A DNA stretch of 62,070 nucleotides. Source: an uncultured bacterium (GTDB lineage: Bacteria > Omnitrophota > Omnitrophia > Omnitrophales > Aquincolibacteriaceae). This document shows positions 1 to 62,070 of this stretch, piece by piece; positions within the stretch are counted from its first letter, which is position 1; each line of letters opens with the position of its first letter. Location: assembly GCA_964508905.1 (NCBI GenBank), contig CAZDVO010000008.1, positions 1 to 62,070 on the forward strand, written 5' to 3'. A program made the translations under genes and the position numbers. The notes under the pieces were generated by a model that searched no databases, was not told where the DNA came from, and saw only the letters and a program-made list of their open reading frames with translations.

Positions 1-1
1 G

Positions 2-1360
2 GTGACTCTCTACACCTGCGGCCCCACTGTCTATAACTACGCGCATATCGTGAATTTCCGCACGTTCGTTTTTGAGGACCTTTTGCGCCGTTTCCTGGAA
101 TGTTCCTCCTTGAAGGTTCGGCATGTGATGAATGTTACGGATGTCGATGACAAGACGATCGCCGGATCGAACAAGGAAGGCAAGCTGCTCAATGAATTTA
201 CGGAAGTTTATACGCAGGCATTTAATGAGGATCTGAAGACGCTCGGGATCCTTCCGCCTACCATCCAGCCCCATGCGACGCATGAGATCCCGGCGATGAT
301 CGAGCTGATCGGTAAGCTGATCTCCAAGGGGATTGCCTATAAGGCGGATGACGGGTCCGTCTATTATCGTATCGCGGCGTTCCCTCATTACGGCAAGCTT
401 TCCGGGAAAAAACTGGAAGGGAATATCGTCGGCGCGCGCGTGGATCAGGACGAGTATGAAAAAGAAGAAGGCGCGGATTTTGTGCTCTGGAAAGCCGCGA
501 AGGAAGGCGAACCTTCCTGGGATTCTCCGTGGGGGAAAGGCCGGCCGGGTTGGCACATCGAGTGCTCGGCCATGTGCATGCGGCATCTTGGGGAGACGAT
601 CGATATCCATGCCGGGGGCGAGGACCTTGTTTTTCCGCACCACGAGAACGAGATCGCTCAGTCGGAAGCCGCGAGCGGCAAACCGTTTGCCCGGTTTTGG
701 CTTCACGCCAAGCACCTGCTTGTGAACGGGGAGAAGATGTCCAAGTCGAAGGGGAATTTCTTTACGCTGCGGGATCTCCTGGACAAAGGTTATGATCCGA
801 TGGCGATCCGCTACGCGTTGCTCTCAGTCCATTACCGGCACCAGCTCAATTTCACGTTCGAGAGCCTCAAAGAAGCCCGGGAAGTGATCGAGAAATTGGA
901 TAATTGCTATTTTCAATGCCTAAGCCGCCTGCAGTTGGGTTTTGCATCGGAGGTCTCTTCGGGGTACGAGTCGATCCCTGAGCAGGTATTGGAGAAGATG
1001 CAGGGCTATCTCGCTGATGATTTGAATGTCGCCGCGAGCTTGTCAGAGTTGATCAGTGGCGTGACGAAGATCAATGCTTGTCTTAATCAAATGAATGAAA
1101 AGGAACTTGAGAGCGCCCTGTCGTTTTTTGAGAAAGCGGACGCTCTTTTTGGTTTGGATATCGCCTTGATTCGAATGATTCCCGAAAATATCAAAGAGGC
1201 GTTAAAACAATATGTCGAGGCTCGGAAGGCCCGCGATTTTAAGACGTCGGATGAAATGCGCGCGAAGATCGTCGCTTTGGGCTGGCTTGTGAAGGACGGC
1301 CGCCCGGGCGAGCCTTCCACGGTGAAAAAGGTCCGCAGGGCCTGGGATGTGAAGAAATGA
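2..1360 (+). CDS. cysS: Cysteinyl-tRNA synthetase (5' end cut by the window edge)
   Basis: YTCGPTVY, GRPGWHIECSAM, DIHAGGEDLVFPHHENE and KMSKS motifs. The HIGH-equivalent reads HIVN. Confidence 0.97.
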   Translation: MTLYTCGPTVYNYAHIVNFRTFVFEDLLRRFLECSSLKVRHVMNVTDVDDKTIAGSNKEGKLLNEFTEVYTQAFNEDLKTLGILPPTIQPHATHEIPAMIELIGKLISKGIAYKADDGSVYYRIAAFPHYGKLSGKKLEGNIVGARVDQDEYEKEEGADFVLWKAAKEGEPSWDSPWGKGRPGWHIECSAMCMRHLGETIDIHAGGEDLVFPHHENEIAQSEAASGKPFARFWLHAKHLLVNGEKMSKSKGNFFTLRDLLDKGYDPMAIRYALLSVHYRHQLNFTFESLKEAREVIEKLDNCYFQCLSRLQLGFASEVSSGYESIPEQVLEKMQGYLADDLNVAASLSELISGVTKINACLNQMNEKELESALSFFEKADALFGLDIALIRMIPENIKEALKQYVEARKARDFKTSDEMRAKIVALGWLVKDGRPGEPSTVKKVRRAWDVKK

Positions 1361-1974
1361 AACAGGGCTATCTCATTACATTTGAAGGCGCGGAAGGAAG
1401 CGGGAAGAGCACTCAGATCCGCAATGCGACGGCCTTTCTGAAAAAGAAAGGACGCTCGGTCGTGATGCTTCGTGAGCCGGGCGGGACGCGTATTAGCGAG
1501 GCCATTCGGGAGATCTTGCTTGATAAACGGCTAACCGAGATGGCTCCCGTGACAGAACTGCTTCTTTATCTCGCGGCCCGCGCCCAGATCGTTCGGGAGA
1601 AGATCCTTCCGGCGCTCAATCAGGGGAAGGTGGTGATCTCGGATCGATTTGAAGACTCCACGCGGGCTTACCAGGGATTCGGTCGTCAGCTCTCGATGGA
1701 AGCGATCGAGCAAGCAAGCAAACTTGTTCGCGGGGTTCTGAAGCCGGACCTGACCTTTGTTTTGGATATTGACGTCGCCAAGGGCCTTAAGCGCGGCGGG
1801 CGGCATGACCGGATCGAACGAGAATCGCTCAAGTTCCATGAACGGGTCCGCCGTGGGTTCCTTGCTATTGCCAAAAAAGAACCCAAGCGCGTGATGGTGT
1901 TGGATGCGTCAAAGCCCGTCGATTTTGTCAGTCAAAAGATCCGCGAAAGGCTTGAACGTGTTTTTGGCAAATAA
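1357..1974 (+). CDS. tmk: Thymidylate kinase (dTMP kinase)
   Basis: ITFEGAEGSGKS P-loop, REPGG, DRF and PDLTFVLD motifs; ATGA overlap with cysS. Confidence 0.96.
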   Translation: MKQGYLITFEGAEGSGKSTQIRNATAFLKKKGRSVVMLREPGGTRISEAIREILLDKRLTEMAPVTELLLYLAARAQIVREKILPALNQGKVVISDRFEDSTRAYQGFGRQLSMEAIEQASKLVRGVLKPDLTFVLDIDVAKGLKRGGRHDRIERESLKFHERVRRGFLAIAKKEPKRVMVLDASKPVDFVSQKIRERLERVFGK

Positions 1975-2824
1975 TACGCAGAAACTGGCCGCGCGTATCC
2001 TCCAGTCGCATATCCAGGGGAACCGGGTCGCTTCCGCTTATATTTTTAGCGGCCAGGGGGAAAGTTCGGATAGCGCGGAGATGGCGGGGGAGCGCCACAG
2101 CGCGGACATCAAAGAGGAATTTGCGGTTGCGTTCGCCTACGCGCTTGAAAGCGGCGATCCCAAGCTTTTTCACGCGGCCGACGGAACGCTTTTACAGCGG
2201 ATCTGGAAGCGGGGTTATCCGGATGTCCGGTGGCTCGGCGACGATACGAGCGCGCGCTCGATCAAGATCGAGGCGGTCCGCGAGGTGATCCAATGGGCGT
2301 CGATGAAACCGTTCGAAGGTCCCTGGAAGGTTTGTATCGTGCTCAAGGCGGAGCGTCTGACGGAAGAAGCCGCGAATGCTTTTCTGAAAACACTGGAAGA
2401 GCCGCCCAAGAACACGGTGTTCTGCCTCCTCGTGGAGAATAAGAATAATCTCTTGGAGACGATCCAGTCCCGTTCGTTCGAGGTCCGGTTGATGGCGGCG
2501 GGGTTCCAGCCGGTCCCAATGGGGATCAGTTCCCTGGAGGCGTTGCCGGTCCGTGAGGTGTTTGAGACTTACGCGTCGCTTTCCCGGGAAGAAGTGAAGC
2601 GGAAACTGGACAATCTGATGGCTGTTTGCCGCGAGAAACTTTTTCAGATGGTCTCTCAGGAAGCGGCGGATACGACGGCCGTGAACGGATGGCTGGAGGC
2701 CATGGACCTCCTTTATGATTCGAAATCCGCTTTGGAAATGAACGTGAACCAGAAGTTGATGGCGACAAGGCTCGCGATAAGGCTCGCGCGCCTTTTCCCC
2801 TCACAGAAGGCCGTGACGCTATGA
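1958..2824 (+). CDS. holB: DNA polymerase III delta-prime subunit (probable GTG start at 1958)
   Basis: AANAFLKTLEEPP and LLETIQSR (SRC-like) motifs; the usual position after tmk. Confidence 0.88.
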   Translation: MFLANNTQKLAARILQSHIQGNRVASAYIFSGQGESSDSAEMAGERHSADIKEEFAVAFAYALESGDPKLFHAADGTLLQRIWKRGYPDVRWLGDDTSARSIKIEAVREVIQWASMKPFEGPWKVCIVLKAERLTEEAANAFLKTLEEPPKNTVFCLLVENKNNLLETIQSRSFEVRLMAAGFQPVPMGISSLEALPVREVFETYASLSREEVKRKLDNLMAVCREKLFQMVSQEAADTTAVNGWLEAMDLLYDSKSALEMNVNQKLMATRLAIRLARLFPSQKAVTL

Positions 2825-4383
2825 CGAAGAACTATTATCTGACGACCCCGATCTATTACGTGAACGGCAAGCCGCATATCGGCCACGCCTACACGAGCAT
2901 CCTCTGCGATACCTTCGCCCGTTATCACCGGATGCTGGGTGAGAATGTTTTTTATCTTACCGGCACGGACGAACACGGGATCAAGGTCCAAAAGGCGGCG
3001 GCGGAGCAGGGGAAAGATCCCAAAACCTTTGTGGACGAGATCGTCCCCCAGTTTAAAGAGCTCTGGAGCATTCTCGGGATCGAATACGATCACTTTATCC
3101 GGACGACGGATGATTATCACAAAACGGTCGTCCAGAAAGTGCTGAGCGAACTGGAGAAAAAAGGGGACATCTATAAAGCGTCGTACAAAGGATGGTATTG
3201 CACGCCTTGTGAATCGTTCTGGACCGAGCTTCAACTGAAGGAAGGTCGATGTCCCGACTGTAGCCGCGCGGTAGAAGAGCTTGAAGAGGAGAATTATTTT
3301 TTCAAACTGTCCAAGTATCAGGATTGGCTCATTCGCTATATCGGAGACAACCCGTCCTTTATTCAACCGGAATACCGCAAGAATGAAGTTCTTGGGTTTC
3401 TCAAAGAACCGCTTGAAGACCTGTGCATCACGCGACCCAAGGCCCGTTTGACCTGGGGGATCGAATACCCGGGGTCCAAGGACCATGTGATCTATGTCTG
3501 GTTTGATGCGCTGCTCAATTACCTGAGCGCGTCGGGGTATCTCCAGGATGAAAAGAGATGCAGATCCCTCTGGCCGGCGGACCTGCATCTCATTGGGAAA
3601 GATATCATCCGGCAGCACGCGATCTTTTGGCCGATCATGCTTCACGCGATGGGCGTTGAAATGCCGAAGCTGGTGTTCGCCCACGGCTGGTGGCGCATTG
3701 GCGGCGAGAAGATGTCGAAATCGCTGGGGAATGTGGTGGAACCGGCAGAGATCGTGAAGAAATATGGAAGCGATGTGTTCCGTTATTATTTGCTGAAGGA
3801 AGTAACGTTGGGTATGGACGGGACTTATTCCGAAGATCTCCTGATCGAGCGTTATTCGAGCGATCTGGCGAATGATCTCGGGAACCTTTGGCATCGTACG
3901 GCGTCCATGATCGAGAAATATTTCGCGGGCGTGATCCCGGCCCCTTCTCTGGAAGCGCTTCAAATGCCATTGGCGCAAAAAGCCTGGGGGCTTTGGATCG
4001 AAGTGGCCAAGACCATGTCGGTCTATGATGCCCGGGAATCCTTGAACCGGATGTGGGCGATCGTGGTCGGCGCCAATCAGCTGGTTGAGGAAAAGAAGCC
4101 CTGGGCGCTTGCCAAAGATCCGGCAAAAAAGCAGGAGCTTGCCGATACGCTCTACGTCCTGGCGGAATCCGTCGCGCATATCGCGGTCCTCCTCCAGGTG
4201 TTCATGCCTCAAACGGCCCTGAAGATCCTCGAAAGGCTCAAAATTCCGGGCGCCCGTAAAATTCAGAAAGCTCAGGATTTTGAGAAGCCGCTCCTCGCGG
4301 CCGGGACGGCCATCGAAAAGGGAGAGCCGCTTTTTCCGCGCCTTGACCCTTCGACAACATCCAGTGCTGAGGGGAAGGCATGA
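2821..4383 (+). CDS. metG: Methionyl-tRNA synthetase, short form without the C-terminal tRNA-binding domain
   Basis: YYVNGKPHIGH, TGTDEHG, zinc knuckle CTPC..CPDC, YVWFDAL and KMSKS motifs. Confidence 0.97.
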   Translation: MTKNYYLTTPIYYVNGKPHIGHAYTSILCDTFARYHRMLGENVFYLTGTDEHGIKVQKAAAEQGKDPKTFVDEIVPQFKELWSILGIEYDHFIRTTDDYHKTVVQKVLSELEKKGDIYKASYKGWYCTPCESFWTELQLKEGRCPDCSRAVEELEEENYFFKLSKYQDWLIRYIGDNPSFIQPEYRKNEVLGFLKEPLEDLCITRPKARLTWGIEYPGSKDHVIYVWFDALLNYLSASGYLQDEKRCRSLWPADLHLIGKDIIRQHAIFWPIMLHAMGVEMPKLVFAHGWWRIGGEKMSKSLGNVVEPAEIVKKYGSDVFRYYLLKEVTLGMDGTYSEDLLIERYSSDLANDLGNLWHRTASMIEKYFAGVIPAPSLEALQMPLAQKAWGLWIEVAKTMSVYDARESLNRMWAIVVGANQLVEEKKPWALAKDPAKKQELADTLYVLAESVAHIAVLLQVFMPQTALKILERLKIPGARKIQKAQDFEKPLLAAGTAIEKGEPLFPRLDPSTTSSAEGKA

Positions 4384-4450
4384 GGTGTGCTGCTCAGGGT
4401 CAACCCCGAGCAAGCTCTGGCTTTCGAGGAGGAGTGCGTCGAGGGGTTGA
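4343..4450. repeat. REP-like branched palindromic element overlapping the metG stop codon
   Basis: Outer arms TTGACCCTTCGAC (4343-4355) and GTCGAGGGGTTGA (4438-4450) pair over 13 bp with G-T wobbles. There is an inner hairpin GCTCAGGGTCAACCCCGAGC (4392-4411). Confidence 0.6.
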
Positions 4451-4462
4451 AGAGAAGGCGCA

Positions 4463-5245
4463 ATGAACCTGATCGATACGCATAGCCATCTGCATTTTCC
4501 GCAGTACGATATCGATCGTGAGGCCGTGATCCGCCGAGCGATCGCGGGGGGCGTCCGCTATCTGGTGAACGTCGGCACGGACCTTGAAGATTCCCGGAAG
4601 GCGCTTGAGGTGGCGGAAACTTATCCCGAGGTTTATGCGGCGATCGGGTATCATCCTCACGAGACCCAGCACGCCAACGCGCAGGATCTCGAAGCCCTGG
4701 AAAAGTTGTTATCCCATCCCAAAGTCGTCGCGCTCGGAGAAATAGGGCTGGATTATTTCCATGAACATTCGCCTCGCGATATCCAAAAGCAGCTTTTCGC
4801 TGCGTTCCTTGATTGGTATGACCGCCATGGGAAGCCGATCATGATCCACTGCCGCGATGCCTATGAAGACCTGCTGACGATCCTGAAAGATCATGGCCGG
4901 GCGCCGTACCGGGGAACGCTGCACTGCTATTCTTCGGATGCCGCGACCCTGCGACGATTCGTTGAACTGGGGTTTCATATTTCGTTCGGCGGGGCGCTCA
5001 CTTATAAGAAAAACGACCGGCTACGTGAGGCTTGTGCCGCCTGCCCGAAGGACCGTCTGCTGCTTGAAACGGACGCGCCGTATCTCGCGCCTCAATCCCG
5101 CCGCGGCGAACGCAATGAGCCCGCTTACATGGTCGAGACCGCGGAATGCGCGGCGACGCTTCATGGAATGAGCGCCGGGGAACTGGCGGAGCTGACCACG
5201 CGGAACGCGCAGACACTTTTTGGATTTTTGCCTCAACCCGCTTAG
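4463..5245 (+). CDS. tatD: TatD-family deoxyribonuclease
   Basis: IDTHSHL, AIGYHPH, GEIGLDY, IHCRDA, LHCYS and LLETDAPYL motifs; the usual position after metG. Confidence 0.93.
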   Translation: MNLIDTHSHLHFPQYDIDREAVIRRAIAGGVRYLVNVGTDLEDSRKALEVAETYPEVYAAIGYHPHETQHANAQDLEALEKLLSHPKVVALGEIGLDYFHEHSPRDIQKQLFAAFLDWYDRHGKPIMIHCRDAYEDLLTILKDHGRAPYRGTLHCYSSDAATLRRFVELGFHISFGGALTYKKNDRLREACAACPKDRLLLETDAPYLAPQSRRGERNEPAYMVETAECAATLHGMSAGELAELTTRNAQTLFGFLPQPA

Positions 5246-5254
5246 GAGATCTTT

Positions 5255-6316
5255 ATGACGAATTTGAATGTGCCTTTTTCGCCGATCCGGTTTTCCGGGA
5301 ACACGCTTTATCTTCTGGATCAGCGCAAGCTTCCGGTCCAGGAGCAATGGATCCCTTGCCGCGATTCCAAAGCGGTTTGGGCTGCGATCCGTACGATGGT
5401 GGTGCGCGGTGCTCCGGCTATTGGGATCGCGGCGGGTTACGGGCTTTATCTCGGTATTCGCTCCTTTCAGGGGACGCGGGACGCGTTCTTGAAGGAGCTC
5501 CGCAAGCAGGCCGCCTATTTGGATTCCTCCCGGCCTACGGCGCGCAATCTGGCCTATGCCGTGGAGCGGATCGTGCGCAAAGCCGTGGCGAGTCAGGAAA
5601 AGACCGTTTCAAAATTGATCTTACTGGTTCGTGAGGAAGCCAAGGCGATCCACACGGATGACATCCTTCTTTGCCGTTCGATCGGCCGGCATGGAGCCAA
5701 ACTTTTTAAGGCGGGTGCGCGCATCCTTACGCACTGTAATGCCGGGGGATTGGCCACGTCCGGGTATGGAACGGCGCTCGCGGTGTTCTACGCCATGAAA
5801 GAAAAGAAGGTCCCTTTTTTCGTTTATGCCGATGAGACGCGCCCGCTGTTGCAGGGAGCCCGGTTGACCGCGTGGGAGCTTTATAAAAGCAAGATCCCGG
5901 CGACGTTGATCTGCGACAATATGGCGGCGAGCCTGATGCGGGTCGGCAAGATCGACGGTGTGGTGGTGGGCGCTGATCGTATCGCGATGAACGGGGACAC
6001 GGCCAACAAGATCGGGACTTACGGGGTGGCGGTGCTCGCGCGTGTTCATAAGATCCCCTTCTATATTGCCGCGCCGAGCACGACCTTTGACCTGAAGGCG
6101 AAGACGGGGGAAGATATTCCGATCGAGGAACGTCCGCATGAGGAAGTTTCTGTGATGAACGGGAAACAACTGGCGCCGAAGGGGATGAAGATCTTTAACC
6201 CGTCGTTCGATGTGACGCCGGCCCAATATATTTCCGGTATTATTACCGAGGCGGGGGTCCTGAAGGCTCCTTTCAAACGATCGATACAAAAGATCCGGAA
6301 GCTCCTGGGCAAGTAA
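5255..6316 (+). CDS. mtnA: Methylthioribose-1-phosphate isomerase
   Basis: LDQRKLP, VRGAPAIG, SRPTARNL, LTHCNAGGLAT, DETRPLLQGARLTAWEL and NKIGTY motifs. Confidence 0.95.
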   Translation: MTNLNVPFSPIRFSGNTLYLLDQRKLPVQEQWIPCRDSKAVWAAIRTMVVRGAPAIGIAAGYGLYLGIRSFQGTRDAFLKELRKQAAYLDSSRPTARNLAYAVERIVRKAVASQEKTVSKLILLVREEAKAIHTDDILLCRSIGRHGAKLFKAGARILTHCNAGGLATSGYGTALAVFYAMKEKKVPFFVYADETRPLLQGARLTAWELYKSKIPATLICDNMAASLMRVGKIDGVVVGADRIAMNGDTANKIGTYGVAVLARVHKIPFYIAAPSTTFDLKAKTGEDIPIEERPHEEVSVMNGKQLAPKGMKIFNPSFDVTPAQYISGIITEAGVLKAPFKRSIQKIRKLLGK

Positions 6317-6340
6317 CGACGGATCTTACGAGGTGGCTTC

Positions 6341-7273
6341 ATGAGCGAGTTCTCTTTTATTAAATATCTGCGGAAAAGGGTCCCGGTTTCCGGCCGGGTG
6401 TGCGTCGGGATTGGCGATGACGCGGCTGTCCTGAAATCCGGGAGCGGCAAGCGGCTTGTCGTTTCTACCGATGTGATCGTGGAAGGGGTTGATTTTACGC
6501 TCAAGACCCTGAAGCCCGAACATGTCGGCCGTAAAGCGCTGGCCATCAATCTCAGCGATATGGCGGCGATGGGAGCAGTACCGACTGCGTTTGTGATCAG
6601 TGTGGGAAAGCCCCGCTATGTTTCCGATGCTTGGCTGAAACGTTTCTACGCGGGGTTATTGGCGTTAGCGAAGCAGTATGGTGTGGCGTGTGTGGGCGGT
6701 GATTTTTCTGCGGCGAAGGAATTCTTCGCGAGTGTGACGATCCTGGGCGAGGCCGCGGGGAAGGATATCGTTCAAAGGTCCGGAGCCAAGGCTGGGGATT
6801 GGATCGCCGTGACGGGGGCCTTGGGCGGTTCTCTTCAGCGTCATCATTATGATTTCACCCCGAGGATCCGAGAGGGGCTTTTTCTCGCGGCAGAACGAAT
6901 CCCGAACGCGATGATCGATATCTCGGACGGTCTTGCGCAAGACCTGACGCATATTCTGGAGGCCTCGAAGGCGGGTGCTGTGTTGGACACTGATAGTATC
7001 CCCATTTCCAAGGACGCGAAGCAACAATACGGCGGAAATATGGTTCGAGCTCTGGCTGCGGCGTTAGGGGATGGCGAGGATTTTGAACTTCTCTTCACCG
7101 TCGCTTCTGCCAAGAGGAAAACTCTCGAGAATCTCTGGAAAAAGAAATTTCCGAAAACGCGGCTCTCGTGGATCGGCAGAATCGAAAAAGGAAGTCCCCG
7201 TGTCCGATGGCAGGTGAAGGGGAGAAAACGGGTTTTGCCGAAAATCTTGAAAAAAGGTTATTCTCACTTTTGA
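6341..7273 (+). CDS. thiL: Thiamine-monophosphate kinase
   Basis: GIGDDAA, NLSDMAAMG, GGD, IDISDGL and GEDFELLFT motifs. Confidence 0.95.
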   Translation: MSEFSFIKYLRKRVPVSGRVCVGIGDDAAVLKSGSGKRLVVSTDVIVEGVDFTLKTLKPEHVGRKALAINLSDMAAMGAVPTAFVISVGKPRYVSDAWLKRFYAGLLALAKQYGVACVGGDFSAAKEFFASVTILGEAAGKDIVQRSGAKAGDWIAVTGALGGSLQRHHYDFTPRIREGLFLAAERIPNAMIDISDGLAQDLTHILEASKAGAVLDTDSIPISKDAKQQYGGNMVRALAAALGDGEDFELLFTVASAKRKTLENLWKKKFPKTRLSWIGRIEKGSPRVRWQVKGRKRVLPKILKKGYSHF

Positions 7274-7274
7274 T

Positions 7275-7700
7275 ATGAAAAAACAAACGGTTCTTACCAC
7301 GTCGGCCCAGGAAACGATCGCGTTCGCGAAGCGGTTAGCCAAGGAGGTCGTCCCCGGGACGGTCATCCGGCTCGAGGGTGAGCTCGGGAGCGGGAAGACG
7401 ACCTTTATCAAAGGGCTTGCTGAAGGGCTCGGGCTTAAGGATTCCCGGAAGGTCAAGAGCCCGACCTTTGTGCTGATGCACGTCTATGAGGCGAGGATGC
7501 CCCTCTATCATTTTGACTGCTACCGGCTCGATTCCCTTGAGGAGCTTGAGAATATCGGTTTTGTGGATTTTGTAAGCGACCCGGATGCCGTCGCCTGTGT
7601 TGAATGGGCTGAAAAAGCCGGGGACCTCATCCCGGCGCACGCCCGTGTCATTCATTTTGAGATCCTCAATAGTTCCAAGCGCCGCATCTCGATTGCCTGA
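7275..7700 (+). CDS. tsaE: tRNA threonylcarbamoyladenosine biosynthesis ATPase
   Basis: GELGSGKTT, VKSPTF, HFDCYRL and VEWAE motifs. Confidence 0.95.
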   Translation: MKKQTVLTTSAQETIAFAKRLAKEVVPGTVIRLEGELGSGKTTFIKGLAEGLGLKDSRKVKSPTFVLMHVYEARMPLYHFDCYRLDSLEELENIGFVDFVSDPDAVACVEWAEKAGDLIPAHARVIHFEILNSSKRRISIA

Positions 7701-7769
7701 TCCTGTTCGTTCCCGAAGCCTTTTTCCTAGCGCGAAGCCTATTTGCTATTGCGAATAATTAAAATAATA

Positions 7770-7798
7770 TTGATAAAAGACGAAAAAGCTGGTAATCT
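7770..7798 (+). promoter_or_regulatory. Sigma70-type promoter for the ORF6N gene, predicted leaderless transcript
   Basis: TTGATA (7770-7775), 17-nt spacer, TAATCT (7793-7798), then 6 nt to the ATG at 7805; no Shine-Dalgarno. Confidence 0.55.
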
Positions 7799-7804
7799 TT
7801 TCTC

Positions 7805-8334
7805 ATGAAAACTCAGGAACGTCAGCTGGCGAAGATCGCGGGGGCCATCTTTTGGGTCCGCCGGGCAAGGGTTATGCTCGATGTCGATCTCGCGGGTTTG
7901 TATGGGGTTGAGACTAAATATCTGAAGCGTCAGGTGAACCGCAACAGAGAGCGATTTCCCTCAGACTTTATGTTTACGCTTACGAGAAAAGAAGTGATCG
8001 GTATAAGGTGCCAAATTGGCACCTTAGACAAATGGGGACGCGGGCAACATTCCAAGTATCTTCCTTATGCTTTTACCGAGCATGGAATACTCATGCTCTC
8101 AAGTGTTCTTAACAGCTCCCGGGCCGTTCAAACCAATATTGCGATCATGCGGGCTTTTCTGCGGCTACGCGAGATGCTTTCCACGGATCGTGAACTGGCG
8201 CACAAATTTTGGAGCTCGAGCGGAAAGTAGCGGATCATGATGACGCTCTTCGAAAGATCCTGATCGCCATCCGGGAGATGTTAAGTCCTTCTGTGAAAAC
8301 GAGACCGAAAGGGCCGATAGGATTCCATCCTTAA
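7805..8334 (+). pseudogene. ORF6N-domain DNA-binding protein with a frameshift at T4 8207-8210 (or a sequencing indel)
   Basis: ORF6N motifs VMLDVDLAGLYGVETK, RNRERFPSDFMFTL and PYAFTEHG. The typical C-terminus LELERKVADHDD...KGPIGFHP* continues in the -1 frame from 8209 to the stop at 8332-8334. Confidence 0.85.
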
Positions 8335-8339
8335 AAATT

Positions 8340-9020
8340 ATGATCAAAAGTATTCGTGATTGGCCGGAAACGGAGCGTCCGCGGGAAAAGTTGCTCGCGC
8401 GGGGTGCTGACGCGTTGTCCGATGCCGAACTGTTGGCGGTGCTTTTTGGGCGGGGGCTGCGGGGGCAGGATGTGGTCAGTTTTTCGCGCGATCTTCTCCT
8501 GCAGTTTGGCGGACTGCGCGGGATCCTGAATCAGCCGCCCCAGGCCTTCAATGCCGTTCGCGGCTTTGGCGCTGCCAGGACCTGCATGGTCCTGGCCGTC
8601 CGGGAGATCGGTCTGCGCCAACTTCGCGAGAAAATGATCGGGCAGAATTTCGTCCGCAGCCCCCAGGCGGTGACGGATTACTTGATGGCCGCGCTCCGGG
8701 ACCAGAAACGCGAGATCTTCAAGGTCCTTTTTTTGGATAAAGGGCTTCGGATTATGGGGGAGAGGGATCTCTTCCACGGGACGGTCGATGAGGCTGCGGT
8801 ACATCCCCGCGAGATCGTGAAGGCCGCGCTAGAATTCCACGCGTCGAGTCTGGTCCTGGTCCACAATCATCCCTCCGGTAAGGTGGAGCCCAGCCGGGAG
8901 GATTACGAGATCACACAGAAGATCAAGGCGGCCTGCCAGACGGTCTCGGTCCGGATCCTTGATCACATCATTATCGGAGAAAATCAATACTTCAGCTTCT
9001 CCGAACGCAACTCACTCTAA
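8340..9020 (+). CDS. radC: RadC-family JAB-domain protein
   Basis: ERPREKL..G..ALSDAELLA, VHPREIVK, HNHPSG, PSRED and LDHIIIG motifs. Confidence 0.95.
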   Translation: MIKSIRDWPETERPREKLLARGADALSDAELLAVLFGRGLRGQDVVSFSRDLLLQFGGLRGILNQPPQAFNAVRGFGAARTCMVLAVREIGLRQLREKMIGQNFVRSPQAVTDYLMAALRDQKREIFKVLFLDKGLRIMGERDLFHGTVDEAAVHPREIVKAALEFHASSLVLVHNHPSGKVEPSREDYEITQKIKAACQTVSVRILDHIIIGENQYFSFSERNSL

Positions 9021-9025
9021 AACAC

Positions 9026-9048
9026 AAAAAGGGGATAGCCCCTTTATT
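9026..9048. terminator. Intrinsic terminator hairpin between convergent radC and HAD genes
   Basis: AAAGGGG-ATAG-CCCCTTT stem-loop. The A5 run at 9026-9030 gives a U tract on the - strand. Confidence 0.65.
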
Positions 9049-9727
9049 GGAGGCAGGCGAGGAAGGCGGGAATGTCGGTCAGGTCTTTCAGGATGTGGTC
9101 GGGGGGATCTTTTTCAAAACTCTGATGCGTTCGTCCATTCGTGAGGACCGCGATGCTGCGGACGCCGGCCTTTTTGGCCGCGGCGATGTCATATTCCGTG
9201 TCGCCGATCACGAAAATCTGGTCTTTGGCGAACTTTTGCTTCGCGAGTTCTTCCGCGTAGGCGATGGCGGCGAGGACGATCTTATGCCGTTCCTTGGCGT
9301 CATTGCCGAATCCGCCGGTGTGGAAGTAATGGTCGATCTTGCCCCGTTTGAGTTTCATGTGACCGGCCCCTTCAAAATTGCCGGTGGCGAGGGCGAGGAA
9401 AACCGTCGGATCCTGAGTGAGGTGTTCCAGGATCTCCACGACCCCCGGCATGAGTTCGAATTTGGGGGACTGCTGGATATGTGCCTCGAAAAGTTCCTCA
9501 TAAACTTCCATGAGGAGGTCCGATTCTCCCTCCGTCAGGAGTCTGCCGAGTTTTTGCTGGGCGACCTCGTCGAAAATAGCGGGGTCGGTTTTCCCGTGGG
9601 GGTCTAGGTTGCCCCAGGAATCGGGGATCTCGAAGAGCTCTTCAAAAGCTTGCTCGAAAGCGATCTTGCCCGCGCCGCCGGTCAGGAGGAGTGTTCCATC
9701 GATGTCGAAGAGAAGCAGTTTTTTCAT
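9044..9727 (-). CDS. HAD-superfamily hydrolase (phosphoglycolate phosphatase-like)
   Basis: LLFDIDGTLL motif I, ATGN motif II and VIGDTEYDI motif IV. Confidence 0.92.
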   Translation of the reverse strand: MKKLLLFDIDGTLLLTGGAGKIAFEQAFEELFEIPDSWGNLDPHGKTDPAIFDEVAQQKLGRLLTEGESDLLMEVYEELFEAHIQQSPKFELMPGVVEILEHLTQDPTVFLALATGNFEGAGHMKLKRGKIDHYFHTGGFGNDAKERHKIVLAAIAYAEELAKQKFAKDQIFVIGDTEYDIAAAKKAGVRSIAVLTNGRTHQSFEKDPPDHILKDLTDIPAFLACLQ

Positions 9728-9886
9728 GGATTAGAGTGTTCGTTCCGTTCCGCGGTTGAAAACAACGGCGCGAATTTTACCACAGGAGGCTTTCGGGGAA
9801 TATGATATATTACAAGCGATCTTTTATAGGAGTTTGCGGGAAGGTGCTCCGGGTGTTTTGGGTCATCCCGCTGAGACGGACAGGTT

Positions 9887-11587
9887 TTGGGATCGCAAAA
9901 GAGGAACGGCTTCTTGAACCTTAGATCGGTTATTTCCCTGCTTCTTTTTTTTCTGGCCGGCGTGTCGACGTGCTTCGCGGGGCAGAATGATTTCTTCTCA
10001 CGGACGGTTGTCCTTCCTTTGGTCACGGAACCCAAAACCTTCAATGTCCTCGTCGCTCAGGAAACTTCCAGCACCGAGGTGGCGCAGTACCTTTTCGAAG
10101 GATTGACGGCTTTTGATCCGCGGACTGGAGAGATACTCCCCAAGCTCGCGGCGACTTGGGAGCATTCCGCCGATGGCCTTGTCTGGACCTTTCACCTGAG
10201 AAACGGGGTCCGGTGGTCCGATGGCCGGCCGTTCACCTCGGGGGACGTTCTCTTTACGTTCGCGACCCTCTTTGATCCCGCGATCCCCAATAGCGCCCGG
10301 GATATCTTTATGATCCAGGGAAAACCGTTGCAGCTCCGCGCGCTTGATGAAACCACGGTGGAATTCCGTTTGCCCGCGCCCTTCGCGCCCTTTCTTCTCT
10401 CGCTTTCGCAGCCGATCCTTCCCAAGCATATGCTCGAACATGCCGTTCAGGACGGGACTTTTTCGAGCGCCTGGGGGCTAGGGGAAAGTCCGGAGCACAT
10501 TGTGGGGACGGGGCCGTTCCAACTCGCGAAAGTGCTGCCCGGCGAACGGGTGGAACTGATCCGGAACCCTTTCTACTGGCGGAAGGATGCCGCCGGGAAG
10601 CCGCTCCCGAAGCTCGACCGGATCGTGATGCCGATCGTGCCGAGTCCCGAAAATCAGTTGCTCCGCTTTCTGGATGGCGAGACAGATCTTCTTGTGATGC
10701 GCGGCACGGATTATCCGGTCCTGAAACCGCTGGAAAAGAAAAAGCGTTTCAGGATCTACCGGGCTGGGGCGTCGCTCGGGTCTTTTTTTGTGGCGGTGAA
10801 TCAGCAGGCGCGCGATTCCCAGAAAAGGCAGTGGTTTCAAAACCGTGATCTCCGGCGGGCGCTTTCCCATGCGATCGACCGCGCTTCCATGGCCGACATC
10901 GTCTTTAACCGGTTTGCCGTCAAACAATGCTCGCCCCTCAGCCCTTCGGTCCCGTTCTTTTATGACGATGAAGTGCCGTGTTATGACTATGCGCCAGGGA
11001 CGGCGAAGGACCTCCTGACCGAGGTCGTGGGTTTTCGGGACAAAGATAAAGATGGGATCCTGGAGGATGAGACGGGCCGTCCTCTGGAGATCGTCCTGGC
11101 GACCAATACGGAAGATCCCTCGCGGCTTCAGCTGGCGCAGATGATCCGCGAGGATTGGCGAAGGGTTGGGATCAAGGTGCATTTGCAGCCGATGGAGTTC
11201 AACGCGCTTGTGTCGAAACTGACCGTGACCCATGATTGGGACGCGGTGGTGATGGGGCTGACGGGTTCGGTCGACCCGCACTTTGGGGCGAATGTCTGGC
11301 TTTCTTCGGGGAATCTCCACTTCTGGAATCCGGGGGCGGGGAACGCGACCTACATCGAAGGCAAGGTGGACGCCCTTTTGGGAAAGGCCGCCGTAAGCCT
11401 CGACCGGGATCAGCGCAAAGCATATTACGATGAGTGGCAACGGATCGAAGCCGAAGAGTTACCGCTCATTCCCACGGTGCTGCCGGAAGTTCTTTATGCC
11501 GTGCGGGACCGTTTTGTCGCCGTGAATCCGACCGCGATCGCGGACCCGCTTTATCCGATCGAGGAGCTTGAGGTGAGGCCGTCATGA
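9887..11587 (+). CDS. Peptide/nickel ABC transporter substrate-binding protein (family 5); TTG start uncertain
   Basis: Signal-peptide-like N-terminus; EPKTFN, LFEGL, LRNGVRWSDGRPFTSGDV and VGTGPF motifs. Confidence 0.9.
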   Translation: MGSQKRNGFLNLRSVISLLLFFLAGVSTCFAGQNDFFSRTVVLPLVTEPKTFNVLVAQETSSTEVAQYLFEGLTAFDPRTGEILPKLAATWEHSADGLVWTFHLRNGVRWSDGRPFTSGDVLFTFATLFDPAIPNSARDIFMIQGKPLQLRALDETTVEFRLPAPFAPFLLSLSQPILPKHMLEHAVQDGTFSSAWGLGESPEHIVGTGPFQLAKVLPGERVELIRNPFYWRKDAAGKPLPKLDRIVMPIVPSPENQLLRFLDGETDLLVMRGTDYPVLKPLEKKKRFRIYRAGASLGSFFVAVNQQARDSQKRQWFQNRDLRRALSHAIDRASMADIVFNRFAVKQCSPLSPSVPFFYDDEVPCYDYAPGTAKDLLTEVVGFRDKDKDGILEDETGRPLEIVLATNTEDPSRLQLAQMIREDWRRVGIKVHLQPMEFNALVSKLTVTHDWDAVVMGLTGSVDPHFGANVWLSSGNLHFWNPGAGNATYIEGKVDALLGKAAVSLDRDQRKAYYDEWQRIEAEELPLIPTVLPEVLYAVRDRFVAVNPTAIADPLYPIEELEVRPS

Positions 11588-12570
11588 AACAGCGCCACTT
11601 TCTTTTTCAGCGATCCTTGATGGCGTTGCCGCTTTTGTTGCTCTTGCCGCTGTTGACCTTCTGGCTCATGCATCTGATGCCGGGGAACTATTTCGATCAA
11701 CTCCGGATGAATCCGCAGATCTCTCAGGCGACCGTCGCCCAATATGAGGCGCTCTATCACCTGAAGGAGCCGGTGCTCGTACAATATGGCTACTGGCTCA
11801 AGCAACTGGCCCGTCTCGACTTCGGCTATTCCTTCGCTTACAAACAACCCGTGCTCGATATCCTTCTTTCCCGTCTTGGCAATACGGTGCTCCTGACCGG
11901 CGTGTCGTTCGCCTGGGCTTGGTTGCTTGCGGCCCTCTTTGGGCTTCTCGCGGCTCGTTTTCCGCGGTCGCTGTTTCATAAAATCCTCGAAGGGATCGCG
12001 TGCGCGGCGCTTTCGATGCCGAATTTTTTCCTTTGTCTCTTGCTGTTACATGTCGCGGCGACCTGGGGCGGGCTTCCGCTTGGGGGGATGCGTTCGGTGG
12101 CCTATGAATCCTTTTCGGCCACAGAGAAGTGCCTGGATATACTGCGCCATTTGGTGATCCCTTCGTTCGTGCTGGGGCTAGGGGTTTTCGCGTTCCTTTT
12201 CCGGTTGATGCGCGTGCAGGCCGAGGAGGTCTTTGAAAAAGATTTCATTCTTTACCTCCGGGCCTGGCGAGTTCCAGGATATAAGATCCTTTTTAAACAC
12301 GTTCTGCGGAATGCCGTCAATCCGTTGATCACGCTTTTGGGGATGCAGTTGCCGGCCCTCGTGAGCGGGGCGGCACTCGTCGAGATCTTTACGGGGTGGC
12401 CGGGGCTGGGTTCTGTGATGCTTCAGGCCGTGCGCGCGCAGGATCAGTTCCTGGTGCTGGGGAATATGGTCATGATCTCGGCGCTGCTCGTCGTGGGGAA
12501 TCTGGCGTCGGATATCCTGCTCGTGATGGTCGATCCCCGGATCCGCCTCGGCGGGGGAGGCCGCTCATGA
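11584..12570 (+). CDS. Peptide ABC transporter permease (OppB/DppB-like)
   Basis: QYGYWL..LARLDFGYS, KHVLRNA and VEIFTGWPGLG motifs; several TM segments. Confidence 0.9.
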   Translation: MKQRHFLFQRSLMALPLLLLLPLLTFWLMHLMPGNYFDQLRMNPQISQATVAQYEALYHLKEPVLVQYGYWLKQLARLDFGYSFAYKQPVLDILLSRLGNTVLLTGVSFAWAWLLAALFGLLAARFPRSLFHKILEGIACAALSMPNFFLCLLLLHVAATWGGLPLGGMRSVAYESFSATEKCLDILRHLVIPSFVLGLGVFAFLFRLMRVQAEEVFEKDFILYLRAWRVPGYKILFKHVLRNAVNPLITLLGMQLPALVSGAALVEIFTGWPGLGSVMLQAVRAQDQFLVLGNMVMISALLVVGNLASDILLVMVDPRIRLGGGGRS

Positions 12571-13580
12571 GACGCGGACTTCTTATGGGGGTGGCGGTCC
12601 TCTTTCTGGGGGCCGTGGTCTTGGGGGCGTGCTTCGCGCATCGTCTCGCGCCGTACGATCCGAATTTTGAAGATCGCGCGCAGGCGCTGCATCCGCCGAC
12701 CGTGCTTCATTTCTTTGATGCCCAAGGGAAGTTCTGCAAACGGCCTTTTGTGCATCCGACCAAGATGGCCTTCGAAGCGAACATGATGCGGACCTACCAG
12801 GAAGTTACCAAGAAACGTTGTTTTCTCCGGAGGGGCAAGCACGCGCTCGTGGGGGTCCAGCCTCCCGCGCGGCTTTATCTGCTCGGAACGGATTCCCGGG
12901 GCCGGGATATTTTCTCCCGCATTCTCTACGGCGCCCGCGTGTCGCTCTCGATCGGGCTGCTTGGGGCCCTGCTGGCCGTCGTCTTCGGCTTCGCGGTCGG
13001 TGCGATCGCCGGATATTTCGGAGGATGGCTGGATCATCTTCTGATGCGTGTGGCCGAGTTCTTCATCATGATCCCGGCGCTCTATCTTCTTCTGGCGCTG
13101 CGGAGCGCGTTGCCGCCGACGCTCGATTCCTTTCAGGTCTATCTTCTGATCGTGGTGATCCTGAGCAGTATTGGCTGGGGCGGTATAGCCCGCGTGATCC
13201 GGGGGATGGTCCTGTCGCTGCGGGAACGGGAATTTGTCACGGCTGCGAAGGTGCTCGGGCGCAAAGCTCCGGCGATCCTGATGGGGCATGTCTTGCCGCA
13301 TACGTTCGGTTATCTGACCGTGATCCTCAGCATGTCCATTCCCGGTTACATCTTTGGCGAGGCGGTGCTGAGCGTCCTCGGTCTTGGGATCCAGGAACCG
13401 GCGATCAGCTGGGGGAATCTGTTGACGGAATCGCTTTCCTATTCAGTGGTGCGATTCCATCCCTGGGTGCTGTTCCCGGGGCTTGCGATCTTTCTCACCG
13501 CGCTTTGTTTTAACGTGATCGGGGACCAATTGAGGGCCGCGCGGGCGCCGGAAGACCGGCCGGAGGAACTTCCGTTATGA
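12567..13580 (+). CDS. Peptide ABC transporter permease (OppC/DppC-like); start at ATG 12567
   Basis: LGTDSRGRDIFSRILYGARVSL, LREREFVTAA, LGLGIQEP..SWG motifs; ATGA overlap. Confidence 0.9.
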   Translation: MRRGLLMGVAVLFLGAVVLGACFAHRLAPYDPNFEDRAQALHPPTVLHFFDAQGKFCKRPFVHPTKMAFEANMMRTYQEVTKKRCFLRRGKHALVGVQPPARLYLLGTDSRGRDIFSRILYGARVSLSIGLLGALLAVVFGFAVGAIAGYFGGWLDHLLMRVAEFFIMIPALYLLLALRSALPPTLDSFQVYLLIVVILSSIGWGGIARVIRGMVLSLREREFVTAAKVLGRKAPAILMGHVLPHTFGYLTVILSMSIPGYIFGEAVLSVLGLGIQEPAISWGNLLTESLSYSVVRFHPWVLFPGLAIFLTALCFNVIGDQLRAARAPEDRPEELPL

Positions 13581-14290
13581 GCGCGCTGATCGAGGTCCAG
13601 GACGTGGTGCTCGCTTATCCTCGCGGCCCGAAGTTTGGCCCGCTCAGTTTTGAGATTCGGGACGGGGAGGCGCTGGCCCTTGTCGGCGGGTCGGGCGCCG
13701 GGAAGAGTACCGTGGTGCTGGCGTTGATGGATGTTTTGAAATTCAGAGGCGGTCGGAAATTGAAAGGCAAGATCCGTCTCCACTGTTCAAAAAAGGAGAT
13801 CGCTTATGTGCCGCAGGACCCGGCCGCGGCGTTGGACCCGCTTTTTACGATCGGGAACCAGATCCGGGAATTAGGCTGCTCCGAGACCGCGATCCGGGAC
13901 GCGTTGGAGAAGGTGCATCTGCCTCTGACACAGCTTCAGCTGAAAAACTATCCGCATGAGTTGAGCGGAGGCATGTTGCAGCGCCTGCTGATCGCGATGG
14001 CGCTGGTGCGGCGGCCGAAGCTCTTGATCGCCGACGAACCCACCTCCTCGCTTGATGTGATCCATCAGGCGGAGATCATGAAATTTTTTCACGCGGTCCT
14101 CGCGGAAGGGATCTCGATTCTTTTTATTACGCATCATCTGCCGCTAGCCATGGACCTTTGCTCGCGCATGGCGGTGATGTGCCAAGGCCAGATCGTCGAG
14201 ATCGGAAGCCCCCGGTCGATCTACGAAGCGCCTCAACACGCGTTCACAAAGCGGCTTCTGGCCGCGGTGCCGACCTTGGAGGTTGTGTGA
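13577..14290 (+). CDS. Peptide ABC transporter ATPase (OppD/DppD-like)
   Basis: GGSGAGKS, YPHELSGGMLQR, LIADEPT and FITHHL motifs. Confidence 0.92.
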   Translation: MSALIEVQDVVLAYPRGPKFGPLSFEIRDGEALALVGGSGAGKSTVVLALMDVLKFRGGRKLKGKIRLHCSKKEIAYVPQDPAAALDPLFTIGNQIRELGCSETAIRDALEKVHLPLTQLQLKNYPHELSGGMLQRLLIAMALVRRPKLLIADEPTSSLDVIHQAEIMKFFHAVLAEGISILFITHHLPLAMDLCSRMAVMCQGQIVEIGSPRSIYEAPQHAFTKRLLAAVPTLEVV

Positions 14291-15072
14291 ATCGCGAGTG
14301 CATTTTTCAGATGAAACAGGTCTCCAGAACTTATGGGACCCCTTCGGGGCGCAAGTTCCAGGCCGTGGATGCCGTGAACCTCGAGTTGAAACGGGGCGGC
14401 GCCTACGCGCTTATCGGCGAAAGCGGCTCCGGGAAAACGACGCTTGGTCGCCTACTGACGGGAATGCTTCGGCCCACAGATGGAGAGGTCTTTTTTGAAG
14501 AGCGACGACTTTGTGATTGGTTGCGGCGTGATCGGACAGTCTTTTGCCGGAGAGTTCAGGTGATCTTTCAGAGCCCGTACCTTTCGCTCGACCCGAAATG
14601 GAATATCCGGAAGATCCTTGAGGAAGGGATGGGGCGGATGCGTGGGGGGGAGCGGCGCCGGAAGATCGAAGCGATGTTGGCCCTCGTCCACTTGCCGGTT
14701 ACGTGTCTCCGGAAAAAGCCGCACGCTTTGAGCGGGGGAGAACGGCAGCGGGTGGCGATCGCCCGGGCGCTTTTGGTGGAGCCCGAATTCCTGATCCTTG
14801 ATGAACCTACCTCCCAGCTCGACGTTGCCACTCAGGCGGAGATCGTGCAGTTGATGAAAGAGCTTCGCTCCCTTTTGACGGGTGGGTTCCTCTTCATCAC
14901 GCACGATATCTCCCTGGCCAGCCAGCTGGCGGAGGAGTTCATTATCATGAAGGAGGGTCGGATCGTCGAACAGGGTGCCAAGAAAGAGATCCTGATGTTG
15001 TCCCAGTCCCCCTATACCCAGGCGCTTCTGGCAGCCATTCCTGCTTGGCCGCCATGGTGCCCCCAAGCCTGA
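14287..15072 (+). CDS. Peptide ABC transporter ATPase (OppF/DppF-like); probable GTG start 14287
   Basis: GESGSGKT, PHALSGGERQR, ILDEPT and FITHD motifs. Confidence 0.92.
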   Translation: MNRECIFQMKQVSRTYGTPSGRKFQAVDAVNLELKRGGAYALIGESGSGKTTLGRLLTGMLRPTDGEVFFEERRLCDWLRRDRTVFCRRVQVIFQSPYLSLDPKWNIRKILEEGMGRMRGGERRRKIEAMLALVHLPVTCLRKKPHALSGGERQRVAIARALLVEPEFLILDEPTSQLDVATQAEIVQLMKELRSLLTGGFLFITHDISLASQLAEEFIIMKEGRIVEQGAKKEILMLSQSPYTQALLAAIPAWPPWCPQA

Positions 15073-15127
15073 AGGATCCGGGTTCCCGTTGATCCGTTCA
15101 AAGGCCTTCCGAAGCAGTTAAAACCGC

Positions 15128-15177
15128 TTTAAGGTTCGTGACCGTTTGGGTATACTACCCACCAAATTTATTAGGAG
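15128..15177 (+). promoter_or_regulatory. Sigma70-type promoter and RBS of mutS
   Basis: TTTAAG (15128-15133), 17-nt spacer, TATACT (15151-15156); AGGAG at 15173-15177, 6 nt before the TTG start. Confidence 0.55.
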
Positions 15178-15183
15178 CCACCC

Positions 15184-17853
15184 TTGACCCAAACGGATCC
15201 CCCGAGCCTTGATGCTCAGGTAAAACTCACGCCGATGATGGAGCAGTACCGCTCCATTAAAAAGACCCTGCCGACCGATACCATCCTCTTCTTTCGCCTG
15301 GGTGATTTCTTCGAAATGTTCTTTGAGGATGCCGTCCGGGCCTCCGATATCCTGAATATCACGCTCACCGGGCGCGAAGGCGGCGAGGCGGGGCGGGTTC
15401 CGATGTGCGGTTTCCCGCATCATGCCTTCCAAGGGTATGTCCGGACGCTGCTGGACGCCAATCTGAAGGTCGCGATCTGCGAGCAAATGGGCGACCCGGC
15501 GCTTGCCAAAGGCCTTGTCGAACGCAAAGTGACGCGCATCATCACGCCAGCGACGTATCTGGACGATGAGACGCCTGAGAAGAATCTCCAGTACATGGCG
15601 GCCATTCTTGCCGGCAAAGATTCGGCGGTGTTAGCCTATCTCGAACTGAGCACCGGGGAATTTTATGTGCGGGAGATCACCCAGGACCGGCTGATGGATG
15701 AGCTGACGCTTCTTTGGCCGCGCGAAGTCGTGATTCCCAAGACGCTGGCGTCTCGGGACGATCTTGCGGTTTTCATCAAAGAGAACCTGAGGGCGACACT
15801 GACCGTCTACGAGGACTGGATCTTCGAGGCGGAGGATTCGATGCGGCTGCTTCAGGAGATCTTCAAACTGGGTTCCGCGCAGGGGATCTCCTTTCACGAC
15901 CATCCGCTCGCGGTCGGAGCCTGCGGCGCCATTCTCTATTACCTCAAAGACCATTTCCACAGCGCGCTGGGCCATGTGCAGAAGCCGCGGCTTTTCAACG
16001 CTTCTCAATTCATGGTGCTCGACCGCCAGGCGCAGCGGAGTCTGGAGCTGGTCGCCTCGCAGAACGGGCGCAAGGATTGCGGCACGCTTCTTTCCGTGGT
16101 CGACCGCACGCTAACCGCCATGGGAGCGCGCCAACTTTATCATTGGCTGACGCACCCGCTTCTGGATATCGCCGGGATCCAGAAACGTCAGGATGCGGTG
16201 GCCGAGCTTATCAAGGAATTGCATCATGCCGAGCACATGGGCCGGCTCCTCAAGGGCGTGAAGGATATGGAGCGGACGCTGAGCCGCCTGAATTACGGTG
16301 TGGCCAATGCCCGGGACCTTGTGAACCTGAAAATGTTCCTCGATCGCGTGCCGGAGATGCGCAACGTGCTCGGGACCTTTGACGCGGACCTGATCCGCGA
16401 TCTTCAAAAACAGGTCCAGCCATTCCCGAAGCTGAGCGAACTCATCGCCCGGTCGATCGTAGAAGAACCGTCGCTTCTTGTGAAAGAGGGCGGGCTGATC
16501 CGGGAAGGTTATTCCGAGGAGTTGGATGATCTCCGCAATATCTCCCAGAAGGGGAAGCAATGGATCCTCGAGTTCCAGCAACGGGAGATCGAACGGACCG
16601 GGATCAAGTCGCTCAAGGTGAAGTATTCCGGCGTCTTCGGTTATACGCTGGAGGTCAGCCGTTCTTACCTGAGCCAGGTGCCGGAAAATTATATTCGTCG
16701 TCAGACCCTCGCCAACGCCGAGCGGTTCGTGGTTCCCGAGTTGAAAGAATGGGATGAGAAGATCTCCGGAGCCCAGGACAAGATCAAAAATCTGGAATAT
16801 CAGATCTTTCTCGAGATCCGCTCGAAAGTGTTGGAAGATCTCGCGCCGCTTCAATCGATGGCGAAGGCCATCGGGATCCTGGATGCCCTGATGTCGCTTT
16901 CGCGGGTCGCTCTGGAAAAGAAATGGGTGCGGCCGGAGGTGAGCGACGACCGGATGCTTTCGATCCAAGGCGGTCGGCATCCCGTGGTGGAGAGCATGCT
17001 GCCCGCCGGGAAGTTTGTCGAAAATGACGGACTTCTGGATAGCGGCAAACAACAGCTGGTAGTGCTGACGGGGCCCAATATGGCCGGTAAATCGACTTAT
17101 ATCCGTCAGATGGCGCATATCGTCCTGCTTGCGCAGACGGGGTCGTTCGTTCCCGCCAAAGCTGCGCATATCGGTCTGGTGGACCGGATCTTCACGCGGA
17201 TCGGCGCCTCCGATGATCTCTCCCGCGGCGAAAGTACGTTCATGGTGGAGATGCTCGAGACGGCGCATATTTTGCAGGAAGCGACGGAGCGAAGCCTTCT
17301 TATTCTCGATGAAGTTGGCCGGGGGACTTCAACCTTTGACGGAGTGAGCATCGCCTGGGCCATTTGCGAATATCTGGTGCAGGCCGCGGCGAAGCCCCGG
17401 ACGCTTTTCGCGACGCATTATCATGAATTGACGCAGCTCGAAGAGCATTTCCCGGGGATCAAGAATTATAAAATGACCGTGAAAGAAACTTCGGACGGGA
17501 TCGTTTTTTTGAGAAAGGTCGCGCGGGGTGCTTCCGAGCGCAGCTACGGGATCCACGTGGCCGGGTTGGCGGGGATCCCGAAGGCGGTGACGATTCGGGC
17601 GAGAGAGATCCTGACGATCCTCGAAAGCGAGAACACCGAAGCGACGCAGATCATCGAGGCCAAGACCTCGAAGCGGTCGAAGAAGGTCGCGGAGTCTGGT
17701 CCCACGCTTTTTGATGTTGCGGCCCGAAAGCCGAGCGAAGTGGAAGCGGAGCTTCAAGGGCTTGATACGGATCGCCTGACGCCGATCGAGGCTTTGCAGA
17801 AGATCGCGGCGTGGAAGAAGAAGCTGGCGGAAGGAGAGAAGTCCCATGGGTAA
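15184..17853 (+). CDS. mutS: DNA mismatch repair protein MutS
   Basis: TPMMEQY, FFRLGDFFEMF, GPNMAGKS, STFMVEM, DEVGRGTST, FATHYHEL and SYGIHVA motifs. Confidence 0.98.
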   Translation: MTQTDPPSLDAQVKLTPMMEQYRSIKKTLPTDTILFFRLGDFFEMFFEDAVRASDILNITLTGREGGEAGRVPMCGFPHHAFQGYVRTLLDANLKVAICEQMGDPALAKGLVERKVTRIITPATYLDDETPEKNLQYMAAILAGKDSAVLAYLELSTGEFYVREITQDRLMDELTLLWPREVVIPKTLASRDDLAVFIKENLRATLTVYEDWIFEAEDSMRLLQEIFKLGSAQGISFHDHPLAVGACGAILYYLKDHFHSALGHVQKPRLFNASQFMVLDRQAQRSLELVASQNGRKDCGTLLSVVDRTLTAMGARQLYHWLTHPLLDIAGIQKRQDAVAELIKELHHAEHMGRLLKGVKDMERTLSRLNYGVANARDLVNLKMFLDRVPEMRNVLGTFDADLIRDLQKQVQPFPKLSELIARSIVEEPSLLVKEGGLIREGYSEELDDLRNISQKGKQWILEFQQREIERTGIKSLKVKYSGVFGYTLEVSRSYLSQVPENYIRRQTLANAERFVVPELKEWDEKISGAQDKIKNLEYQIFLEIRSKVLEDLAPLQSMAKAIGILDALMSLSRVALEKKWVRPEVSDDRMLSIQGGRHPVVESMLPAGKFVENDGLLDSGKQQLVVLTGPNMAGKSTYIRQMAHIVLLAQTGSFVPAKAAHIGLVDRIFTRIGASDDLSRGESTFMVEMLETAHILQEATERSLLILDEVGRGTSTFDGVSIAWAICEYLVQAAAKPRTLFATHYHELTQLEEHFPGIKNYKMTVKETSDGIVFLRKVARGASERSYGIHVAGLAGIPKAVTIRAREILTILESENTEATQIIEAKTSKRSKKVAESGPTLFDVAARKPSEVEAELQGLDTDRLTPIEALQKIAAWKKKLAEGEKSHG

Positions 17854-19615
17854 AATACACGTTCTTTCCGAACACGTGGCCAACAAGATCGCGGCGGGGG
17901 AAGTGATCGACCGCCCCGCGTCGATCGTGAAAGAGCTGGTCGAGAATTCCCTGGATGCTGGAGCGGACCAGATCGAGATCGAGGTGAAACATGGCGGGAA
18001 GAGCCTGATCCGTGTCGCGGACAACGGCTCGGGGATGACCGCGGTGGATGCGCAGCTGGCGCTCCAGCGACATGCGACGAGCAAGATCGAAAAGACCGAG
18101 GACCTCGACACCATCATGAGCTTTGGCTTCCGCGGCGAAGCGCTTCCGAGCATTGCGGCGGTATCGCGCTTTACGCTCCAGACGCGGACCCCCGAGGGGG
18201 AAACCGGCACCGAGCTTGTGGTCGAGGGCGGAGCGCTTGTGAAAGCGAAGGAATGCCCCGCGGCCGTGGGGACCGTGATCGAAGTGCGCGATCTTTTTTT
18301 TAACACGCCGGCGCGTCGGAAATTCATGAAGCAGGACTCGACGGAGTTCGGGCATATTCTCGATGCCGTGACCTGTATCGCGCTTGCGAATCTTCAAGTT
18401 CGCTTCGTTCTTGTTTCCAACGGCGAAACGGTTCTGGATCTGGTGCCGACGCAGGACCTTGCCGTGCGTGCCGCGGCGGTGCTCGGAGAGGCTTGGTCGG
18501 AACAGACCCTTTCGATCCGGAACGAAATGCCACACATCAAACTTTCGGGGCTGATCGGGAAACCGTCCCTCGCGTCCGGTAACCGGGCGCAGCAATTCCT
18601 TTTTATCAATAAACGCTGGGTGAAGGCCTACGGGTTGAGTTACGGGCTTCAGGCGGGGTATCACGGGGTGCTGATGCAGCATCAATTCCCGGCGGCGATC
18701 CTTTTTTTAGAGCTGAACCCGCAGCATGTGGATGTGAATGTTCATCCGACGAAACAGCAAGTCCGCCTGTCTCACGAAGCGTTGATCAAGTCGCTGATCG
18801 AAAAGACCGTGGCGGCAGCGCTCAAGGAGAACGGGGATCTCGTGCCCTCGTTCCGTGAGAAGGCAGAGCGCCCCGCAGAGTCTGCGCGTTCCCGCTTCCA
18901 AGAACCCAGCTTCGGGTTTGAACAGCGTATGGCGACGCCGAATGCCCCGCTTAAAGTCGCCGAGGCCGTGGTCGCGGATGTGGTGACCCGGCAGGTAAAT
19001 GAGTTCCAGCCGCTCGCGATAGGGAAGGGCCTGAAGGTTACGAGAGTGCTCGGGCAGGTGCATCGGACTTATATCCTCGCGGAGACCGAGGAAGGGTATA
19101 TTGTGGTCGATCAGCACGCGGCGCATGAACGGGTGATGTTCGAGGCGTTGATGAAGAATTTTGAGTTGCAGCAGCCATCAAGCCAGGGGCTGCTGATGGA
19201 GGAAGTGTTGGAGCTTCACCCTCGCCAGGTCGAGGTTTTAAAGAAAAGTCTGAGCTTTCTTTCTAAGCTTGGCTTCGAGATCGAACCGTTTGGCGATAAA
19301 TCCTTTGTTGTGCGCGCGGTGCCGTCGATCCTTCGTGATGAAAATTCGCTTACGCTCATCAAACAATTTGTCGATGAAAAAGAAGCCGGAAAGTCACAGA
19401 CCCGGCTTAAAGGGGCCCAGGAAGATGTTGCGGCCATGGTTGCTTGCAAGCGCCGGTCGGTGAAGGCAGCGGACCCGCTGACGCTTCCGGCGATGCAGGG
19501 GCTTTTGGAACAGCTGGCTCGGTGTGAGAACCCTTTTAATTGTCCTCATGGCCGGCCGAGCATGATGAAATACTCTTTGGCGGATCTTGAGAAACAGTTC
19601 AAACGTAAGGTGTGA
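17846..19615 (+). CDS. mutL: DNA mismatch repair protein MutL with C-terminal endonuclease motif
   Basis: IAAGEVIDRPAS, ELVENSLDAG, HATSKI, GFRGEAL, DVNVHPTK, DQHAAHER and CPHGRP motifs. Confidence 0.98.
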   Translation: MGKIHVLSEHVANKIAAGEVIDRPASIVKELVENSLDAGADQIEIEVKHGGKSLIRVADNGSGMTAVDAQLALQRHATSKIEKTEDLDTIMSFGFRGEALPSIAAVSRFTLQTRTPEGETGTELVVEGGALVKAKECPAAVGTVIEVRDLFFNTPARRKFMKQDSTEFGHILDAVTCIALANLQVRFVLVSNGETVLDLVPTQDLAVRAAAVLGEAWSEQTLSIRNEMPHIKLSGLIGKPSLASGNRAQQFLFINKRWVKAYGLSYGLQAGYHGVLMQHQFPAAILFLELNPQHVDVNVHPTKQQVRLSHEALIKSLIEKTVAAALKENGDLVPSFREKAERPAESARSRFQEPSFGFEQRMATPNAPLKVAEAVVADVVTRQVNEFQPLAIGKGLKVTRVLGQVHRTYILAETEEGYIVVDQHAAHERVMFEALMKNFELQQPSSQGLLMEEVLELHPRQVEVLKKSLSFLSKLGFEIEPFGDKSFVVRAVPSILRDENSLTLIKQFVDEKEAGKSQTRLKGAQEDVAAMVACKRRSVKAADPLTLPAMQGLLEQLARCENPFNCPHGRPSMMKYSLADLEKQFKRKV

Positions 19616-19619
19616 TTCC

Positions 19620-19994
19620 GTGGCAAGAATACTGATCGCGGATGATGAACATGACGTAGGGATGATCGTGACGGAGCGGTTGCGTCGGAATGGTCATGAG
19701 GTTGCCTACGCCGAGGATGGCGACCAGGCGATCGCGAGCGTCGAGGCGAAAGCCTATGATCTCTTGATCCTTGATATCCATATGCCCGGGTATACCGGTT
19801 ATCAAGTTTGTCTTCACGCGAAGGGCTCGTCCAAGAACGCGGCAACACCTGTTTTATTGATCAGCGCTTTTCCGGAAGAGAGATCCAAATGGCAGCAAAG
19901 CAAGGCGGATGCTTTTTTGGCGAAGCCTTTTGAAACGGGAAAGTTGATGCTCGCGGTGGAGGCTCTTTTGAAAACGACAGGAGGGACGGCGTGA
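19620..19994 (+). CDS. Single-domain response regulator receiver (GTG start 19620)
   Basis: ILIADDE, LLILDIHMP and FLAKPF motifs; no output domain. Confidence 0.88.
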   Translation: MARILIADDEHDVGMIVTERLRRNGHEVAYAEDGDQAIASVEAKAYDLLILDIHMPGYTGYQVCLHAKGSSKNAATPVLLISAFPEERSKWQQSKADAFLAKPFETGKLMLAVEALLKTTGGTA

Positions 19995-20878
19995 CCAAGG
20001 AGGGGATGGAACAGTACATGGAGCAGGCTCGCCATGCGATCATCCTGTCCGTGGGCGTGGCGCTTTTGTTGACGGTCGTGAAATTTTCGGCGGGCCTTCT
20101 GACCCATTCCATGGCGATCATGGCTTCGGCCCTGGATTCCACACTGGATATGCTGATGTCGGCACTTAATTTTTTTGCGTTCCGGGAGGCCTCGAAACCG
20201 CCCGATGCGGAACACCCTTACGGTCATGGAAAGATCGAGAGCCTTGCGGGTCTTTTTCAAAGCCTTTTTATCGCTGCGAGCGGTTCGTTCGTCATCATTG
20301 AATCTGTCCGACGTCTCGTCCGGGGCAGTTTTGTTGCTGAGATCCCTCTCGGGATCGGAGTGATCGTTTTCTCCGGGATCGTGACCTTGCTGCTCTCTTG
20401 GCGGTTGAAAGTGCTCGCCCGGAAGAACAAGTCGCTGATTCTCGGGACGGAGAAGGCTCACTATGCGATGGATTTTGTCTCGTATGTGGGGGTGATCGTG
20501 GCTCTCGTCCTTGTTGCCCGGACCGGGAATGTTATTTGGGACTTGGTCGTGTCGATCCTGGTGGCGGGGTATATTTTAAAAGAAGCGATCCATATCCTGA
20601 GGCGAGCCGTCTCGGAACTTCTTGATCGGGGCCTTTCCAAGACAGAACTTGCAGCGGTTCGGTTGCTGATCCTGCAACATCATGTCTCGATCGTGGGGGT
20701 CCACAACCTTCGAAGCCGGGTGGTGGGCAATCTTTTGTTCCTCGATTTTCATATTGAGATCCGAGGGGAAGCCGATTTTAAGAAAGCGCATGAAATGACC
20801 GAGTCCCTGATCGACAAGATCAAGGCGCAACACCCGAACGCGGATGTGACGGTCCACTTTGACCCGGAAGGGGAATAG
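19991..20878 (+). CDS. Cation diffusion facilitator (FieF-like)
   Basis: ASALDSTLD, PPDAEHPYGHGKIE, HYAMD and C-terminal VTVHFDP motifs. Confidence 0.93.
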   Translation: MTKEGMEQYMEQARHAIILSVGVALLLTVVKFSAGLLTHSMAIMASALDSTLDMLMSALNFFAFREASKPPDAEHPYGHGKIESLAGLFQSLFIAASGSFVIIESVRRLVRGSFVAEIPLGIGVIVFSGIVTLLLSWRLKVLARKNKSLILGTEKAHYAMDFVSYVGVIVALVLVARTGNVIWDLVVSILVAGYILKEAIHILRRAVSELLDRGLSKTELAAVRLLILQHHVSIVGVHNLRSRVVGNLLFLDFHIEIRGEADFKKAHEMTESLIDKIKAQHPNADVTVHFDPEGE

Positions 20879-20886
20879 GAGCTCTT

Positions 20887-21561
20887 ATGAGAATATTGAT
20901 CATCGAAGACGAAAAGAAAATGGCGAGTTTCCTTGAACGGGGGCTTAAAGAGGAACATTACACCGTTGATATCGCCTACGATGGGGAAAAAGGCTGGGAA
21001 TATGCCATGACCAACGAGTACGATCTTTTGATCGTGGATTGGATGCTCCCCAAGATGAGCGGAGTCGAATTGTGCCATAAGTTCCGGCAAGAGGGGAAAA
21101 TCGTTCCCGTTCTTATCCTCACGGCGAAGGACTCCATCGAGGATAAGATCAAGGGATTGGACCAGGGGGCGGATGATTATCTGACAAAGCCCTTTAGTTT
21201 TGAAGAACTGCTGGCGCGTATCCGGGCGCTCTTGCGTCGCCCTGCCCACTTGACGGACAAGACCGTTCTGCAATGTGCCAATCTGAAACTGGACCTTATC
21301 AAACGTCAGGCTTGGGTCGGGGATCAGGAAGTCTCTCTTTCTCAGAAAGAATTTTCGTTGCTCGAATTTTTGATGCGCCATGCGGGCGAGGTTGTTTCGA
21401 GGACTGCGATCGCGGAACATGTGTGGGACCTTCACTTCGATCCTATGAGCAATACGATCGATGTTTATATCAATTTTCTCCGGAAAAAGATCGGGGAAAC
21501 ACCCTCTAAAAGCAAGATCGAGACCATTCGCGGGACGGGGTACCGGCTCGCTTGTCCATGA
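20887..21561 (+). CDS. OmpR-family response regulator (CusR/CzcR-like)
   Basis: ILIIEDE, DWMLP, GADDYLTKPF, LSQKEFSLLE and IETIRGTGY winged-helix motifs. Confidence 0.95.
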   Translation: MRILIIEDEKKMASFLERGLKEEHYTVDIAYDGEKGWEYAMTNEYDLLIVDWMLPKMSGVELCHKFRQEGKIVPVLILTAKDSIEDKIKGLDQGADDYLTKPFSFEELLARIRALLRRPAHLTDKTVLQCANLKLDLIKRQAWVGDQEVSLSQKEFSLLEFLMRHAGEVVSRTAIAEHVWDLHFDPMSNTIDVYINFLRKKIGETPSKSKIETIRGTGYRLACP

Positions 21562-23042
21562 TCCAACACCGATCTTTCAAGCTCCGTCTCACGCTTGGAT
21601 ACGCGTTCATGATGACGGTGTTCCTTGCCGGTTTTTCATTTCTGATGTATTCCGAACTTTCCCGCGCCCTCTACCGCGATGTTGAACGTAGCCTGTCCGG
21701 CGAGGTGCGGAACATCGAAGAGGGGATCCTGACGGCGTTTCACGACCGCAGGGATCCCCGATTCCTTGAAGTGCCTCCGGTTGAAAAGGGGACGCTGGCT
21801 TTTGCGCCGGATTACCAATTCGAAGTCAGTAAGGTGATCCGGGAATGGGAAAAAAAACAGCGGCGGGTCACGCGGAGCCTTTTTTTGGTGAGGGTGTTGG
21901 GTCTTGATCGTTCACTTATTGGCTCGAATCTCGGAGGCTGGGAACGGGATATCCTGTTCCCTGATTTCGAACGTGATTCAGTTTTTATGGAAAAGGGGGA
22001 GTCTTTTCAGACCATCCATTTTCAAAAGAGCCCGATCCAGCTCTACTATCACCTGGTTCGTTTTCGCGGACGCCCTTTCTTTGTCATTCAGGCGGCCAAA
22101 CCTTTGTATGAGATCGAAAAGACGCTCACGCGGCTCGGTCTTATTATCGCAGTCATCATCCCTCTGGGGGTGGCGCTTTCCTGTTTGGCGGGATGGTTCC
22201 TGGCCAAGCGTTTTCTGAGCCCTGTGGATCGGATGATCCAGCAGGCACGCAAGATCACGGCGGCTTATCTGAAGAGCCGCTTACCGCGAACTTTTACCCA
22301 AGATGAACTGGACCGCCTTGCTGAAACGCTGAACGAAATGATCGATCGCCTGGAATCTTCGACCCGGGCCGTCCAGGAATTCAGTTCGAACGTGTCTCAC
22401 GAATTCAAGACTCCTCTGGCGATCATCCGAGGGGAGATCGATCTCGCGCTTCGGAGAGCCCGTTCCCAGGAAGATCTCCAGAGGACAATCGGAGTGATCA
22501 GTGAAGAGGTGGACGGGCTGATCCGTTTGGTCGATGACCTTATGTTCCTGGTGCGAAGTGATGCCAAACAATTGAGTCTTCAGAAAAAGAACCTGATATT
22601 AGGTCCGATCATTGAACATGTGATCACCCTTTACCGGGAGCGTGCCCGCGAAGCTGGGATCGATCTCAGGTTCAATGCGTCGGCCGACGCGGAGGTCTAT
22701 GGTGATGTGGTCTATTTGAAGCGGCTTTTCACCAATCTGGTAGATAACGCGATCAAATTCACGGAACGGAACGGCAGAGTTTCCGCAACGATCTCTATCC
22801 TTCGTTCGGGTTGGATCACCGCGGTTGTCGAGGATACGGGGGCGGGTATTGATCCAAAGACCCTGGAAAATATCGGGACCCGGTTCTATCGATCGGATCA
22901 TGCTCGAGCAAAAGAGGGAGCCGGTCTTGGGCTCAGCATCGTAAAAGCGATCTGTGAGTCCCATCACGGGGTTCTTCGATTTGAAAGCGATTCGGGCAAG
23001 GGGACTCGCGTTTCCGTGGATTTACCGATAGCGCCACTGTAG
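21558..23042 (+). CDS. Membrane sensor histidine kinase (CusS/CzcS-like), two TM segments plus HAMP-HisKA-HATPase
   Basis: SHEFKTPL H-box, NLVDNAIKF, EDTGAGI and GAGLGLSI motifs; ATGA overlap with the regulator. Confidence 0.95.
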   Translation: MIQHRSFKLRLTLGYAFMMTVFLAGFSFLMYSELSRALYRDVERSLSGEVRNIEEGILTAFHDRRDPRFLEVPPVEKGTLAFAPDYQFEVSKVIREWEKKQRRVTRSLFLVRVLGLDRSLIGSNLGGWERDILFPDFERDSVFMEKGESFQTIHFQKSPIQLYYHLVRFRGRPFFVIQAAKPLYEIEKTLTRLGLIIAVIIPLGVALSCLAGWFLAKRFLSPVDRMIQQARKITAAYLKSRLPRTFTQDELDRLAETLNEMIDRLESSTRAVQEFSSNVSHEFKTPLAIIRGEIDLALRRARSQEDLQRTIGVISEEVDGLIRLVDDLMFLVRSDAKQLSLQKKNLILGPIIEHVITLYRERAREAGIDLRFNASADAEVYGDVVYLKRLFTNLVDNAIKFTERNGRVSATISILRSGWITAVVEDTGAGIDPKTLENIGTRFYRSDHARAKEGAGLGLSIVKAICESHHGVLRFESDSGKGTRVSVDLPIAPL

Positions 23043-23078
23043 GGCCTTTTGCGGGATCAGCGTAGGTCCGATAACCCA

Positions 23079-23137
23079 AATGTTAAAAAATATTTAACAT
23101 TCCTTTAATGCTTCTTTAATGTGATTCCTGCTAGTCT
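23079..23137 (+). promoter_or_regulatory. Promoter with three TTTAA repeats at an 11-bp period, a 9-bp inverted repeat and an extended -10
   Basis: TTTAA at 23093, 23104 and 23115; AATGTTAAA-N5-TTTAACATT (23079-23101); TG-c-TAGTCT (23129-23137). Confidence 0.6.
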
Positions 23138-23215
23138 ATGCACAAGGTCGATCCGGTTAAAAACAAAATAAATTGTGTCAGTTACCAACGTTGCGATTTT
23201 TAAAAGGATTTAAAA

Positions 23216-23560
23216 ATGGAAATCAGCGGACAGTTACTGAGACCTTTCATCGACAAAATGGAAGCGGAATGGCAGGACCTTTACAAGGAGGTTTCTGTTC
23301 ATCCAAGCGATGAGGCTGGCGAACTTCGTCCATCCATTGAGCAACGCATGCGTCAGCTAGAAAAATTCCGTCTTTCTGCTGTTTATTCCGAACAAGATGA
23401 TTCTGCTTTCAAAGAGTTTCCCAACTTGAGGGAAGCCCTTCGCTTTTTGAAGCTTGATCTACGTACGACCCGGCGTAAGTGGCGCCGGCATCTGGTATCG
23501 AAGATTCGTACCCAGAAGCGACAGGAGCGTGCGAACCATGGGCCATCACTTATTGCGTGA
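23216..23560 (+). CDS. Hypothetical protein, 114 aa, predicted helical with a basic C-terminus
   Basis: Open frame after AAGGA and the promoter, overlapping the next gene; no family recognised. Confidence 0.6.
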   Translation: MEISGQLLRPFIDKMEAEWQDLYKEVSVHPSDEAGELRPSIEQRMRQLEKFRLSAVYSEQDDSAFKEFPNLREALRFLKLDLRTTRRKWRRHLVSKIRTQKRQERANHGPSLIA

Positions 23561-24029
23561 GGAGAATATTGTCGCAGGGCTTGAGGCGCGGCATCATGAA
23601 GAGGCGCTTGAAAAGCTCCTCGATGCTTTGCCTCCCTGGGGGCTTCAGGGGATTGACCGCGAAAGGATCCTAAGGCTTCTATGTCTTCGTGAGCAGATCG
23701 GCACGACCGCGATCGGGCAGGGGATCGCACTCCCGCATTGTTGTTCTCCTGAAGTCCTTGAGCCAATCCTCGCTTTGGGCGTGAGCCCTCGAGGGATCCC
23801 TTTTCAATCCCTGGACGGAAAGCCGGTCCATTTTATCTTTCTTTTGATCCTGCCCCAGAACGAAGGTTCCGAGCGCTTGAAGCGGAAGATCTTGCAGAAC
23901 ATCAAGTGGGTCCTTTGTGATCGAGCGATGCAGGAGCGTCTCAAAGCCGCTTCGGATGCCGGCGAGATCTATCGATGTGTCTTTCGAGAGTCAGAACAGG
24001 TCGTGGTCGTTGAGGCTTTGAATACATAG
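23538..24029 (+). CDS. PTS sugar/nitrogen-type EIIA domain protein (PtsN-like)
   Basis: REQIGTTAIGQGIALPHC phospho-His motif, GIPFQSLDGKPV; CAGGAG RBS before ATG 23538. Confidence 0.9.
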   Translation: MGHHLLREENIVAGLEARHHEEALEKLLDALPPWGLQGIDRERILRLLCLREQIGTTAIGQGIALPHCCSPEVLEPILALGVSPRGIPFQSLDGKPVHFIFLLILPQNEGSERLKRKILQNIKWVLCDRAMQERLKAASDAGEIYRCVFRESEQVVVVEALNT

Positions 24030-24234
24030 AACGGATTTTGAAGTAGCAAATTGCCCTGGCATTAGAACGGTTGAAAGGCGGGGGGTCTGACAACTGGTCG
24101 TGCCGGGGCGTTTGTTTTTACCGCGGATAGACGGCGTTTTTGCTCCGATGAAGCGAAATTCCCATGCGAGGTCTGACGCCTTTATTTTGAGCGGATCAAA
24201 GAAAATTTTTTCATCCAAAACAAGATTTTCTTTC

Positions 24235-24262
24235 TTGCTTTCTCATTTGAAAAACGTAAGAT
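24235..24262 (+). promoter_or_regulatory. Possible sigma70 promoter of the ATPase-HIT-HD-GYP operon
   Basis: TTGCTT (24235-24240), 16-nt spacer, TAAGAT (24257-24262). Confidence 0.35.
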
Positions 24263-24433
24263 AGCGACAGCGTTTTACGCGGATTTTACACGGAAAAAAT
24301 TCCGGGCTTTTCGGGTCATGAGCAGGCTTTGGGGACGCAACAGTTCGTTTTAATCCATTATTCATAGTGCTCCAGAAGTCCTCTCTTTTGCTCTCCGCAG
24401 GCGTCCGGTGTTTATAGCGACGGGAATGAAAGC

Positions 24434-26134
24434 ATGCCTTATCTTATGCGAGAAGCCATCCAGGCGCGTTTGCAAAAACGATTGGATGACATGAGCCATG
24501 GCTATCGCCAGAATGTAGGGATCCTCGGTTCTTCGGGGGTCGGCAAGACGCAACTTCTTTGCGACTTTTTTCAGTCGATCTCACGCAATCCCAAGCTTCT
24601 TCCTGTTTACGTCAAAGCGGAAACCATCGATGGTCGGCAACTGATGGAACAGTGGATGGGAGCTGTTTTGAGCGCCGTGATGCTCGACCGAACCCTGAAT
24701 ATCCCGAAAACGCTTGTGGGCCTCACGCGTGAGGCCGAAGCGATCATTCCTAAAACCGTTGTCGCGGTCAAACATTTGGTGCGTTTGCTGCGTCAGGATA
24801 AAAATGCCCTTGCGGTTAAGGAACTTCTTATGCTCGGCGGTACCCTGGCTCGCGAGACGGGCAAACAGGTTGTTTTGATGTTCGATGAATTTCAAGCGCT
24901 TGAGAAACTGCCCGCTTCCGATCCGTTCCTTCTTCTCGGGAAACAGATGATGATCGACAAGGATGTTCTGTATGTCGTGACGAGTTCTGCTCTTGACCGG
25001 GCGAGGGAGATCTTCCGCGAGAAATTGTCGCTTCTTTTCGGCAATTTCGAAATCCTTGAGTTGGCCCCCTTTGGTTTTTTGGAGATGGAACAGTACCTTG
25101 CGACGAGGATGCCCGCCCATCGGTGGTCGATGGAGCTGAAGAAATTCTTGTTCCATATGACCGACGGCGAACCCCTTTATCTGGACCTCCTGTTGCAGCG
25201 TCTCGAGCAGGTGGAGATCCGCGAATTCCCTCAGGATGTCAGCGTTTCCGTGTTGCTGGATGCTTTTTGCCAGGAACTTTTTGACCGGCGCGGACGCATC
25301 GCGCTTCTTTTTGAAAAACGCCTTGAACAATGTTCACATCTTGCAAAATATCATGGAGCGTATGTTCGGGCCATCCTGGCTTTGAGCCATGGGCGCCATA
25401 AACTGATCCCGATCGCGGCTTACATCGAAGAAACGGTTGCTGAAACCCAGAAAGTTCTCAAACATCTCGTGGAAGACGGGTTGGTGGCCAAGAGCGGGAC
25501 GCTTTACCATATTCCGGATTTTTTGTGCCGGTTCTGGCTTCGGGAGGTGTTTCAGAAAAGATTGGGGCTCTTTCTCCCTGAAGAGCGCATTCTTCGAAAG
25601 CATTTGTTCGATGAGTTGAACCGTGTCATGGACCTATGCTCCAAACTGACCGAGGAAGACCTCGGGGCCCGGGTCGAGTCTCTCCTCAAAGAATTTCGTA
25701 ATGAAAATGTGGAGATCGACCAGAAGAAGGTCCTCTGCCCGCAGTTTTCAGAAGTGCTCCTAACGCGGCACCTGCAGCATTCGATCTTTTCGCTGACGGG
25801 GCGCGGAACGAAAGGTCGGTGGCTTTTTTATTTGAGCCAGGAGTGGCTTGGCGAGGCCGAAGCGGAAACAATCGTGGCGAGTGCCGGTCGCCTTCGCAAG
25901 ATCCAGAGAAAGATCCTGATCCCGCTGGGGGGGATCGATGAGAATGCCCGATTGATCGCCCAAGAGGCGAAGATGCAACTTTGGGATATCCGTCAACTGA
26001 ACGCGTTGCTCGACCTTTACGATCTTCCGAAGATCATTCTGCCGTCCCATCGAGGAAACCATGAACCTGAAGAGATCTATGCACAGAATGTGGGCCCCGT
26101 GGCGCAAGACCTACCTGCGCTCGAGCTCCGCTAA
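24434..26134 (+). CDS. P-loop ATPase (archaeal-ATPase/ATPase_2-like) with winged helix and a degenerate restriction-endonuclease-like C-terminal domain
   Basis: GSSGVGKT Walker A, VVLMFDEFQ Walker B, TDGEPLYL; C-terminal GGIDENARLIAQEAKMQLWDIRQL. Confidence 0.75.
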   Translation: MPYLMREAIQARLQKRLDDMSHGYRQNVGILGSSGVGKTQLLCDFFQSISRNPKLLPVYVKAETIDGRQLMEQWMGAVLSAVMLDRTLNIPKTLVGLTREAEAIIPKTVVAVKHLVRLLRQDKNALAVKELLMLGGTLARETGKQVVLMFDEFQALEKLPASDPFLLLGKQMMIDKDVLYVVTSSALDRAREIFREKLSLLFGNFEILELAPFGFLEMEQYLATRMPAHRWSMELKKFLFHMTDGEPLYLDLLLQRLEQVEIREFPQDVSVSVLLDAFCQELFDRRGRIALLFEKRLEQCSHLAKYHGAYVRAILALSHGRHKLIPIAAYIEETVAETQKVLKHLVEDGLVAKSGTLYHIPDFLCRFWLREVFQKRLGLFLPEERILRKHLFDELNRVMDLCSKLTEEDLGARVESLLKEFRNENVEIDQKKVLCPQFSEVLLTRHLQHSIFSLTGRGTKGRWLFYLSQEWLGEAEAETIVASAGRLRKIQRKILIPLGGIDENARLIAQEAKMQLWDIRQLNALLDLYDLPKIILPSHRGNHEPEEIYAQNVGPVAQDLPALELR

Positions 26135-26603
26135 GCGATCCGGCTGCCTTTTTTGTTCGCTCCTTCGCGACAAAAAAGACAAACGCAACCTCGTCCTCTT
26201 TCGCACTTCCCATCACGCCGTGATCCTGAACCGTTACCCCTACAACAACGGTCATCTGATGATCGTTCCACGCCGGCACATTGCTTGCCTTTCTCAATTG
26301 AATGAGGCTGAAAAAAGGGAGTTCTTTGATGTGCTTGAGACCGTGCGTAAGGCGCTTGTGGCGGCCATGAAGCCTCAAGGGTTTAATTTGGGAATGAACA
26401 TCGCCGATGTGGCGGGGGCTGGCGTGCCGGATCATTTGCATTGGCATATCGTTCCGCGATGGAAGGGGGATGTGAATTTTATGCCGGTTCTGAATGGAAC
26501 GAAAGTAATCTCCGAATCCCTGGATTCGGCGTATGATGTGCTGACGGCCGCGTTGGCCGGAAAGATCCAAAAGCGTTCCCGAAAAGTCTCAAGGAAAAAA
26601 TGA
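26079..26603 (+). CDS. HIT-family hydrolase (Ap4A phosphorylase-like); probable start MHRMWAPWR
   Basis: MWAPWR, CLFC, LNRYPYNNGHLMIVP, AGAGVPDHLHWHIVPRW motifs. Confidence 0.93.
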   Translation: MHRMWAPWRKTYLRSSSAKRSGCLFCSLLRDKKDKRNLVLFRTSHHAVILNRYPYNNGHLMIVPRRHIACLSQLNEAEKREFFDVLETVRKALVAAMKPQGFNLGMNIADVAGAGVPDHLHWHIVPRWKGDVNFMPVLNGTKVISESLDSAYDVLTAALAGKIQKRSRKVSRKK

Positions 26604-28198
26604 CGTCGATGGGGAGTGCCTCAGAAAATAAAGCCTCGAAATTGCCAAAGCGGGTCCTCACCCCGCTCGAGCGATTCCTGCTGCCGAATCCGCAGTGGCA
26701 AGAAGGCTATGAATCTTTTTCCGAGATATTTGGGAAGCCCGTCGGTTGGATCGTCCTTTGCGAGGAAAGCGGAAAACAACGTCTGATCCGTTTGGACCGC
26801 AAGCAGAATTGCCCTTTTTTTGCGAAGTCCGCCGAGCACCAGCGCGAATGTGATGCGTTCCTGGCCAAGTTTACGGGGCAACTGGCGCAGAACGCGGCGA
26901 CCGCCGAGCGCCTGCCTCTTTTCTATCGCTGTGCTTTTGGAAAAAGCTGCATCGTTTACCCGCTCCGGTATCTTGGCGCCTTGAAAGGATTTTTGATCTT
27001 CTGCTGCGTAAAGCGTTCCGAACGCGAGATCCGGCCGCTGATGGCGCCCTTCGGTTATTTTCTCGCCAGCCAGGTCGAACTGGCCTTTAAGAATTTTGAA
27101 CTGAATAATTTTTACGAGACCGTGCATCCCCGGGCGCTTGCGCTTTCTACGATGCATTCGGTCCACCGGGTCATTAATTCATCATTGCGTTTGAAAGAGT
27201 TACTTCCGCGCATAGGACGGCTCAGCGCCCAGATCCTCAAGGCACAGGGATGTTCGATCATGTTGACCGATCCTGAACGGCAATACCTGAATCCGTTCTT
27301 TTCGGTCGGGCATCATGTCAAATTCGTGCACAAACAGCGTGTGAGGTTCGGCCGGGGGCTTGAGGGCCACATTGCGGAAACGGGGGAGTTCTGCCTTGAG
27401 AATCGTTATATCGCCGTGCCGTTCATCGAGGATGATGTGGTGGGTGTCATGACGCTTTGGGGGAAGGCGGACCACCAGAACTTTACGCGAACGGATCTGG
27501 AGATCCTGAAGTCCCTTTCAGAACAGGCCGTTGTGGCGATCAAGAATGCGCAACTTTTTGAACGCACCGAAGAACTGACCTTGGGCAGCATCAAGACCAT
27601 CAATGAGCTGATGAAGCGGCATTTTGGTGAGAAACAGTCCAATCTCGACATTATCGGCGAAATGGTGATTGCGGTCGGGAAGCAGATGGAATTGCCGGGA
27701 GGAGAATTGGTGCATTTGGAGCGGGCGATCCTTCTGCTTGATACCGGTCAGCTTGCGTTCCCGGAACGTGCATGGCAGAAAAAAGAAAAATTGACCCGGA
27801 AGGAATTAGAAGAGATCCGGAGTATTCCGATCCGCGGAGCGAATCTCTTGCGTTCGATCAGCTCCTTGAAACCGGTGCTTCCGATCGTGATGTACCGCCA
27901 TGAACGCTATGACGGGAAAGGGTATCCGCAGGGTCTTAAGGGGGAAGAGATCCCCATGGGCGCCCGGATCGTGGCTGTAGCAGATTCTTTTATGGCGATG
28001 ATCTCCCACAGGCACTATCGTCAGCAATTGACGGTTAAGGAAGCGTTGGAAGAGATCCTGAAACATAAAGGGACGCAATTCGACCCGGGAGTCGTGGATG
28101 CGTTCTTAAAGGTCATGAAGGACCGCGATCTTTTGGCAAAAGTAGAACTTTCCGTTAAAAATGACAGGCAGGACGAAAAGAACGCATCGGAGGTTTGA
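26600..28198 (+). CDS. PocR-like/GAF/HD-GYP signalling protein with degenerate metal ligands
   Basis: N-terminal Cys-containing PocR-like region, a GAF segment (LKSLSEQAVVAIKNAQLFE), HERYDGKGYP and ARIVAVADSF; the HD site reads LD. Confidence 0.85.
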   Translation: MTSMGSASENKASKLPKRVLTPLERFLLPNPQWQEGYESFSEIFGKPVGWIVLCEESGKQRLIRLDRKQNCPFFAKSAEHQRECDAFLAKFTGQLAQNAATAERLPLFYRCAFGKSCIVYPLRYLGALKGFLIFCCVKRSEREIRPLMAPFGYFLASQVELAFKNFELNNFYETVHPRALALSTMHSVHRVINSSLRLKELLPRIGRLSAQILKAQGCSIMLTDPERQYLNPFFSVGHHVKFVHKQRVRFGRGLEGHIAETGEFCLENRYIAVPFIEDDVVGVMTLWGKADHQNFTRTDLEILKSLSEQAVVAIKNAQLFERTEELTLGSIKTINELMKRHFGEKQSNLDIIGEMVIAVGKQMELPGGELVHLERAILLLDTGQLAFPERAWQKKEKLTRKELEEIRSIPIRGANLLRSISSLKPVLPIVMYRHERYDGKGYPQGLKGEEIPMGARIVAVADSFMAMISHRHYRQQLTVKEALEEILKHKGTQFDPGVVDAFLKVMKDRDLLAKVELSVKNDRQDEKNASEV

Positions 28199-28200
28199 TC

Positions 28201-28383
28201 GTGTCAAAAATCAAGATTGAAATTCGAAAGCCTCAATATCTCGGCGAGCAGGGGTCGGGAGTTGCACCCAAGGCTGGCGGCCAGGGGGGCGAGACCCCCT
28301 TTTTCTTCCGTCTGCTGCTCGTGGCGTCCTACGCGCTGTCGGGCCTGGCGATCTGGTACGTCTTTCAGAGATTTGCTAACTGA
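28201..28383 (+). CDS. Small single-pass membrane protein (about 60 aa)
   Basis: GGAGG RBS at 28189-28193 before GTG 28201; a hydrophobic C-terminal helix; fills the gap between two genes. Confidence 0.5.
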   Translation: MSKIKIEIRKPQYLGEQGSGVAPKAGGQGGETPFFFRLLLVASYALSGLAIWYVFQRFAN

Positions 28384-28415
28384 TTTCTAAAAGAGTCTGT
28401 TCGAAGGAGTTGTTC

Positions 28416-29081
28416 GTGAAGGGGTTGATCCGGGGGATTTGTTTTTTTATCGCCGCCTATTTGTTGATGACGGGTTGCGTGTCCGCCGCCGACCGAGTGG
28501 GGGACTCTCTCTCCCGCCAGCAAAGCGCCACCATCGAAAGTCTCAATAAAGAGCTTCTCCGATTGAACGAAGAACTGGACGAAGTGGCGGGCCTTCGCGA
28601 AGTCCTTCGACAGGAGAAACCGAGGATCGAGAAGCTTCTTTCGGATCCGATCGCTCGGCGCGATGCATCCGTGGTTCTCGATCAGCGCGGGCTTGTCGTA
28701 TCGGTCCTCGATCATGCGCTTTTTGATCCAGATGAAACGCAATTCACATCATCGGGCGAGGAGCTTTTGGCCCAACTTGCCGCGTTGCTTGCCTCCGGGG
28801 ATCTTTCGAAAAATCGGATTGTTCTTGAAGGTCATACCGATAACGAGCCGATCGAAGGGGCTGAGGGCGTTACGAATTGGGAGTATTCCATCGGTCGTGC
28901 GGTTGCCGTATTGCATTATTTGATCGATGTTCGGTCTCTGGCGCCTGCCCGGTTTTCCGTGACAGGCTATGCCGAATACCGGCCGAAGGCTTCAAACTCG
29001 ACCGAGGAAGGCCGCGTTCAGAATCGCCGTGTTGAGATCGTGATTCTGCCGCAGAAAGTCTCCGATGGCTCGCCCCGCTAA
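28416..29081 (+). CDS. OmpA/MotB-family peptidoglycan-binding protein, probable lipoprotein
   Basis: AAGGAG RBS; signal with LMTGC lipobox; VLEGHTDNEPI, TNWEYSIGRA and NRRVEIVIL motifs. Confidence 0.85.
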   Translation: MKGLIRGICFFIAAYLLMTGCVSAADRVGDSLSRQQSATIESLNKELLRLNEELDEVAGLREVLRQEKPRIEKLLSDPIARRDASVVLDQRGLVVSVLDHALFDPDETQFTSSGEELLAQLAALLASGDLSKNRIVLEGHTDNEPIEGAEGVTNWEYSIGRAVAVLHYLIDVRSLAPARFSVTGYAEYRPKASNSTEEGRVQNRRVEIVILPQKVSDGSPR

Positions 29082-29580
29082 GCGTTCTTTGGGAAGGGCC
29101 CTCAAAAGCATTGCTTGGTTCGTTGTTGCCGCGCTCTTTTTGAGCGCGCTCTCTCTTGGGCTCAATTTCTGGGTATACCGGGAACTTCAAGCGCGTCTCA
29201 AGATCCAGTTGTCGGGGAATTATATCCCTTCGCTTTTTATTCCTTCCTTTGAAGTGCGGCAAGGGTCCTTTATCTGGGACGATCGTGTTCATCTGGTGGA
29301 CGGGAACTTCAAGGTGACTTTTGACCCTTTGACGCTCATCTCTCAGCGGGGGATACGCGTGATCCTCAAAAGCCGGGCGAGCAAGATCCGGTTCCTTGGG
29401 AGTTGGGCCCTGCAACAGGGGCTTGAAGCGGCGACGGTCGATTCTCTTATCGCCGATATCATTCTGGGGCGCCGCGGCCTCGCCGCGGTCAATGAGGTTG
29501 AAGTGAAGTCGCAAACTTTTCAGTTTTCGTTGAAGAATGTCGATAAAAAAACAACCCAGGAACCATCGAGGTCTCTCTGA
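29065..29580 (+). CDS. Hypothetical membrane-anchored protein (N-terminal TM, beta-rich remainder)
   Basis: 171-aa ORF overlapping the upstream gene and ending 3 nt before murE. Confidence 0.65.
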   Translation: MARPAKRSLGRALKSIAWFVVAALFLSALSLGLNFWVYRELQARLKIQLSGNYIPSLFIPSFEVRQGSFIWDDRVHLVDGNFKVTFDPLTLISQRGIRVILKSRASKIRFLGSWALQQGLEAATVDSLIADIILGRRGLAAVNEVEVKSQTFQFSLKNVDKKTTQEPSRSL

Positions 29581-29583
29581 TCC

Positions 29584-31074
29584 ATGCGCAAACGTCTTGA
29601 TGATCTGTTCAAAGGCATTCCGATCCTCGAAAAATACCACTGGGACCCCAAGCGCATTTTTAATAAGGTTACTTCCGATTCCCGTGCCGTTGAGTCAGGG
29701 GATATCTTTGTCGCCTGCCCGGGGAGCCGCATGGATGGGCATGATTTTCTGGGGCAGGCGATTTACGCGAAAGCGTCTGTCGTCGTTTTTGAGAAAGACC
29801 CTGAGATCACCCTCCCGTCGCATGTGACGGGCGTCCGCGTTCGCGATGCCCGGTCCGCGCTTGCGGTGCTGCTTAACCGCTTCTACGATTGTCCCGACCA
29901 GAAGATGAAGTTGATCGGGGTGACCGGCACGAACGGGAAGACGACGACGACGTATCTTATGCACCGGCTCCTTCGTGAAAAAACGCCGTCCGCCTATCTT
30001 GGAACGTTGTGGTACGAGTTGCCTTCCGGAAAAGTGCCCGCCATGAATACGACGCCGGGGCCTGAAGTGCTGATCCCGATGTTCCATCAGATGGAGCAGG
30101 AGGGCGTGAAGCATTGCGTCATGGAAGTGTCCTCGCATGCGATCTCCCAGAAGCGCGTTCATGGCCTTGAATTTGAACTGGGGGTCTTTACCCAGCTGAC
30201 CCAGGACCATCTCGATTTTCATCACAGCATGGAAGAATATTTTCAGGCGAAGCGGAGTTTTTTTTCGGGGCCCCTCGCTCCTCAGAAGATGTTGTTCAAT
30301 AAGGACTGCCCGTACGGTCGCCGTCTGCTGGAAGAATTTCCCCAGGCCAAGAGTTTTAGCGTTCTCGGGGAAGCGGATTATTACGCGAAGGATCTCCAGA
30401 TGAGCTTTCAGGGAAGTCGTTTCGTGATGTGTTATCGCGGTAAGGAGCTGCCGTTCCAGATCCGCCTGCCCATGCGCTACAACATTTCTAACGCGTTGGC
30501 GGTGCTGAGTTCGATCCATTTGCTGGGGTTCGATCTGAATGATTTCCGGGGCGCACTGGAAGAGATCCCCGCGATCCCCGGGCGCATGGAACGGATCGGT
30601 GCGGCGACGGATTATACGGTCTTTGTTGATTACGCCCATACGCCCGATGCCCTTGAACAGGTGCTCCATGATGCGAAACAGATGAAGCCGCATCGCATTA
30701 TCTCCGTTTTTGGCTGCGGGGGCGATCGGGATCGAGGTAAACGTCCGCTAATGACCCGTGCCGTGTGCCGGTACTCGGATGTGGTGATCATGACGTCCGA
30801 CAATCCTCGCTCCGAGGATCCGGAAGAGATCCTGCGTGATATGCGTACCGGGCTTCCGCAGCCGGTGCCGCAGTCGGGATCCATCTATGAGATCCTGGAT
30901 CGTCAGGAAGCCATCGAAAAATCCGTTGCGCTTGCCAAACCCGGCGATGTCGTTTTTGTCCTCGGGAAAGGGCATGAGGATTATCAGATCCTTGGCGACG
31001 GGAAGATCCCTTTTAGCGATCGTGAAGTGATCGATGCCGCATTGAAAAGACGCAGCCGTGTTTTCCTTTCCTGA
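29584..31074 (+). CDS. murE: UDP-MurNAc-dipeptide:meso-DAP ligase
   Basis: GVTGTNGKTTT, MEVSSH, DYAHTPD, FGCGGDRD, SDNPR (mDAP specificity motif) and GKGHE. Confidence 0.96.
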   Translation: MRKRLDDLFKGIPILEKYHWDPKRIFNKVTSDSRAVESGDIFVACPGSRMDGHDFLGQAIYAKASVVVFEKDPEITLPSHVTGVRVRDARSALAVLLNRFYDCPDQKMKLIGVTGTNGKTTTTYLMHRLLREKTPSAYLGTLWYELPSGKVPAMNTTPGPEVLIPMFHQMEQEGVKHCVMEVSSHAISQKRVHGLEFELGVFTQLTQDHLDFHHSMEEYFQAKRSFFSGPLAPQKMLFNKDCPYGRRLLEEFPQAKSFSVLGEADYYAKDLQMSFQGSRFVMCYRGKELPFQIRLPMRYNISNALAVLSSIHLLGFDLNDFRGALEEIPAIPGRMERIGAATDYTVFVDYAHTPDALEQVLHDAKQMKPHRIISVFGCGGDRDRGKRPLMTRAVCRYSDVVIMTSDNPRSEDPEEILRDMRTGLPQPVPQSGSIYEILDRQEAIEKSVALAKPGDVVFVLGKGHEDYQILGDGKIPFSDREVIDAALKRRSRVFLS

Positions 31075-32455
31075 TATCAGCCGTCTTCTGGATGTCCGTC
31101 CGGAATTCCATGACCCTCAGCTGAAGTCGCGAAGTCTGTCCATCGATACGAGGACCCTAAAGCCGGGCGACCTGTTCGTCGCTTTTAAGGGGGAACAGAC
31201 CGATGGACATGATTTTTTGTCGGACGCTTTCGAGAAGGGCGCCTCCGGCGCCTTGATCGATGCGGTCCGGAAAGAATCGGTTTTAGCGCGGCTCGCCGCC
31301 TCGAAGAAACCGGTTCGGAATGTGTTTCCGGTGGCCGACCCTCAGGCCGCGATGACTCTCCTCGCGGAGGCCTGGCGAAAAACGCTTTCAGTCCGGGTGA
31401 TCGGTATTACCGGCAGCGTGGGAAAGACCACGACCAAAGAATTCCTTTTCTATTTGCTTCGCCAGAAGGCCTCCGTGCTTGCAACCGCAGGGAATCTGAA
31501 CAATCATTTAGGCGTTCCCATCATGATCTCGAGGCTTGAGCCCTCGCATCACTATTGTGTGATGGAAATGGGGGCCAGCCATCCGGGGGAGATCCGGTAT
31601 CTTGCCGGATTGGCGCGTCCTTCGGCCGGGATATTGACTCCGATCGGTTCGGCCCACCTGGAAGGGTTCGGAAGTCTGGAGAATGTTTATACGACCAAGT
31701 TGGAGCTTGCGGATTTTTTAGATCCCCAGGATCCTTTGGTGGTACGTGCCGATGATCCGGATCTTCTTGCCCGATTGAAAAAGAGCGGACGGCGGGCGGT
31801 CACGGTCGGTTATGACGAAAACGCGGACTATCGGATCGAGGATGTTAGGGCCGATTCGGGGATGATTACTTTTAGGTTGCAGGGCGCAGGCCCTTTCTCT
31901 TTTCCCGGACAAGCGCCCTTCCTGGCCTTGAATGCGGGGCTTGCGATCGCGATGGCGCGAAGCCTGGGGATCGCCTGGGCGGAGATCCCTCGCAACTGGG
32001 AGGATGTGGGCTTTGCTTCGGGAAGATTTCGTGAGACAATGCTGTCCAACGGGATTCGCGTGATCGACGACAGCTATAACGCGAATCCCGTTTCCTTCGA
32101 GAACGCCTTGAACGCGTTCCAGACGCTCCCGGTGTCCGGCAAAAAGATCGTTGTGTTCGCGGATATGCGGGAGTTGGGCCCTGAGGAAGTACGCTTTCAC
32201 AAAGAACTTGGCGCGCGGATCCTGGTGTCTGGTGTGGATCTTGCTCTCGCGTACGGGGCCCTGGCATCGTACAGTATTGTGGCGGCCCAAAAGGGTATGG
32301 ACGCGCGTCATTTCAAGGATAGCGGCGGGGCTCTCGAAGCATTGCGGGCTGCGCTTCAGCCGGGGGACGCGGTGCTCTTTAAAGGTTCGCGCAGTATGCA
32401 TGTCGAGAAAGTTCTGGAAGGGATTCGCTCCGTTTCTTTTTCACCAAGATCATAA
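31058..32455 (+). CDS. murF: UDP-MurNAc-tripeptide:D-Ala-D-Ala ligase
   Basis: ITGSVGKTTTKE, GNLNNHLG, EMGASHPGEI, DDSYNANP and KGSR motifs. Confidence 0.95.
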   Translation: MFSFPDISRLLDVRPEFHDPQLKSRSLSIDTRTLKPGDLFVAFKGEQTDGHDFLSDAFEKGASGALIDAVRKESVLARLAASKKPVRNVFPVADPQAAMTLLAEAWRKTLSVRVIGITGSVGKTTTKEFLFYLLRQKASVLATAGNLNNHLGVPIMISRLEPSHHYCVMEMGASHPGEIRYLAGLARPSAGILTPIGSAHLEGFGSLENVYTTKLELADFLDPQDPLVVRADDPDLLARLKKSGRRAVTVGYDENADYRIEDVRADSGMITFRLQGAGPFSFPGQAPFLALNAGLAIAMARSLGIAWAEIPRNWEDVGFASGRFRETMLSNGIRVIDDSYNANPVSFENALNAFQTLPVSGKKIVVFADMRELGPEEVRFHKELGARILVSGVDLALAYGALASYSIVAAQKGMDARHFKDSGGALEALRAALQPGDAVLFKGSRSMHVEKVLEGIRSVSFSPRS

Positions 32456-32476
32456 TCATCGGGCCGAAACTGAACC

Positions 32477-33562
32477 ATGTTTTATTTTTTACATCATCTC
32501 GCAGATCAATCGATCATTTTTAACATCTTCCGCTACATTACGTTCCGTTCCGCGGCAGCGAGCATTACGGCGTTCTTTCTGTCCTTATGGCTCGGGCCTC
32601 GCTGCATCGCGTGGTTGAAACAACTTCGGGCGGTGACCAATCAGGAACGTGCGCACGCCGATGCCATCCATGAGCATTTCAAGCATAAGAAGGATGTTCC
32701 CATGATGGGGGGCGTCCTCATTGTGGCGAGCGTGGTGATCGCCTCGCTCTTGTGGGGGAATCTGACGAACCGTTTTATGGGGATGATGATCGGGGTCATG
32801 CTCTGGTTCGGTTTCGTCGGCTTTCTGGATGATTGGCTCAAGATGCGATCAAAAAGCTCGGACGGGTTGAGTTCTCTGACCAAATTATTGGGGCAGGTAT
32901 TCATGGGGCTCGCGATCGGGGTCTATCTTTATTGTGATCCCGGTTTTGATAAATGGCTGTATGTGCCTCTTTTGAAAAAAGGGGCCTTCTATCTCGGCAT
33001 CTTCTTCATCCCCTTCGTGGTGTTGGTTCTAACGGGGACTTCGAATGCGCTCAATCTGACCGATGGTTTGGACGGGCTTGCGATCGGCTGCACCATGTTC
33101 GCCGCGACGACCTTTGCCTTGATCACTTATGTGACCGGTCACTTTGATTTTGCCGCGTATCTCGCCATTCCGCATATCCCCGAGGCGGGGGAAGTGACCG
33201 TGTTTTGCGCGGCGCTAGCCGGAGCGAGCGCGGGATTTCTTTGGTTCAACTCTTATCCGGCCGAGGTCTTTATGGGCGATACCGGTTCGCTCTCACTCGG
33301 CGGGGCGCTGGGCGCGATCGCGGTGTTGACCAAAAAAGAGCTGGTCCTTGTGATCGTCGGCGGCATCTTTGTGTGGGAAGCCCTTTCCGTCATTCTCCAG
33401 GTCACGAGTTTCAAGCTTCGCAAGAAGCGGATCTTTCTGATGTCCCCCTTTCATCATCATCTTCAGCGCAAAGGGTGGCCGGAGTCCAAGATCACGACCC
33501 GGCTTTGGATCATTGCCTTTATTCTCGCGATCGTCGGTCTCAGCACACTGAAGGTTCGGTGA
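32477..33562 (+). CDS. mraY: Phospho-N-acetylmuramoyl-pentapeptide transferase
   Basis: PMMGG, GFLDD, NALNLTDGLDGLA, FMGDTGS and PFHHH motifs. Confidence 0.97.
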   Translation: MFYFLHHLADQSIIFNIFRYITFRSAAASITAFFLSLWLGPRCIAWLKQLRAVTNQERAHADAIHEHFKHKKDVPMMGGVLIVASVVIASLLWGNLTNRFMGMMIGVMLWFGFVGFLDDWLKMRSKSSDGLSSLTKLLGQVFMGLAIGVYLYCDPGFDKWLYVPLLKKGAFYLGIFFIPFVVLVLTGTSNALNLTDGLDGLAIGCTMFAATTFALITYVTGHFDFAAYLAIPHIPEAGEVTVFCAALAGASAGFLWFNSYPAEVFMGDTGSLSLGGALGAIAVLTKKELVLVIVGGIFVWEALSVILQVTSFKLRKKRIFLMSPFHHHLQRKGWPESKITTRLWIIAFILAIVGLSTLKVR

Positions 33563-33563
33563 T

Positions 33564-34844
33564 ATGAAGCCTGCCGCTGGGACCAAAGTCGCGATCCTAG
33601 GATTGCGGGATACCGGTTTTTTGAGCGCCCTTTTTCTCCATGAGAACGGCTATCGTGTTTTCGTCTCCGATCTGGCTGATTCTCCGGAAGTGCGGGGGAA
33701 TGTGGCCAAGCTTGTGGAACGAGGGATCCGGGCGGAGAGCGGACAGCACTCCTTTGAGGAGATCCTTTCCGCGGATTGGGTTTTGATCTCTCCGGGGATC
33801 CCTCCCGGGGCGAAGATATATCAGGCGCTTCTCGCCGCAAAAAAGCCGATCTATAGCGAGATCGAGGTCGCGAGTTGGTTCTCGAGGGCGAAGACCGTCG
33901 TGGCGGTTACCGGGTCCTGCGGTAAGACCACGACGGCAACACTCATCGCCAAGATCGTCGAAGCGAACGACCGGCCGGCGGTCCTCTGCGGGAATATTGG
34001 GAATCCTTGGATCGGCGAACTTGGCAAGATCACCCCGGAAACGGTCGTGGTGCTCGAGGTCAGCTCCTTTCAATTGATGCATTGCGTGAATTTTGCCCCG
34101 TCCATTGGGCTGCTTTTGAATGTTTTTCCAAATCACATGGATTGGCACGTGGACATGAAGGAATATTCCCGGGCCAAGCTTAATATTTTCCGTTCCATGG
34201 ATGAGTCTGGCGTTATGATCTGCCAAAAAGCGGAAGAACTCGCGCTATTTCCCGATTTTGAATCCCGGGCCCGGCGCGTTTATTTCGATGAACGGTTGGC
34301 GTCCAACCCGAACGAGGCCGCACTGTTGTGCGCGGCGGAGGCGCTGGGGTGTTCCGCGGCCTCGGTCCGACAGGCGTTGGAGTCCTTCCAGGGGCTTGAG
34401 CATCGGATGGAAAAATTCGCGGAGCAGGACGGCGTTTCATTCGTCAATGACTCCAAAGCTACGACGACAGCCTCGTTGGCCTGGGCGCTCGAGAAATGCC
34501 GCGACGGGGCGGTGGTGTTGATCTGCGGCGGGAAATACAAAACTGACGTCCGTGATTTCAGGACCCTGCGGGATCTCGTGGCCCAGAAGGTTCGCTGTGC
34601 GATCCTGATCGGGGTTGCGCGGCCCCTGCTTCGGGAAGCTTGGCAGGGCGCGGTGGAGATGGTTGAGGCGGAGACGCTGGATGAAGCTTGCCGCTTGAGT
34701 CTCGAGAAGGCTCGGGGTGGGGATACGGTGCTTTTGTCGCCGGCGTGTGCGAGTTTTGATATGTTCAAGCATTATCAAGAACGCGGGAAGTTTTTTAAAG
34801 AGTTGATCCTGAAACGTTTGGGATCCTCGGCGGTTCGGGGGTAA
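33564..34844 (+). CDS. murD: UDP-MurNAc-L-Ala:D-Glu ligase
   Basis: SPGIP, TGSCGKTTT, LEVSSFQL, HRME, NDSKAT and LSPACASFD motifs. Confidence 0.96.
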   Translation: MKPAAGTKVAILGLRDTGFLSALFLHENGYRVFVSDLADSPEVRGNVAKLVERGIRAESGQHSFEEILSADWVLISPGIPPGAKIYQALLAAKKPIYSEIEVASWFSRAKTVVAVTGSCGKTTTATLIAKIVEANDRPAVLCGNIGNPWIGELGKITPETVVVLEVSSFQLMHCVNFAPSIGLLLNVFPNHMDWHVDMKEYSRAKLNIFRSMDESGVMICQKAEELALFPDFESRARRVYFDERLASNPNEAALLCAAEALGCSAASVRQALESFQGLEHRMEKFAEQDGVSFVNDSKATTTASLAWALEKCRDGAVVLICGGKYKTDVRDFRTLRDLVAQKVRCAILIGVARPLLREAWQGAVEMVEAETLDEACRLSLEKARGGDTVLLSPACASFDMFKHYQERGKFFKELILKRLGSSAVRG

Positions 34845-34846
34845 TC

Positions 34847-35947
34847 ATGTCCAAAGAAGCGCGTCTTTTGTTCATCGTGACCTACTGCTTGGTGGGGATC
34901 GGGATCGTGATGATCTATAGCGCCAGCGCGGTCCTCGCGCACGACTGGCACGGGGATGAGATGTTCTTTTTGCTCCGTCAGGTCGTTTATGTGGTCCTCG
35001 GGACGATCGGATTTTTTATCGCCGCGGCGTTGCCGATTAAGTTCTATCAGCACAATGCCCGGGCGTTCATGCTGCTTGCGATCATGCTGTTGATCGGCGT
35101 CTATCTTCCCGTGATCGGCCACTCGGCGGGGGGCGCGCGCCGATGGCTGCATTTCGGGGCGTTCCAGTTCCAGCCCGTGGAGTTTGCGAAACTTGCCTGT
35201 TGCATCTATCTGGCGGATTACATTGGCCGTAAGATCGCGTGGGTGCAGAAGGGGGATATCCTTGTTTTTGTTCCGCCGCTCATTCTTGTGGGGCTGGTTT
35301 GCGGCTTGACCCTCATGGAGCCGGATCTGGGGTCGGTGGCCTTTATCGTGATGATGACGTCGATCATCTTTTTTGTTTCGGGCCTTCGCCTTCGCTATGT
35401 GTTCGGGGCTATCGGGGTACTCTTGCCGGCGCTCTATTTCTTGATCATCCGCGTTCCGTACCGCCTGAGCCGTCTTGAAGCCTACCTGAATCCCTGGGAG
35501 GATCCGCTCGGCTCTGGGTTCCAGATCATCCAGTCCTTTCTAGCCTTTGCTTCGGGGGGGATCCATGGCGTTGGTCTCGGGCAGAGCACGCAGAAGCTTT
35601 TTTATCTTCCCTCGAGCCACAACGATTTTATTCTGGCGGTGATTGGCGAAGAACTTGGGATGATCGGGATCCTGGTCGTGATCGCCCTGTATATTCTTTT
35701 TTTTCTTTGCTGTATCCGCATGGCCCGCAAGATCGATCAGGCTTTTGAGAAATTGTTGGTCACCTCGATCACGATGCTCATCATTCTTCAGACTGTGTTC
35801 CACATGATGGTTGCGACGGGGCTTGTTCCGACTAAAGGGTTGCCGCTTCCGTTCATCAGCTACGGAGGAAGCTCCATCCTGATCAACTTGATCGCGGTAG
35901 GGATTCTGATGGCGGTCGACCGGCGTCACAAAAGCCGCAACAGTTGA
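34847..35947 (+). CDS. ftsW: SEDS peptidoglycan polymerase FtsW
   Basis: GARRW, FQPVEFAK, EPDLG, HNDFI, EELG, PTKGLPLPFISYGGSS motifs; located in the dcw cluster. Confidence 0.95.
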   Translation: MSKEARLLFIVTYCLVGIGIVMIYSASAVLAHDWHGDEMFFLLRQVVYVVLGTIGFFIAAALPIKFYQHNARAFMLLAIMLLIGVYLPVIGHSAGGARRWLHFGAFQFQPVEFAKLACCIYLADYIGRKIAWVQKGDILVFVPPLILVGLVCGLTLMEPDLGSVAFIVMMTSIIFFVSGLRLRYVFGAIGVLLPALYFLIIRVPYRLSRLEAYLNPWEDPLGSGFQIIQSFLAFASGGIHGVGLGQSTQKLFYLPSSHNDFILAVIGEELGMIGILVVIALYILFFLCCIRMARKIDQAFEKLLVTSITMLIILQTVFHMMVATGLVPTKGLPLPFISYGGSSILINLIAVGILMAVDRRHKSRNS

Positions 35948-35948
35948 T

Positions 35949-37097
35949 ATGGAACAGTCCCTTTCTTCGGCCGCACCCCAGGCCATGTCCCTTGTTGTTT
36001 ATGCCGGCCCGACGGGGGGGCATGTTTTTCCGGCCCAGTCTTTCAGCGAGGGATTTCGCAGACATTTTCCGGGGGCTGCGATCCATTTGGTGACGTGCCA
36101 TCGGGCTAAAAGGCTGGTCGATAAGATGCCTCCCGGGATCTTCCTCTCCGTTTGTTATTTGCCGGAGTTCGGTTTTCCGACCGGGTTTTCGCTCAAAACC
36201 TTGAAGCCTTTTTTTATTTTCCCGTATCTTTTGATCCAGGCCTTCTTTTTTCTGCGGCGGATCCGGCCTGAGCTCTGCGTGGGGTTCGGAAGCTTTGTTT
36301 CCTATCCGGGGATGATGATGGCCTCCTGGCTCAAGATCCCCACGATGATCCACGAGCAGAATAAGGTCCCGGGGAAGGCGACCCACTGGCTTTTGCCCCA
36401 TATGGATGTTGTTGCCGAAAGTTTTGAAGGAACGCGATTTTTACGTAAGCCGAAGAGTCTTTACACCGTGGGTCTTCCGCTGAGGTCGCGTATGGCGGCT
36501 GCTTTGGCCGAGACGAGGCCGGATGGAACGCCTCGTCCTTTCACGATCCTGGTCGTGGGCGGCTCTCAAGGTGCGAGAGGGTTGAACGCGATCGTGGTCG
36601 ATGTGATGGCTTCTCTGTCGGATGAAGAAAGGTCCAGAATAGCCGTTATTCATATTACCGGAGAGCGGGACCGTGGTTGGGTGACGGAACGCTATGCGGA
36701 GTTGGCTTTATCGAGTGAAGTTCATCCGTTCTATGAGGTGATGGAACAGCTTTTTCAAAGGATCGATCTTGCTGTGACGAGGGCCGGGGCCAACACGCTT
36801 TTTGAATTGGCGGCGTTCGGGATCCCGTCGCTTGTGATCCCTTATCCTCATGCCGGCGGGCATCAAAAGTATAATGCGGAAGGATTTGCGGAAAAGGGCG
36901 GGTTGCTTTTTCACGAAGAATCTCAGGAGGCCAAGCCGTGGTTGCTGGCCCATCTCAAAAGTTTCATCGAAACGCCGGGACATCTTGATCCTATTGCTGC
37001 GGCGATGAAAAAATTGGCGAAGCCCGGTGCCACGGATGCATTGATCGAAATAGCGAGAAAGTTGATCAAAGAACATGAAGAAGGTCATAAGCGATAA
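35949..37097 (+). CDS. murG: Undecaprenyl-PP-MurNAc-pentapeptide GlcNAc transferase
   Basis: TGGHVFPA, HEQN..PG, GGSQGA, RAGA and HQKYNA motifs. Confidence 0.93.
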   Translation: MEQSLSSAAPQAMSLVVYAGPTGGHVFPAQSFSEGFRRHFPGAAIHLVTCHRAKRLVDKMPPGIFLSVCYLPEFGFPTGFSLKTLKPFFIFPYLLIQAFFFLRRIRPELCVGFGSFVSYPGMMMASWLKIPTMIHEQNKVPGKATHWLLPHMDVVAESFEGTRFLRKPKSLYTVGLPLRSRMAAALAETRPDGTPRPFTILVVGGSQGARGLNAIVVDVMASLSDEERSRIAVIHITGERDRGWVTERYAELALSSEVHPFYEVMEQLFQRIDLAVTRAGANTLFELAAFGIPSLVIPYPHAGGHQKYNAEGFAEKGGLLFHEESQEAKPWLLAHLKSFIETPGHLDPIAAAMKKLAKPGATDALIEIARKLIKEHEEGHKR

Positions 37098-38478
37098 TCT
37101 TATTCGGGACAGCCACGAAGCCTATCTGATCGGGATCGGTGGAGCGGGGATGAGTGGTCTTGCCCGTATTTTAAAACACCTCGGGCTTTCGGTTTTTGGA
37201 TCGGATTATAAAGAGACGCGGGTCACGCAAAGCCTCCGACGTGCGGGGATCCCGGTCCATATCGGCCAGAAGACCATCGGATTCGGCGAAGCGGACCTGA
37301 TCATTTATTCCACCGCGATCCACAAAGATCACCTGGAACTCAAAGAGGCCCGCCGTCTAGGGCGGAAGGTTCTCCATCGCGCGGAGGTGCTTGCCTCGCT
37401 GCTGAATCACGCGGAAACTTCGATCGGCGTTCTGGGGACCCATGGCAAAACCACGACATCGGCGATGGTTTCGCACGTCCTGTCGCAGATCGGCGCTAAT
37501 CCGACCTGTTTTGTTGGCAGTGATATGTTGAATTACGACACGAATTTTATGGCGGGGACTCCGGATTATTGGGTGAGCGAAGTGGATGAGAGCGACGCCT
37601 CCCACGAGCTTTATGCTCCGCATTATTCGATCATCACGAACCTGGAACCGGAGCACCTGGACCATTATAAAACGTGGGAGAACCTGACCGCGTCCTTTCG
37701 CCGGTTTTTGAGCCAGGTCCATGACCCGGGGCTCGTTTCATACTGGGGCGATGACCCGAATCTCACGATGCTTGTGAAAGAAAGCGGGAGACCTTCGGTC
37801 AACTTTGGTTTTTCCGAGGAGTGCGCGTACTCGGCTCAAAATATCCGCCTCCATGCTTTTGGCTCAGAATTCGATCTTTATGAGTCCGGTTTTTTTAGCA
37901 GGCATATGAAGCTGGGGGTGCCTGGACGTCATAATATTGCGAACGCGCTTGCGACGCTATCGGTGATGCTCCATCTCGGGTTTGATCTCGAACTTGTAGC
38001 GGAAGCGCTCGCGACGTTCAAGGGGACTCGTCGTCGCATGGAATTGAAAGGGCAAACGCCGCAATTTCTGGTGTTGGACGATTATGCGCATCATCCGACT
38101 GAAGTGAAGGCGGTGCTTCGCGCGCTTCACGAGGCGGGAAAATATGTCCGGGTTGTTTTTCAGCCACATCGATACAGCCGGACGAAGAACCTTTGTAAGG
38201 AGTTCGGTCACGCATTTGATGACGCCGAAGAGGTCGTGCTGACGGATATCTATGGCGCGGGGGAGTCGAACCCGGAAGGCGTGGCGATCGATCATGTGTA
38301 TGAAGAGGTTATGAGCGCAGGGCATCCGCACGTCCGGGTGGTGCGCCGGGAGGCTATTCTGTCGTATCTTTTGGACCATCCGCTGGAAAAAGGTGTGATG
38401 ATCTTTATGGGGGCGGGGGATATCGGGGAGATCGCCGGCGAGTTTGTCGGGCGTCTTGCCCCTTGTGCGACCGCGTGA
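37075..38478 (+). CDS. murC: UDP-MurNAc:L-Ala ligase
   Basis: IGIGGAGMSGLA, GTHGKTTT, EVDESD, DDYAHHPTE, FQPHRYSR and MGAGDI motifs. Confidence 0.96.
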   Translation: MKKVISDNLIRDSHEAYLIGIGGAGMSGLARILKHLGLSVFGSDYKETRVTQSLRRAGIPVHIGQKTIGFGEADLIIYSTAIHKDHLELKEARRLGRKVLHRAEVLASLLNHAETSIGVLGTHGKTTTSAMVSHVLSQIGANPTCFVGSDMLNYDTNFMAGTPDYWVSEVDESDASHELYAPHYSIITNLEPEHLDHYKTWENLTASFRRFLSQVHDPGLVSYWGDDPNLTMLVKESGRPSVNFGFSEECAYSAQNIRLHAFGSEFDLYESGFFSRHMKLGVPGRHNIANALATLSVMLHLGFDLELVAEALATFKGTRRRMELKGQTPQFLVLDDYAHHPTEVKAVLRALHEAGKYVRVVFQPHRYSRTKNLCKEFGHAFDDAEEVVLTDIYGAGESNPEGVAIDHVYEEVMSAGHPHVRVVRREAILSYLLDHPLEKGVMIFMGAGDIGEIAGEFVGRLAPCATA

Positions 38479-38553
38479 TTTTTCTCTTTTGAGGGCAGGC
38501 CCCGAAGGAGAGGAGTCTCGTGGCTTTTTTTATTCACAGAGAGAAAGGTTTTT

Positions 38554-39519
38554 ATGCCTCAAGAATTACTAGCAGATCCTAAGTTCGCTTTTTTGAAAAA
38601 GATGCGCGTGGGGGTGGTCCGGGGTGGTATTTCCGCGGAGCGCCGCATCTCGCTTCGTTCCGGCCGCGCCGTGATCCGCGCGCTTCGCCGTGTCGGTGTT
38701 CGCGTTTTTCCGGTGGATCCGGCGGACAAAAAACACTTTTGGGGTAAAGTCTCCCAGGCTGATATCCTTTTTATCGCATTGCACGGGATGGGGGGGGAGG
38801 ATGGCTCTTTTCAACGGATGTTGGAGAAAAAGAAAGTTCTGTTCGCGGGATCACCTTCAGCGGCCTGCCGGAAGAGTTTCGATAAGGAAACCAGTAAACA
38901 TTATTTTGTGAAGCTTGGGGTCCCGACTCCGGACTATGCGATGCTCGATCGGAAAAACTGGAAACGCGTCGCAGCCGCGTTCCCGACACCGTATTTCGTG
39001 AAGCCTCTTGATGGTGGTTCGAGCCAAGGTGTCTTCCTCGTTGAAGATTTTCGCGGATCGGCCGACAAATTAAGACGGTCTCTTTTGCGGTTCGGGCGGC
39101 TTTTGATCGAGAAAAGGATCGTGGGGCGTGAATTGACCGCCGGACTTCTTGGAGAATGCAAACTTCCCGTTGTGGAAGTGAAGCCCTCGCGGCCCTTTTA
39201 CGATTATAAGGCCAAGTATACGAAAGGGATGACGATCTATGAAGTACCGGCGACGATCCCCGCCGCGGTCGCACGGAAGATCCAGAACATCGCTTACCGG
39301 GTTTACCGGGGGTTGGGGCTTCGCGGGTTTTCTCGGGTGGATGTGATGCTCGACCGACGGAACCGTCCGTATGTGTTAGAAGTCAATAGCATTCCCGGTT
39401 TGACCGAATTCAGCCTGCTGCCCAAGGCGGCTCGTGCGATCGGGATCAGTTTCGAGCAATTATGTTTGGAAGTGCTTCGCGAAGCTTATGAACGTAAACG
39501 AAAGCGGAACGCCTCATGA
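38554..39519 (+). CDS. ddl: D-alanine--D-alanine ligase
   Basis: GGISAER.ISL.SG, LHGMGGEDG, DKETSK, VKP..GGSS, FYDYKAKY and LEVNSIPG motifs. Confidence 0.95.
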   Translation: MPQELLADPKFAFLKKMRVGVVRGGISAERRISLRSGRAVIRALRRVGVRVFPVDPADKKHFWGKVSQADILFIALHGMGGEDGSFQRMLEKKKVLFAGSPSAACRKSFDKETSKHYFVKLGVPTPDYAMLDRKNWKRVAAAFPTPYFVKPLDGGSSQGVFLVEDFRGSADKLRRSLLRFGRLLIEKRIVGRELTAGLLGECKLPVVEVKPSRPFYDYKAKYTKGMTIYEVPATIPAAVARKIQNIAYRVYRGLGLRGFSRVDVMLDRRNRPYVLEVNSIPGLTEFSLLPKAARAIGISFEQLCLEVLREAYERKRKRNAS

Positions 39520-40331
39520 GTAAGAAGAAGAATAAGGGTGGAAAAAAAAGAGGGTTTTTTTCTTGGCTAGGAGCGCTATGCCTCGGGTTTGTGTGGCTAC
39601 TCTGGAAGCTTTTGCCGTGGATACTTGTCGCGGGAGCCATCGCCTATGGCGGTTGGGTCGTTCGAAAAGCGTTGTATCAAGATCCGCGGCTGAAAGTCCA
39701 GGAGATCCGGATCGTTCCTCCGGATGTATTGTCGCCGCAAAGCGCTCGGACGCTCGAAGATAAGATCCTCGGGAAAAACATCCTGTTGCTCGATCTTCAC
39801 AAGATTGAAAAGACCATCGAGCTCGGGCCCGGCGCTCAGAGCGTTCGCATCGTTCGTGAAATGCCTTCAACGGTTCGAATTGAGATCCAGAAACGCCGGC
39901 CGATCGCGAACGTTCAACTGCGGCCGAACGGCCCTTATGCCGTCACCGCGGAAGACGGGTTCATCATTGAAGTGCGCCCCGAACTGGATCCTGCTTGGAT
40001 CCTGATCGAGGATTTTAGTGAGCCCCTCAAAGAACCGAGGGTTGGGACGCGGCTTCAGAATAAAGGTTTTCCGGAAGCGTTGCGCTTCATGAAGTCGTTT
40101 CGCCGTCATGAGCTGGCGCGCCGGGAATCGGTGACCCGGATCAGTCTGGACCCCTACGGGAACGTAACCGTGAGACTTGGGGAAGGGCCCGATTTTCAGA
40201 TGGGCCGCAAAGCCTCCGAGCGTCTTTCGTTCCTGACAAAAGCCGTTTATCTTTTTAAGACCGAGCCCCGCGAAACGATCGAATATATGGACCTGCAATA
40301 TGACCGCGTTGCTGTGAAAAGGAAATCATGA
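39516..40331 (+). CDS. ftsQ: Cell division protein FtsQ/DivIB
   Basis: Basic N-terminus, one TM segment, POTRA-like segment (VREMPSTVRIEIQKRRP), C-terminal EYMDLQY; position between ddl and ftsA. Confidence 0.82.
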   Translation: MSKKKNKGGKKRGFFSWLGALCLGFVWLLWKLLPWILVAGAIAYGGWVVRKALYQDPRLKVQEIRIVPPDVLSPQSARTLEDKILGKNILLLDLHKIEKTIELGPGAQSVRIVREMPSTVRIEIQKRRPIANVQLRPNGPYAVTAEDGFIIEVRPELDPAWILIEDFSEPLKEPRVGTRLQNKGFPEALRFMKSFRRHELARRESVTRISLDPYGNVTVRLGEGPDFQMGRKASERLSFLTKAVYLFKTEPRETIEYMDLQYDRVAVKRKS

Positions 40332-41578
40332 CCGCTCCTGTTGATCTGAAGAATAAATGTGTTGTGGTCTATGTCGGAACTCGCAAGTTGATGGTCATGC
40401 TTGGGGATATCGGGACCGCCAATCCTCACGTGCTTCGCAGCGAGGAGGTTCTGTTCCCGGACGGTTTTGAAAAAGGGTTGGTGTCCAATCTTCAAAACGC
40501 GAGTTCCTCGCTCGAGAAGCTGATGAACGCGATCCTGCCTCCCGAGGCGTGGGATCAGGTGCCGGTCTACGTGGTGTTGGGGAATAGCCGGTTCAAAATG
40601 TACCGGTTCTCCAGTTGCGAATATTTCACTCCGGAGCGCCGGACGATCACGACCCATGAAGTGCAGTCCGTGGTCCAGCAGACCCGGAATGTCGCGACCT
40701 TACCGCTGACCGAATCGATCCTCCAGGCGATCCCGGAATCATTCCTGGTGAATGATATGCCCGCGGTGCGGAATCCGGTCGGACTTGAAGCGGAACGTTT
40801 GGGTGTGACCCTTCAGATCTATACCATGGAATTCCAATCCTTCCGCAATATCGCGAAGGTTTTCGAAACGCTGGACCTCGAAGTTGAAGGCTATTTCCCC
40901 AAGATCCTTCCTCTTTCGGAAGCGGTTTTAAGTGACGCGGAAAAACAGGAGGGGGTCATGATCCTGGATATCGCCGACGATGCGACGCAATTGGTCCTTT
41001 GGAAGAACGGCCTTTTGGCAGGACTTCGGACGCTTCCGATGGGCGGTCACTTTCTCACGCAGTGTCTGGCCAAGGACTGGAACATCGAGGAACGGGATGC
41101 CGAGAAGGTCAAAGAGAAATTCGCGACGTTGGATGCCACGGAGCAGGAAAGCGAAGAACTGGTGCCGCTGGTGACCCGTAACGACAAAGTGCAGCAGTCG
41201 ATCCCGCGTAAGGAGTTTCTGGAGAAATTCTTCAAGCACGCGCACGGCTGGATGAACAACATCCTCGAATCCTCGGACGTTTTCATGCAGGAGGAGAAGA
41301 TCCGCTACCCGCATGTTCTTTTTACCGGGGGAGCCGTGATGACCGAAGGGTTCTTGGAGTGGGCCCAGAAAGAATTCTCCCGGGACGGAAAGATCGGGAT
41401 ATCCCGCCAGGTCGAGGCCGCTCAGGAACTTGTCCGCGATCCTTCGATGGCTCCGGCTCTCGGCATGTTCCGCTGGGCGATGAACTACAAGCGGGCGCAG
41501 GAAGCGCTTTTTGCTCCCCGCGGCTTTTTTGCGCGTATCGCGGCTTCCGCGAGGGCCTGGTTCACGAATTATTTCTAG
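40328..41578 (+). CDS. ftsA: Divergent FtsA-like protein
   Basis: FtsA hallmarks (VRNPVGLEAERL, EKVKEKF, TGG, C-terminal amphipathic helix) and position after ftsQ. The nucleotide-binding motifs are altered. Confidence 0.8.
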   Translation: MTAPVDLKNKCVVVYVGTRKLMVMLGDIGTANPHVLRSEEVLFPDGFEKGLVSNLQNASSSLEKLMNAILPPEAWDQVPVYVVLGNSRFKMYRFSSCEYFTPERRTITTHEVQSVVQQTRNVATLPLTESILQAIPESFLVNDMPAVRNPVGLEAERLGVTLQIYTMEFQSFRNIAKVFETLDLEVEGYFPKILPLSEAVLSDAEKQEGVMILDIADDATQLVLWKNGLLAGLRTLPMGGHFLTQCLAKDWNIEERDAEKVKEKFATLDATEQESEELVPLVTRNDKVQQSIPRKEFLEKFFKHAHGWMNNILESSDVFMQEEKIRYPHVLFTGGAVMTEGFLEWAQKEFSRDGKIGISRQVEAAQELVRDPSMAPALGMFRWAMNYKRAQEALFAPRGFFARIAASARAWFTNYF

Positions 41579-41705
41579 GCGCTAGGTCAGGGGAGCCTAC
41601 TGTCTTCAACTACTTTGCTTTTTATGCGAAATTCGCCTTTCTTTTTCCTTCCCGAAATCTTATAATCGCCCATCCGTTTTCTTATTAACCCGATTTTTAT
41701 TCTTT

Positions 41706-42803
41706 ATGGCCATGACTTTGGAAACACAACCGACTCAGCTTCCGCTTCACGACGAACATCTTCGCAAAGGTGCCCGCATGGGCGATTTCGGGGGATGGCT
41801 TGTCCCACTCTACTACACCAGTATCATGGAAGAGCATGCCGCGATCCGGACGAAGCTCGGGATCTTCGATATTTCTCATATGGGGGAATTCATGGTGGAA
41901 GGCCCCCGCGCGGTGGCTTATCTCGAAGCGATCCTGCCTCGTCGCGTGACTCCGGTGAAATTGAGCCAAGCGATCTATATGCCGCTCGTGAATGATCAGG
42001 GCGGGATGGTGGACGATATTATCGTCTATCGCATGGAAGAGCAGAAATTTTTGATCGTTGTGAATGCTGGGAATATCGCAAAGGATTTTGCCTGGTTCAA
42101 GGCCCGCTTGACCGAGAGTGTGACGCTTACCGATCTGAGCGAGGAGATGGGGCTTTTGGCGCTTCAAGGCCCTCTGAGCCAAACCGTTCTTCTCGAATGT
42201 TTTGGCGCGTTCTATAAGGATCTCCGTCGGTTTCACTATAAGGATTTCGAAGGGGGCATGATCGCCCGGACCGGATACACCGGGGAAGACGGCTACGAGA
42301 TCATGGTCCCGAAGTCCAAGCTCAAGCAGGTTTGGGATGTTCTTTTTCGTGTGGGGGAGAAGCATGGCCTTTTGCCGATCGGTTTTGGAGCTCGCGATAC
42401 GCTGCGTCTTGAAGCCGCGATGCCTCTTTATGGCCACGAGCTGAACGACGAGTTGACGCCGCTTGAGGCGGATCTTGGATGGGCGATCGATCTGACGAAG
42501 GATCGTTTCCCCGGCAGCGACATCCTCAAAGAGCAGCAGCGGACAGGGATCCGGAAAAAAAGGATCGGATTTGAAATGACCGAGCGAGGGATCCCGCGTC
42601 AAGGTTTTGAGATCCAAAAAGATGGAAAGGCCGTTGGGACAGTGACAAGCGGCAGTTTTATTCCTACGACCGGAAAAAATATTGGCATGGCTTATGTCGC
42701 AGCGGCGGAAGCGCAGCCCGGCAATGTGCTAGATGTAATGATCCGCGGCAAAGCGGTCAAGGCCACTGTGGTTTCGCTACCTTTTTATAAGAGAAAAGGG
42801 TAA
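41706..42803 (+). CDS. gcvT: Glycine cleavage system T protein (start 41706 or 41712)
   Basis: FGGW.VP..Y, FDISHMG, DDIIVY, ALQGP, ARTGYTGEDGYE and GARDTLRLEA motifs. Confidence 0.97.
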   Translation: MAMTLETQPTQLPLHDEHLRKGARMGDFGGWLVPLYYTSIMEEHAAIRTKLGIFDISHMGEFMVEGPRAVAYLEAILPRRVTPVKLSQAIYMPLVNDQGGMVDDIIVYRMEEQKFLIVVNAGNIAKDFAWFKARLTESVTLTDLSEEMGLLALQGPLSQTVLLECFGAFYKDLRRFHYKDFEGGMIARTGYTGEDGYEIMVPKSKLKQVWDVLFRVGEKHGLLPIGFGARDTLRLEAAMPLYGHELNDELTPLEADLGWAIDLTKDRFPGSDILKEQQRTGIRKKRIGFEMTERGIPRQGFEIQKDGKAVGTVTSGSFIPTTGKNIGMAYVAAAEAQPGNVLDVMIRGKAVKATVVSLPFYKRKG

Positions 42804-42854
42804 AATGCCCGCCATTCTCTTCAGTATTCTTCTCGATCTTTAACGGAGGCAATC

Positions 42855-43247
42855 ATGAATTTCCCTGAGACGTTACGTTATACCAAAACCCATGAATGGA
42901 TCGTCGCGACCGGCGCCAAGGCGAAGGTGGGCGTGACCGAATACGCGCAAAAAGAGATCTCGGATGTGGTGTTCGTCGAGTTGCCGAAGGCGGGGCAGGC
43001 TGTCCAGCAGGCCAAGACGGCGGCGGTTGTGGAATCCGTGAAGGCCGCGTTCGATATTTACGCTCCCGTCTCCGGAAAGATCTCGGACGCCAATAAGGCG
43101 CTCGAATCGAATCCCGCGCTGATCAATCAGAGCCCTTATGCCGATGGCTGGCTTTTCGAGATCGAACTCTCGAACCCTTCGGAGATCAACACCCTCTTGA
43201 CCCCGGCGCAGTATGCGGACATGATCGCTCAAGCGCCGAAGCACTGA
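42855..43247 (+). CDS. gcvH: Glycine cleavage system H protein
   Basis: YTKTHEW, VESVKAA (lipoyl Lys) and NQSPYADGW motifs; GGAGG RBS. Confidence 0.97.
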   Translation: MNFPETLRYTKTHEWIVATGAKAKVGVTEYAQKEISDVVFVELPKAGQAVQQAKTAAVVESVKAAFDIYAPVSGKISDANKALESNPALINQSPYADGWLFEIELSNPSEINTLLTPAQYADMIAQAPKH

Positions 43248-43261
43248 TCTGAAAGAACCTC

Positions 43262-44599
43262 ATGCCTTACCTCTCCCTTACGGATCAGGAAAAAAGAGAT
43301 ATTCTCTCTGAGATCGGCGTTCATTCTTTCAACGACCTGATCCGTGATATTCCCGTCTCGCTACGCGACCCCAAGATGGCCTTGCCCTCTTCCTTAAGCG
43401 AGTTGGAGGTCCAAGATCTCATGACAAAACTCGGGCGCAAGAACACCTCGACGAAGGATGCGCTCTCCTTTCTGGGGGCGGGGAGCTATGAACATTTCAT
43501 CCCTGCGGCGGCGCTCGAGATCATCGGACGCCAGGAATTCTTGACCGCCTACACGCCTTATCAGCCCGAAGCTTCTCAGGGGACTCTCCAGGCGATCTAT
43601 GAGTATCAGAGCCTGATGACCGAGCTGACGGGGCTCGATGTTTCGAATGCCTCCCATTACGATGGCGCGACGGCGCTTGCCGAAGCCGCGCTTGTGGCTC
43701 TCCGGCATACCGATCGGACGAAGCTTCTTGTGGCTCGTTCCCTTCATCCTCACTATCGTGAAACGATCAAGACGTATCTTGCCGGAACCCCCTATGGGAT
43801 CGAAGAATTGGGTTTTGATGCTAAGGGGAATTTTGACAAGGAAGCCTTGACCCGCAAGCTGGACGGAACGGTCGCCGGCGTGATCTTTCAGACGCCGAAC
43901 TTTTTTGGCAATATCGAGGACCTTGAAGGGGTGAGTGAAAAGATCCGTGCGAATGGATCGCTGCTGATCCTTACAGGAGATCCTCTTTCCTTCAGTTTGT
44001 TCCGGTCCCCCGGTGAATGGGGCGCCGATATCGTCGCGGGAGAAGGGCAGCCTCTTGGGATGCCGATGGAATTCGGCGGGCCTTATCTGGGTTATTTTGT
44101 GACCACGCAGGCTTTGATGCGCCGTATCCCCGGAAGGTTGGCAGGGCTGACGCAGGATGCGGACGGGAAGCGGGCGTTCTGTCTCACGCTTCAGGCCCGG
44201 GAACAGCATATCCGTCGCGAACGCGCCGCGTCGAATATTTGCAGCAATCAGGCCCTTTGCGCTTTGGCCGCTTGCGTGACGATGACGCTACTTGGCAAAC
44301 AAGGGATCCGGGAACTGGCCGAGGTGAACTGGGACCGTGCTTCCTACCTGCGCGAGAAGATCTCGAAACTCAAGAATTTTGAAGTGGATATGGACCAGAC
44401 GATCTTTAATGAATTCCGCGTGAGATCCCGTAAGCCCTTCTCAAAAGTCGAAGAAAAATTGGCGGGGCAAGGGATATTCCCCGGGGTGGCGCTCGAGCCG
44501 TTCTATCCGGAGCTGAAGGACCAGTTCCTTGTCTGCGCGACCGAAACGAAATCGAAAGAGGACCTTGATCGGTTCGTGGAGGCACTGTCCCAATGCTGA
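43262..44599 (+). CDS. gcvPA: Glycine dehydrogenase subunit 1
   Basis: FLGAGSY, TAYTPYQPE.SQG, SHYDGATA, GGPYLG and TLQAREQHIRRERA.SNICSNQ motifs. Confidence 0.96.
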   Translation: MPYLSLTDQEKRDILSEIGVHSFNDLIRDIPVSLRDPKMALPSSLSELEVQDLMTKLGRKNTSTKDALSFLGAGSYEHFIPAAALEIIGRQEFLTAYTPYQPEASQGTLQAIYEYQSLMTELTGLDVSNASHYDGATALAEAALVALRHTDRTKLLVARSLHPHYRETIKTYLAGTPYGIEELGFDAKGNFDKEALTRKLDGTVAGVIFQTPNFFGNIEDLEGVSEKIRANGSLLILTGDPLSFSLFRSPGEWGADIVAGEGQPLGMPMEFGGPYLGYFVTTQALMRRIPGRLAGLTQDADGKRAFCLTLQAREQHIRRERAASNICSNQALCALAACVTMTLLGKQGIRELAEVNWDRASYLREKISKLKNFEVDMDQTIFNEFRVRSRKPFSKVEEKLAGQGIFPGVALEPFYPELKDQFLVCATETKSKEDLDRFVEALSQC

Positions 44600-46092
44600 T
44601 CTCCCAGGATGACCGTCTTAGTTTTGAAAAGAGCAAGCCCGGACGCCGTGCCGTCCGTTTGCCTGAGTCGCGTTTCTTTTCATCGCCCCCCCCACGGAGC
44701 GTTCCGCCGGGGCTTTTGCGCCAGACTTCGCTCGGATTTCCTGAGCTGAGCGAGCCGGATATCGTTCGCCATTTTATCAACCTTTCCAGGAAGAACTATT
44801 CAGTCGATACCCATTTCTATCCGCTTGGCAGCTGTACGATGAAATACAATCCCAAGGTCAATGAATGGGCCGCGCGCCAGGACAAGTTCACGGCGCTCCA
44901 TCCGTTCCAGAAGGACGCAACGGCTCAGGGGATGATCGAGATCCTATGGGAACTCGAAGAAGGTTTGAAAGAGATCACCGGGATGGACCGGTTTACGCTG
45001 CAGCCCGCGGCGGGGGCTCATGGCGAGCTGACCGGGATGATGTTGGTGAGGGCCTATCACGCTTCCCGCGGCGATCGTCAACGTACCAAGGTGCTGGTTC
45101 CCGATTCCAGCCACGGGACGAATCCCGCGAGCGCGGCGCTTTTGGGCTTCCATGTAGTGGAGGTCAAATCGGACAGCCATGGCCGCGTGGATATGGCCGA
45201 TCTTAAGCAGCATCTTGATGCACAGGTTGCGTGTCTCATGTTGACGAACCCGAACACGCTGGGCCTTTTTGATACGAATATCCTTGAGATCGCCAAGCTT
45301 GTGCACGCGCAGGGAGGTCTTCTCTATTACGACGGCGCGAACCTGAACCCGCTGCTTGGGATAGCCCGCCCGGGGGATATGGGCTTTGATATCATCCATG
45401 TGAATTTGCATAAGACGTTCTCGACCCCTCACGGCGGCGGCGGGCCCGGCTCGGGTCCTGTCGGCGTTAAAAAACACCTGGCGGAATTTCTCCCGGGCCC
45501 CCTTGTCCAAAAGACCTCAAAAGGGTTCGGCTGGGCGGCTCAGGGGGCGAGATCCATCGGGCGCGTGAAATTGTTCCATGGCAATGTCGGGGTCATGATC
45601 CGCGCGTACGTTTACCTCAAGATCCTCGGTAAGGAAGGCCTTCGGAAAGTGAGCGAGGCTGCGATCTTGAATGCGAATTACATGAAGGAAAAGTTGAAGG
45701 ATGTCTATAAGGTCGCGACGGAAGGGCCGTGTATGCACGAGTTCGTTTTGTCGCTGAAACCTTTCGCGGTCCACGGGGTCCACGCCGGCGATGTTGGGAA
45801 GCGTCTCTTGGATTACGGTTTTCATGCCCCGACCGTCCATTTTCCGTTGGTCGTTCCCGAGGCTCTGATGATCGAGCCGACGGAGACCGAAGCGAGTGAA
45901 ACGATGGACCAATTCATTGAAGTCATGAAGACGATCGCTCAAGAGATCTTGACGGACCCTGAGTTGGTGAAGACCGCGCCGCATACGTTGCCGGTGCGTC
46001 GTCCGAATGATGTGCTTGCCGCGCGTAAACCGATCCTGTCCTATCGGGATCAATTGCGCGAGAAAGTTCTGCTGGCTGAAGCCACCGCATGA
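44593..46092 (+). CDS. gcvPB: Glycine dehydrogenase subunit 2
   Basis: PLGSCTMKYNP, QPAAGAHGE, SHGTNPAS, YYDGAN, NLHKTFSTPHGGGGPG and EPTETE motifs. Confidence 0.96.
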   Translation: MLISQDDRLSFEKSKPGRRAVRLPESRFFSSPPPRSVPPGLLRQTSLGFPELSEPDIVRHFINLSRKNYSVDTHFYPLGSCTMKYNPKVNEWAARQDKFTALHPFQKDATAQGMIEILWELEEGLKEITGMDRFTLQPAAGAHGELTGMMLVRAYHASRGDRQRTKVLVPDSSHGTNPASAALLGFHVVEVKSDSHGRVDMADLKQHLDAQVACLMLTNPNTLGLFDTNILEIAKLVHAQGGLLYYDGANLNPLLGIARPGDMGFDIIHVNLHKTFSTPHGGGGPGSGPVGVKKHLAEFLPGPLVQKTSKGFGWAAQGARSIGRVKLFHGNVGVMIRAYVYLKILGKEGLRKVSEAAILNANYMKEKLKDVYKVATEGPCMHEFVLSLKPFAVHGVHAGDVGKRLLDYGFHAPTVHFPLVVPEALMIEPTETEASETMDQFIEVMKTIAQEILTDPELVKTAPHTLPVRRPNDVLAARKPILSYRDQLREKVLLAEATA

Positions 46093-46781
46093 ACTGGAGG
46101 CTGTTGCCGACGATCAGTGCGCCGATGCCGCTCCAAATGGCGCTTGATGAGACCCTGTTCCTAGCCCACAAACAAATCCCCCAGGAAGCCCAGCTGCGTT
46201 TTTACGTTTCACAAGGGCCCTGGATCAGTGTGGGGTATTCCTTTTGTGGCGACGAAGAACTTTCAAAGTCGGAGCTGGTGCGCCAGAATCCCGGGGTGCC
46301 TCTCTGCCGGCGCGTGACGGGCGGAGGATGCGTGCTCCACGGGGACGATCTGATCTTTTCGCTTGTGGCGCACTATGACGTTGAGCCGATGCGTACCGCG
46401 TTGGGTGCTGTGAAGGCGAGTTACGCCAAGATCCACGAAGCGGTTCGTGTGGGGCTTCAGTCGTGTGGCCTTGATCCGAGGTTCTATCAAGCCGAAGAGG
46501 GGCTTCCCAAAGGAAGCGACTGTTTTGATTTTCCCGTCGAAAGCGACCTTTCCTGGAGAGGCGTTAAGATCGCCGGAGGGGCTCAGAAACGTTCCGAGGG
46601 AGTGTTGCTGCACCATGAATCGATCGCGCTGCCGAAGGGTGTTGGAAGGGAACAGCTGATCGCGGCGATAACTCGCGGTATGGAAACGGTTTTCGGTATA
46701 ACCTTTGCCAAGACGGATCTTGATCCTGAAATTTATTTCCAAGCGGCAAATAAAGGACTACAGCCGATAGCCTATAGCTGA
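46089..46781 (+). CDS. Lipoate-protein ligase / octanoyltransferase (LipM/LplA-like)
   Basis: QMALDE, RRVTGGGCVLH, KIAGGAQKR motifs; follows the gcv genes. Confidence 0.88.
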   Translation: MNWRLLPTISAPMPLQMALDETLFLAHKQIPQEAQLRFYVSQGPWISVGYSFCGDEELSKSELVRQNPGVPLCRRVTGGGCVLHGDDLIFSLVAHYDVEPMRTALGAVKASYAKIHEAVRVGLQSCGLDPRFYQAEEGLPKGSDCFDFPVESDLSWRGVKIAGGAQKRSEGVLLHHESIALPKGVGREQLIAAITRGMETVFGITFAKTDLDPEIYFQAANKGLQPIAYS

Positions 46782-46838
46782 TAGCTAAAGCGGAAGCTGT
46801 GATTTTTTTCGCTAGAGGCTATTAGCCATGAGCTTTAG
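46758..46838. repeat. Heptamer-arm palindrome, family A (NNATAGC / GCTATNN)
   Basis: Left arm CTACAGC CGATAGC CTATAGC TGATAGC (46758-46785); right arm GCTAGAG GCTATTA GCCATGA GCTTTAG (46811-46838). Confidence 0.7.
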
Positions 46839-46850
46839 TCTGGTGAAACC

Positions 46851-47225
46851 ATGGAAGAATCCGGTAATTATCTTAAAAAGCTCAGCGACCTTGTCGCACG
46901 GGACCCGAGATATAAGCTTGAGGCCTATACATTCGTACTCGCGGCGCTTCACGACACCGTGACGAAACTGGAGAAACCCCGGCACGTCACGGGCCAGGAA
47001 TTGGCCTGGGGGATGCGCCGCTACGCGCTCGATCAATTCGGTCCCATGGCGAAAACCGTTCTCCAGCACTGGGGGATCCGCCAGACCCTGGATCTGGGAA
47101 AGATCGTCTTTGCCCTGATCGACGTGAAGCTGTTGAGCAAGCAGGATCAGGACAAGCTTGAGGATTTTGATAAGGTCTACGAATTTGAAAAATCTTTCTC
47201 TGAATACACGATCAGTGATGAATAA
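46851..47225 (+). CDS. Minf_1886-family (Planctomycete/Verrucomicrobia-restricted) conserved hypothetical protein
   Basis: DPRY..EAY.FV..AL, RHVTGQEL, FGPMA.TVL.HWGI and DLGKIVF.L motifs. Confidence 0.85.
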   Translation: MEESGNYLKKLSDLVARDPRYKLEAYTFVLAALHDTVTKLEKPRHVTGQELAWGMRRYALDQFGPMAKTVLQHWGIRQTLDLGKIVFALIDVKLLSKQDQDKLEDFDKVYEFEKSFSEYTISDE

Positions 47226-47229
47226 ATCG

Positions 47230-47291
47230 GGCAATGCTCAACGGTCAACGCGCAACGAAGCGCTCATTTGCGTTGTGCGTTGCGCGTTGCG
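47230..47291. repeat. Heptamer-arm palindrome, family B (NNCAACG / CGTTGNN)
   Basis: Left arm GGCAATG CTCAACG GTCAACG CGCAACG (47230-47257); right arm CATTTG CGTTGTG CGTTGCG CGTTGCG (47265-47291). Confidence 0.75.
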
Positions 47292-47306
47292 CTTGGAGTG
47301 AGAAAT

Positions 47307-49454
47307 ATGGCTCAAGACCTTCTCGCCGGCCTGAACCCGGCACAAAAGGAAGCCGTGACCTGGTCCCCGGTCCGTCCGTTGCTGATCCTGGCCGGCGCGG
47401 GGAGTGGCAAGACGCGCATCCTCACGCACCGGATCGCGTGGCTGATCGAACACGGAGTGCCCGCTTTTAACATCCTCGGGGTCACCTTCACCAATAAGGC
47501 CGCAGCCGAAATGCGGAACCGTATTGAGCGGCTCGTTTCACAGCGCGTCTGGGTGAGCACCTTCCACTCCACGTGTCTTCGTATCTTGCGCCAGGATGGT
47601 CCCGCGATGGATCTCGACAGGAATTTCATTATCTACGACGAGTACGACCAGCTCCAGGTCATCAAGGAATGTATCGCGGAGCTCAAATTGAGCGAGAAGG
47701 ATGTTAACCCCAAGGCGGTTCGGGAAGAGATCCAGAGGTCGAAAGATTTTCTGATCATGCCGGACCAGTATGCCGCCAAGGCGATGGAGCTTTTTCAGGA
47801 TCGCGTCGGAAAAGTCTATAAGCTGTATGAGAGTAAGATGCTGCGGCTTAAGGCTTGCGACTTTGGCGATCTGATCATGAAGACCGTACTTCTTTTTGAC
47901 CGGCATCCCGAGGTTCTGAGATCATGGCAGGATCGCTTTCAGCATGTCCTGATCGACGAATACCAGGACACGAACCACGCTCAATACCGGCTTGTGAAGT
48001 GCCTGGCCGCGGCCCGTCGCCAGATCACCGTGGTCGGCGACCCGGACCAGTCGATCTATGCCTGGCGCGGGGCCGATATCAAGAATATCCTGAACTTTGA
48101 GGCGGATTATCCCGACGCCGGGGCGATTCGCATGGAGCAGAACTACCGGTCGACGCCGGTGATCCTGAATGCGGCCAATCATCTGATCAAGAATAATCAA
48201 ATGCGTCGTCCCAAGGCCCTTTGGACCGAACAAAAGGGCGGGGCGAAGATCGAGCTCTACAATGCCGAAGACGAGATCTCTGAGGCGAAGTATGTGGTCG
48301 GGACCATCTTGAAGAATAGGGCTATGGGAAGGACTTTCGCCGAGCAGGTCGTTTTTTACAGGGTTCACGCGCAGTCGCGCGTGATGGAAGAGGAACTGAT
48401 GCGTTCGAATATCCCGTACAAGATCGTGGGCGGGACGCGTTTTTATGACCGCAAGGAGATCAAGGACATTATCGCGTACCTAAGGATCGTGGCCTACCCG
48501 CACGATGAGGTGAGCCTGAAGCGTGTCATCAATGTGCCGCCGCGAGGGATCGGCAAGAAAGCGCTCGAGACGCTTGATGGCGCAACGCGAAAAAGCCAGG
48601 ATGACGGAGGGCGGATGGCGGATGACGTAAAAGTCGAAGCTCCATCCTCCAGCCTCCATCCTCCACCCGGAACGTGGGATTCTGTGCTGTCCAATGTCGA
48701 GACGATCGAGGGGCTCACGCCGCGCGTCAAAAAGAGCCTTTCTGCGTTCTACGCCTGGCTGACGAAGCTTCGCCGGAAACAGCATGAAATGACGATTCAC
48801 GAGATCCTTGAAAGGATCCTGGAAGATACCGGTTACGTGACGGCGCTTGAGTCGGAGCGGACGCCCGAGGCGCAGGCCCGGCTTGAGAATATCGAGGAAT
48901 TCTACAGCGTGATCGAGAATTTTAATGAAAAGCTGGATGGAGGATGGAGGATGGAGGATGGCGATAAGCCAGGGACTGCGTCCTCCGCCCTCCACCCTCC
49001 GCCATCCGTTCTTATGGCGTTCCTGGATTCGATCGAGCTGGTGACCGATCTGGATGCGTGGGACCAGGGAACGAACGTGCTGACACTGATGACGCTCCAC
49101 ACCGCCAAAGGTTTGGAGTTCCCGATCGTTTATATGGTGGGGTTGGAAGAGGGGATCTTCCCGCATGTGAATTCCTTCGCAGGTTCTTCTGATGAGATCG
49201 AGGAAGAGCGGCGTCTGGCTTATGTGGGCATCACGCGGGCTCGCGAACGGCTCCATTTTTCCTACGCGACCGAACGGCGCATGTATGGCGCCACACATCA
49301 TAATCTTCCGTCCCGGTTCTTGACGGAGATCCCGTCCAACCTTTTGGACGCGCGTGTGTCCTTTTCCCGCAACAGTTTTCGCGATGAAGATGAGAACCAG
49401 GACCGCTACGGCTCCGTTCACGATCCCGATCCTCTCATCGAATTCGACGACTGA
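47307..49454 (+). CDS. pcrA: SF1 DNA helicase PcrA/UvrD (start ATG 47307)
   Basis: LNPAQ, AGAGSGKT, TFTNKAA, DEYQDTN, VGDPDQSIY, EQNYRS, MTLHTAKGLEF and EERRLAYVGITRA motifs; GGAG RBS at 47295. Confidence 0.96.
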   Translation: MAQDLLAGLNPAQKEAVTWSPVRPLLILAGAGSGKTRILTHRIAWLIEHGVPAFNILGVTFTNKAAAEMRNRIERLVSQRVWVSTFHSTCLRILRQDGPAMDLDRNFIIYDEYDQLQVIKECIAELKLSEKDVNPKAVREEIQRSKDFLIMPDQYAAKAMELFQDRVGKVYKLYESKMLRLKACDFGDLIMKTVLLFDRHPEVLRSWQDRFQHVLIDEYQDTNHAQYRLVKCLAAARRQITVVGDPDQSIYAWRGADIKNILNFEADYPDAGAIRMEQNYRSTPVILNAANHLIKNNQMRRPKALWTEQKGGAKIELYNAEDEISEAKYVVGTILKNRAMGRTFAEQVVFYRVHAQSRVMEEELMRSNIPYKIVGGTRFYDRKEIKDIIAYLRIVAYPHDEVSLKRVINVPPRGIGKKALETLDGATRKSQDDGGRMADDVKVEAPSSSLHPPPGTWDSVLSNVETIEGLTPRVKKSLSAFYAWLTKLRRKQHEMTIHEILERILEDTGYVTALESERTPEAQARLENIEEFYSVIENFNEKLDGGWRMEDGDKPGTASSALHPPPSVLMAFLDSIELVTDLDAWDQGTNVLTLMTLHTAKGLEFPIVYMVGLEEGIFPHVNSFAGSSDEIEEERRLAYVGITRARERLHFSYATERRMYGATHHNLPSRFLTEIPSNLLDARVSFSRNSFRDEDENQDRYGSVHDPDPLIEFDD
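48599..48668 (+). repeat. Heptamer-arm palindrome, family C (GGATGGA / TCCATCC), in frame inside pcrA
   Basis: GGATGAC GGAGGGC GGATGGC GGATGAC, 14-nt spacer, TCCATCC TCCAGCC TCCATCC TCCACCC. Confidence 0.8.
48935..49007 (+). repeat. Heptamer-arm palindrome, family C, second in-frame copy inside pcrA
   Basis: GGATGGA x3 GGATGGC (48935-48962), spacer, TCCTCCGCCCTCCACCCTCCGCCATCC (48981-49007). Confidence 0.82.
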
Positions 49455-49629
49455 TCGGCCTTTTTCGTTCCTTTCTCGCGGCCCCGCCCGTTCTGTCCCG
49501 TTCTTGAAATGGAACAGTATTTCCAAGGATCGATCGACTTCTACTTCATAATTCTTCAAAATAATCCCCCGATAGCTATATCTCTTTTGAAATGAATGGG
49601 TTACGAACCAAGCTGTTTTTGCCGTAGGC

Positions 49630-49658
49630 TTGAAATATATTAGAACTTAATGTATCTT
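49630..49658 (+). promoter_or_regulatory. Sigma70-type promoter of the giant-protein gene, in an AT-rich intergenic tract
   Basis: TTGAAA (49630-49635), 17-nt spacer, TATCTT (49653-49658). Confidence 0.5.
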
Positions 49659-49711
49659 TTTAATAAGGAGAGATAAATAAAATCATATATAACTGTAAAA
49701 CATAGCAATCT

Positions 49712-52700
49712 ATGACAAACACAGCTAAAAAAATCATAAGCTTGGTGGTGCTCGTCTGCTTTGCGATGACGCAAACGGTGTCCGCAAATCCCGGGGCGAG
49801 TATTGAGATCGCGACGCGTTATGAAACGCCCTCGTTCCTCCAGATCGATATCCCGGCAGAACTCGCGACGCTTGACGGGCTTTTTGAAGCGCCTCCGCGC
49901 CCTGATCCGCGTCTGGTGCTTCATGTTCAGAACGCGCACGCGAATTACGGCGCGCAGATGAAGATCAAAGAGCTGCTCCAATACCTGCACAAGACGTATG
50001 GTTTCAAAACGATCTTCGTCGAAGGCGCTTCCGAAGACCTGAATCCCGATTACCTCCGCATGTTCCCGGACAGGGAACGGAACATGAAACTCGCCGACTT
50101 TCTCATGCAACAGGGGGAATTGACGGGCGCGGAACTTTTCATCCTGGAGCAGGATGGCGGAGGGCGGAGGGCGGAGGGCGCAAAAAATCAGGATGACCGG
50201 GGGGAGAAAGCTGATGGCGTATATGCCGAGACCCCATCCTCCATCCTCCATCCTCTATCCGAGCCCAGTGTTCGGGCTCACGGGATCGAAAATGCGGAGC
50301 TCTATCGCGAGAACTACGACGCGCTCAAAAAAGTTTTCGGTTCGGGAAAGACCGTTACGCGTTATCTCGGAGGCTATGAGTCGCGGCTCGATGGCTTGGC
50401 CTCCAAAGTTTTTTCGCCGGAACTCCGTAAACTCCTGGGCGATTGGAAAAAATTCGAAAAAGGACAGCGCGAATTCATGCCCTATGTTCACGCGCTCACG
50501 GGGAATGCCAAAAAGATCCTGGGCGTTGACCTTGAGAGTTTGCTCGCGCAGGTCGAATGGCCGCAGATCTCGCGTCTTTTGCAGCTTCAGGTGATGGAAA
50601 AGGAACTTCAGACCGAGAAGGCTCTCGCTGAGAAAGATAAGCTGATCACGTTCCTGACGGCGAAACGGGTGACGCCGGAGCTGCTGGCGGCCATCAAGGA
50701 TTTTCAGGGGCAGCGGGTGAGCGTGCTCCGCGGGAAGTCGGATGCCGTTCCGGCCGGCCTGCAACCCCGGGACCTAATGGAAAAACTGGTCCTTGAAGCC
50801 GGCCCGAAGGGATTCCGCTTTCAGGATTATCCGGCATTTAGTATCTACGCGGGGTATCTCATCCTCAAGAACGAACTTGATCCGAAGCGGCTTTTTGAGG
50901 AGATCCGCACTGTCTTTGCCCGTATGTTGGATACCCTAGCCAAGACGCCTCGCCAGCGGGAACTTCTTGCGATCTATCGTGACGAAGAACTTGTTCGTAA
51001 ATTGCTCAACCTTGAACTGCCGCGCCGGGAATGGCGCGAGGCGGTGGCGAAACAGCAGGAGTTGGGAATGGATGTGATGGTCGAGCGGCTGAAGACGATC
51101 GGCGCACTCGTTAGCAAAGAATCCAATCTGCCGCTTTCCAGTTTTGAGACGAAAAAAGTGAGCGAGGCGTTCCGCCAGGAAGTTATGGGGATCCAAGCCG
51201 CCGCGTTCGGGTTCTACGATGCCGCACGGCGTCGTGAAGATGTGTTCTACCAGAAGATCGAGGAAGTGATGACCCGCAACGCGGAGTCGAAGGCCGTGCT
51301 CGTCACCGGCGGTTTTCACACGGACGGCATCACCGATCTTCTTCGTGAGCATCAGGTGAGCTATGGGATCCTCACCCCGCGCCTTCTCGAAAAATCCGAC
51401 GAGAATCTCTATCGCTCCGTCATGTTGCAGAACAAACAAAGCACGTTTGAACTGTCTTATCTGGAGGCTGTTTCGCGATTGCAGGGATATCTCGCCCAAG
51501 GGGGGCAAGTCGGGGAGGTGGAGGTGGTGGCTAGTTTGGAGGCCGTGCTTCGAGCGATCGGTCACGCCGGCGATTTGGGGAATATTGCGGACGCCATCAA
51601 GATCTTCAATGAGTCCTCTTACGCGATCAATGGGAAAATCCAGATCGATCCGAATCCGATCAGCAATGATGAAAAGGGCCGTCCCGTCTACCAAGTCCTC
51701 CATCGGTCGGAAGCGAGACGTGATGATCTCCACGGTGTAGCGATGCCCTGGTATTCCCACGCGGTTGAGACGGGCATGCGTCTTTCCGGTAATCTTTTTT
51801 TTGATCGGGGTGTGGGGATGATGAATGATCTTTTAAGACGAACGGATCTGACGCCGGAGATCCTGGAACGGGCTTTTTGGGGGTGGCATCAGGTCATGGA
51901 TGTGGCTCAAGGACAGAAAGATATTTATCGTGTTCAACCGGAAGCGATTCAGCAGCTTTTTGCGAAAGTCCTGTTCGATGCATCCCAGCCGGTGACTCGT
52001 GAAAATGTGTATGAGAAAGTGGCGGAGCTTTACTATGAATTGCACCGGATGCAGCCTTTTGTTGAAGGCAACCACCGTGCGATAAGCCTGCTCGTGAACT
52101 TTGTCTTTCTGAAGGTTGGGGTTCCGGCCTTTTATCTGAACCAGCGGAATACTCCGAATTACGACGAGATGCGAAAGCTGATCCGTCTGCCAGTCCAGAC
52201 ACGACGGAATGCTGACTGGGGGAAGGTGTCGAGCGATCGTTTAAGAGCGGCATTCAAAAATGCCGGGATGGAACTTCCCGTGAGGCCGGTTCGAGAGACG
52301 TCGGCTTTGAACGATGATAATCTCAAGAAGGTCATAGCCTCCTTCTTTATGATCGAAGCTGCAACGATCCGCTCGGAATCGCGGACGGGGGAGGTCTTAA
52401 CGGAGTCGCGTGTGCAATCCGCCGCGGACTCGTTGGAACTCCAAATAGAGGCGGTTCGTCGCGAAAACGTAGGTAAGCCGACTTGGATGAGAGCCCCCAA
52501 TAGTAGCGTCACGAATCTCAGCGAGCGTCATTGGCTTTTAGTGCGCACCCCTCAATTTAAGAGCTTTTTCGGTGACTGGGAGCATGACCCCCAAAATGCT
52601 TCCAAGGTTTTAGATGAAAATGGAGAGCCGCTCTTAGTCTGGCACGGCTCGCAAGCGGCGGCGGCATTCGATGCGTTTGACCCCGAAGCAAAACGCATTA

Positions 52701-55700
52701 CAGATATCGGAGATCTCGGATGGGGCAGTTATTTTACGGGCTCTCGCGAAACGGCGGAAGTTTTTACCTGGCGGCTCAACGCCACACAAGGACCGTTGGT
52801 GAGTGCGTTTTTAAACATTCGAAATCCTGCGAGCGTTGAGACGGTCCAGAAGAATGGCGGGAATGGTAAGAGCCGTACTCCAGAAGCGGCGAAGTCGCTG
52901 GTCCAGACACTTACAAATTTGGGACATGACGGCGCCTTTCGCACACCCTTGGAAGTGGTGTTCGGCAAGCCAGTTACCGAATGGGTGGTCTATGACAATG
53001 CCAATATTTTTATGGTCTCACCCGATGTTCTTTCAGAAGAGACTCCCACTATCGACCGTCAGAATGTTCCCGCTCGTGTGGAGATGCGGACGATCGAGCA
53101 GACAAAGTTATCCCTCGATGGAGGGACGCTGCAGGTTCCTTCCATTGCTCCTGGGGCCGGGATTCAGATGGTCGTCGGGAAAGATGCTGAGTTCCAGAAA
53201 GCCCGCTTGGAATCGCGGCAAAAGACGGTTTCGAAGCGTGAGAAGCTCCTGCAAACGGTGGCGGTTGCGGGTTTCTTTGCGTTCTGGGCTGGTTTCCCCG
53301 ATCTTTCCCTGGCGCGTGAGAAGACGGCCTATGTTCCCTATGTCGCCCGACAAGAAAAAGCTCCATCCGAACCCTCTCGCGTGGCCCCGGGGGTAGAGCT
53401 GTTGGATTTCACGAAGTTGTGGGCCGCTGTCATGTCACAAGGTGTTTTGCGAGGGGTTACCGAGGAAGATCTTAGACAGTCGATTGACTATTCAAACCGT
53501 CCAGATATCCGTGCGCAGGTTCAAGCCGCTTATGCGATGCTTATTCGTGATGGATTGCTGCCGGAAGGGACCAAGTTTCCTGTGGTTTTACTCAAAGGGA
53601 TTGATGAATCCCTTTTTAGCAAGCTTGGCATATCGGCGGATAGCTTTGCTGTTGCCCCGAGGGGAAGTGGCGTTGTCTTTGTCCCCCGGGTTGCTTGGGA
53701 TCGACTGGATCCCGATGTGTCAAAAGCAGCCTGGCTCTTGGTGAAGGCCGGGCATGAGGCGCGGCACCATATGGATCTTCTTAATGATCCGAACATCTCT
53801 ACGCTGCGTACGGAAGCCAACGCGTACGCGGTTACGGCTCGCTCGATGGAGTTGGCGGGTTATCCGGAGGAGCAATTGATCTTGCAGAGACAGGTGGCAT
53901 CGGCGTTCAAAGTCTTGGCGGATAGCGAAGAGGCGGTCTCGCGGATCTTTGGAAAAGGAACCCTTTTTCGAAATATTAATTACGGAAATATAGCCGTCGA
54001 CGGAAGTGGCTTTGTCCGTGTTGAGCTTTTGGATGAGGTTAACGGAAAGAAAATAATGATCGGCGTCGATCTTAACGCTCCGTTGGGCAAGCAGATATTC
54101 GAGCTTGTTGCAAAACCGGCAGAACAATCATCAAATGCAGAGACTCAGACTCATGCGGTCTATGCCTCTCGAGAGAGTCTTGGAGGAGTGCTTACTCCGC
54201 TGACGGATATTCCCTCAAGTATGGTTTTGGCCGTTCTGGGGCTTATGGCCGCCGTTCCTCGTCGGGGGACGCGCGCCGGTCAAACAAGTGCCGCGCCCTC
54301 TAAATCGCAGGAGACGAAAAAGAAGTTGGCGGCCGTGCGATCCGAGTCGAGGGCCCAGGCTGCTGCGGAGGGGGAGGAGCTTACGTTGGATCAGGTCCGC
54401 AAGGAGTTTGCGGCGACCTTCAGGCACGAATTCGCGGATGATTTGACGGTACTTGCCGGTTTGCCCCAGTTGTTAATTCAGCCGGAGCTTTTTCCCGAGG
54501 CCCGTCGCACAAGCATAGATCTTGGGCGCAAGTCTCTTAAAGCTCTTCGCGCACAGGTGGAGCGACTCCGCCAGGAACAGGGTGAGAATTTTGTGCGAGC
54601 GCCTAACCATGGGGCTACCGACGGGTCCTTTTTGCTGGTGGATTCCCACACGCAAAGTTATGGGAACAACTATCATCAGCTGAGCCAACAGTGGCACCAG
54701 TATGCCCGCATGGAAGTTCTAGCTCTTGTGAACCATAAGCAGTTAGCGGCCAATTTAGAGATGGTTATTGATAAAGCCGAGGAGTGGTTGAATAAGGTGG
54801 CGGCGAAGCTTGCTCAAGGTGAAAAACTTGCCGATGCTGATCTGAAGGATGGGGACGATTTCGGGGAAACGTTCCTTTATGTACTTGATCAGCTGGGGCG
54901 AGGGGAATTCGAGTCCTGGGTCGGCGAGCCCCAGAGTGAGGGCGGTTCGCTGCAGGTGAACGAGGTCGGGACGCCTGCGCTACCGATGGTGTCGGAAAAC
55001 CATGGCTACTGGGTTGATGCGATCACGAATCTGGCGAGGCAGTACGGGCGGACTTTGAGAAGGCGGACTTTGAGCGAGGAGCGTCTGACGGTCGTGGAGA
55101 TCCCGGGCAGGGACCGTTATTTACCTGGAGCGTTCCATTTGTTGAATGCCGAAGGAAAGGTCATCGGTGTCAGCCTAGTGGAAGATATCATTTTCCGGGC
55201 CGTTGATCCTAAAACGGGTGAGCCGATTGATGACGAGGTGATCAAACGAGCTGATGGTGAATCCATGAGAGATGAGCTGAATGCCACCTGGGCGCTCGAG
55301 GAAGCCTGGGCGCTCAAGGAAGCCGACAAATATGGGTATCTGCGCGCGTGGGAAGCGGGTGTGATGGCGAATGGACAAGGTTTTTGGGCGCGGCTCAAAG
55401 GCCCGAAAAAAGGCCAAGATCTTAGCCAGGCAAATCCACGGCTTTCGGTCATAGATCTTTTTAAAGGCTTAGCTGGCGCGGGCGAGAGGTTTGTCCAACT
55501 ACATCAAGCAGGCCTTATCCATGGAGATATTAAGCCCGGGAACATTCTTCTTGGGGAAGATCCGAAAGGAGCCCTAGACGTTTCAAATTCATACGTGATC
55601 GATCTCACAGGGGTTCAGCAATTGGGGGCTAACCCGGACGCGGAAACAGTGTTGGGAACGACGTGGATGAACCCCCTTATAAAAATGGAGGGACGTCCGG

Positions 55701-57460
55701 TGTTGCTGCAAGGGTGGTTGCGGACCCAAGAGGCTGATAACTTTCAATTTGCTATGACGATCGTGAGTCTCCTTCACCAGAAAGCGCGTCTTCCCGGGGC
55801 GAATGCCCTTTCGCCGGACGAGGCTGCTCGTTTGGAGACGAAATACCTTGGACGGATCTTTACCCGCTTTCCCGGCCAGAGTGCTCGCCGTATGTTCATT
55901 CAAAATAAAGACATGGAAAATTTTGCCTATGATATTTATTTTCAACATCCCGAGATATTTGGCGTCAGACCGATGTCTGAGATCCCCACGATGGCCCAAC
56001 TGACCCAAATGCTCAAGGAAGATCTTGCCGCGATGGAGGCCTCGGCGGCGGGGCGCTCCGAATCCCGTGCGGAAACGCGGACGGAGGGAACGACGGCGGA
56101 GGATTTTGACGAATTTGTTCAGGGGTATTGGCGGGAGAATGATTTGGGCAGTGAGGAGGATCGCTTGGCTGCCGCGAAGTTCTATTATTCGAGCGATTCG
56201 GGCAGGGCGATTCAAAAGGGAGGCATCACGGCTTCGATGTTTTCTGTATTTATAAGGGCCATGGGATTCAGAGGAAAGGACAGCGCAGCCAAGACTTTCG
56301 CAGCCATGAGTGCGCTTCGGAAACTTCGGCCTCTCTATCCTGAGGTGAAATTGTCGACAGCCATCGACATGCTTTCCAAGGGCGAATTTGATTTTAATAA
56401 ACTTGGGAATAGTGGCGAGGTTGCGCTTGCAAGCTTTCTGCCAGCGGTCAGGACTATTTTTTTGAGGAACGGGATCAAGGCGCAGGTTCTGAAAGTTGGT
56501 GTTGATGCGGCGGCCAAGGCAGCAGAAACCAAGACTGCCGCTGAGCTGGAGGCGGAATTTGTTGAAGCGATGCAGGCTCGAATGCCGGCGGCGGAGACGG
56601 CGATCGATCTCAGAAGTGTTCTAAAGGAACTTTCGTCTGAGGAACAAAAGTCTCTGGAATTCAAAGTGGCTGAGGTGAGGAACCGCTTGGGATTGGCAGA
56701 AGTATCGGATGAGGTGGTTCGTGTGGCGCTTTTGGTGGGTGGGATCCTGGATCTGAGCAAAGCGGATTTGCCTGAAGCTAAACGGCGGATGATGCTTCTG
56801 GCGGCCACGATCGGCGGGCAGGCGACGGTGGCTTTACGAGATGCCTTCAAGAAAGCTTATGAAGGTCAGAATATTCAATTGCCTGTGAGCGATGCGGTGG
56901 GGTTGGTGGTGGATATCCTTGATGCGATGCCCTCGTCCAAGAAGGTCGAGGCGGTGAAGGGGATGCTGGCCTTGAATCCGAACGCGCATTTTGCCTGGAT
57001 CGTTCCTGCCGGGGTGGATGTGTCGGAAACGGTTCAGAAGATTACCGAATGGGGGAACCGTAATGATGTGAAAGTTGAGGGGCGCCTTCTTGTGAGCGGG
57101 GTCGGAGCCAGTCTTGCGAACAGCATCAACAGCGTGAAAAAGAGGATCAAACGTATCTACGCGTTTGTTGTTATCGGGCGCTCGGAAGATCTGGCTGACC
57201 TGAATGTGGAACAGGCGGAACTGATTGAGCGGGGGAACGAGATCCCTCAAGACGTTGCGGATGTGGCGGGGATAGTGGTGTCCGTCGAGCGGTCCCAGGA
57301 ACTTGTCTATGGGGGCGAGAAATTTGGTGAGAAAACCGCTCAGGCCATCAATGCGAAAAAAGGGAAACGTTTTTCTTTCAACCTTAACGGACTTCTCAAT
57401 ATTGCCAAGAGCCTCGCAGCCCAACTTCAGGGCCTCCTGAGCCTCGAAAAATCCGCTTAG
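49712..57460 (+). CDS. Giant (2582 aa) secreted multidomain protein: TIKI/ChaN-like N-terminal domain, Fic, polyvalent-type ART, HExxH peptidase, Ser/Thr kinase and an unknown C-terminal module
   Basis: Single open frame; Sec-type signal (KKIISLVVLVCFAMTQTVSA); motifs QNAH/VEG/TGGFH, QPFVEGNHR, VLDENGEPLLVWHG/GSYFT, HEARH..E and HGDIKPGN. Confidence 0.9.
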   Translation: MTNTAKKIISLVVLVCFAMTQTVSANPGASIEIATRYETPSFLQIDIPAELATLDGLFEAPPRPDPRLVLHVQNAHANYGAQMKIKELLQYLHKTYGFKTIFVEGASEDLNPDYLRMFPDRERNMKLADFLMQQGELTGAELFILEQDGGGRRAEGAKNQDDRGEKADGVYAETPSSILHPLSEPSVRAHGIENAELYRENYDALKKVFGSGKTVTRYLGGYESRLDGLASKVFSPELRKLLGDWKKFEKGQREFMPYVHALTGNAKKILGVDLESLLAQVEWPQISRLLQLQVMEKELQTEKALAEKDKLITFLTAKRVTPELLAAIKDFQGQRVSVLRGKSDAVPAGLQPRDLMEKLVLEAGPKGFRFQDYPAFSIYAGYLILKNELDPKRLFEEIRTVFARMLDTLAKTPRQRELLAIYRDEELVRKLLNLELPRREWREAVAKQQELGMDVMVERLKTIGALVSKESNLPLSSFETKKVSEAFRQEVMGIQAAAFGFYDAARRREDVFYQKIEEVMTRNAESKAVLVTGGFHTDGITDLLREHQVSYGILTPRLLEKSDENLYRSVMLQNKQSTFELSYLEAVSRLQGYLAQGGQVGEVEVVASLEAVLRAIGHAGDLGNIADAIKIFNESSYAINGKIQIDPNPISNDEKGRPVYQVLHRSEARRDDLHGVAMPWYSHAVETGMRLSGNLFFDRGVGMMNDLLRRTDLTPEILERAFWGWHQVMDVAQGQKDIYRVQPEAIQQLFAKVLFDASQPVTRENVYEKVAELYYELHRMQPFVEGNHRAISLLVNFVFLKVGVPAFYLNQRNTPNYDEMRKLIRLPVQTRRNADWGKVSSDRLRAAFKNAGMELPVRPVRETSALNDDNLKKVIASFFMIEAATIRSESRTGEVLTESRVQSAADSLELQIEAVRRENVGKPTWMRAPNSSVTNLSERHWLLVRTPQFKSFFGDWEHDPQNASKVLDENGEPLLVWHGSQAAAAFDAFDPEAKRITDIGDLGWGSYFTGSRETAEVFTWRLNATQGPLVSAFLNIRNPASVETVQKNGGNGKSRTPEAAKSLVQTLTNLGHDGAFRTPLEVVFGKPVTEWVVYDNANIFMVSPDVLSEETPTIDRQNVPARVEMRTIEQTKLSLDGGTLQVPSIAPGAGIQMVVGKDAEFQKARLESRQKTVSKREKLLQTVAVAGFFAFWAGFPDLSLAREKTAYVPYVARQEKAPSEPSRVAPGVELLDFTKLWAAVMSQGVLRGVTEEDLRQSIDYSNRPDIRAQVQAAYAMLIRDGLLPEGTKFPVVLLKGIDESLFSKLGISADSFAVAPRGSGVVFVPRVAWDRLDPDVSKAAWLLVKAGHEARHHMDLLNDPNISTLRTEANAYAVTARSMELAGYPEEQLILQRQVASAFKVLADSEEAVSRIFGKGTLFRNINYGNIAVDGSGFVRVELLDEVNGKKIMIGVDLNAPLGKQIFELVAKPAEQSSNAETQTHAVYASRESLGGVLTPLTDIPSSMVLAVLGLMAAVPRRGTRAGQTSAAPSKSQETKKKLAAVRSESRAQAAAEGEELTLDQVRKEFAATFRHEFADDLTVLAGLPQLLIQPELFPEARRTSIDLGRKSLKALRAQVERLRQEQGENFVRAPNHGATDGSFLLVDSHTQSYGNNYHQLSQQWHQYARMEVLALVNHKQLAANLEMVIDKAEEWLNKVAAKLAQGEKLADADLKDGDDFGETFLYVLDQLGRGEFESWVGEPQSEGGSLQVNEVGTPALPMVSENHGYWVDAITNLARQYGRTLRRRTLSEERLTVVEIPGRDRYLPGAFHLLNAEGKVIGVSLVEDIIFRAVDPKTGEPIDDEVIKRADGESMRDELNATWALEEAWALKEADKYGYLRAWEAGVMANGQGFWARLKGPKKGQDLSQANPRLSVIDLFKGLAGAGERFVQLHQAGLIHGDIKPGNILLGEDPKGALDVSNSYVIDLTGVQQLGANPDAETVLGTTWMNPLIKMEGRPVLLQGWLRTQEADNFQFAMTIVSLLHQKARLPGANALSPDEAARLETKYLGRIFTRFPGQSARRMFIQNKDMENFAYDIYFQHPEIFGVRPMSEIPTMAQLTQMLKEDLAAMEASAAGRSESRAETRTEGTTAEDFDEFVQGYWRENDLGSEEDRLAAAKFYYSSDSGRAIQKGGITASMFSVFIRAMGFRGKDSAAKTFAAMSALRKLRPLYPEVKLSTAIDMLSKGEFDFNKLGNSGEVALASFLPAVRTIFLRNGIKAQVLKVGVDAAAKAAETKTAAELEAEFVEAMQARMPAAETAIDLRSVLKELSSEEQKSLEFKVAEVRNRLGLAEVSDEVVRVALLVGGILDLSKADLPEAKRRMMLLAATIGGQATVALRDAFKKAYEGQNIQLPVSDAVGLVVDILDAMPSSKKVEAVKGMLALNPNAHFAWIVPAGVDVSETVQKITEWGNRNDVKVEGRLLVSGVGASLANSINSVKKRIKRIYAFVVIGRSEDLADLNVEQAELIERGNEIPQDVADVAGIVVSVERSQELVYGGEKFGEKTAQAINAKKGKRFSFNLNGLLNIAKSLAAQLQGLLSLEKSA
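50152..50260 (+). repeat. Heptamer-arm palindrome, family C, in frame inside the giant-protein gene
   Basis: GGATGGC GGAGGGC x3 (50152-50179), 54-nt spacer, CCATCCT x3 CTATCC (50234-50260). Confidence 0.82.
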
Positions 57461-57481
57461 TCATTATCCCGGCACACTTTG

Positions 57482-57510
57482 TGGACTTTTGATTACTTGC
57501 CCGCTAAAAT
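57482..57510 (+). promoter_or_regulatory. Sigma70-type promoter of plsC, predicted leaderless transcript
   Basis: TGGACT (57482-57487), 17-nt spacer, TAAAAT (57505-57510), then 6 nt to ATG 57517; no Shine-Dalgarno. Confidence 0.55.
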
Positions 57511-57516
57511 GCCCGC

Positions 57517-58311
57517 ATGAAGATCCTCAAAGAGCGCGTGTTCAGTCCCGGAGAAAGTCTTTTTTATTCCACCGTCTTGTGGGCCGCGACGGTTTTCCTC
57601 ACTCTTTTTTCCGCTTGTCTTGATCTTTTCGTGGTGTATCCGATCTCGCTGATCGTGGATCGTAAGGCTCGGAGGCTTTTGCACACGGTTTCCGCCGATT
57701 GGGGAAGAACCATTATTCGGTGGAGTTCGATCTGGCGGCTTGTGGTGACGGGGAAGGAGCATCTTGAAAAGGGGAAGCACTACATCGTGATCGCCAATCA
57801 TCAGAGCATGCTGGATATCCTCGCCGTTTGCGCCGGGGTCCCCATTAATTTTAAGTTTCTCGCCAAGCGCGAGCTCTTTCAGATCCCGTTCATGGGATGG
57901 GCCATGGCCGCTGCCGGTTACATTCCCGTGGACCGCGCGAGCCATAAAAGCGGGCGCGAAGCGATGCACCGCATTACCCGGGTTCTGGATAAAGGGGTGA
58001 GCGTGCTCCTTTTCCCGGAGGGGACGCGAAGCCCCGACGGTAAGATCCATGCCTTTAAGATGGGCGCTTTCAAATTGGCACGCGATAATAAAGTGGAGAT
58101 CCTTCCGGTGGTGGTGGACGGAACGGGACAGGCGCTTCCCAAGAGATCCTGGCTGATCAAAAAGAAAAGCGCGTTCATCGTTTCGATCGGGAAGCCGGTC
58201 TCGCTCGATGATTTTGCTGATGCCTCGATGGAAGAGGCGAAAGAGAAGATTCGCCACGAAATGATCGGGCGATTGGAACATATCCGCCACGGCAAGTGTG
58301 AGGCCGCGTGA
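57517..58311 (+). CDS. plsC: 1-acyl-sn-glycerol-3-phosphate acyltransferase
   Basis: ANHQSMLD, KFLAKREL, FPEGTRS, FKMGAF and ILPVVV motifs. Confidence 0.9.
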   Translation: MKILKERVFSPGESLFYSTVLWAATVFLTLFSACLDLFVVYPISLIVDRKARRLLHTVSADWGRTIIRWSSIWRLVVTGKEHLEKGKHYIVIANHQSMLDILAVCAGVPINFKFLAKRELFQIPFMGWAMAAAGYIPVDRASHKSGREAMHRITRVLDKGVSVLLFPEGTRSPDGKIHAFKMGAFKLARDNKVEILPVVVDGTGQALPKRSWLIKKKSAFIVSIGKPVSLDDFADASMEEAKEKIRHEMIGRLEHIRHGKCEAA

Positions 58312-59045
58312 AGATACTGACATTAAATACGTGGCAAGAGCGCGGGCCCTGGCGCGAACGTTGGGAACTCATCCTGAAGGGCCTCCGAGAGTACGATGCT
58401 GATATCGTTGCTTTTCAGGAAGTGTTCAATATGGACTGGGCTGAAGAAGTCCACCGCCGAAGCGGGTACCCCTACCTGGCTGTGAGCGGGGAACACTCAG
58501 GGCTTATTTTTCTTTCAAAATTCAAACCGGTCGAGCAGGAATGCTTGGTGATGGAGACGCGGTCGCCGACCGAGGATTATCATCGGTATGCTTTTTATCT
58601 CCGGGTGGATGTCGAGGGTCAGGACGTCGCGCTGTTTAATACGCATCTTTCATGGAAGGCGGGCGAGAATGAAGTGCGGATGAAGCAGACGCTTGAACTG
58701 GAAGCTTTTGCTACCCGGAAAGCCTCCACGCTTCCGGTGGCATTGATGGGAGACTTGAACGGCGCGTCGAATACGCCGCCGGTCGTGTATCTCCGGGAAA
58801 TACGGAAATGGATCGACACGTTCTGGGTGAAGAATCCCGGCGTGCCTGGGTTGACCTGGGACTATCGGAATCCCTACGCGGAAGCAGAGCGGGATAAAAT
58901 GGCGGAACGGCGCATCGATTATATTTTTATTCGAGAGAGGACGGGCCCCTTGGAGGCGATCAGGTCTTCGCGCGTTGTTTTTGACCAGCCCTCCGCTGCG
59001 GGGGTCTTTCCGTCGGATCATTTTGGGGTGCTTACCGAATTTTAA
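58308..59045 (+). CDS. Endonuclease/exonuclease/phosphatase-family protein
   Basis: LTLNTW, DIVAFQEV, NTHLS, MGDLN, RIDYIF and SDHFGV motifs. Confidence 0.92.
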   Translation: MKILTLNTWQERGPWRERWELILKGLREYDADIVAFQEVFNMDWAEEVHRRSGYPYLAVSGEHSGLIFLSKFKPVEQECLVMETRSPTEDYHRYAFYLRVDVEGQDVALFNTHLSWKAGENEVRMKQTLELEAFATRKASTLPVALMGDLNGASNTPPVVYLREIRKWIDTFWVKNPGVPGLTWDYRNPYAEAERDKMAERRIDYIFIRERTGPLEAIRSSRVVFDQPSAAGVFPSDHFGVLTEF

Positions 59046-59048
59046 TAG

Positions 59049-59115
59049 CGCAACGCACAACGCGCAAAGTTTAACGCAACGCTTTTCCGTCGAGCGTTGC
59101 CCGTTGCGCATTGAG
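59049..59115. repeat. Heptamer-arm palindrome, family B, second copy
   Basis: Left arm CGCAACG CACAACG CGCAAAG TTTAACG (59049-59076); right arm CGTCGAG CGTTGCC CGTTGCG CATTGAG (59088-59115). Confidence 0.75.
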
Positions 59116-59131
59116 CTGGAAAATGGATAAC

Positions 59132-60259
59132 ATGGTGCAACAAACCCGAAAAATGGATCAGGCGGTTGACTATCAAAAGATCCGCCGCCGGCTTTCGCTC
59201 TTTCAGCTGTTTTTGACGCCGGCGCTGCTAGGCATTCTGCTCGCGAGCGGGTGGACGTTCGGAATGCGCCAGAATGCGGCGCTTCTGGCCGGGCCGAATG
59301 AATGGGCGATCGTGGCCGTCTATTTTGTTCTCTTCTCTCTTTTTTTTCTTATCTTCGATCTGCCGCTTTCTTTTTATTCCGGGTTCATGCTGGAGCATCG
59401 ATTCGGGCTCTCGAATCAGAACTTCGGACAGTGGCTAGGCGATCTCGCCAAGAAAACGCTGCTATCCTTTGGCTTTTCGCTCGTTCTTCTTGAATTTCTT
59501 TATCTGATCATCCGGCACTGCCCCGGGACCTGGTGGCTCTGGGCCTGGGTGGCCTACGCCTTCGTAAGTTATGTGATCGGGAAAGTCTTTCCGGTGCTGA
59601 TCGTTCCGCTTTTCTATAAGTATGGGAAGTTGGAAGATAAGGAACTCGAGACTAAGGTCCTGGCTCTTGCCGCCCGGTACGGGATGCCGGTCGAGAATGT
59701 TTATGCGCTCAATCTGAGCAAAACGACCAAGAAGGCGAACGCGGCCTTTATGGGGATCGGTAGAACGAAACGGGTGGTCTTAAGCGACACGCTTATTCAG
59801 AATTTTTCACACGCGGAGGTGGAAGTCGTGGTGGCGCATGAGCTCGGGCATTACAAACACCACGATGTGTGGCGTTTGCTGGCCTTCGGGCTTGCCGCAT
59901 CGCTTGTTGCTTTCGCAGCCGGGTTCTGGGGCATGGAGGCTTCGGCCCGAAGCGTGTCGCTCGATTCGACCGCCGATGTGGCGGGACTGCCGCTTTTTTT
60001 TCTGATCTTTTATGCCGTGAACCTGATCCTTATGCCCATGATGAACGGTTATTCCCGGCGGCGGGAGCGGGCCGCGGATCGTTTTGCCCTCAAGGCGTTG
60101 CCTACTCCGGACGTCTTTATCTCATGTATGAAGAAGCTTGGGACGCAGAATCTCGCGGATCCCGAGCCCCCCGGGTGGTACGAATGGTTCTTTTACGATC
60201 ATCCTTCGATCCGAAAGCGTGTCGCGATGGCGGAAGCACAGGCCGCCGTCTTGAAATGA
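59132..60259 (+). CDS. M48-family (Ste24-like) membrane zinc metallopeptidase; start uncertain (59123, 59132 or 59153)
   Basis: SKTTKKANAAFMG, VVAHELGH, RERAADRFA and YDHPSI..R motifs; several TM helices. Confidence 0.93.
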   Translation: MVQQTRKMDQAVDYQKIRRRLSLFQLFLTPALLGILLASGWTFGMRQNAALLAGPNEWAIVAVYFVLFSLFFLIFDLPLSFYSGFMLEHRFGLSNQNFGQWLGDLAKKTLLSFGFSLVLLEFLYLIIRHCPGTWWLWAWVAYAFVSYVIGKVFPVLIVPLFYKYGKLEDKELETKVLALAARYGMPVENVYALNLSKTTKKANAAFMGIGRTKRVVLSDTLIQNFSHAEVEVVVAHELGHYKHHDVWRLLAFGLAASLVAFAAGFWGMEASARSVSLDSTADVAGLPLFFLIFYAVNLILMPMMNGYSRRRERAADRFALKALPTPDVFISCMKKLGTQNLADPEPPGWYEWFFYDHPSIRKRVAMAEAQAAVLK

Positions 60260-60266
60260 GAGGCTG

Positions 60267-61385
60267 ATGAACATGAAAATGATGATGCGTTGCGTGATGG
60301 CCGTGATCTTGGCGGGGGCTTTTTACGGGAGCGCGCAGGCCGAGAACGATCCGGATGACCGCGGCAAGGATTCTGTGGAGCGTCGCCAGAAGATCGAGAT
60401 CGAGCAATTCTTTTCGGAGAAGGGCGGCGCCATGCCGATGACGCCGATGGCGATCAGTTTCTACAATGATGGCGTGAAGTTCTTTGAAAAGAACGAGTTC
60501 GATCTCGCGAGGGAGGCGCTAAACCAGTCGCTGGCGTTGGAGCCCCGGAATGCCATGGCGCTGGAACTGCTGGGGGAGATCGAGAACCTGCAACAGAATT
60601 TTGAGAAGGCGGAATATTATTACAAACAAAGTTATCTCATTCATTCTTCCGTCCGGTTGCGCCAGAAGATCGAAAAGATCCAGAAGGAGCATGTCGTCGA
60701 AAAGGACCTCGACACCTATGATGAGGAGCATTTCATCATCAAGTACCGGAAAGGGGAGCAGGGTTATGAGGGCTATTTGCTCCGGGACCTTCTTCGGGAT
60801 GCCTATCGCCAGATCTCCCAGGATTTCAGTTATTACTTTAATCACAAGACGACCGTGCTTTTTTATAGCGGCACGGAGTTCCACGATGTGACCGGCCAGG
60901 CGGCTTGGGTCGGGGGGCTTTATGACGGCAAGATCCGTTTACCGCCGTATCGGCAGGGTTTTAACGAGCTGTCCCTGCGCGCCGCCACGACGCACGAAAT
61001 GACGCACGCGTTCGTGACCGCGCTGAGCGGTGGGCGGGCCCCGGCCTGGATCCAGGAAGGGTTGGCCCAATATGAGCAGAATCAGGTGGAAACGGTGAAC
61101 ACGCTTGTGTTCGATACGGCCGTTCGGATCAACACACTCCTGCCGCTCGATCGCCTGCTATCTGAAGATCTGAAAATGGATAAGATGGATCCTCTCGAAG
61201 TGTCCCTTTTTTATCAGCAGGCCTATCGGCTGGTGCGATACATGGTGGAACGCTATCAGATGTACCGCGTCAAGGAGATGCTCGTGAAGTTCAAGGAAGG
61301 GAAGCCCGCTGAGCAGGCGATCGAGGAATCTCTGGGCATTTCCTTCGCGCAGCTCGAGAAGGAATGGCTCGCCTCCCTCAAATGA
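60267..61385 (+). CDS. Exported TPR protein with a peptidase MA-like domain
   Basis: Signal peptide; TPR-like helices; THEMTHA and PAWIQEGLAQY motifs. Confidence 0.85.
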   Translation: MNMKMMMRCVMAVILAGAFYGSAQAENDPDDRGKDSVERRQKIEIEQFFSEKGGAMPMTPMAISFYNDGVKFFEKNEFDLAREALNQSLALEPRNAMALELLGEIENLQQNFEKAEYYYKQSYLIHSSVRLRQKIEKIQKEHVVEKDLDTYDEEHFIIKYRKGEQGYEGYLLRDLLRDAYRQISQDFSYYFNHKTTVLFYSGTEFHDVTGQAAWVGGLYDGKIRLPPYRQGFNELSLRAATTHEMTHAFVTALSGGRAPAWIQEGLAQYEQNQVETVNTLVFDTAVRINTLLPLDRLLSEDLKMDKMDPLEVSLFYQQAYRLVRYMVERYQMYRVKEMLVKFKEGKPAEQAIEESLGISFAQLEKEWLASLK

Positions 61386-62070
61386 AAGTTTCTTCCCCAA
61401 AATATTCCCCCGGGATGCTCTTGGCTGACTCCAGAACGTTAGAAACGGGCGGGCCTTTTCGCTATCGCTACCGTTTGGAAGACGCGGGACTTGAGGCTTC
61501 GATCCGTCAGTTCGGGATCCTAATGCCGATCCTCGTGGCCCCGGGGAAGCGCCCGAAGGTGATTGCCGGGCACAGGAGGCTTGGGGCGGCAAGGGCTCTT
61601 AAGATCAAAAAAGTCCCGGTGAGGGTGATGGATCCTGTTCGTCCTCGTGACGCTTTTCTTCTGGCGCTGGCCTCGAACTGGCGCCAGGAAGTTTCCGAGA
61701 TGGATAGCGCGCGGGCATTGGGGATGGCTTCGCGGACTTTCGGTTTTTCAGAGCACGAGATCCTGACCGGCATCATGCCGATGCTAGGGCTTCCTCAGGA
61801 GCGGGCCCTCTTGCCCCATTATCTTGCGGCCGACGCTTTCCCCGTGGCGTTAAAGGAGCTTGTGGAAGACGGGCGCGTTCCCTTTCGCGGCATCCTTCCT
61901 TTGCTGAAGTTCTCAAAAAAAGATCAGCTCTTTTTTTCGACGATCGCCGCCAAGGCGAAATTCACGAGTTCCCAGATGCTCCAGGTCTCCGAATGGCTCG
62001 GGGACCTGATAAAACGTTCGGGCCAAGGTCTCCAGTCGTTGTGCCGGGGACACAAGCTCTTGGCGATGCT
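61382..62070 (+). CDS. ParB/Srx N-terminal-domain protein (3' end cut by the window edge; absent from the ORF track)
   Basis: My translation from ATG 61382 (ATGA overlap) gives ...LEASIRQFGILMPILV...VIAGHRRLGAA...; the frame stays open to the window end. Confidence 0.82.
   Translation, partial: MKVSSPKYSPGMLLADSRTLETGGPFRYRYRLEDAGLEASIRQFGILMPILVAPGKRPKVIAGHRRLGAARALKIKKVPVRVMDPVRPRDAFLLALASNWRQEVSEMDSARALGMASRTFGFSEHEILTGIMPMLGLPQERALLPHYLAADAFPVALKELVEDGRVPFRGILPLLKFSKKDQLFFSTIAAKAKFTSSQMLQVSEWLGDLIKRSGQGLQSLCRGHKLLAM

Follow-up and report, generated by a model that had tools for sequence, protein, structure and literature searches.

Giant multi-enzyme proteins are a signature of the Omnitrophota, and one of them raises the question whether such a protein works whole or in pieces; a short peptide that recurs at the joints between its modules gives this question a testable handle. 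The ORF concerned (49712..57460, 2582 aa; this and all features below lie on the + strand) is contained in the window, i.e. the whole 62-kb stretch of DNA that was analyzed. The preliminary description had listed copies of an RSExR peptide in this protein, and on re-reading both their positions and their quoted codons were correct. They are RSEAR at aa 665-669 (junction motif 1, 51704..51718), located after the last N-domain strand in the AF2 model, RSESR at aa 887-891 (motif 2, 52370..52384), RSESR at aa 1543-1547 (motif 3, 54338..54352) and RSESR at aa 2115, part of a double motif RSESRAETR (56054..56080) in which it overlaps RAETR at aa 2119, RAExR being a variant used in the family. RVEMR, also counted as a junction copy, is present at aa 1122-1126 (53075..53089) but is not a canonical family variant, Val at position 2 being rare; another non-canonical copy, RLESR (aa 1165-1169, 53204..53218), was missing from the list. 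Four exact RSExR are thus found where 0.054 are expected from the composition of the protein, and the motif was not found in any other real gene of the window.

The window protein is a member of a very large unnamed Omnitrophota family, built of a fixed chassis and an exchangeable payload. The chassis comprises a signal peptide, an N-domain of ~640 aa and a C-domain of ~290 aa, between which 0 to more than 20 unrelated cassettes are inserted. A Sec-type signal peptide or signal anchor occupies aa 1-26 (49712..49789; MTNTAKKIISLVVLVCFAMTQTVSA, then NP), with a basic n-region, a hydrophobic core and VSA-NP, conserved in nearly all homologues; the N-terminal segment scores as hydrophobic and aa 3-23 form a helix in the AF2 model. 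The protein would be exported through this signal. The N-domain follows (aa 27-664, 49790..51703), as delimited by the family alignment and by an AF2 model (pLDDT 80.5) showing an alpha/beta core with a helical insert of ~300 aa. It is represented by 10,056 clusters at 50% identity, always at the N-terminus (residues 1-600). It had been described as one module among others, a view that we abandon: it is part of the fixed chassis, common to the whole family. H76, Q82, E104, G105, E141, E193, Y198, R508, G533, G534 and H536 are invariant in the family alignment and H71 nearly so; in the model H76, E104 and H536 come after the predicted strands 68-74, 100-103 and 527-533, and H71, E141, E193 and R508 are likewise placed at the ends of strands. 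The other end is formed by the conserved C-domain (aa 2291-2582, 292 aa plus stop, 56582..57460, ending in ...LEKSA), modelled as a helical bundle plus a Rossmann-like alpha/beta domain (AF2, pLDDT 76.9). It stands at the extreme C-terminus in 99 sequences collected with jackhmmer, and 137 family members end in [AS]-A-COOH, the final Ala being invariant. What had been taken for a 463-aa C-terminal module is really a fifth cassette of 167 aa followed by this domain. Members of ~1000 aa consist of the N-domain and the C-domain only, without any motif. Our searches of Pfam, NCBIfam and PDB matched neither domain, and Foldseek with the C-domain model returned generic Rossmann or SRP-GTPase-like similarity only. 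A GTPase or protease role of the C-domain was rejected since no P-loop is conserved and the fold matches are only generic.

The window protein carries five cassettes between these two domains, and each catalytic-type signature falls, as previously proposed, in a separate interval (Fic 743-797, ART-PolyVal 968-1054, HEARH 1348, kinase loop 1930-1988). Cassette 1 (51719..52369) is Fic-like (Pfam Fic 22.5 bits, cut-off 24) with a degenerate active site, QPFVEGNHR in place of HPFxEGNGR (full motif in the window QPFVEGNHRAIS). The Fic module proposed earlier is there as a Fic-like domain, but its catalytic His is absent: alignment to PDB 3cuc/FICD places a Gln at this position, and the HPFx[D/E]GNGRxxR with catalytic His that defines a Fic/AMPylase is not found. 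Cassette 2 (52385..53074) is an ADP-ribosyltransferase of ART-PolyVal type (PF18760, E 2.4e-11, above cut-off), homologous to the ART domains of relatives P0071-P0088. Cassette 3 (53090..54337) is a putative membrane HExxH module (HEARH, aa 1348) recognized by homology to relatives, namely P0005 732-979, with motifs on either side at 697 and 991, P0002 and P0102; it includes a 38-aa spacer (1127-1164), has a hydrophobic stretch near both ends (~aa 1180-1197, by eye, and ~aa 1497-1515, scored) and gave no match in Pfam or PDB searches. Cassette 4 (54353..56053) is protein-kinase-like: its catalytic loop HGDIKPGNILL (aa ~1930-1940) aligns through HGDIKPGN with the OSR1/PknA catalytic loop in a PDB alignment, and its Pkinase score is weak and below threshold (16.7 bits, Pfam cut-off 31.7). 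Cassette 5 (56081..56581, aa 2124-2290, 167 aa) is homologous to P0004 1374-1522, a homologue which begins at a motif (aa 1365). An NCBIfam scan of the whole protein revealed nothing relevant. The modules of the window protein may act as effectors; in relatives many cassettes are ordinary metabolic or signalling domains (REC, HATPase, PGM, UDP-glucose dehydrogenase, methyltransferases).

Is the motif a property of the family or of a single protein? RSExR was picked post hoc from one protein that is fairly rich in R, S and E (6.6%, 5.9% and 8.1%), and was then tested in independent proteins. The 70 homologues contain 326 copies, compared to ~4 expected, and 115 further representatives contain 564 copies of R[SAP]ExR, compared to 22 expected. 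Among residue shuffles of the window protein, none out of 20,000 reaches four RSExR and two reach three; the excess in independent proteins is 25- to 80-fold; and the density is 1.48 motifs per 1000 aa in giant ORFs, compared to ~0 in neighbouring genes. Chance, or a compositional artefact of an Arg/Glu/Ser-rich protein, is already refuted by these figures and by the non-random placement described below, and its probability is negligible. The motif is missing from large Omnitrophota ORFs without the N-domain.

Placement relative to domain boundaries had been set beforehand as a test, and it is clearly non-random. None of 78 motifs lies inside a Pfam stretch, where random placement gives 8.6 (P(0)=5e-5), and 35% of BLAST HSP starts are located within 10 aa of a motif, compared to 7% at random. 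The motifs are not buried in recognized domains: in Pfam-annotated examples, a REC domain (2222-2342) sits between motifs 2213 and 2350, and an HD domain (3680-3817) between motifs 3660 and 3841. Around the motif (+-10 aa) hydrophobicity drops; the motif is sometimes doubled, and some P/S/T-rich linkers contain several copies. Pfam boundaries, composition and BLAST end-points suggest that the motif lies in a short, hydrophilic and probably exposed linker, the AF2 models covering the two chassis domains. Its flanks are not conserved, which is what a short linear motif would show. R-[S/A/P]-E-x-R therefore stands at each of the cassette boundaries family-wide, and the cassette architecture with a peptide junction motif proposed for one protein holds for the whole family. 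Position 4 is restricted to V/A/S/M/T and Glu3 is never Asp. Paralogues of one genome agree in the residue at position 2, be it S, A or P (Pro in 17 out of 17 in CAYQTU; Ala in 12 and Ser in 1 in DAOPYQ), and a distant subclade uses [AG]-x-S-L-G instead; this uniformity and this replacement imply a specific reader of the motif.

The family gene occupies a conserved chromosomal locus between uvrD, upstream in up to 22 loci, and plsC, the downstream genes being conserved in 8-12 loci. Around the window gene are found gcv, lplA, uvrD, plsC, an EEP-family gene and peptidases, and no secretion genes are nearby. Syntenic orthologues range from 918 to more than 4000 aa and have almost no cassettes in common. 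The expected module swapping is thus observed: orthologues at the same locus keep the chassis and differ in nearly all cassettes. Tandem cassettes extend from motif to motif, with DNA identity ending 0-4 nt from the motif. The family offers a clear example of modules that are rapidly shuffled in frame while their chromosomal locus stays the same. An origin from a mobile element or phage was rejected, given the conserved chromosomal synteny and the near absence of the family from viral contigs (1 distant match among 2.9 million).

The earlier statement that the peptide is conserved and not the DNA was true for only part of the motif. It is valid for Glu3, where GAA and GAG are about equally used, and for Arg5 (67% CGN, 33% AGR), but not for Arg1 and Ser2, which show a strong synonymous bias family-wide: Arg1 is CGC or CGT in 85% of copies (background 40%) and AGR in 4% (background 25%), and Ser2 is TCC in ~60% (background 22%) and AGY in 5% (background 33%). 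A purely peptide-level signal does not predict this bias, which is absent from Arg-Ser dipeptides outside the motif. The position-2 codon is moreover genome-specific (TCG in JAZDJU, TCC in JBDRCT, GCG in DAOPYQ, CCG in CAYQTU). These features and the duplication break-points at the motif argue for a nucleic-acid signal, in which ~16 nt (C-CGY-TCC-GAR-NNG-CGG) would mediate in-frame cassette exchange as a microhomology, a small hairpin, or a recombinase or RNA-processing site, the peptide being largely a translated footprint; such a signal could coexist with a peptide-level function. The biased sites -1 C, +2 Y, +11 G and +14 G could pair as CCGY/GCGG, and the folding energy of the observed 27-mers is lower than that of synonymous resamples (-6.38 vs -5.41 kcal/mol, z = -8.8). 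Against it, the motif is free at the DNA level for Glu3 and Arg5 and restricted by residue type at position 4, no nucleotide signal was found in the flanks, the proposed paired sites do not covary (p=0.66 for -1/14; p=0.014 for 2/11), only ~5% of copies form the exact hairpin, and the window's own four RSExR copies use four different Arg1/Ser2 codon pairs. RecA-type recombination needs more than 15 nt, so that the motif is too short for it. We consider a nucleic-acid signal improbable as the main explanation.

The hairpin, whose base preferences fit and whose folding is slightly better, shows no covariation and is doubtful. Three other sources of the codon bias or of the motif were rejected: avoidance of Shine-Dalgarno-like sequences, as CGCTCGGAG is not depleted relative to CGCTCGGAA; a codon-pair context effect, given the unbiased dipeptides elsewhere; and translation starts inside the gene at position 4 (ATG/GTG), a position which in most copies is Ala, Ser or Thr.

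A codon preference at the first two codons, as where tRNA identity matters, and a very short motif placed at domain boundaries would also suit a co-translational event, i.e. a 2A-like peptide-bond skip or a programmed pause that separates the cassettes, or times their folding or membrane targeting, with no protease. This event is very improbable: the position-2 codon varies between genomes and encodes Ser, Ala or Pro, the unrelated SLG motif serves another clade, and the region upstream is not conserved, whereas arrest or skipping peptides need a longer upstream context. We know of no bacterial precedent for it.

The position of the motif at the joints of swappable modules makes the proteins of this family look like bacterial polyproteins, and we infer that the motif is cut. 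It would be the recognition site of a sequence-specific endopeptidase, which after export would divide the precursor into its N-domain, its C-domain and the individual cassettes. With the same ~15 nt at every joint, unequal recombination could duplicate, delete and swap whole cassettes in frame, and such recombination between joints would account for the fast turnover of the payload at a fixed chromosomal locus. A chassis-plus-payload polyprotein cut at its motifs by a specific endopeptidase is, taken as a whole, the best explanation, to which we give about an even chance. A dual-coded junction is a more speculative and improbable extension of it: the peptide would be cut by a TIKI-like N-domain of the same chain and ~16 nt (CCGY TCC GAR NNG CGG) would serve as the cassette-exchange site. 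A strain-specific set of enzymes would then be released outside the cell or into a host, and each gene would resemble an "in-frame integron" whose reader and site co-evolve in each genome (S/A/P; SLG clade).

The leading candidate for the protease is the N-domain itself, which is probably a hydrolase. It possibly has the fold of the TIKI/TraB/ChaN/erythromycin-esterase proteins, a proposal for which no single method gives a significant match. A PDB profile search with the domain yielded spurious matches only, and Foldseek with its model nothing significant (E>1), the highest probabilities (0.10-0.14, E>1) going to the erythromycin-esterase fold proteins EreC and Bcr135. Pfam ChaN (Tiki superfamily) is matched by 3 of 23 N-domain members, with a best hmmscan E of 0.015. 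Alignment with TraB/GumN by hhalign was done in three ways (against E. coli YbaP; against YbaP plus eight plasmid homologues; and the latter without the helical insert) and gave E 0.018-0.04 with a probability of 1-3% over 40 columns, the aligned part being the R...GG.H element. The N-domain appears to share with this superfamily an alpha/beta core whose strands have His and Glu at their ends and, ahead of the last core strands, an Arg...G-x-x-His element, and differs from it by the helical insert of ~300 aa and the extra invariant Q82, E141, E193 and Y198. TIKI-fold enzymes include sequence-specific endopeptidases which use 2His/2Glu at the ends of the parallel core strands (PMC6254334), among them Tiki and RRSP. 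No N-domain columns tracking the S/A/P variant of the motif were found. As the domain is kept in members without motif, motif processing cannot be its only role. The dependence of many cassettes on ATP or NAD speaks against a periplasmic site of action, unless another cell receives them.

The protein could also stay intact, as a membrane-tethered multi-enzyme scaffold in which R-x-E-x-R is a structural, docking or Ser/Arg modification element of an uncut linker; for docking, an extended strand would present its Arg/Glu/Arg face to either chassis domain or to some component of the envelope. A spacing of i, i+2, i+4, as between the invariant residues, is in keeping with one side of such a strand. 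About 10% of motifs precede TM-like segments, which makes an intact polytopic membrane protein conceivable, and the internal hydrophobic segments of the window protein are compatible with it. Unless the N-domain is one, the members share no protease domain, and a 2026 preprint (10.64898/2026.06.07.730766) predicts that most long Omnitrophota proteins combine a signal peptide with TM segments, and makes no appeal to processing. However, a docking element need not sit at cassette boundaries, be doubled, or vanish from members without cassettes; Ser2 can be replaced by Ala or Pro, so its modification is not essential; and the swap to an unrelated SLG motif in another clade is typical of a changed protease specificity. 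We regard an uncut linker as unlikely.

Under the cleavage reading, the motif shows where neo-termini would lie and which peptide a candidate protease would take. It also guides the splitting of giant proteins for structure prediction and annotation, and the N-domain and the C-domain each emerge from the analysis as a large domain family. If cleavage is true, this would be the first large cellular polyprotein system, none having been known to us before, and it would offer a natural library of exchangeable cassettes with a compact, lineage-tunable processing site, of biotechnological interest.

The literature yielded no relevant report of the junction motif and no earlier description of such a system, in agreement with the preliminary description. 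The closest reports concern Omnitrophota giant proteins (West-Roberts et al. 2023, 10.1101/2023.11.21.568195; 2026, 10.64898/2026.06.07.730766), which come from the same phylum and combine signal peptide and TM segments with many unrelated Pfam domains; their post-translational cleavage is suspected, with cleavage points stated to be unknown. Those proteins are of at least 10,000 aa, and the papers describe neither the N/C-domain chassis nor the RSExR and SLG motifs.

The parallel previously drawn with MARTX toxins (Vibrio and relatives) holds for the variable internal cassettes, and is an analogy only, the domains that define MARTX being absent. In both, conserved N- and C-terminal parts surround variable, unrelated cassettes that are strain-specific through recombination, and in MARTX these are effectors, freed by linker proteolysis. 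We know of no strict consensus in MARTX linkers comparable to RSExR. The window protein has no RTX/glycine-rich repeats (HemolysinCabind-type) and no Peptidase_C80 (the inositol-phosphate-activated cysteine protease) in a whole-protein Pfam scan at E<=1; it has an N-terminal Sec signal instead of type I secretion, and no rtxBDE-type genes are adjacent. The chassis domains are unrelated, the host phylum is environmental and uncultivated, and many of the cassettes do not resemble toxins. MARTX effectors do include a TIKI-fold endopeptidase, RRSP (PMC6254334).

The polyvalent proteins of phages and conjugative elements also carry 2-15 unrelated enzymatic domains in one chain, including ART-PolyVal, and are thought to be processed (Iyer et al. 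2017, PMC5512222). They reside on mobile elements, whereas the present family resides at the conserved uvrD/plsC locus and combines a signal peptide and a junction motif with fixed N/C chassis domains; RSExR is almost absent from the ART-PolyVal proteins that we retrieved. Viral polyproteins (picornavirus 3C, potyvirus NIa, nidovirus 3CL) resemble the family by their many units in one chain, with a short consensus at each junction that co-varies with lineage, and by a conserved in-chain enzyme domain, which is the protease in viruses and a candidate here. The Omnitrophota family differs in being cellular, chromosomal and multi-paralogue, with a variable payload in place of a fixed proteome, and its cleavage is putative. 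Polymorphic toxin systems, finally, associate a conserved trafficking part with cassette-like variable domains exchanged by recombination (Zhang et al. 2012, PMC3482391). Theirs is a single variable C-terminal toxin followed by an immunity gene, whereas in the present family several internal modules vary, the C-terminal end is conserved, and next downstream comes a syntenic housekeeping gene for a plsC-type acyltransferase.

The giant gene of the window (49712..57460, + strand) encodes a protein of 2,582 aa. Its motif copies were verified. The RSEAR at aa 665 and the RSESR at aa 887, 1543 and 2115 listed in the preliminary description agree with the window sequence in coordinates and codons (codons 1-2 at 51704-51709, 52370-52375, 54338-54343 and 56054-56059), and the RVEMR at aa 1122 is present as well. 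A RAETR at aa 2119 overlaps the RSESR at 2115, and a RLESR at aa 1165 has to be added to the list. The composition of the protein predicts 0.054 RSExR, four copies were reached in 0 of 20,000 shuffles, and no motif was found in the other real genes of the window. In the homologous proteins P0001-P0070, RSExR occurs 326 times for about 4 expected (2-14 per protein), and in 115 new representatives R[SAP]ExR occurs 564 times for 22 expected; the proteins matched by their ART domain only (P0071-P0093) contain almost no RSExR. Set against these counts, the probability that the motif recurs by chance is negligible.

The modules of the window protein consist of ART-PolyVal at aa 968-1054 (Pfam E 2e-11), a sub-threshold Pfam match to Fic at aa 743-797, weak Pfam matches to kinases at aa 1913-1988 and a HEARH at aa 1348. 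From these positions it follows that each catalytic signature occupies its own inter-motif interval, as had been claimed. The proposed Fic module holds in part: the Fic-like domain is there, and its active-site motif reads QPFVEGNHRAIS (window 52130-52170, aa about 807-820), with Gln for the catalytic His, His for the second Gly and Ser for the last Arg. This cassette is unlikely to be a canonical AMPylase. The HExxH cassette carries a hydrophobic stretch near either end, at about aa 1180-1197 (by eye) and about 1497-1515 (scored; window 53204-53300 and 54200-54260). Family-wide, a TM-like segment lies within 40 aa after the motif in 41 of 442 cases, compared to 12 of 442 at random, and some cassettes look as if they bring their own signal or anchor.

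Searching with the full-length window protein gave about 70 Omnitrophota proteins, 1,500-4,400 aa long, which align over the first ~650 aa only (22-27% coverage). Their downstream Pfam domains are wholly different: TIM barrel, TPR, CMP kinase, NUDIX, HD, PRTase, HATPase, REC, methyltransferases, UDP-glucose dehydrogenase, PGM and others. A profile of this N-terminal domain (N-domain, alignment A1) matched 10,056 clusters at 50% identity (E<=1e-3), 7,010 of them at E<=1e-30, always at residues ~1-600 of host proteins of 480 to 7,498 aa. In species-representative genomes 405 N-domain loci were confirmed, and every named one is Omnitrophota; up to four paralogues per genome are seen among 79 retrieved loci. 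Among 2.9 million viral contigs the sole relative is distant (23% identity; L090 1828-3096, IMGVR_UViG_3300045144_000334), and this contig may be a piece of a cellular genome that was misclassified. The C-terminal 292 aa of the window protein correspond to a domain that stands at the very end of 99 sequences, among which members of ~1,000 aa consist of N-domain and C-domain alone and are motif-free. As the C-domain is terminal in these sequences and such motif-free members exist, the cassettes are insertions between two fixed domains. The locus L001 (1-21952; GCA_040767405.1, 1.78-Mb contig) carries giant motif genes in tandem, one of at least 3,442 aa with 10 motifs followed by P0010 with 11, and truncated giant ORFs with motifs lie upstream in L010, L032, L061, L064 and L079. 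In L053 (9986-21858), L036 (9977-21636), L057 (9875-21680) and L022 (27-4284) an N-domain ORF is followed by a long motif ORF in another frame, which in L053 and L022 contains the C-domain; these arrangements could be assembly frameshifts, pseudogenes or cases of programmed frameshifting.

The distribution of the motif along these proteins was compared with domain boundaries in homologues, a check suggested in the preliminary description, and proved non-random: none of 78 motifs in nine proteins lies inside a Pfam stretch, for 8.6 expected from random placement (P(0)=5e-5). REC (2222-2342) is bracketed by motifs at 2213 and 2350, HD (3680-3817) by motifs at 3660 and 3841, and a methyltransferase (988-1155) by motifs at 942 and 1173. 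Between non-orthologous members, 35% of BLAST matches start within 10 aa of a motif compared to 7% at random, and motif-spanning HSPs number 79 for 203 expected. Over the +-10 aa around the motif, hydrophobicity drops to 0.26 from 0.33, and the median motif-to-motif spacing is 196 aa. In the 79 loci the density is 1.48 motifs per 1,000 aa in ORFs of at least 1,200 aa, and nearly all motifs found in shorter ORFs belong to truncated fragments of giant genes; a large Omnitrophota ORF that lacks the N-domain holds one motif at most. The family is thus modular, R-[S/A/P]-E-x-R marking the joints of exchangeable cassettes between two conserved domains, and the cassette architecture with a junction motif proposed for the window protein is borne out family-wide. 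The HExxH module of the window is shared with P0005 (732-979, motifs at 697 and 991), P0002 and P0102, and its cassette 5 with P0004, where the start is a motif; no counterparts of the Fic, ART and kinase cassettes were found among family members. The window set (Fic without the catalytic His, ART, membrane HExxH, kinase-like) is compatible with an effector role, and the family-wide payload is much broader than toxins.

The motif varies by lineage. Members without RSExR have RAExR or RPExR instead, and residue 2 is constant per genome, even across divergent paralogues: Pro in 17 of 17 copies in three genes of the genome CAYQTU, 12 Ala and 1 Ser in two genes of DAOPYQ. Small residues stand at position -1, V/A/S/M/T at position 4 and G/E/A at position +1; no conservation of flanking residues was found. 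A distant N-domain subclade (P0064, P0057, P0166, P0172-P0174, P0177, P0180, P0190 and P0206, outside the window) has [AG]-[ASQ]-S-L-G in place of R-x-E-x-R, with 41 A.SLG for 2 expected, the first copy of this type standing directly behind the N-domain (about aa 550-630). A co-evolving reader, for instance a protease, would produce such genome-uniform residues and such a switch. An uncleaved docking or structural linker is rather unlikely. The most likely function, to which we give about an even chance, is a specific endopeptidase site, at which an exported precursor would be cut into separate proteins; the leading candidate for the cutting enzyme would be the N-domain, in which we found no columns tracking the S/A/P state.

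The AF2 model of the N-domain (pLDDT 80.5, pTM 0.75) has an alpha/beta core, made up of strands 68-74, 100-103, 188-191, 527-533 and 550-556, and a helical insert of ~300 aa. The invariant H76, E104, E141, E193, R508 and H536 and the near-invariant H71 are all at strand ends. Similarity searches with the N-domain gave no significant match. EreC and Bcr135 have the top Foldseek probabilities, Pfam ChaN ("Tiki superfamily") is matched by 3 of 23 members, and hhalign, run with YbaP of E. coli as the only target or with a TraB/GumN alignment (YbaP and eight plasmid homologues), aligned an R...G-G-x-H element (E 0.4, 0.04 and 0.018), all without significance. Four independent methods agree in direction, and we consider the chances that the N-domain belongs to the TIKI superfamily a little better than even. 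TIKI-fold enzymes have a 2His/2Glu set, and Tiki and RRSP are sequence-specific endopeptidases (PMC6254334). The C-domain model (pLDDT 76.9), a helical bundle with a Rossmann-like domain, gave only generic matches. An [A/S]-Ala end is shared by 137 of about 185 family sequences, from both motif clades, and most others look truncated; the window protein ends in ...LEKSA (57443-57457). This end resembles an ssrA-like tail, or a ligand of a tail-specific protease or PDZ domain.

Two peptidase genes lie nearby. The order gcvT-gcvPA-gcvPB-lplA-orf124-uvrD-[giant]-plsC-EEP-M48-MA/TPR (window 41706-49454 and 57517-61385) is kept in 8-22 other loci, the product of the giant gene in this slot being 918 aa long at the shortest and over 4,000 aa at the longest. 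The M48 peptidase gene (59111-60259) and the MA-family peptidase gene with TPR (60267-61385), syntenic with the giant gene in 8-9 loci, could be candidates for trans-acting processing enzymes. The 124-aa orf124 (46851-47225, + strand) has no Pfam match and is a real gene, since it is conserved at the same lplA/uvrD position in 16 other Omnitrophota loci (52-74% identity). The remainder (1-41600, all + strand) is an ordinary chromosomal context with cysS, metG, an OppA-type binding protein, mutS, mutL, a histidine kinase, a GAF-HD protein, murE and murF; there are no tRNA genes in the window.

At the DNA level, paired motif copies of the same gene are flanked on one side by 45 nt or more of identical sequence, and on the other side identity ends within 0-4 nt. 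Cassettes in tandem, 97 and 112 aa long, extend exactly from motif to motif, so that, with these break-points, surviving rearrangements start and stop at the motif. Recent in-gene duplications are seen in L068 (about 12500-18200) and L026 (about 12900-13900). In one protein a P/S/T-rich 54-aa linker with several motif copies (RSEAR...RRSEVH...RAEVR) is repeated between different cassettes. Codon usage was counted over the 276 RSExR copies of loci L001-L080. Arg1 is encoded by CGC/CGT in 85% (background 40%) and by AGR in 4% (25%), Ser2 by TCC in about 60% (22%) and by AGY in 5% (33%); the position-2 preference varies by genome, and non-motif Arg-Ser pairs show no bias. The earlier statement that the peptide and not the DNA is conserved stands for Glu3 and Arg5, whose codons are close to background, and is qualified by the synonymous bias at Arg1 and Ser2. 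The biased sites could pair as CCGY/GCGG (4-bp stem, 8-nt loop), and the folding energy of real 27-mers is lower by about 1 kcal/mol than that of synonymous resamples (z = -8.8); no covariation was found between the proposed pairs. The codon bias leaves room for a nucleic-acid role, e.g. microhomology for in-frame cassette exchange. We regard a motif that is primarily a nucleic-acid signal, a peptide role being also possible, as unlikely, and one that triggers a co-translational event as very improbable.

A text search of the literature found nothing relevant describing the motif. In two studies of Omnitrophota giant proteins (bioRxiv 10.1101/2023.11.21.568195; 10.64898/2026.06.07.730766) neither the motif nor the two-domain chassis nor a cleavage site is described, and one of them calls the cleavage points unknown. 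The window protein was tested for the defining features of MARTX toxins and of phage/plasmid polyvalent proteins and differs from both in these features; together with viral polyproteins, these are the closest analogues of the motif family.
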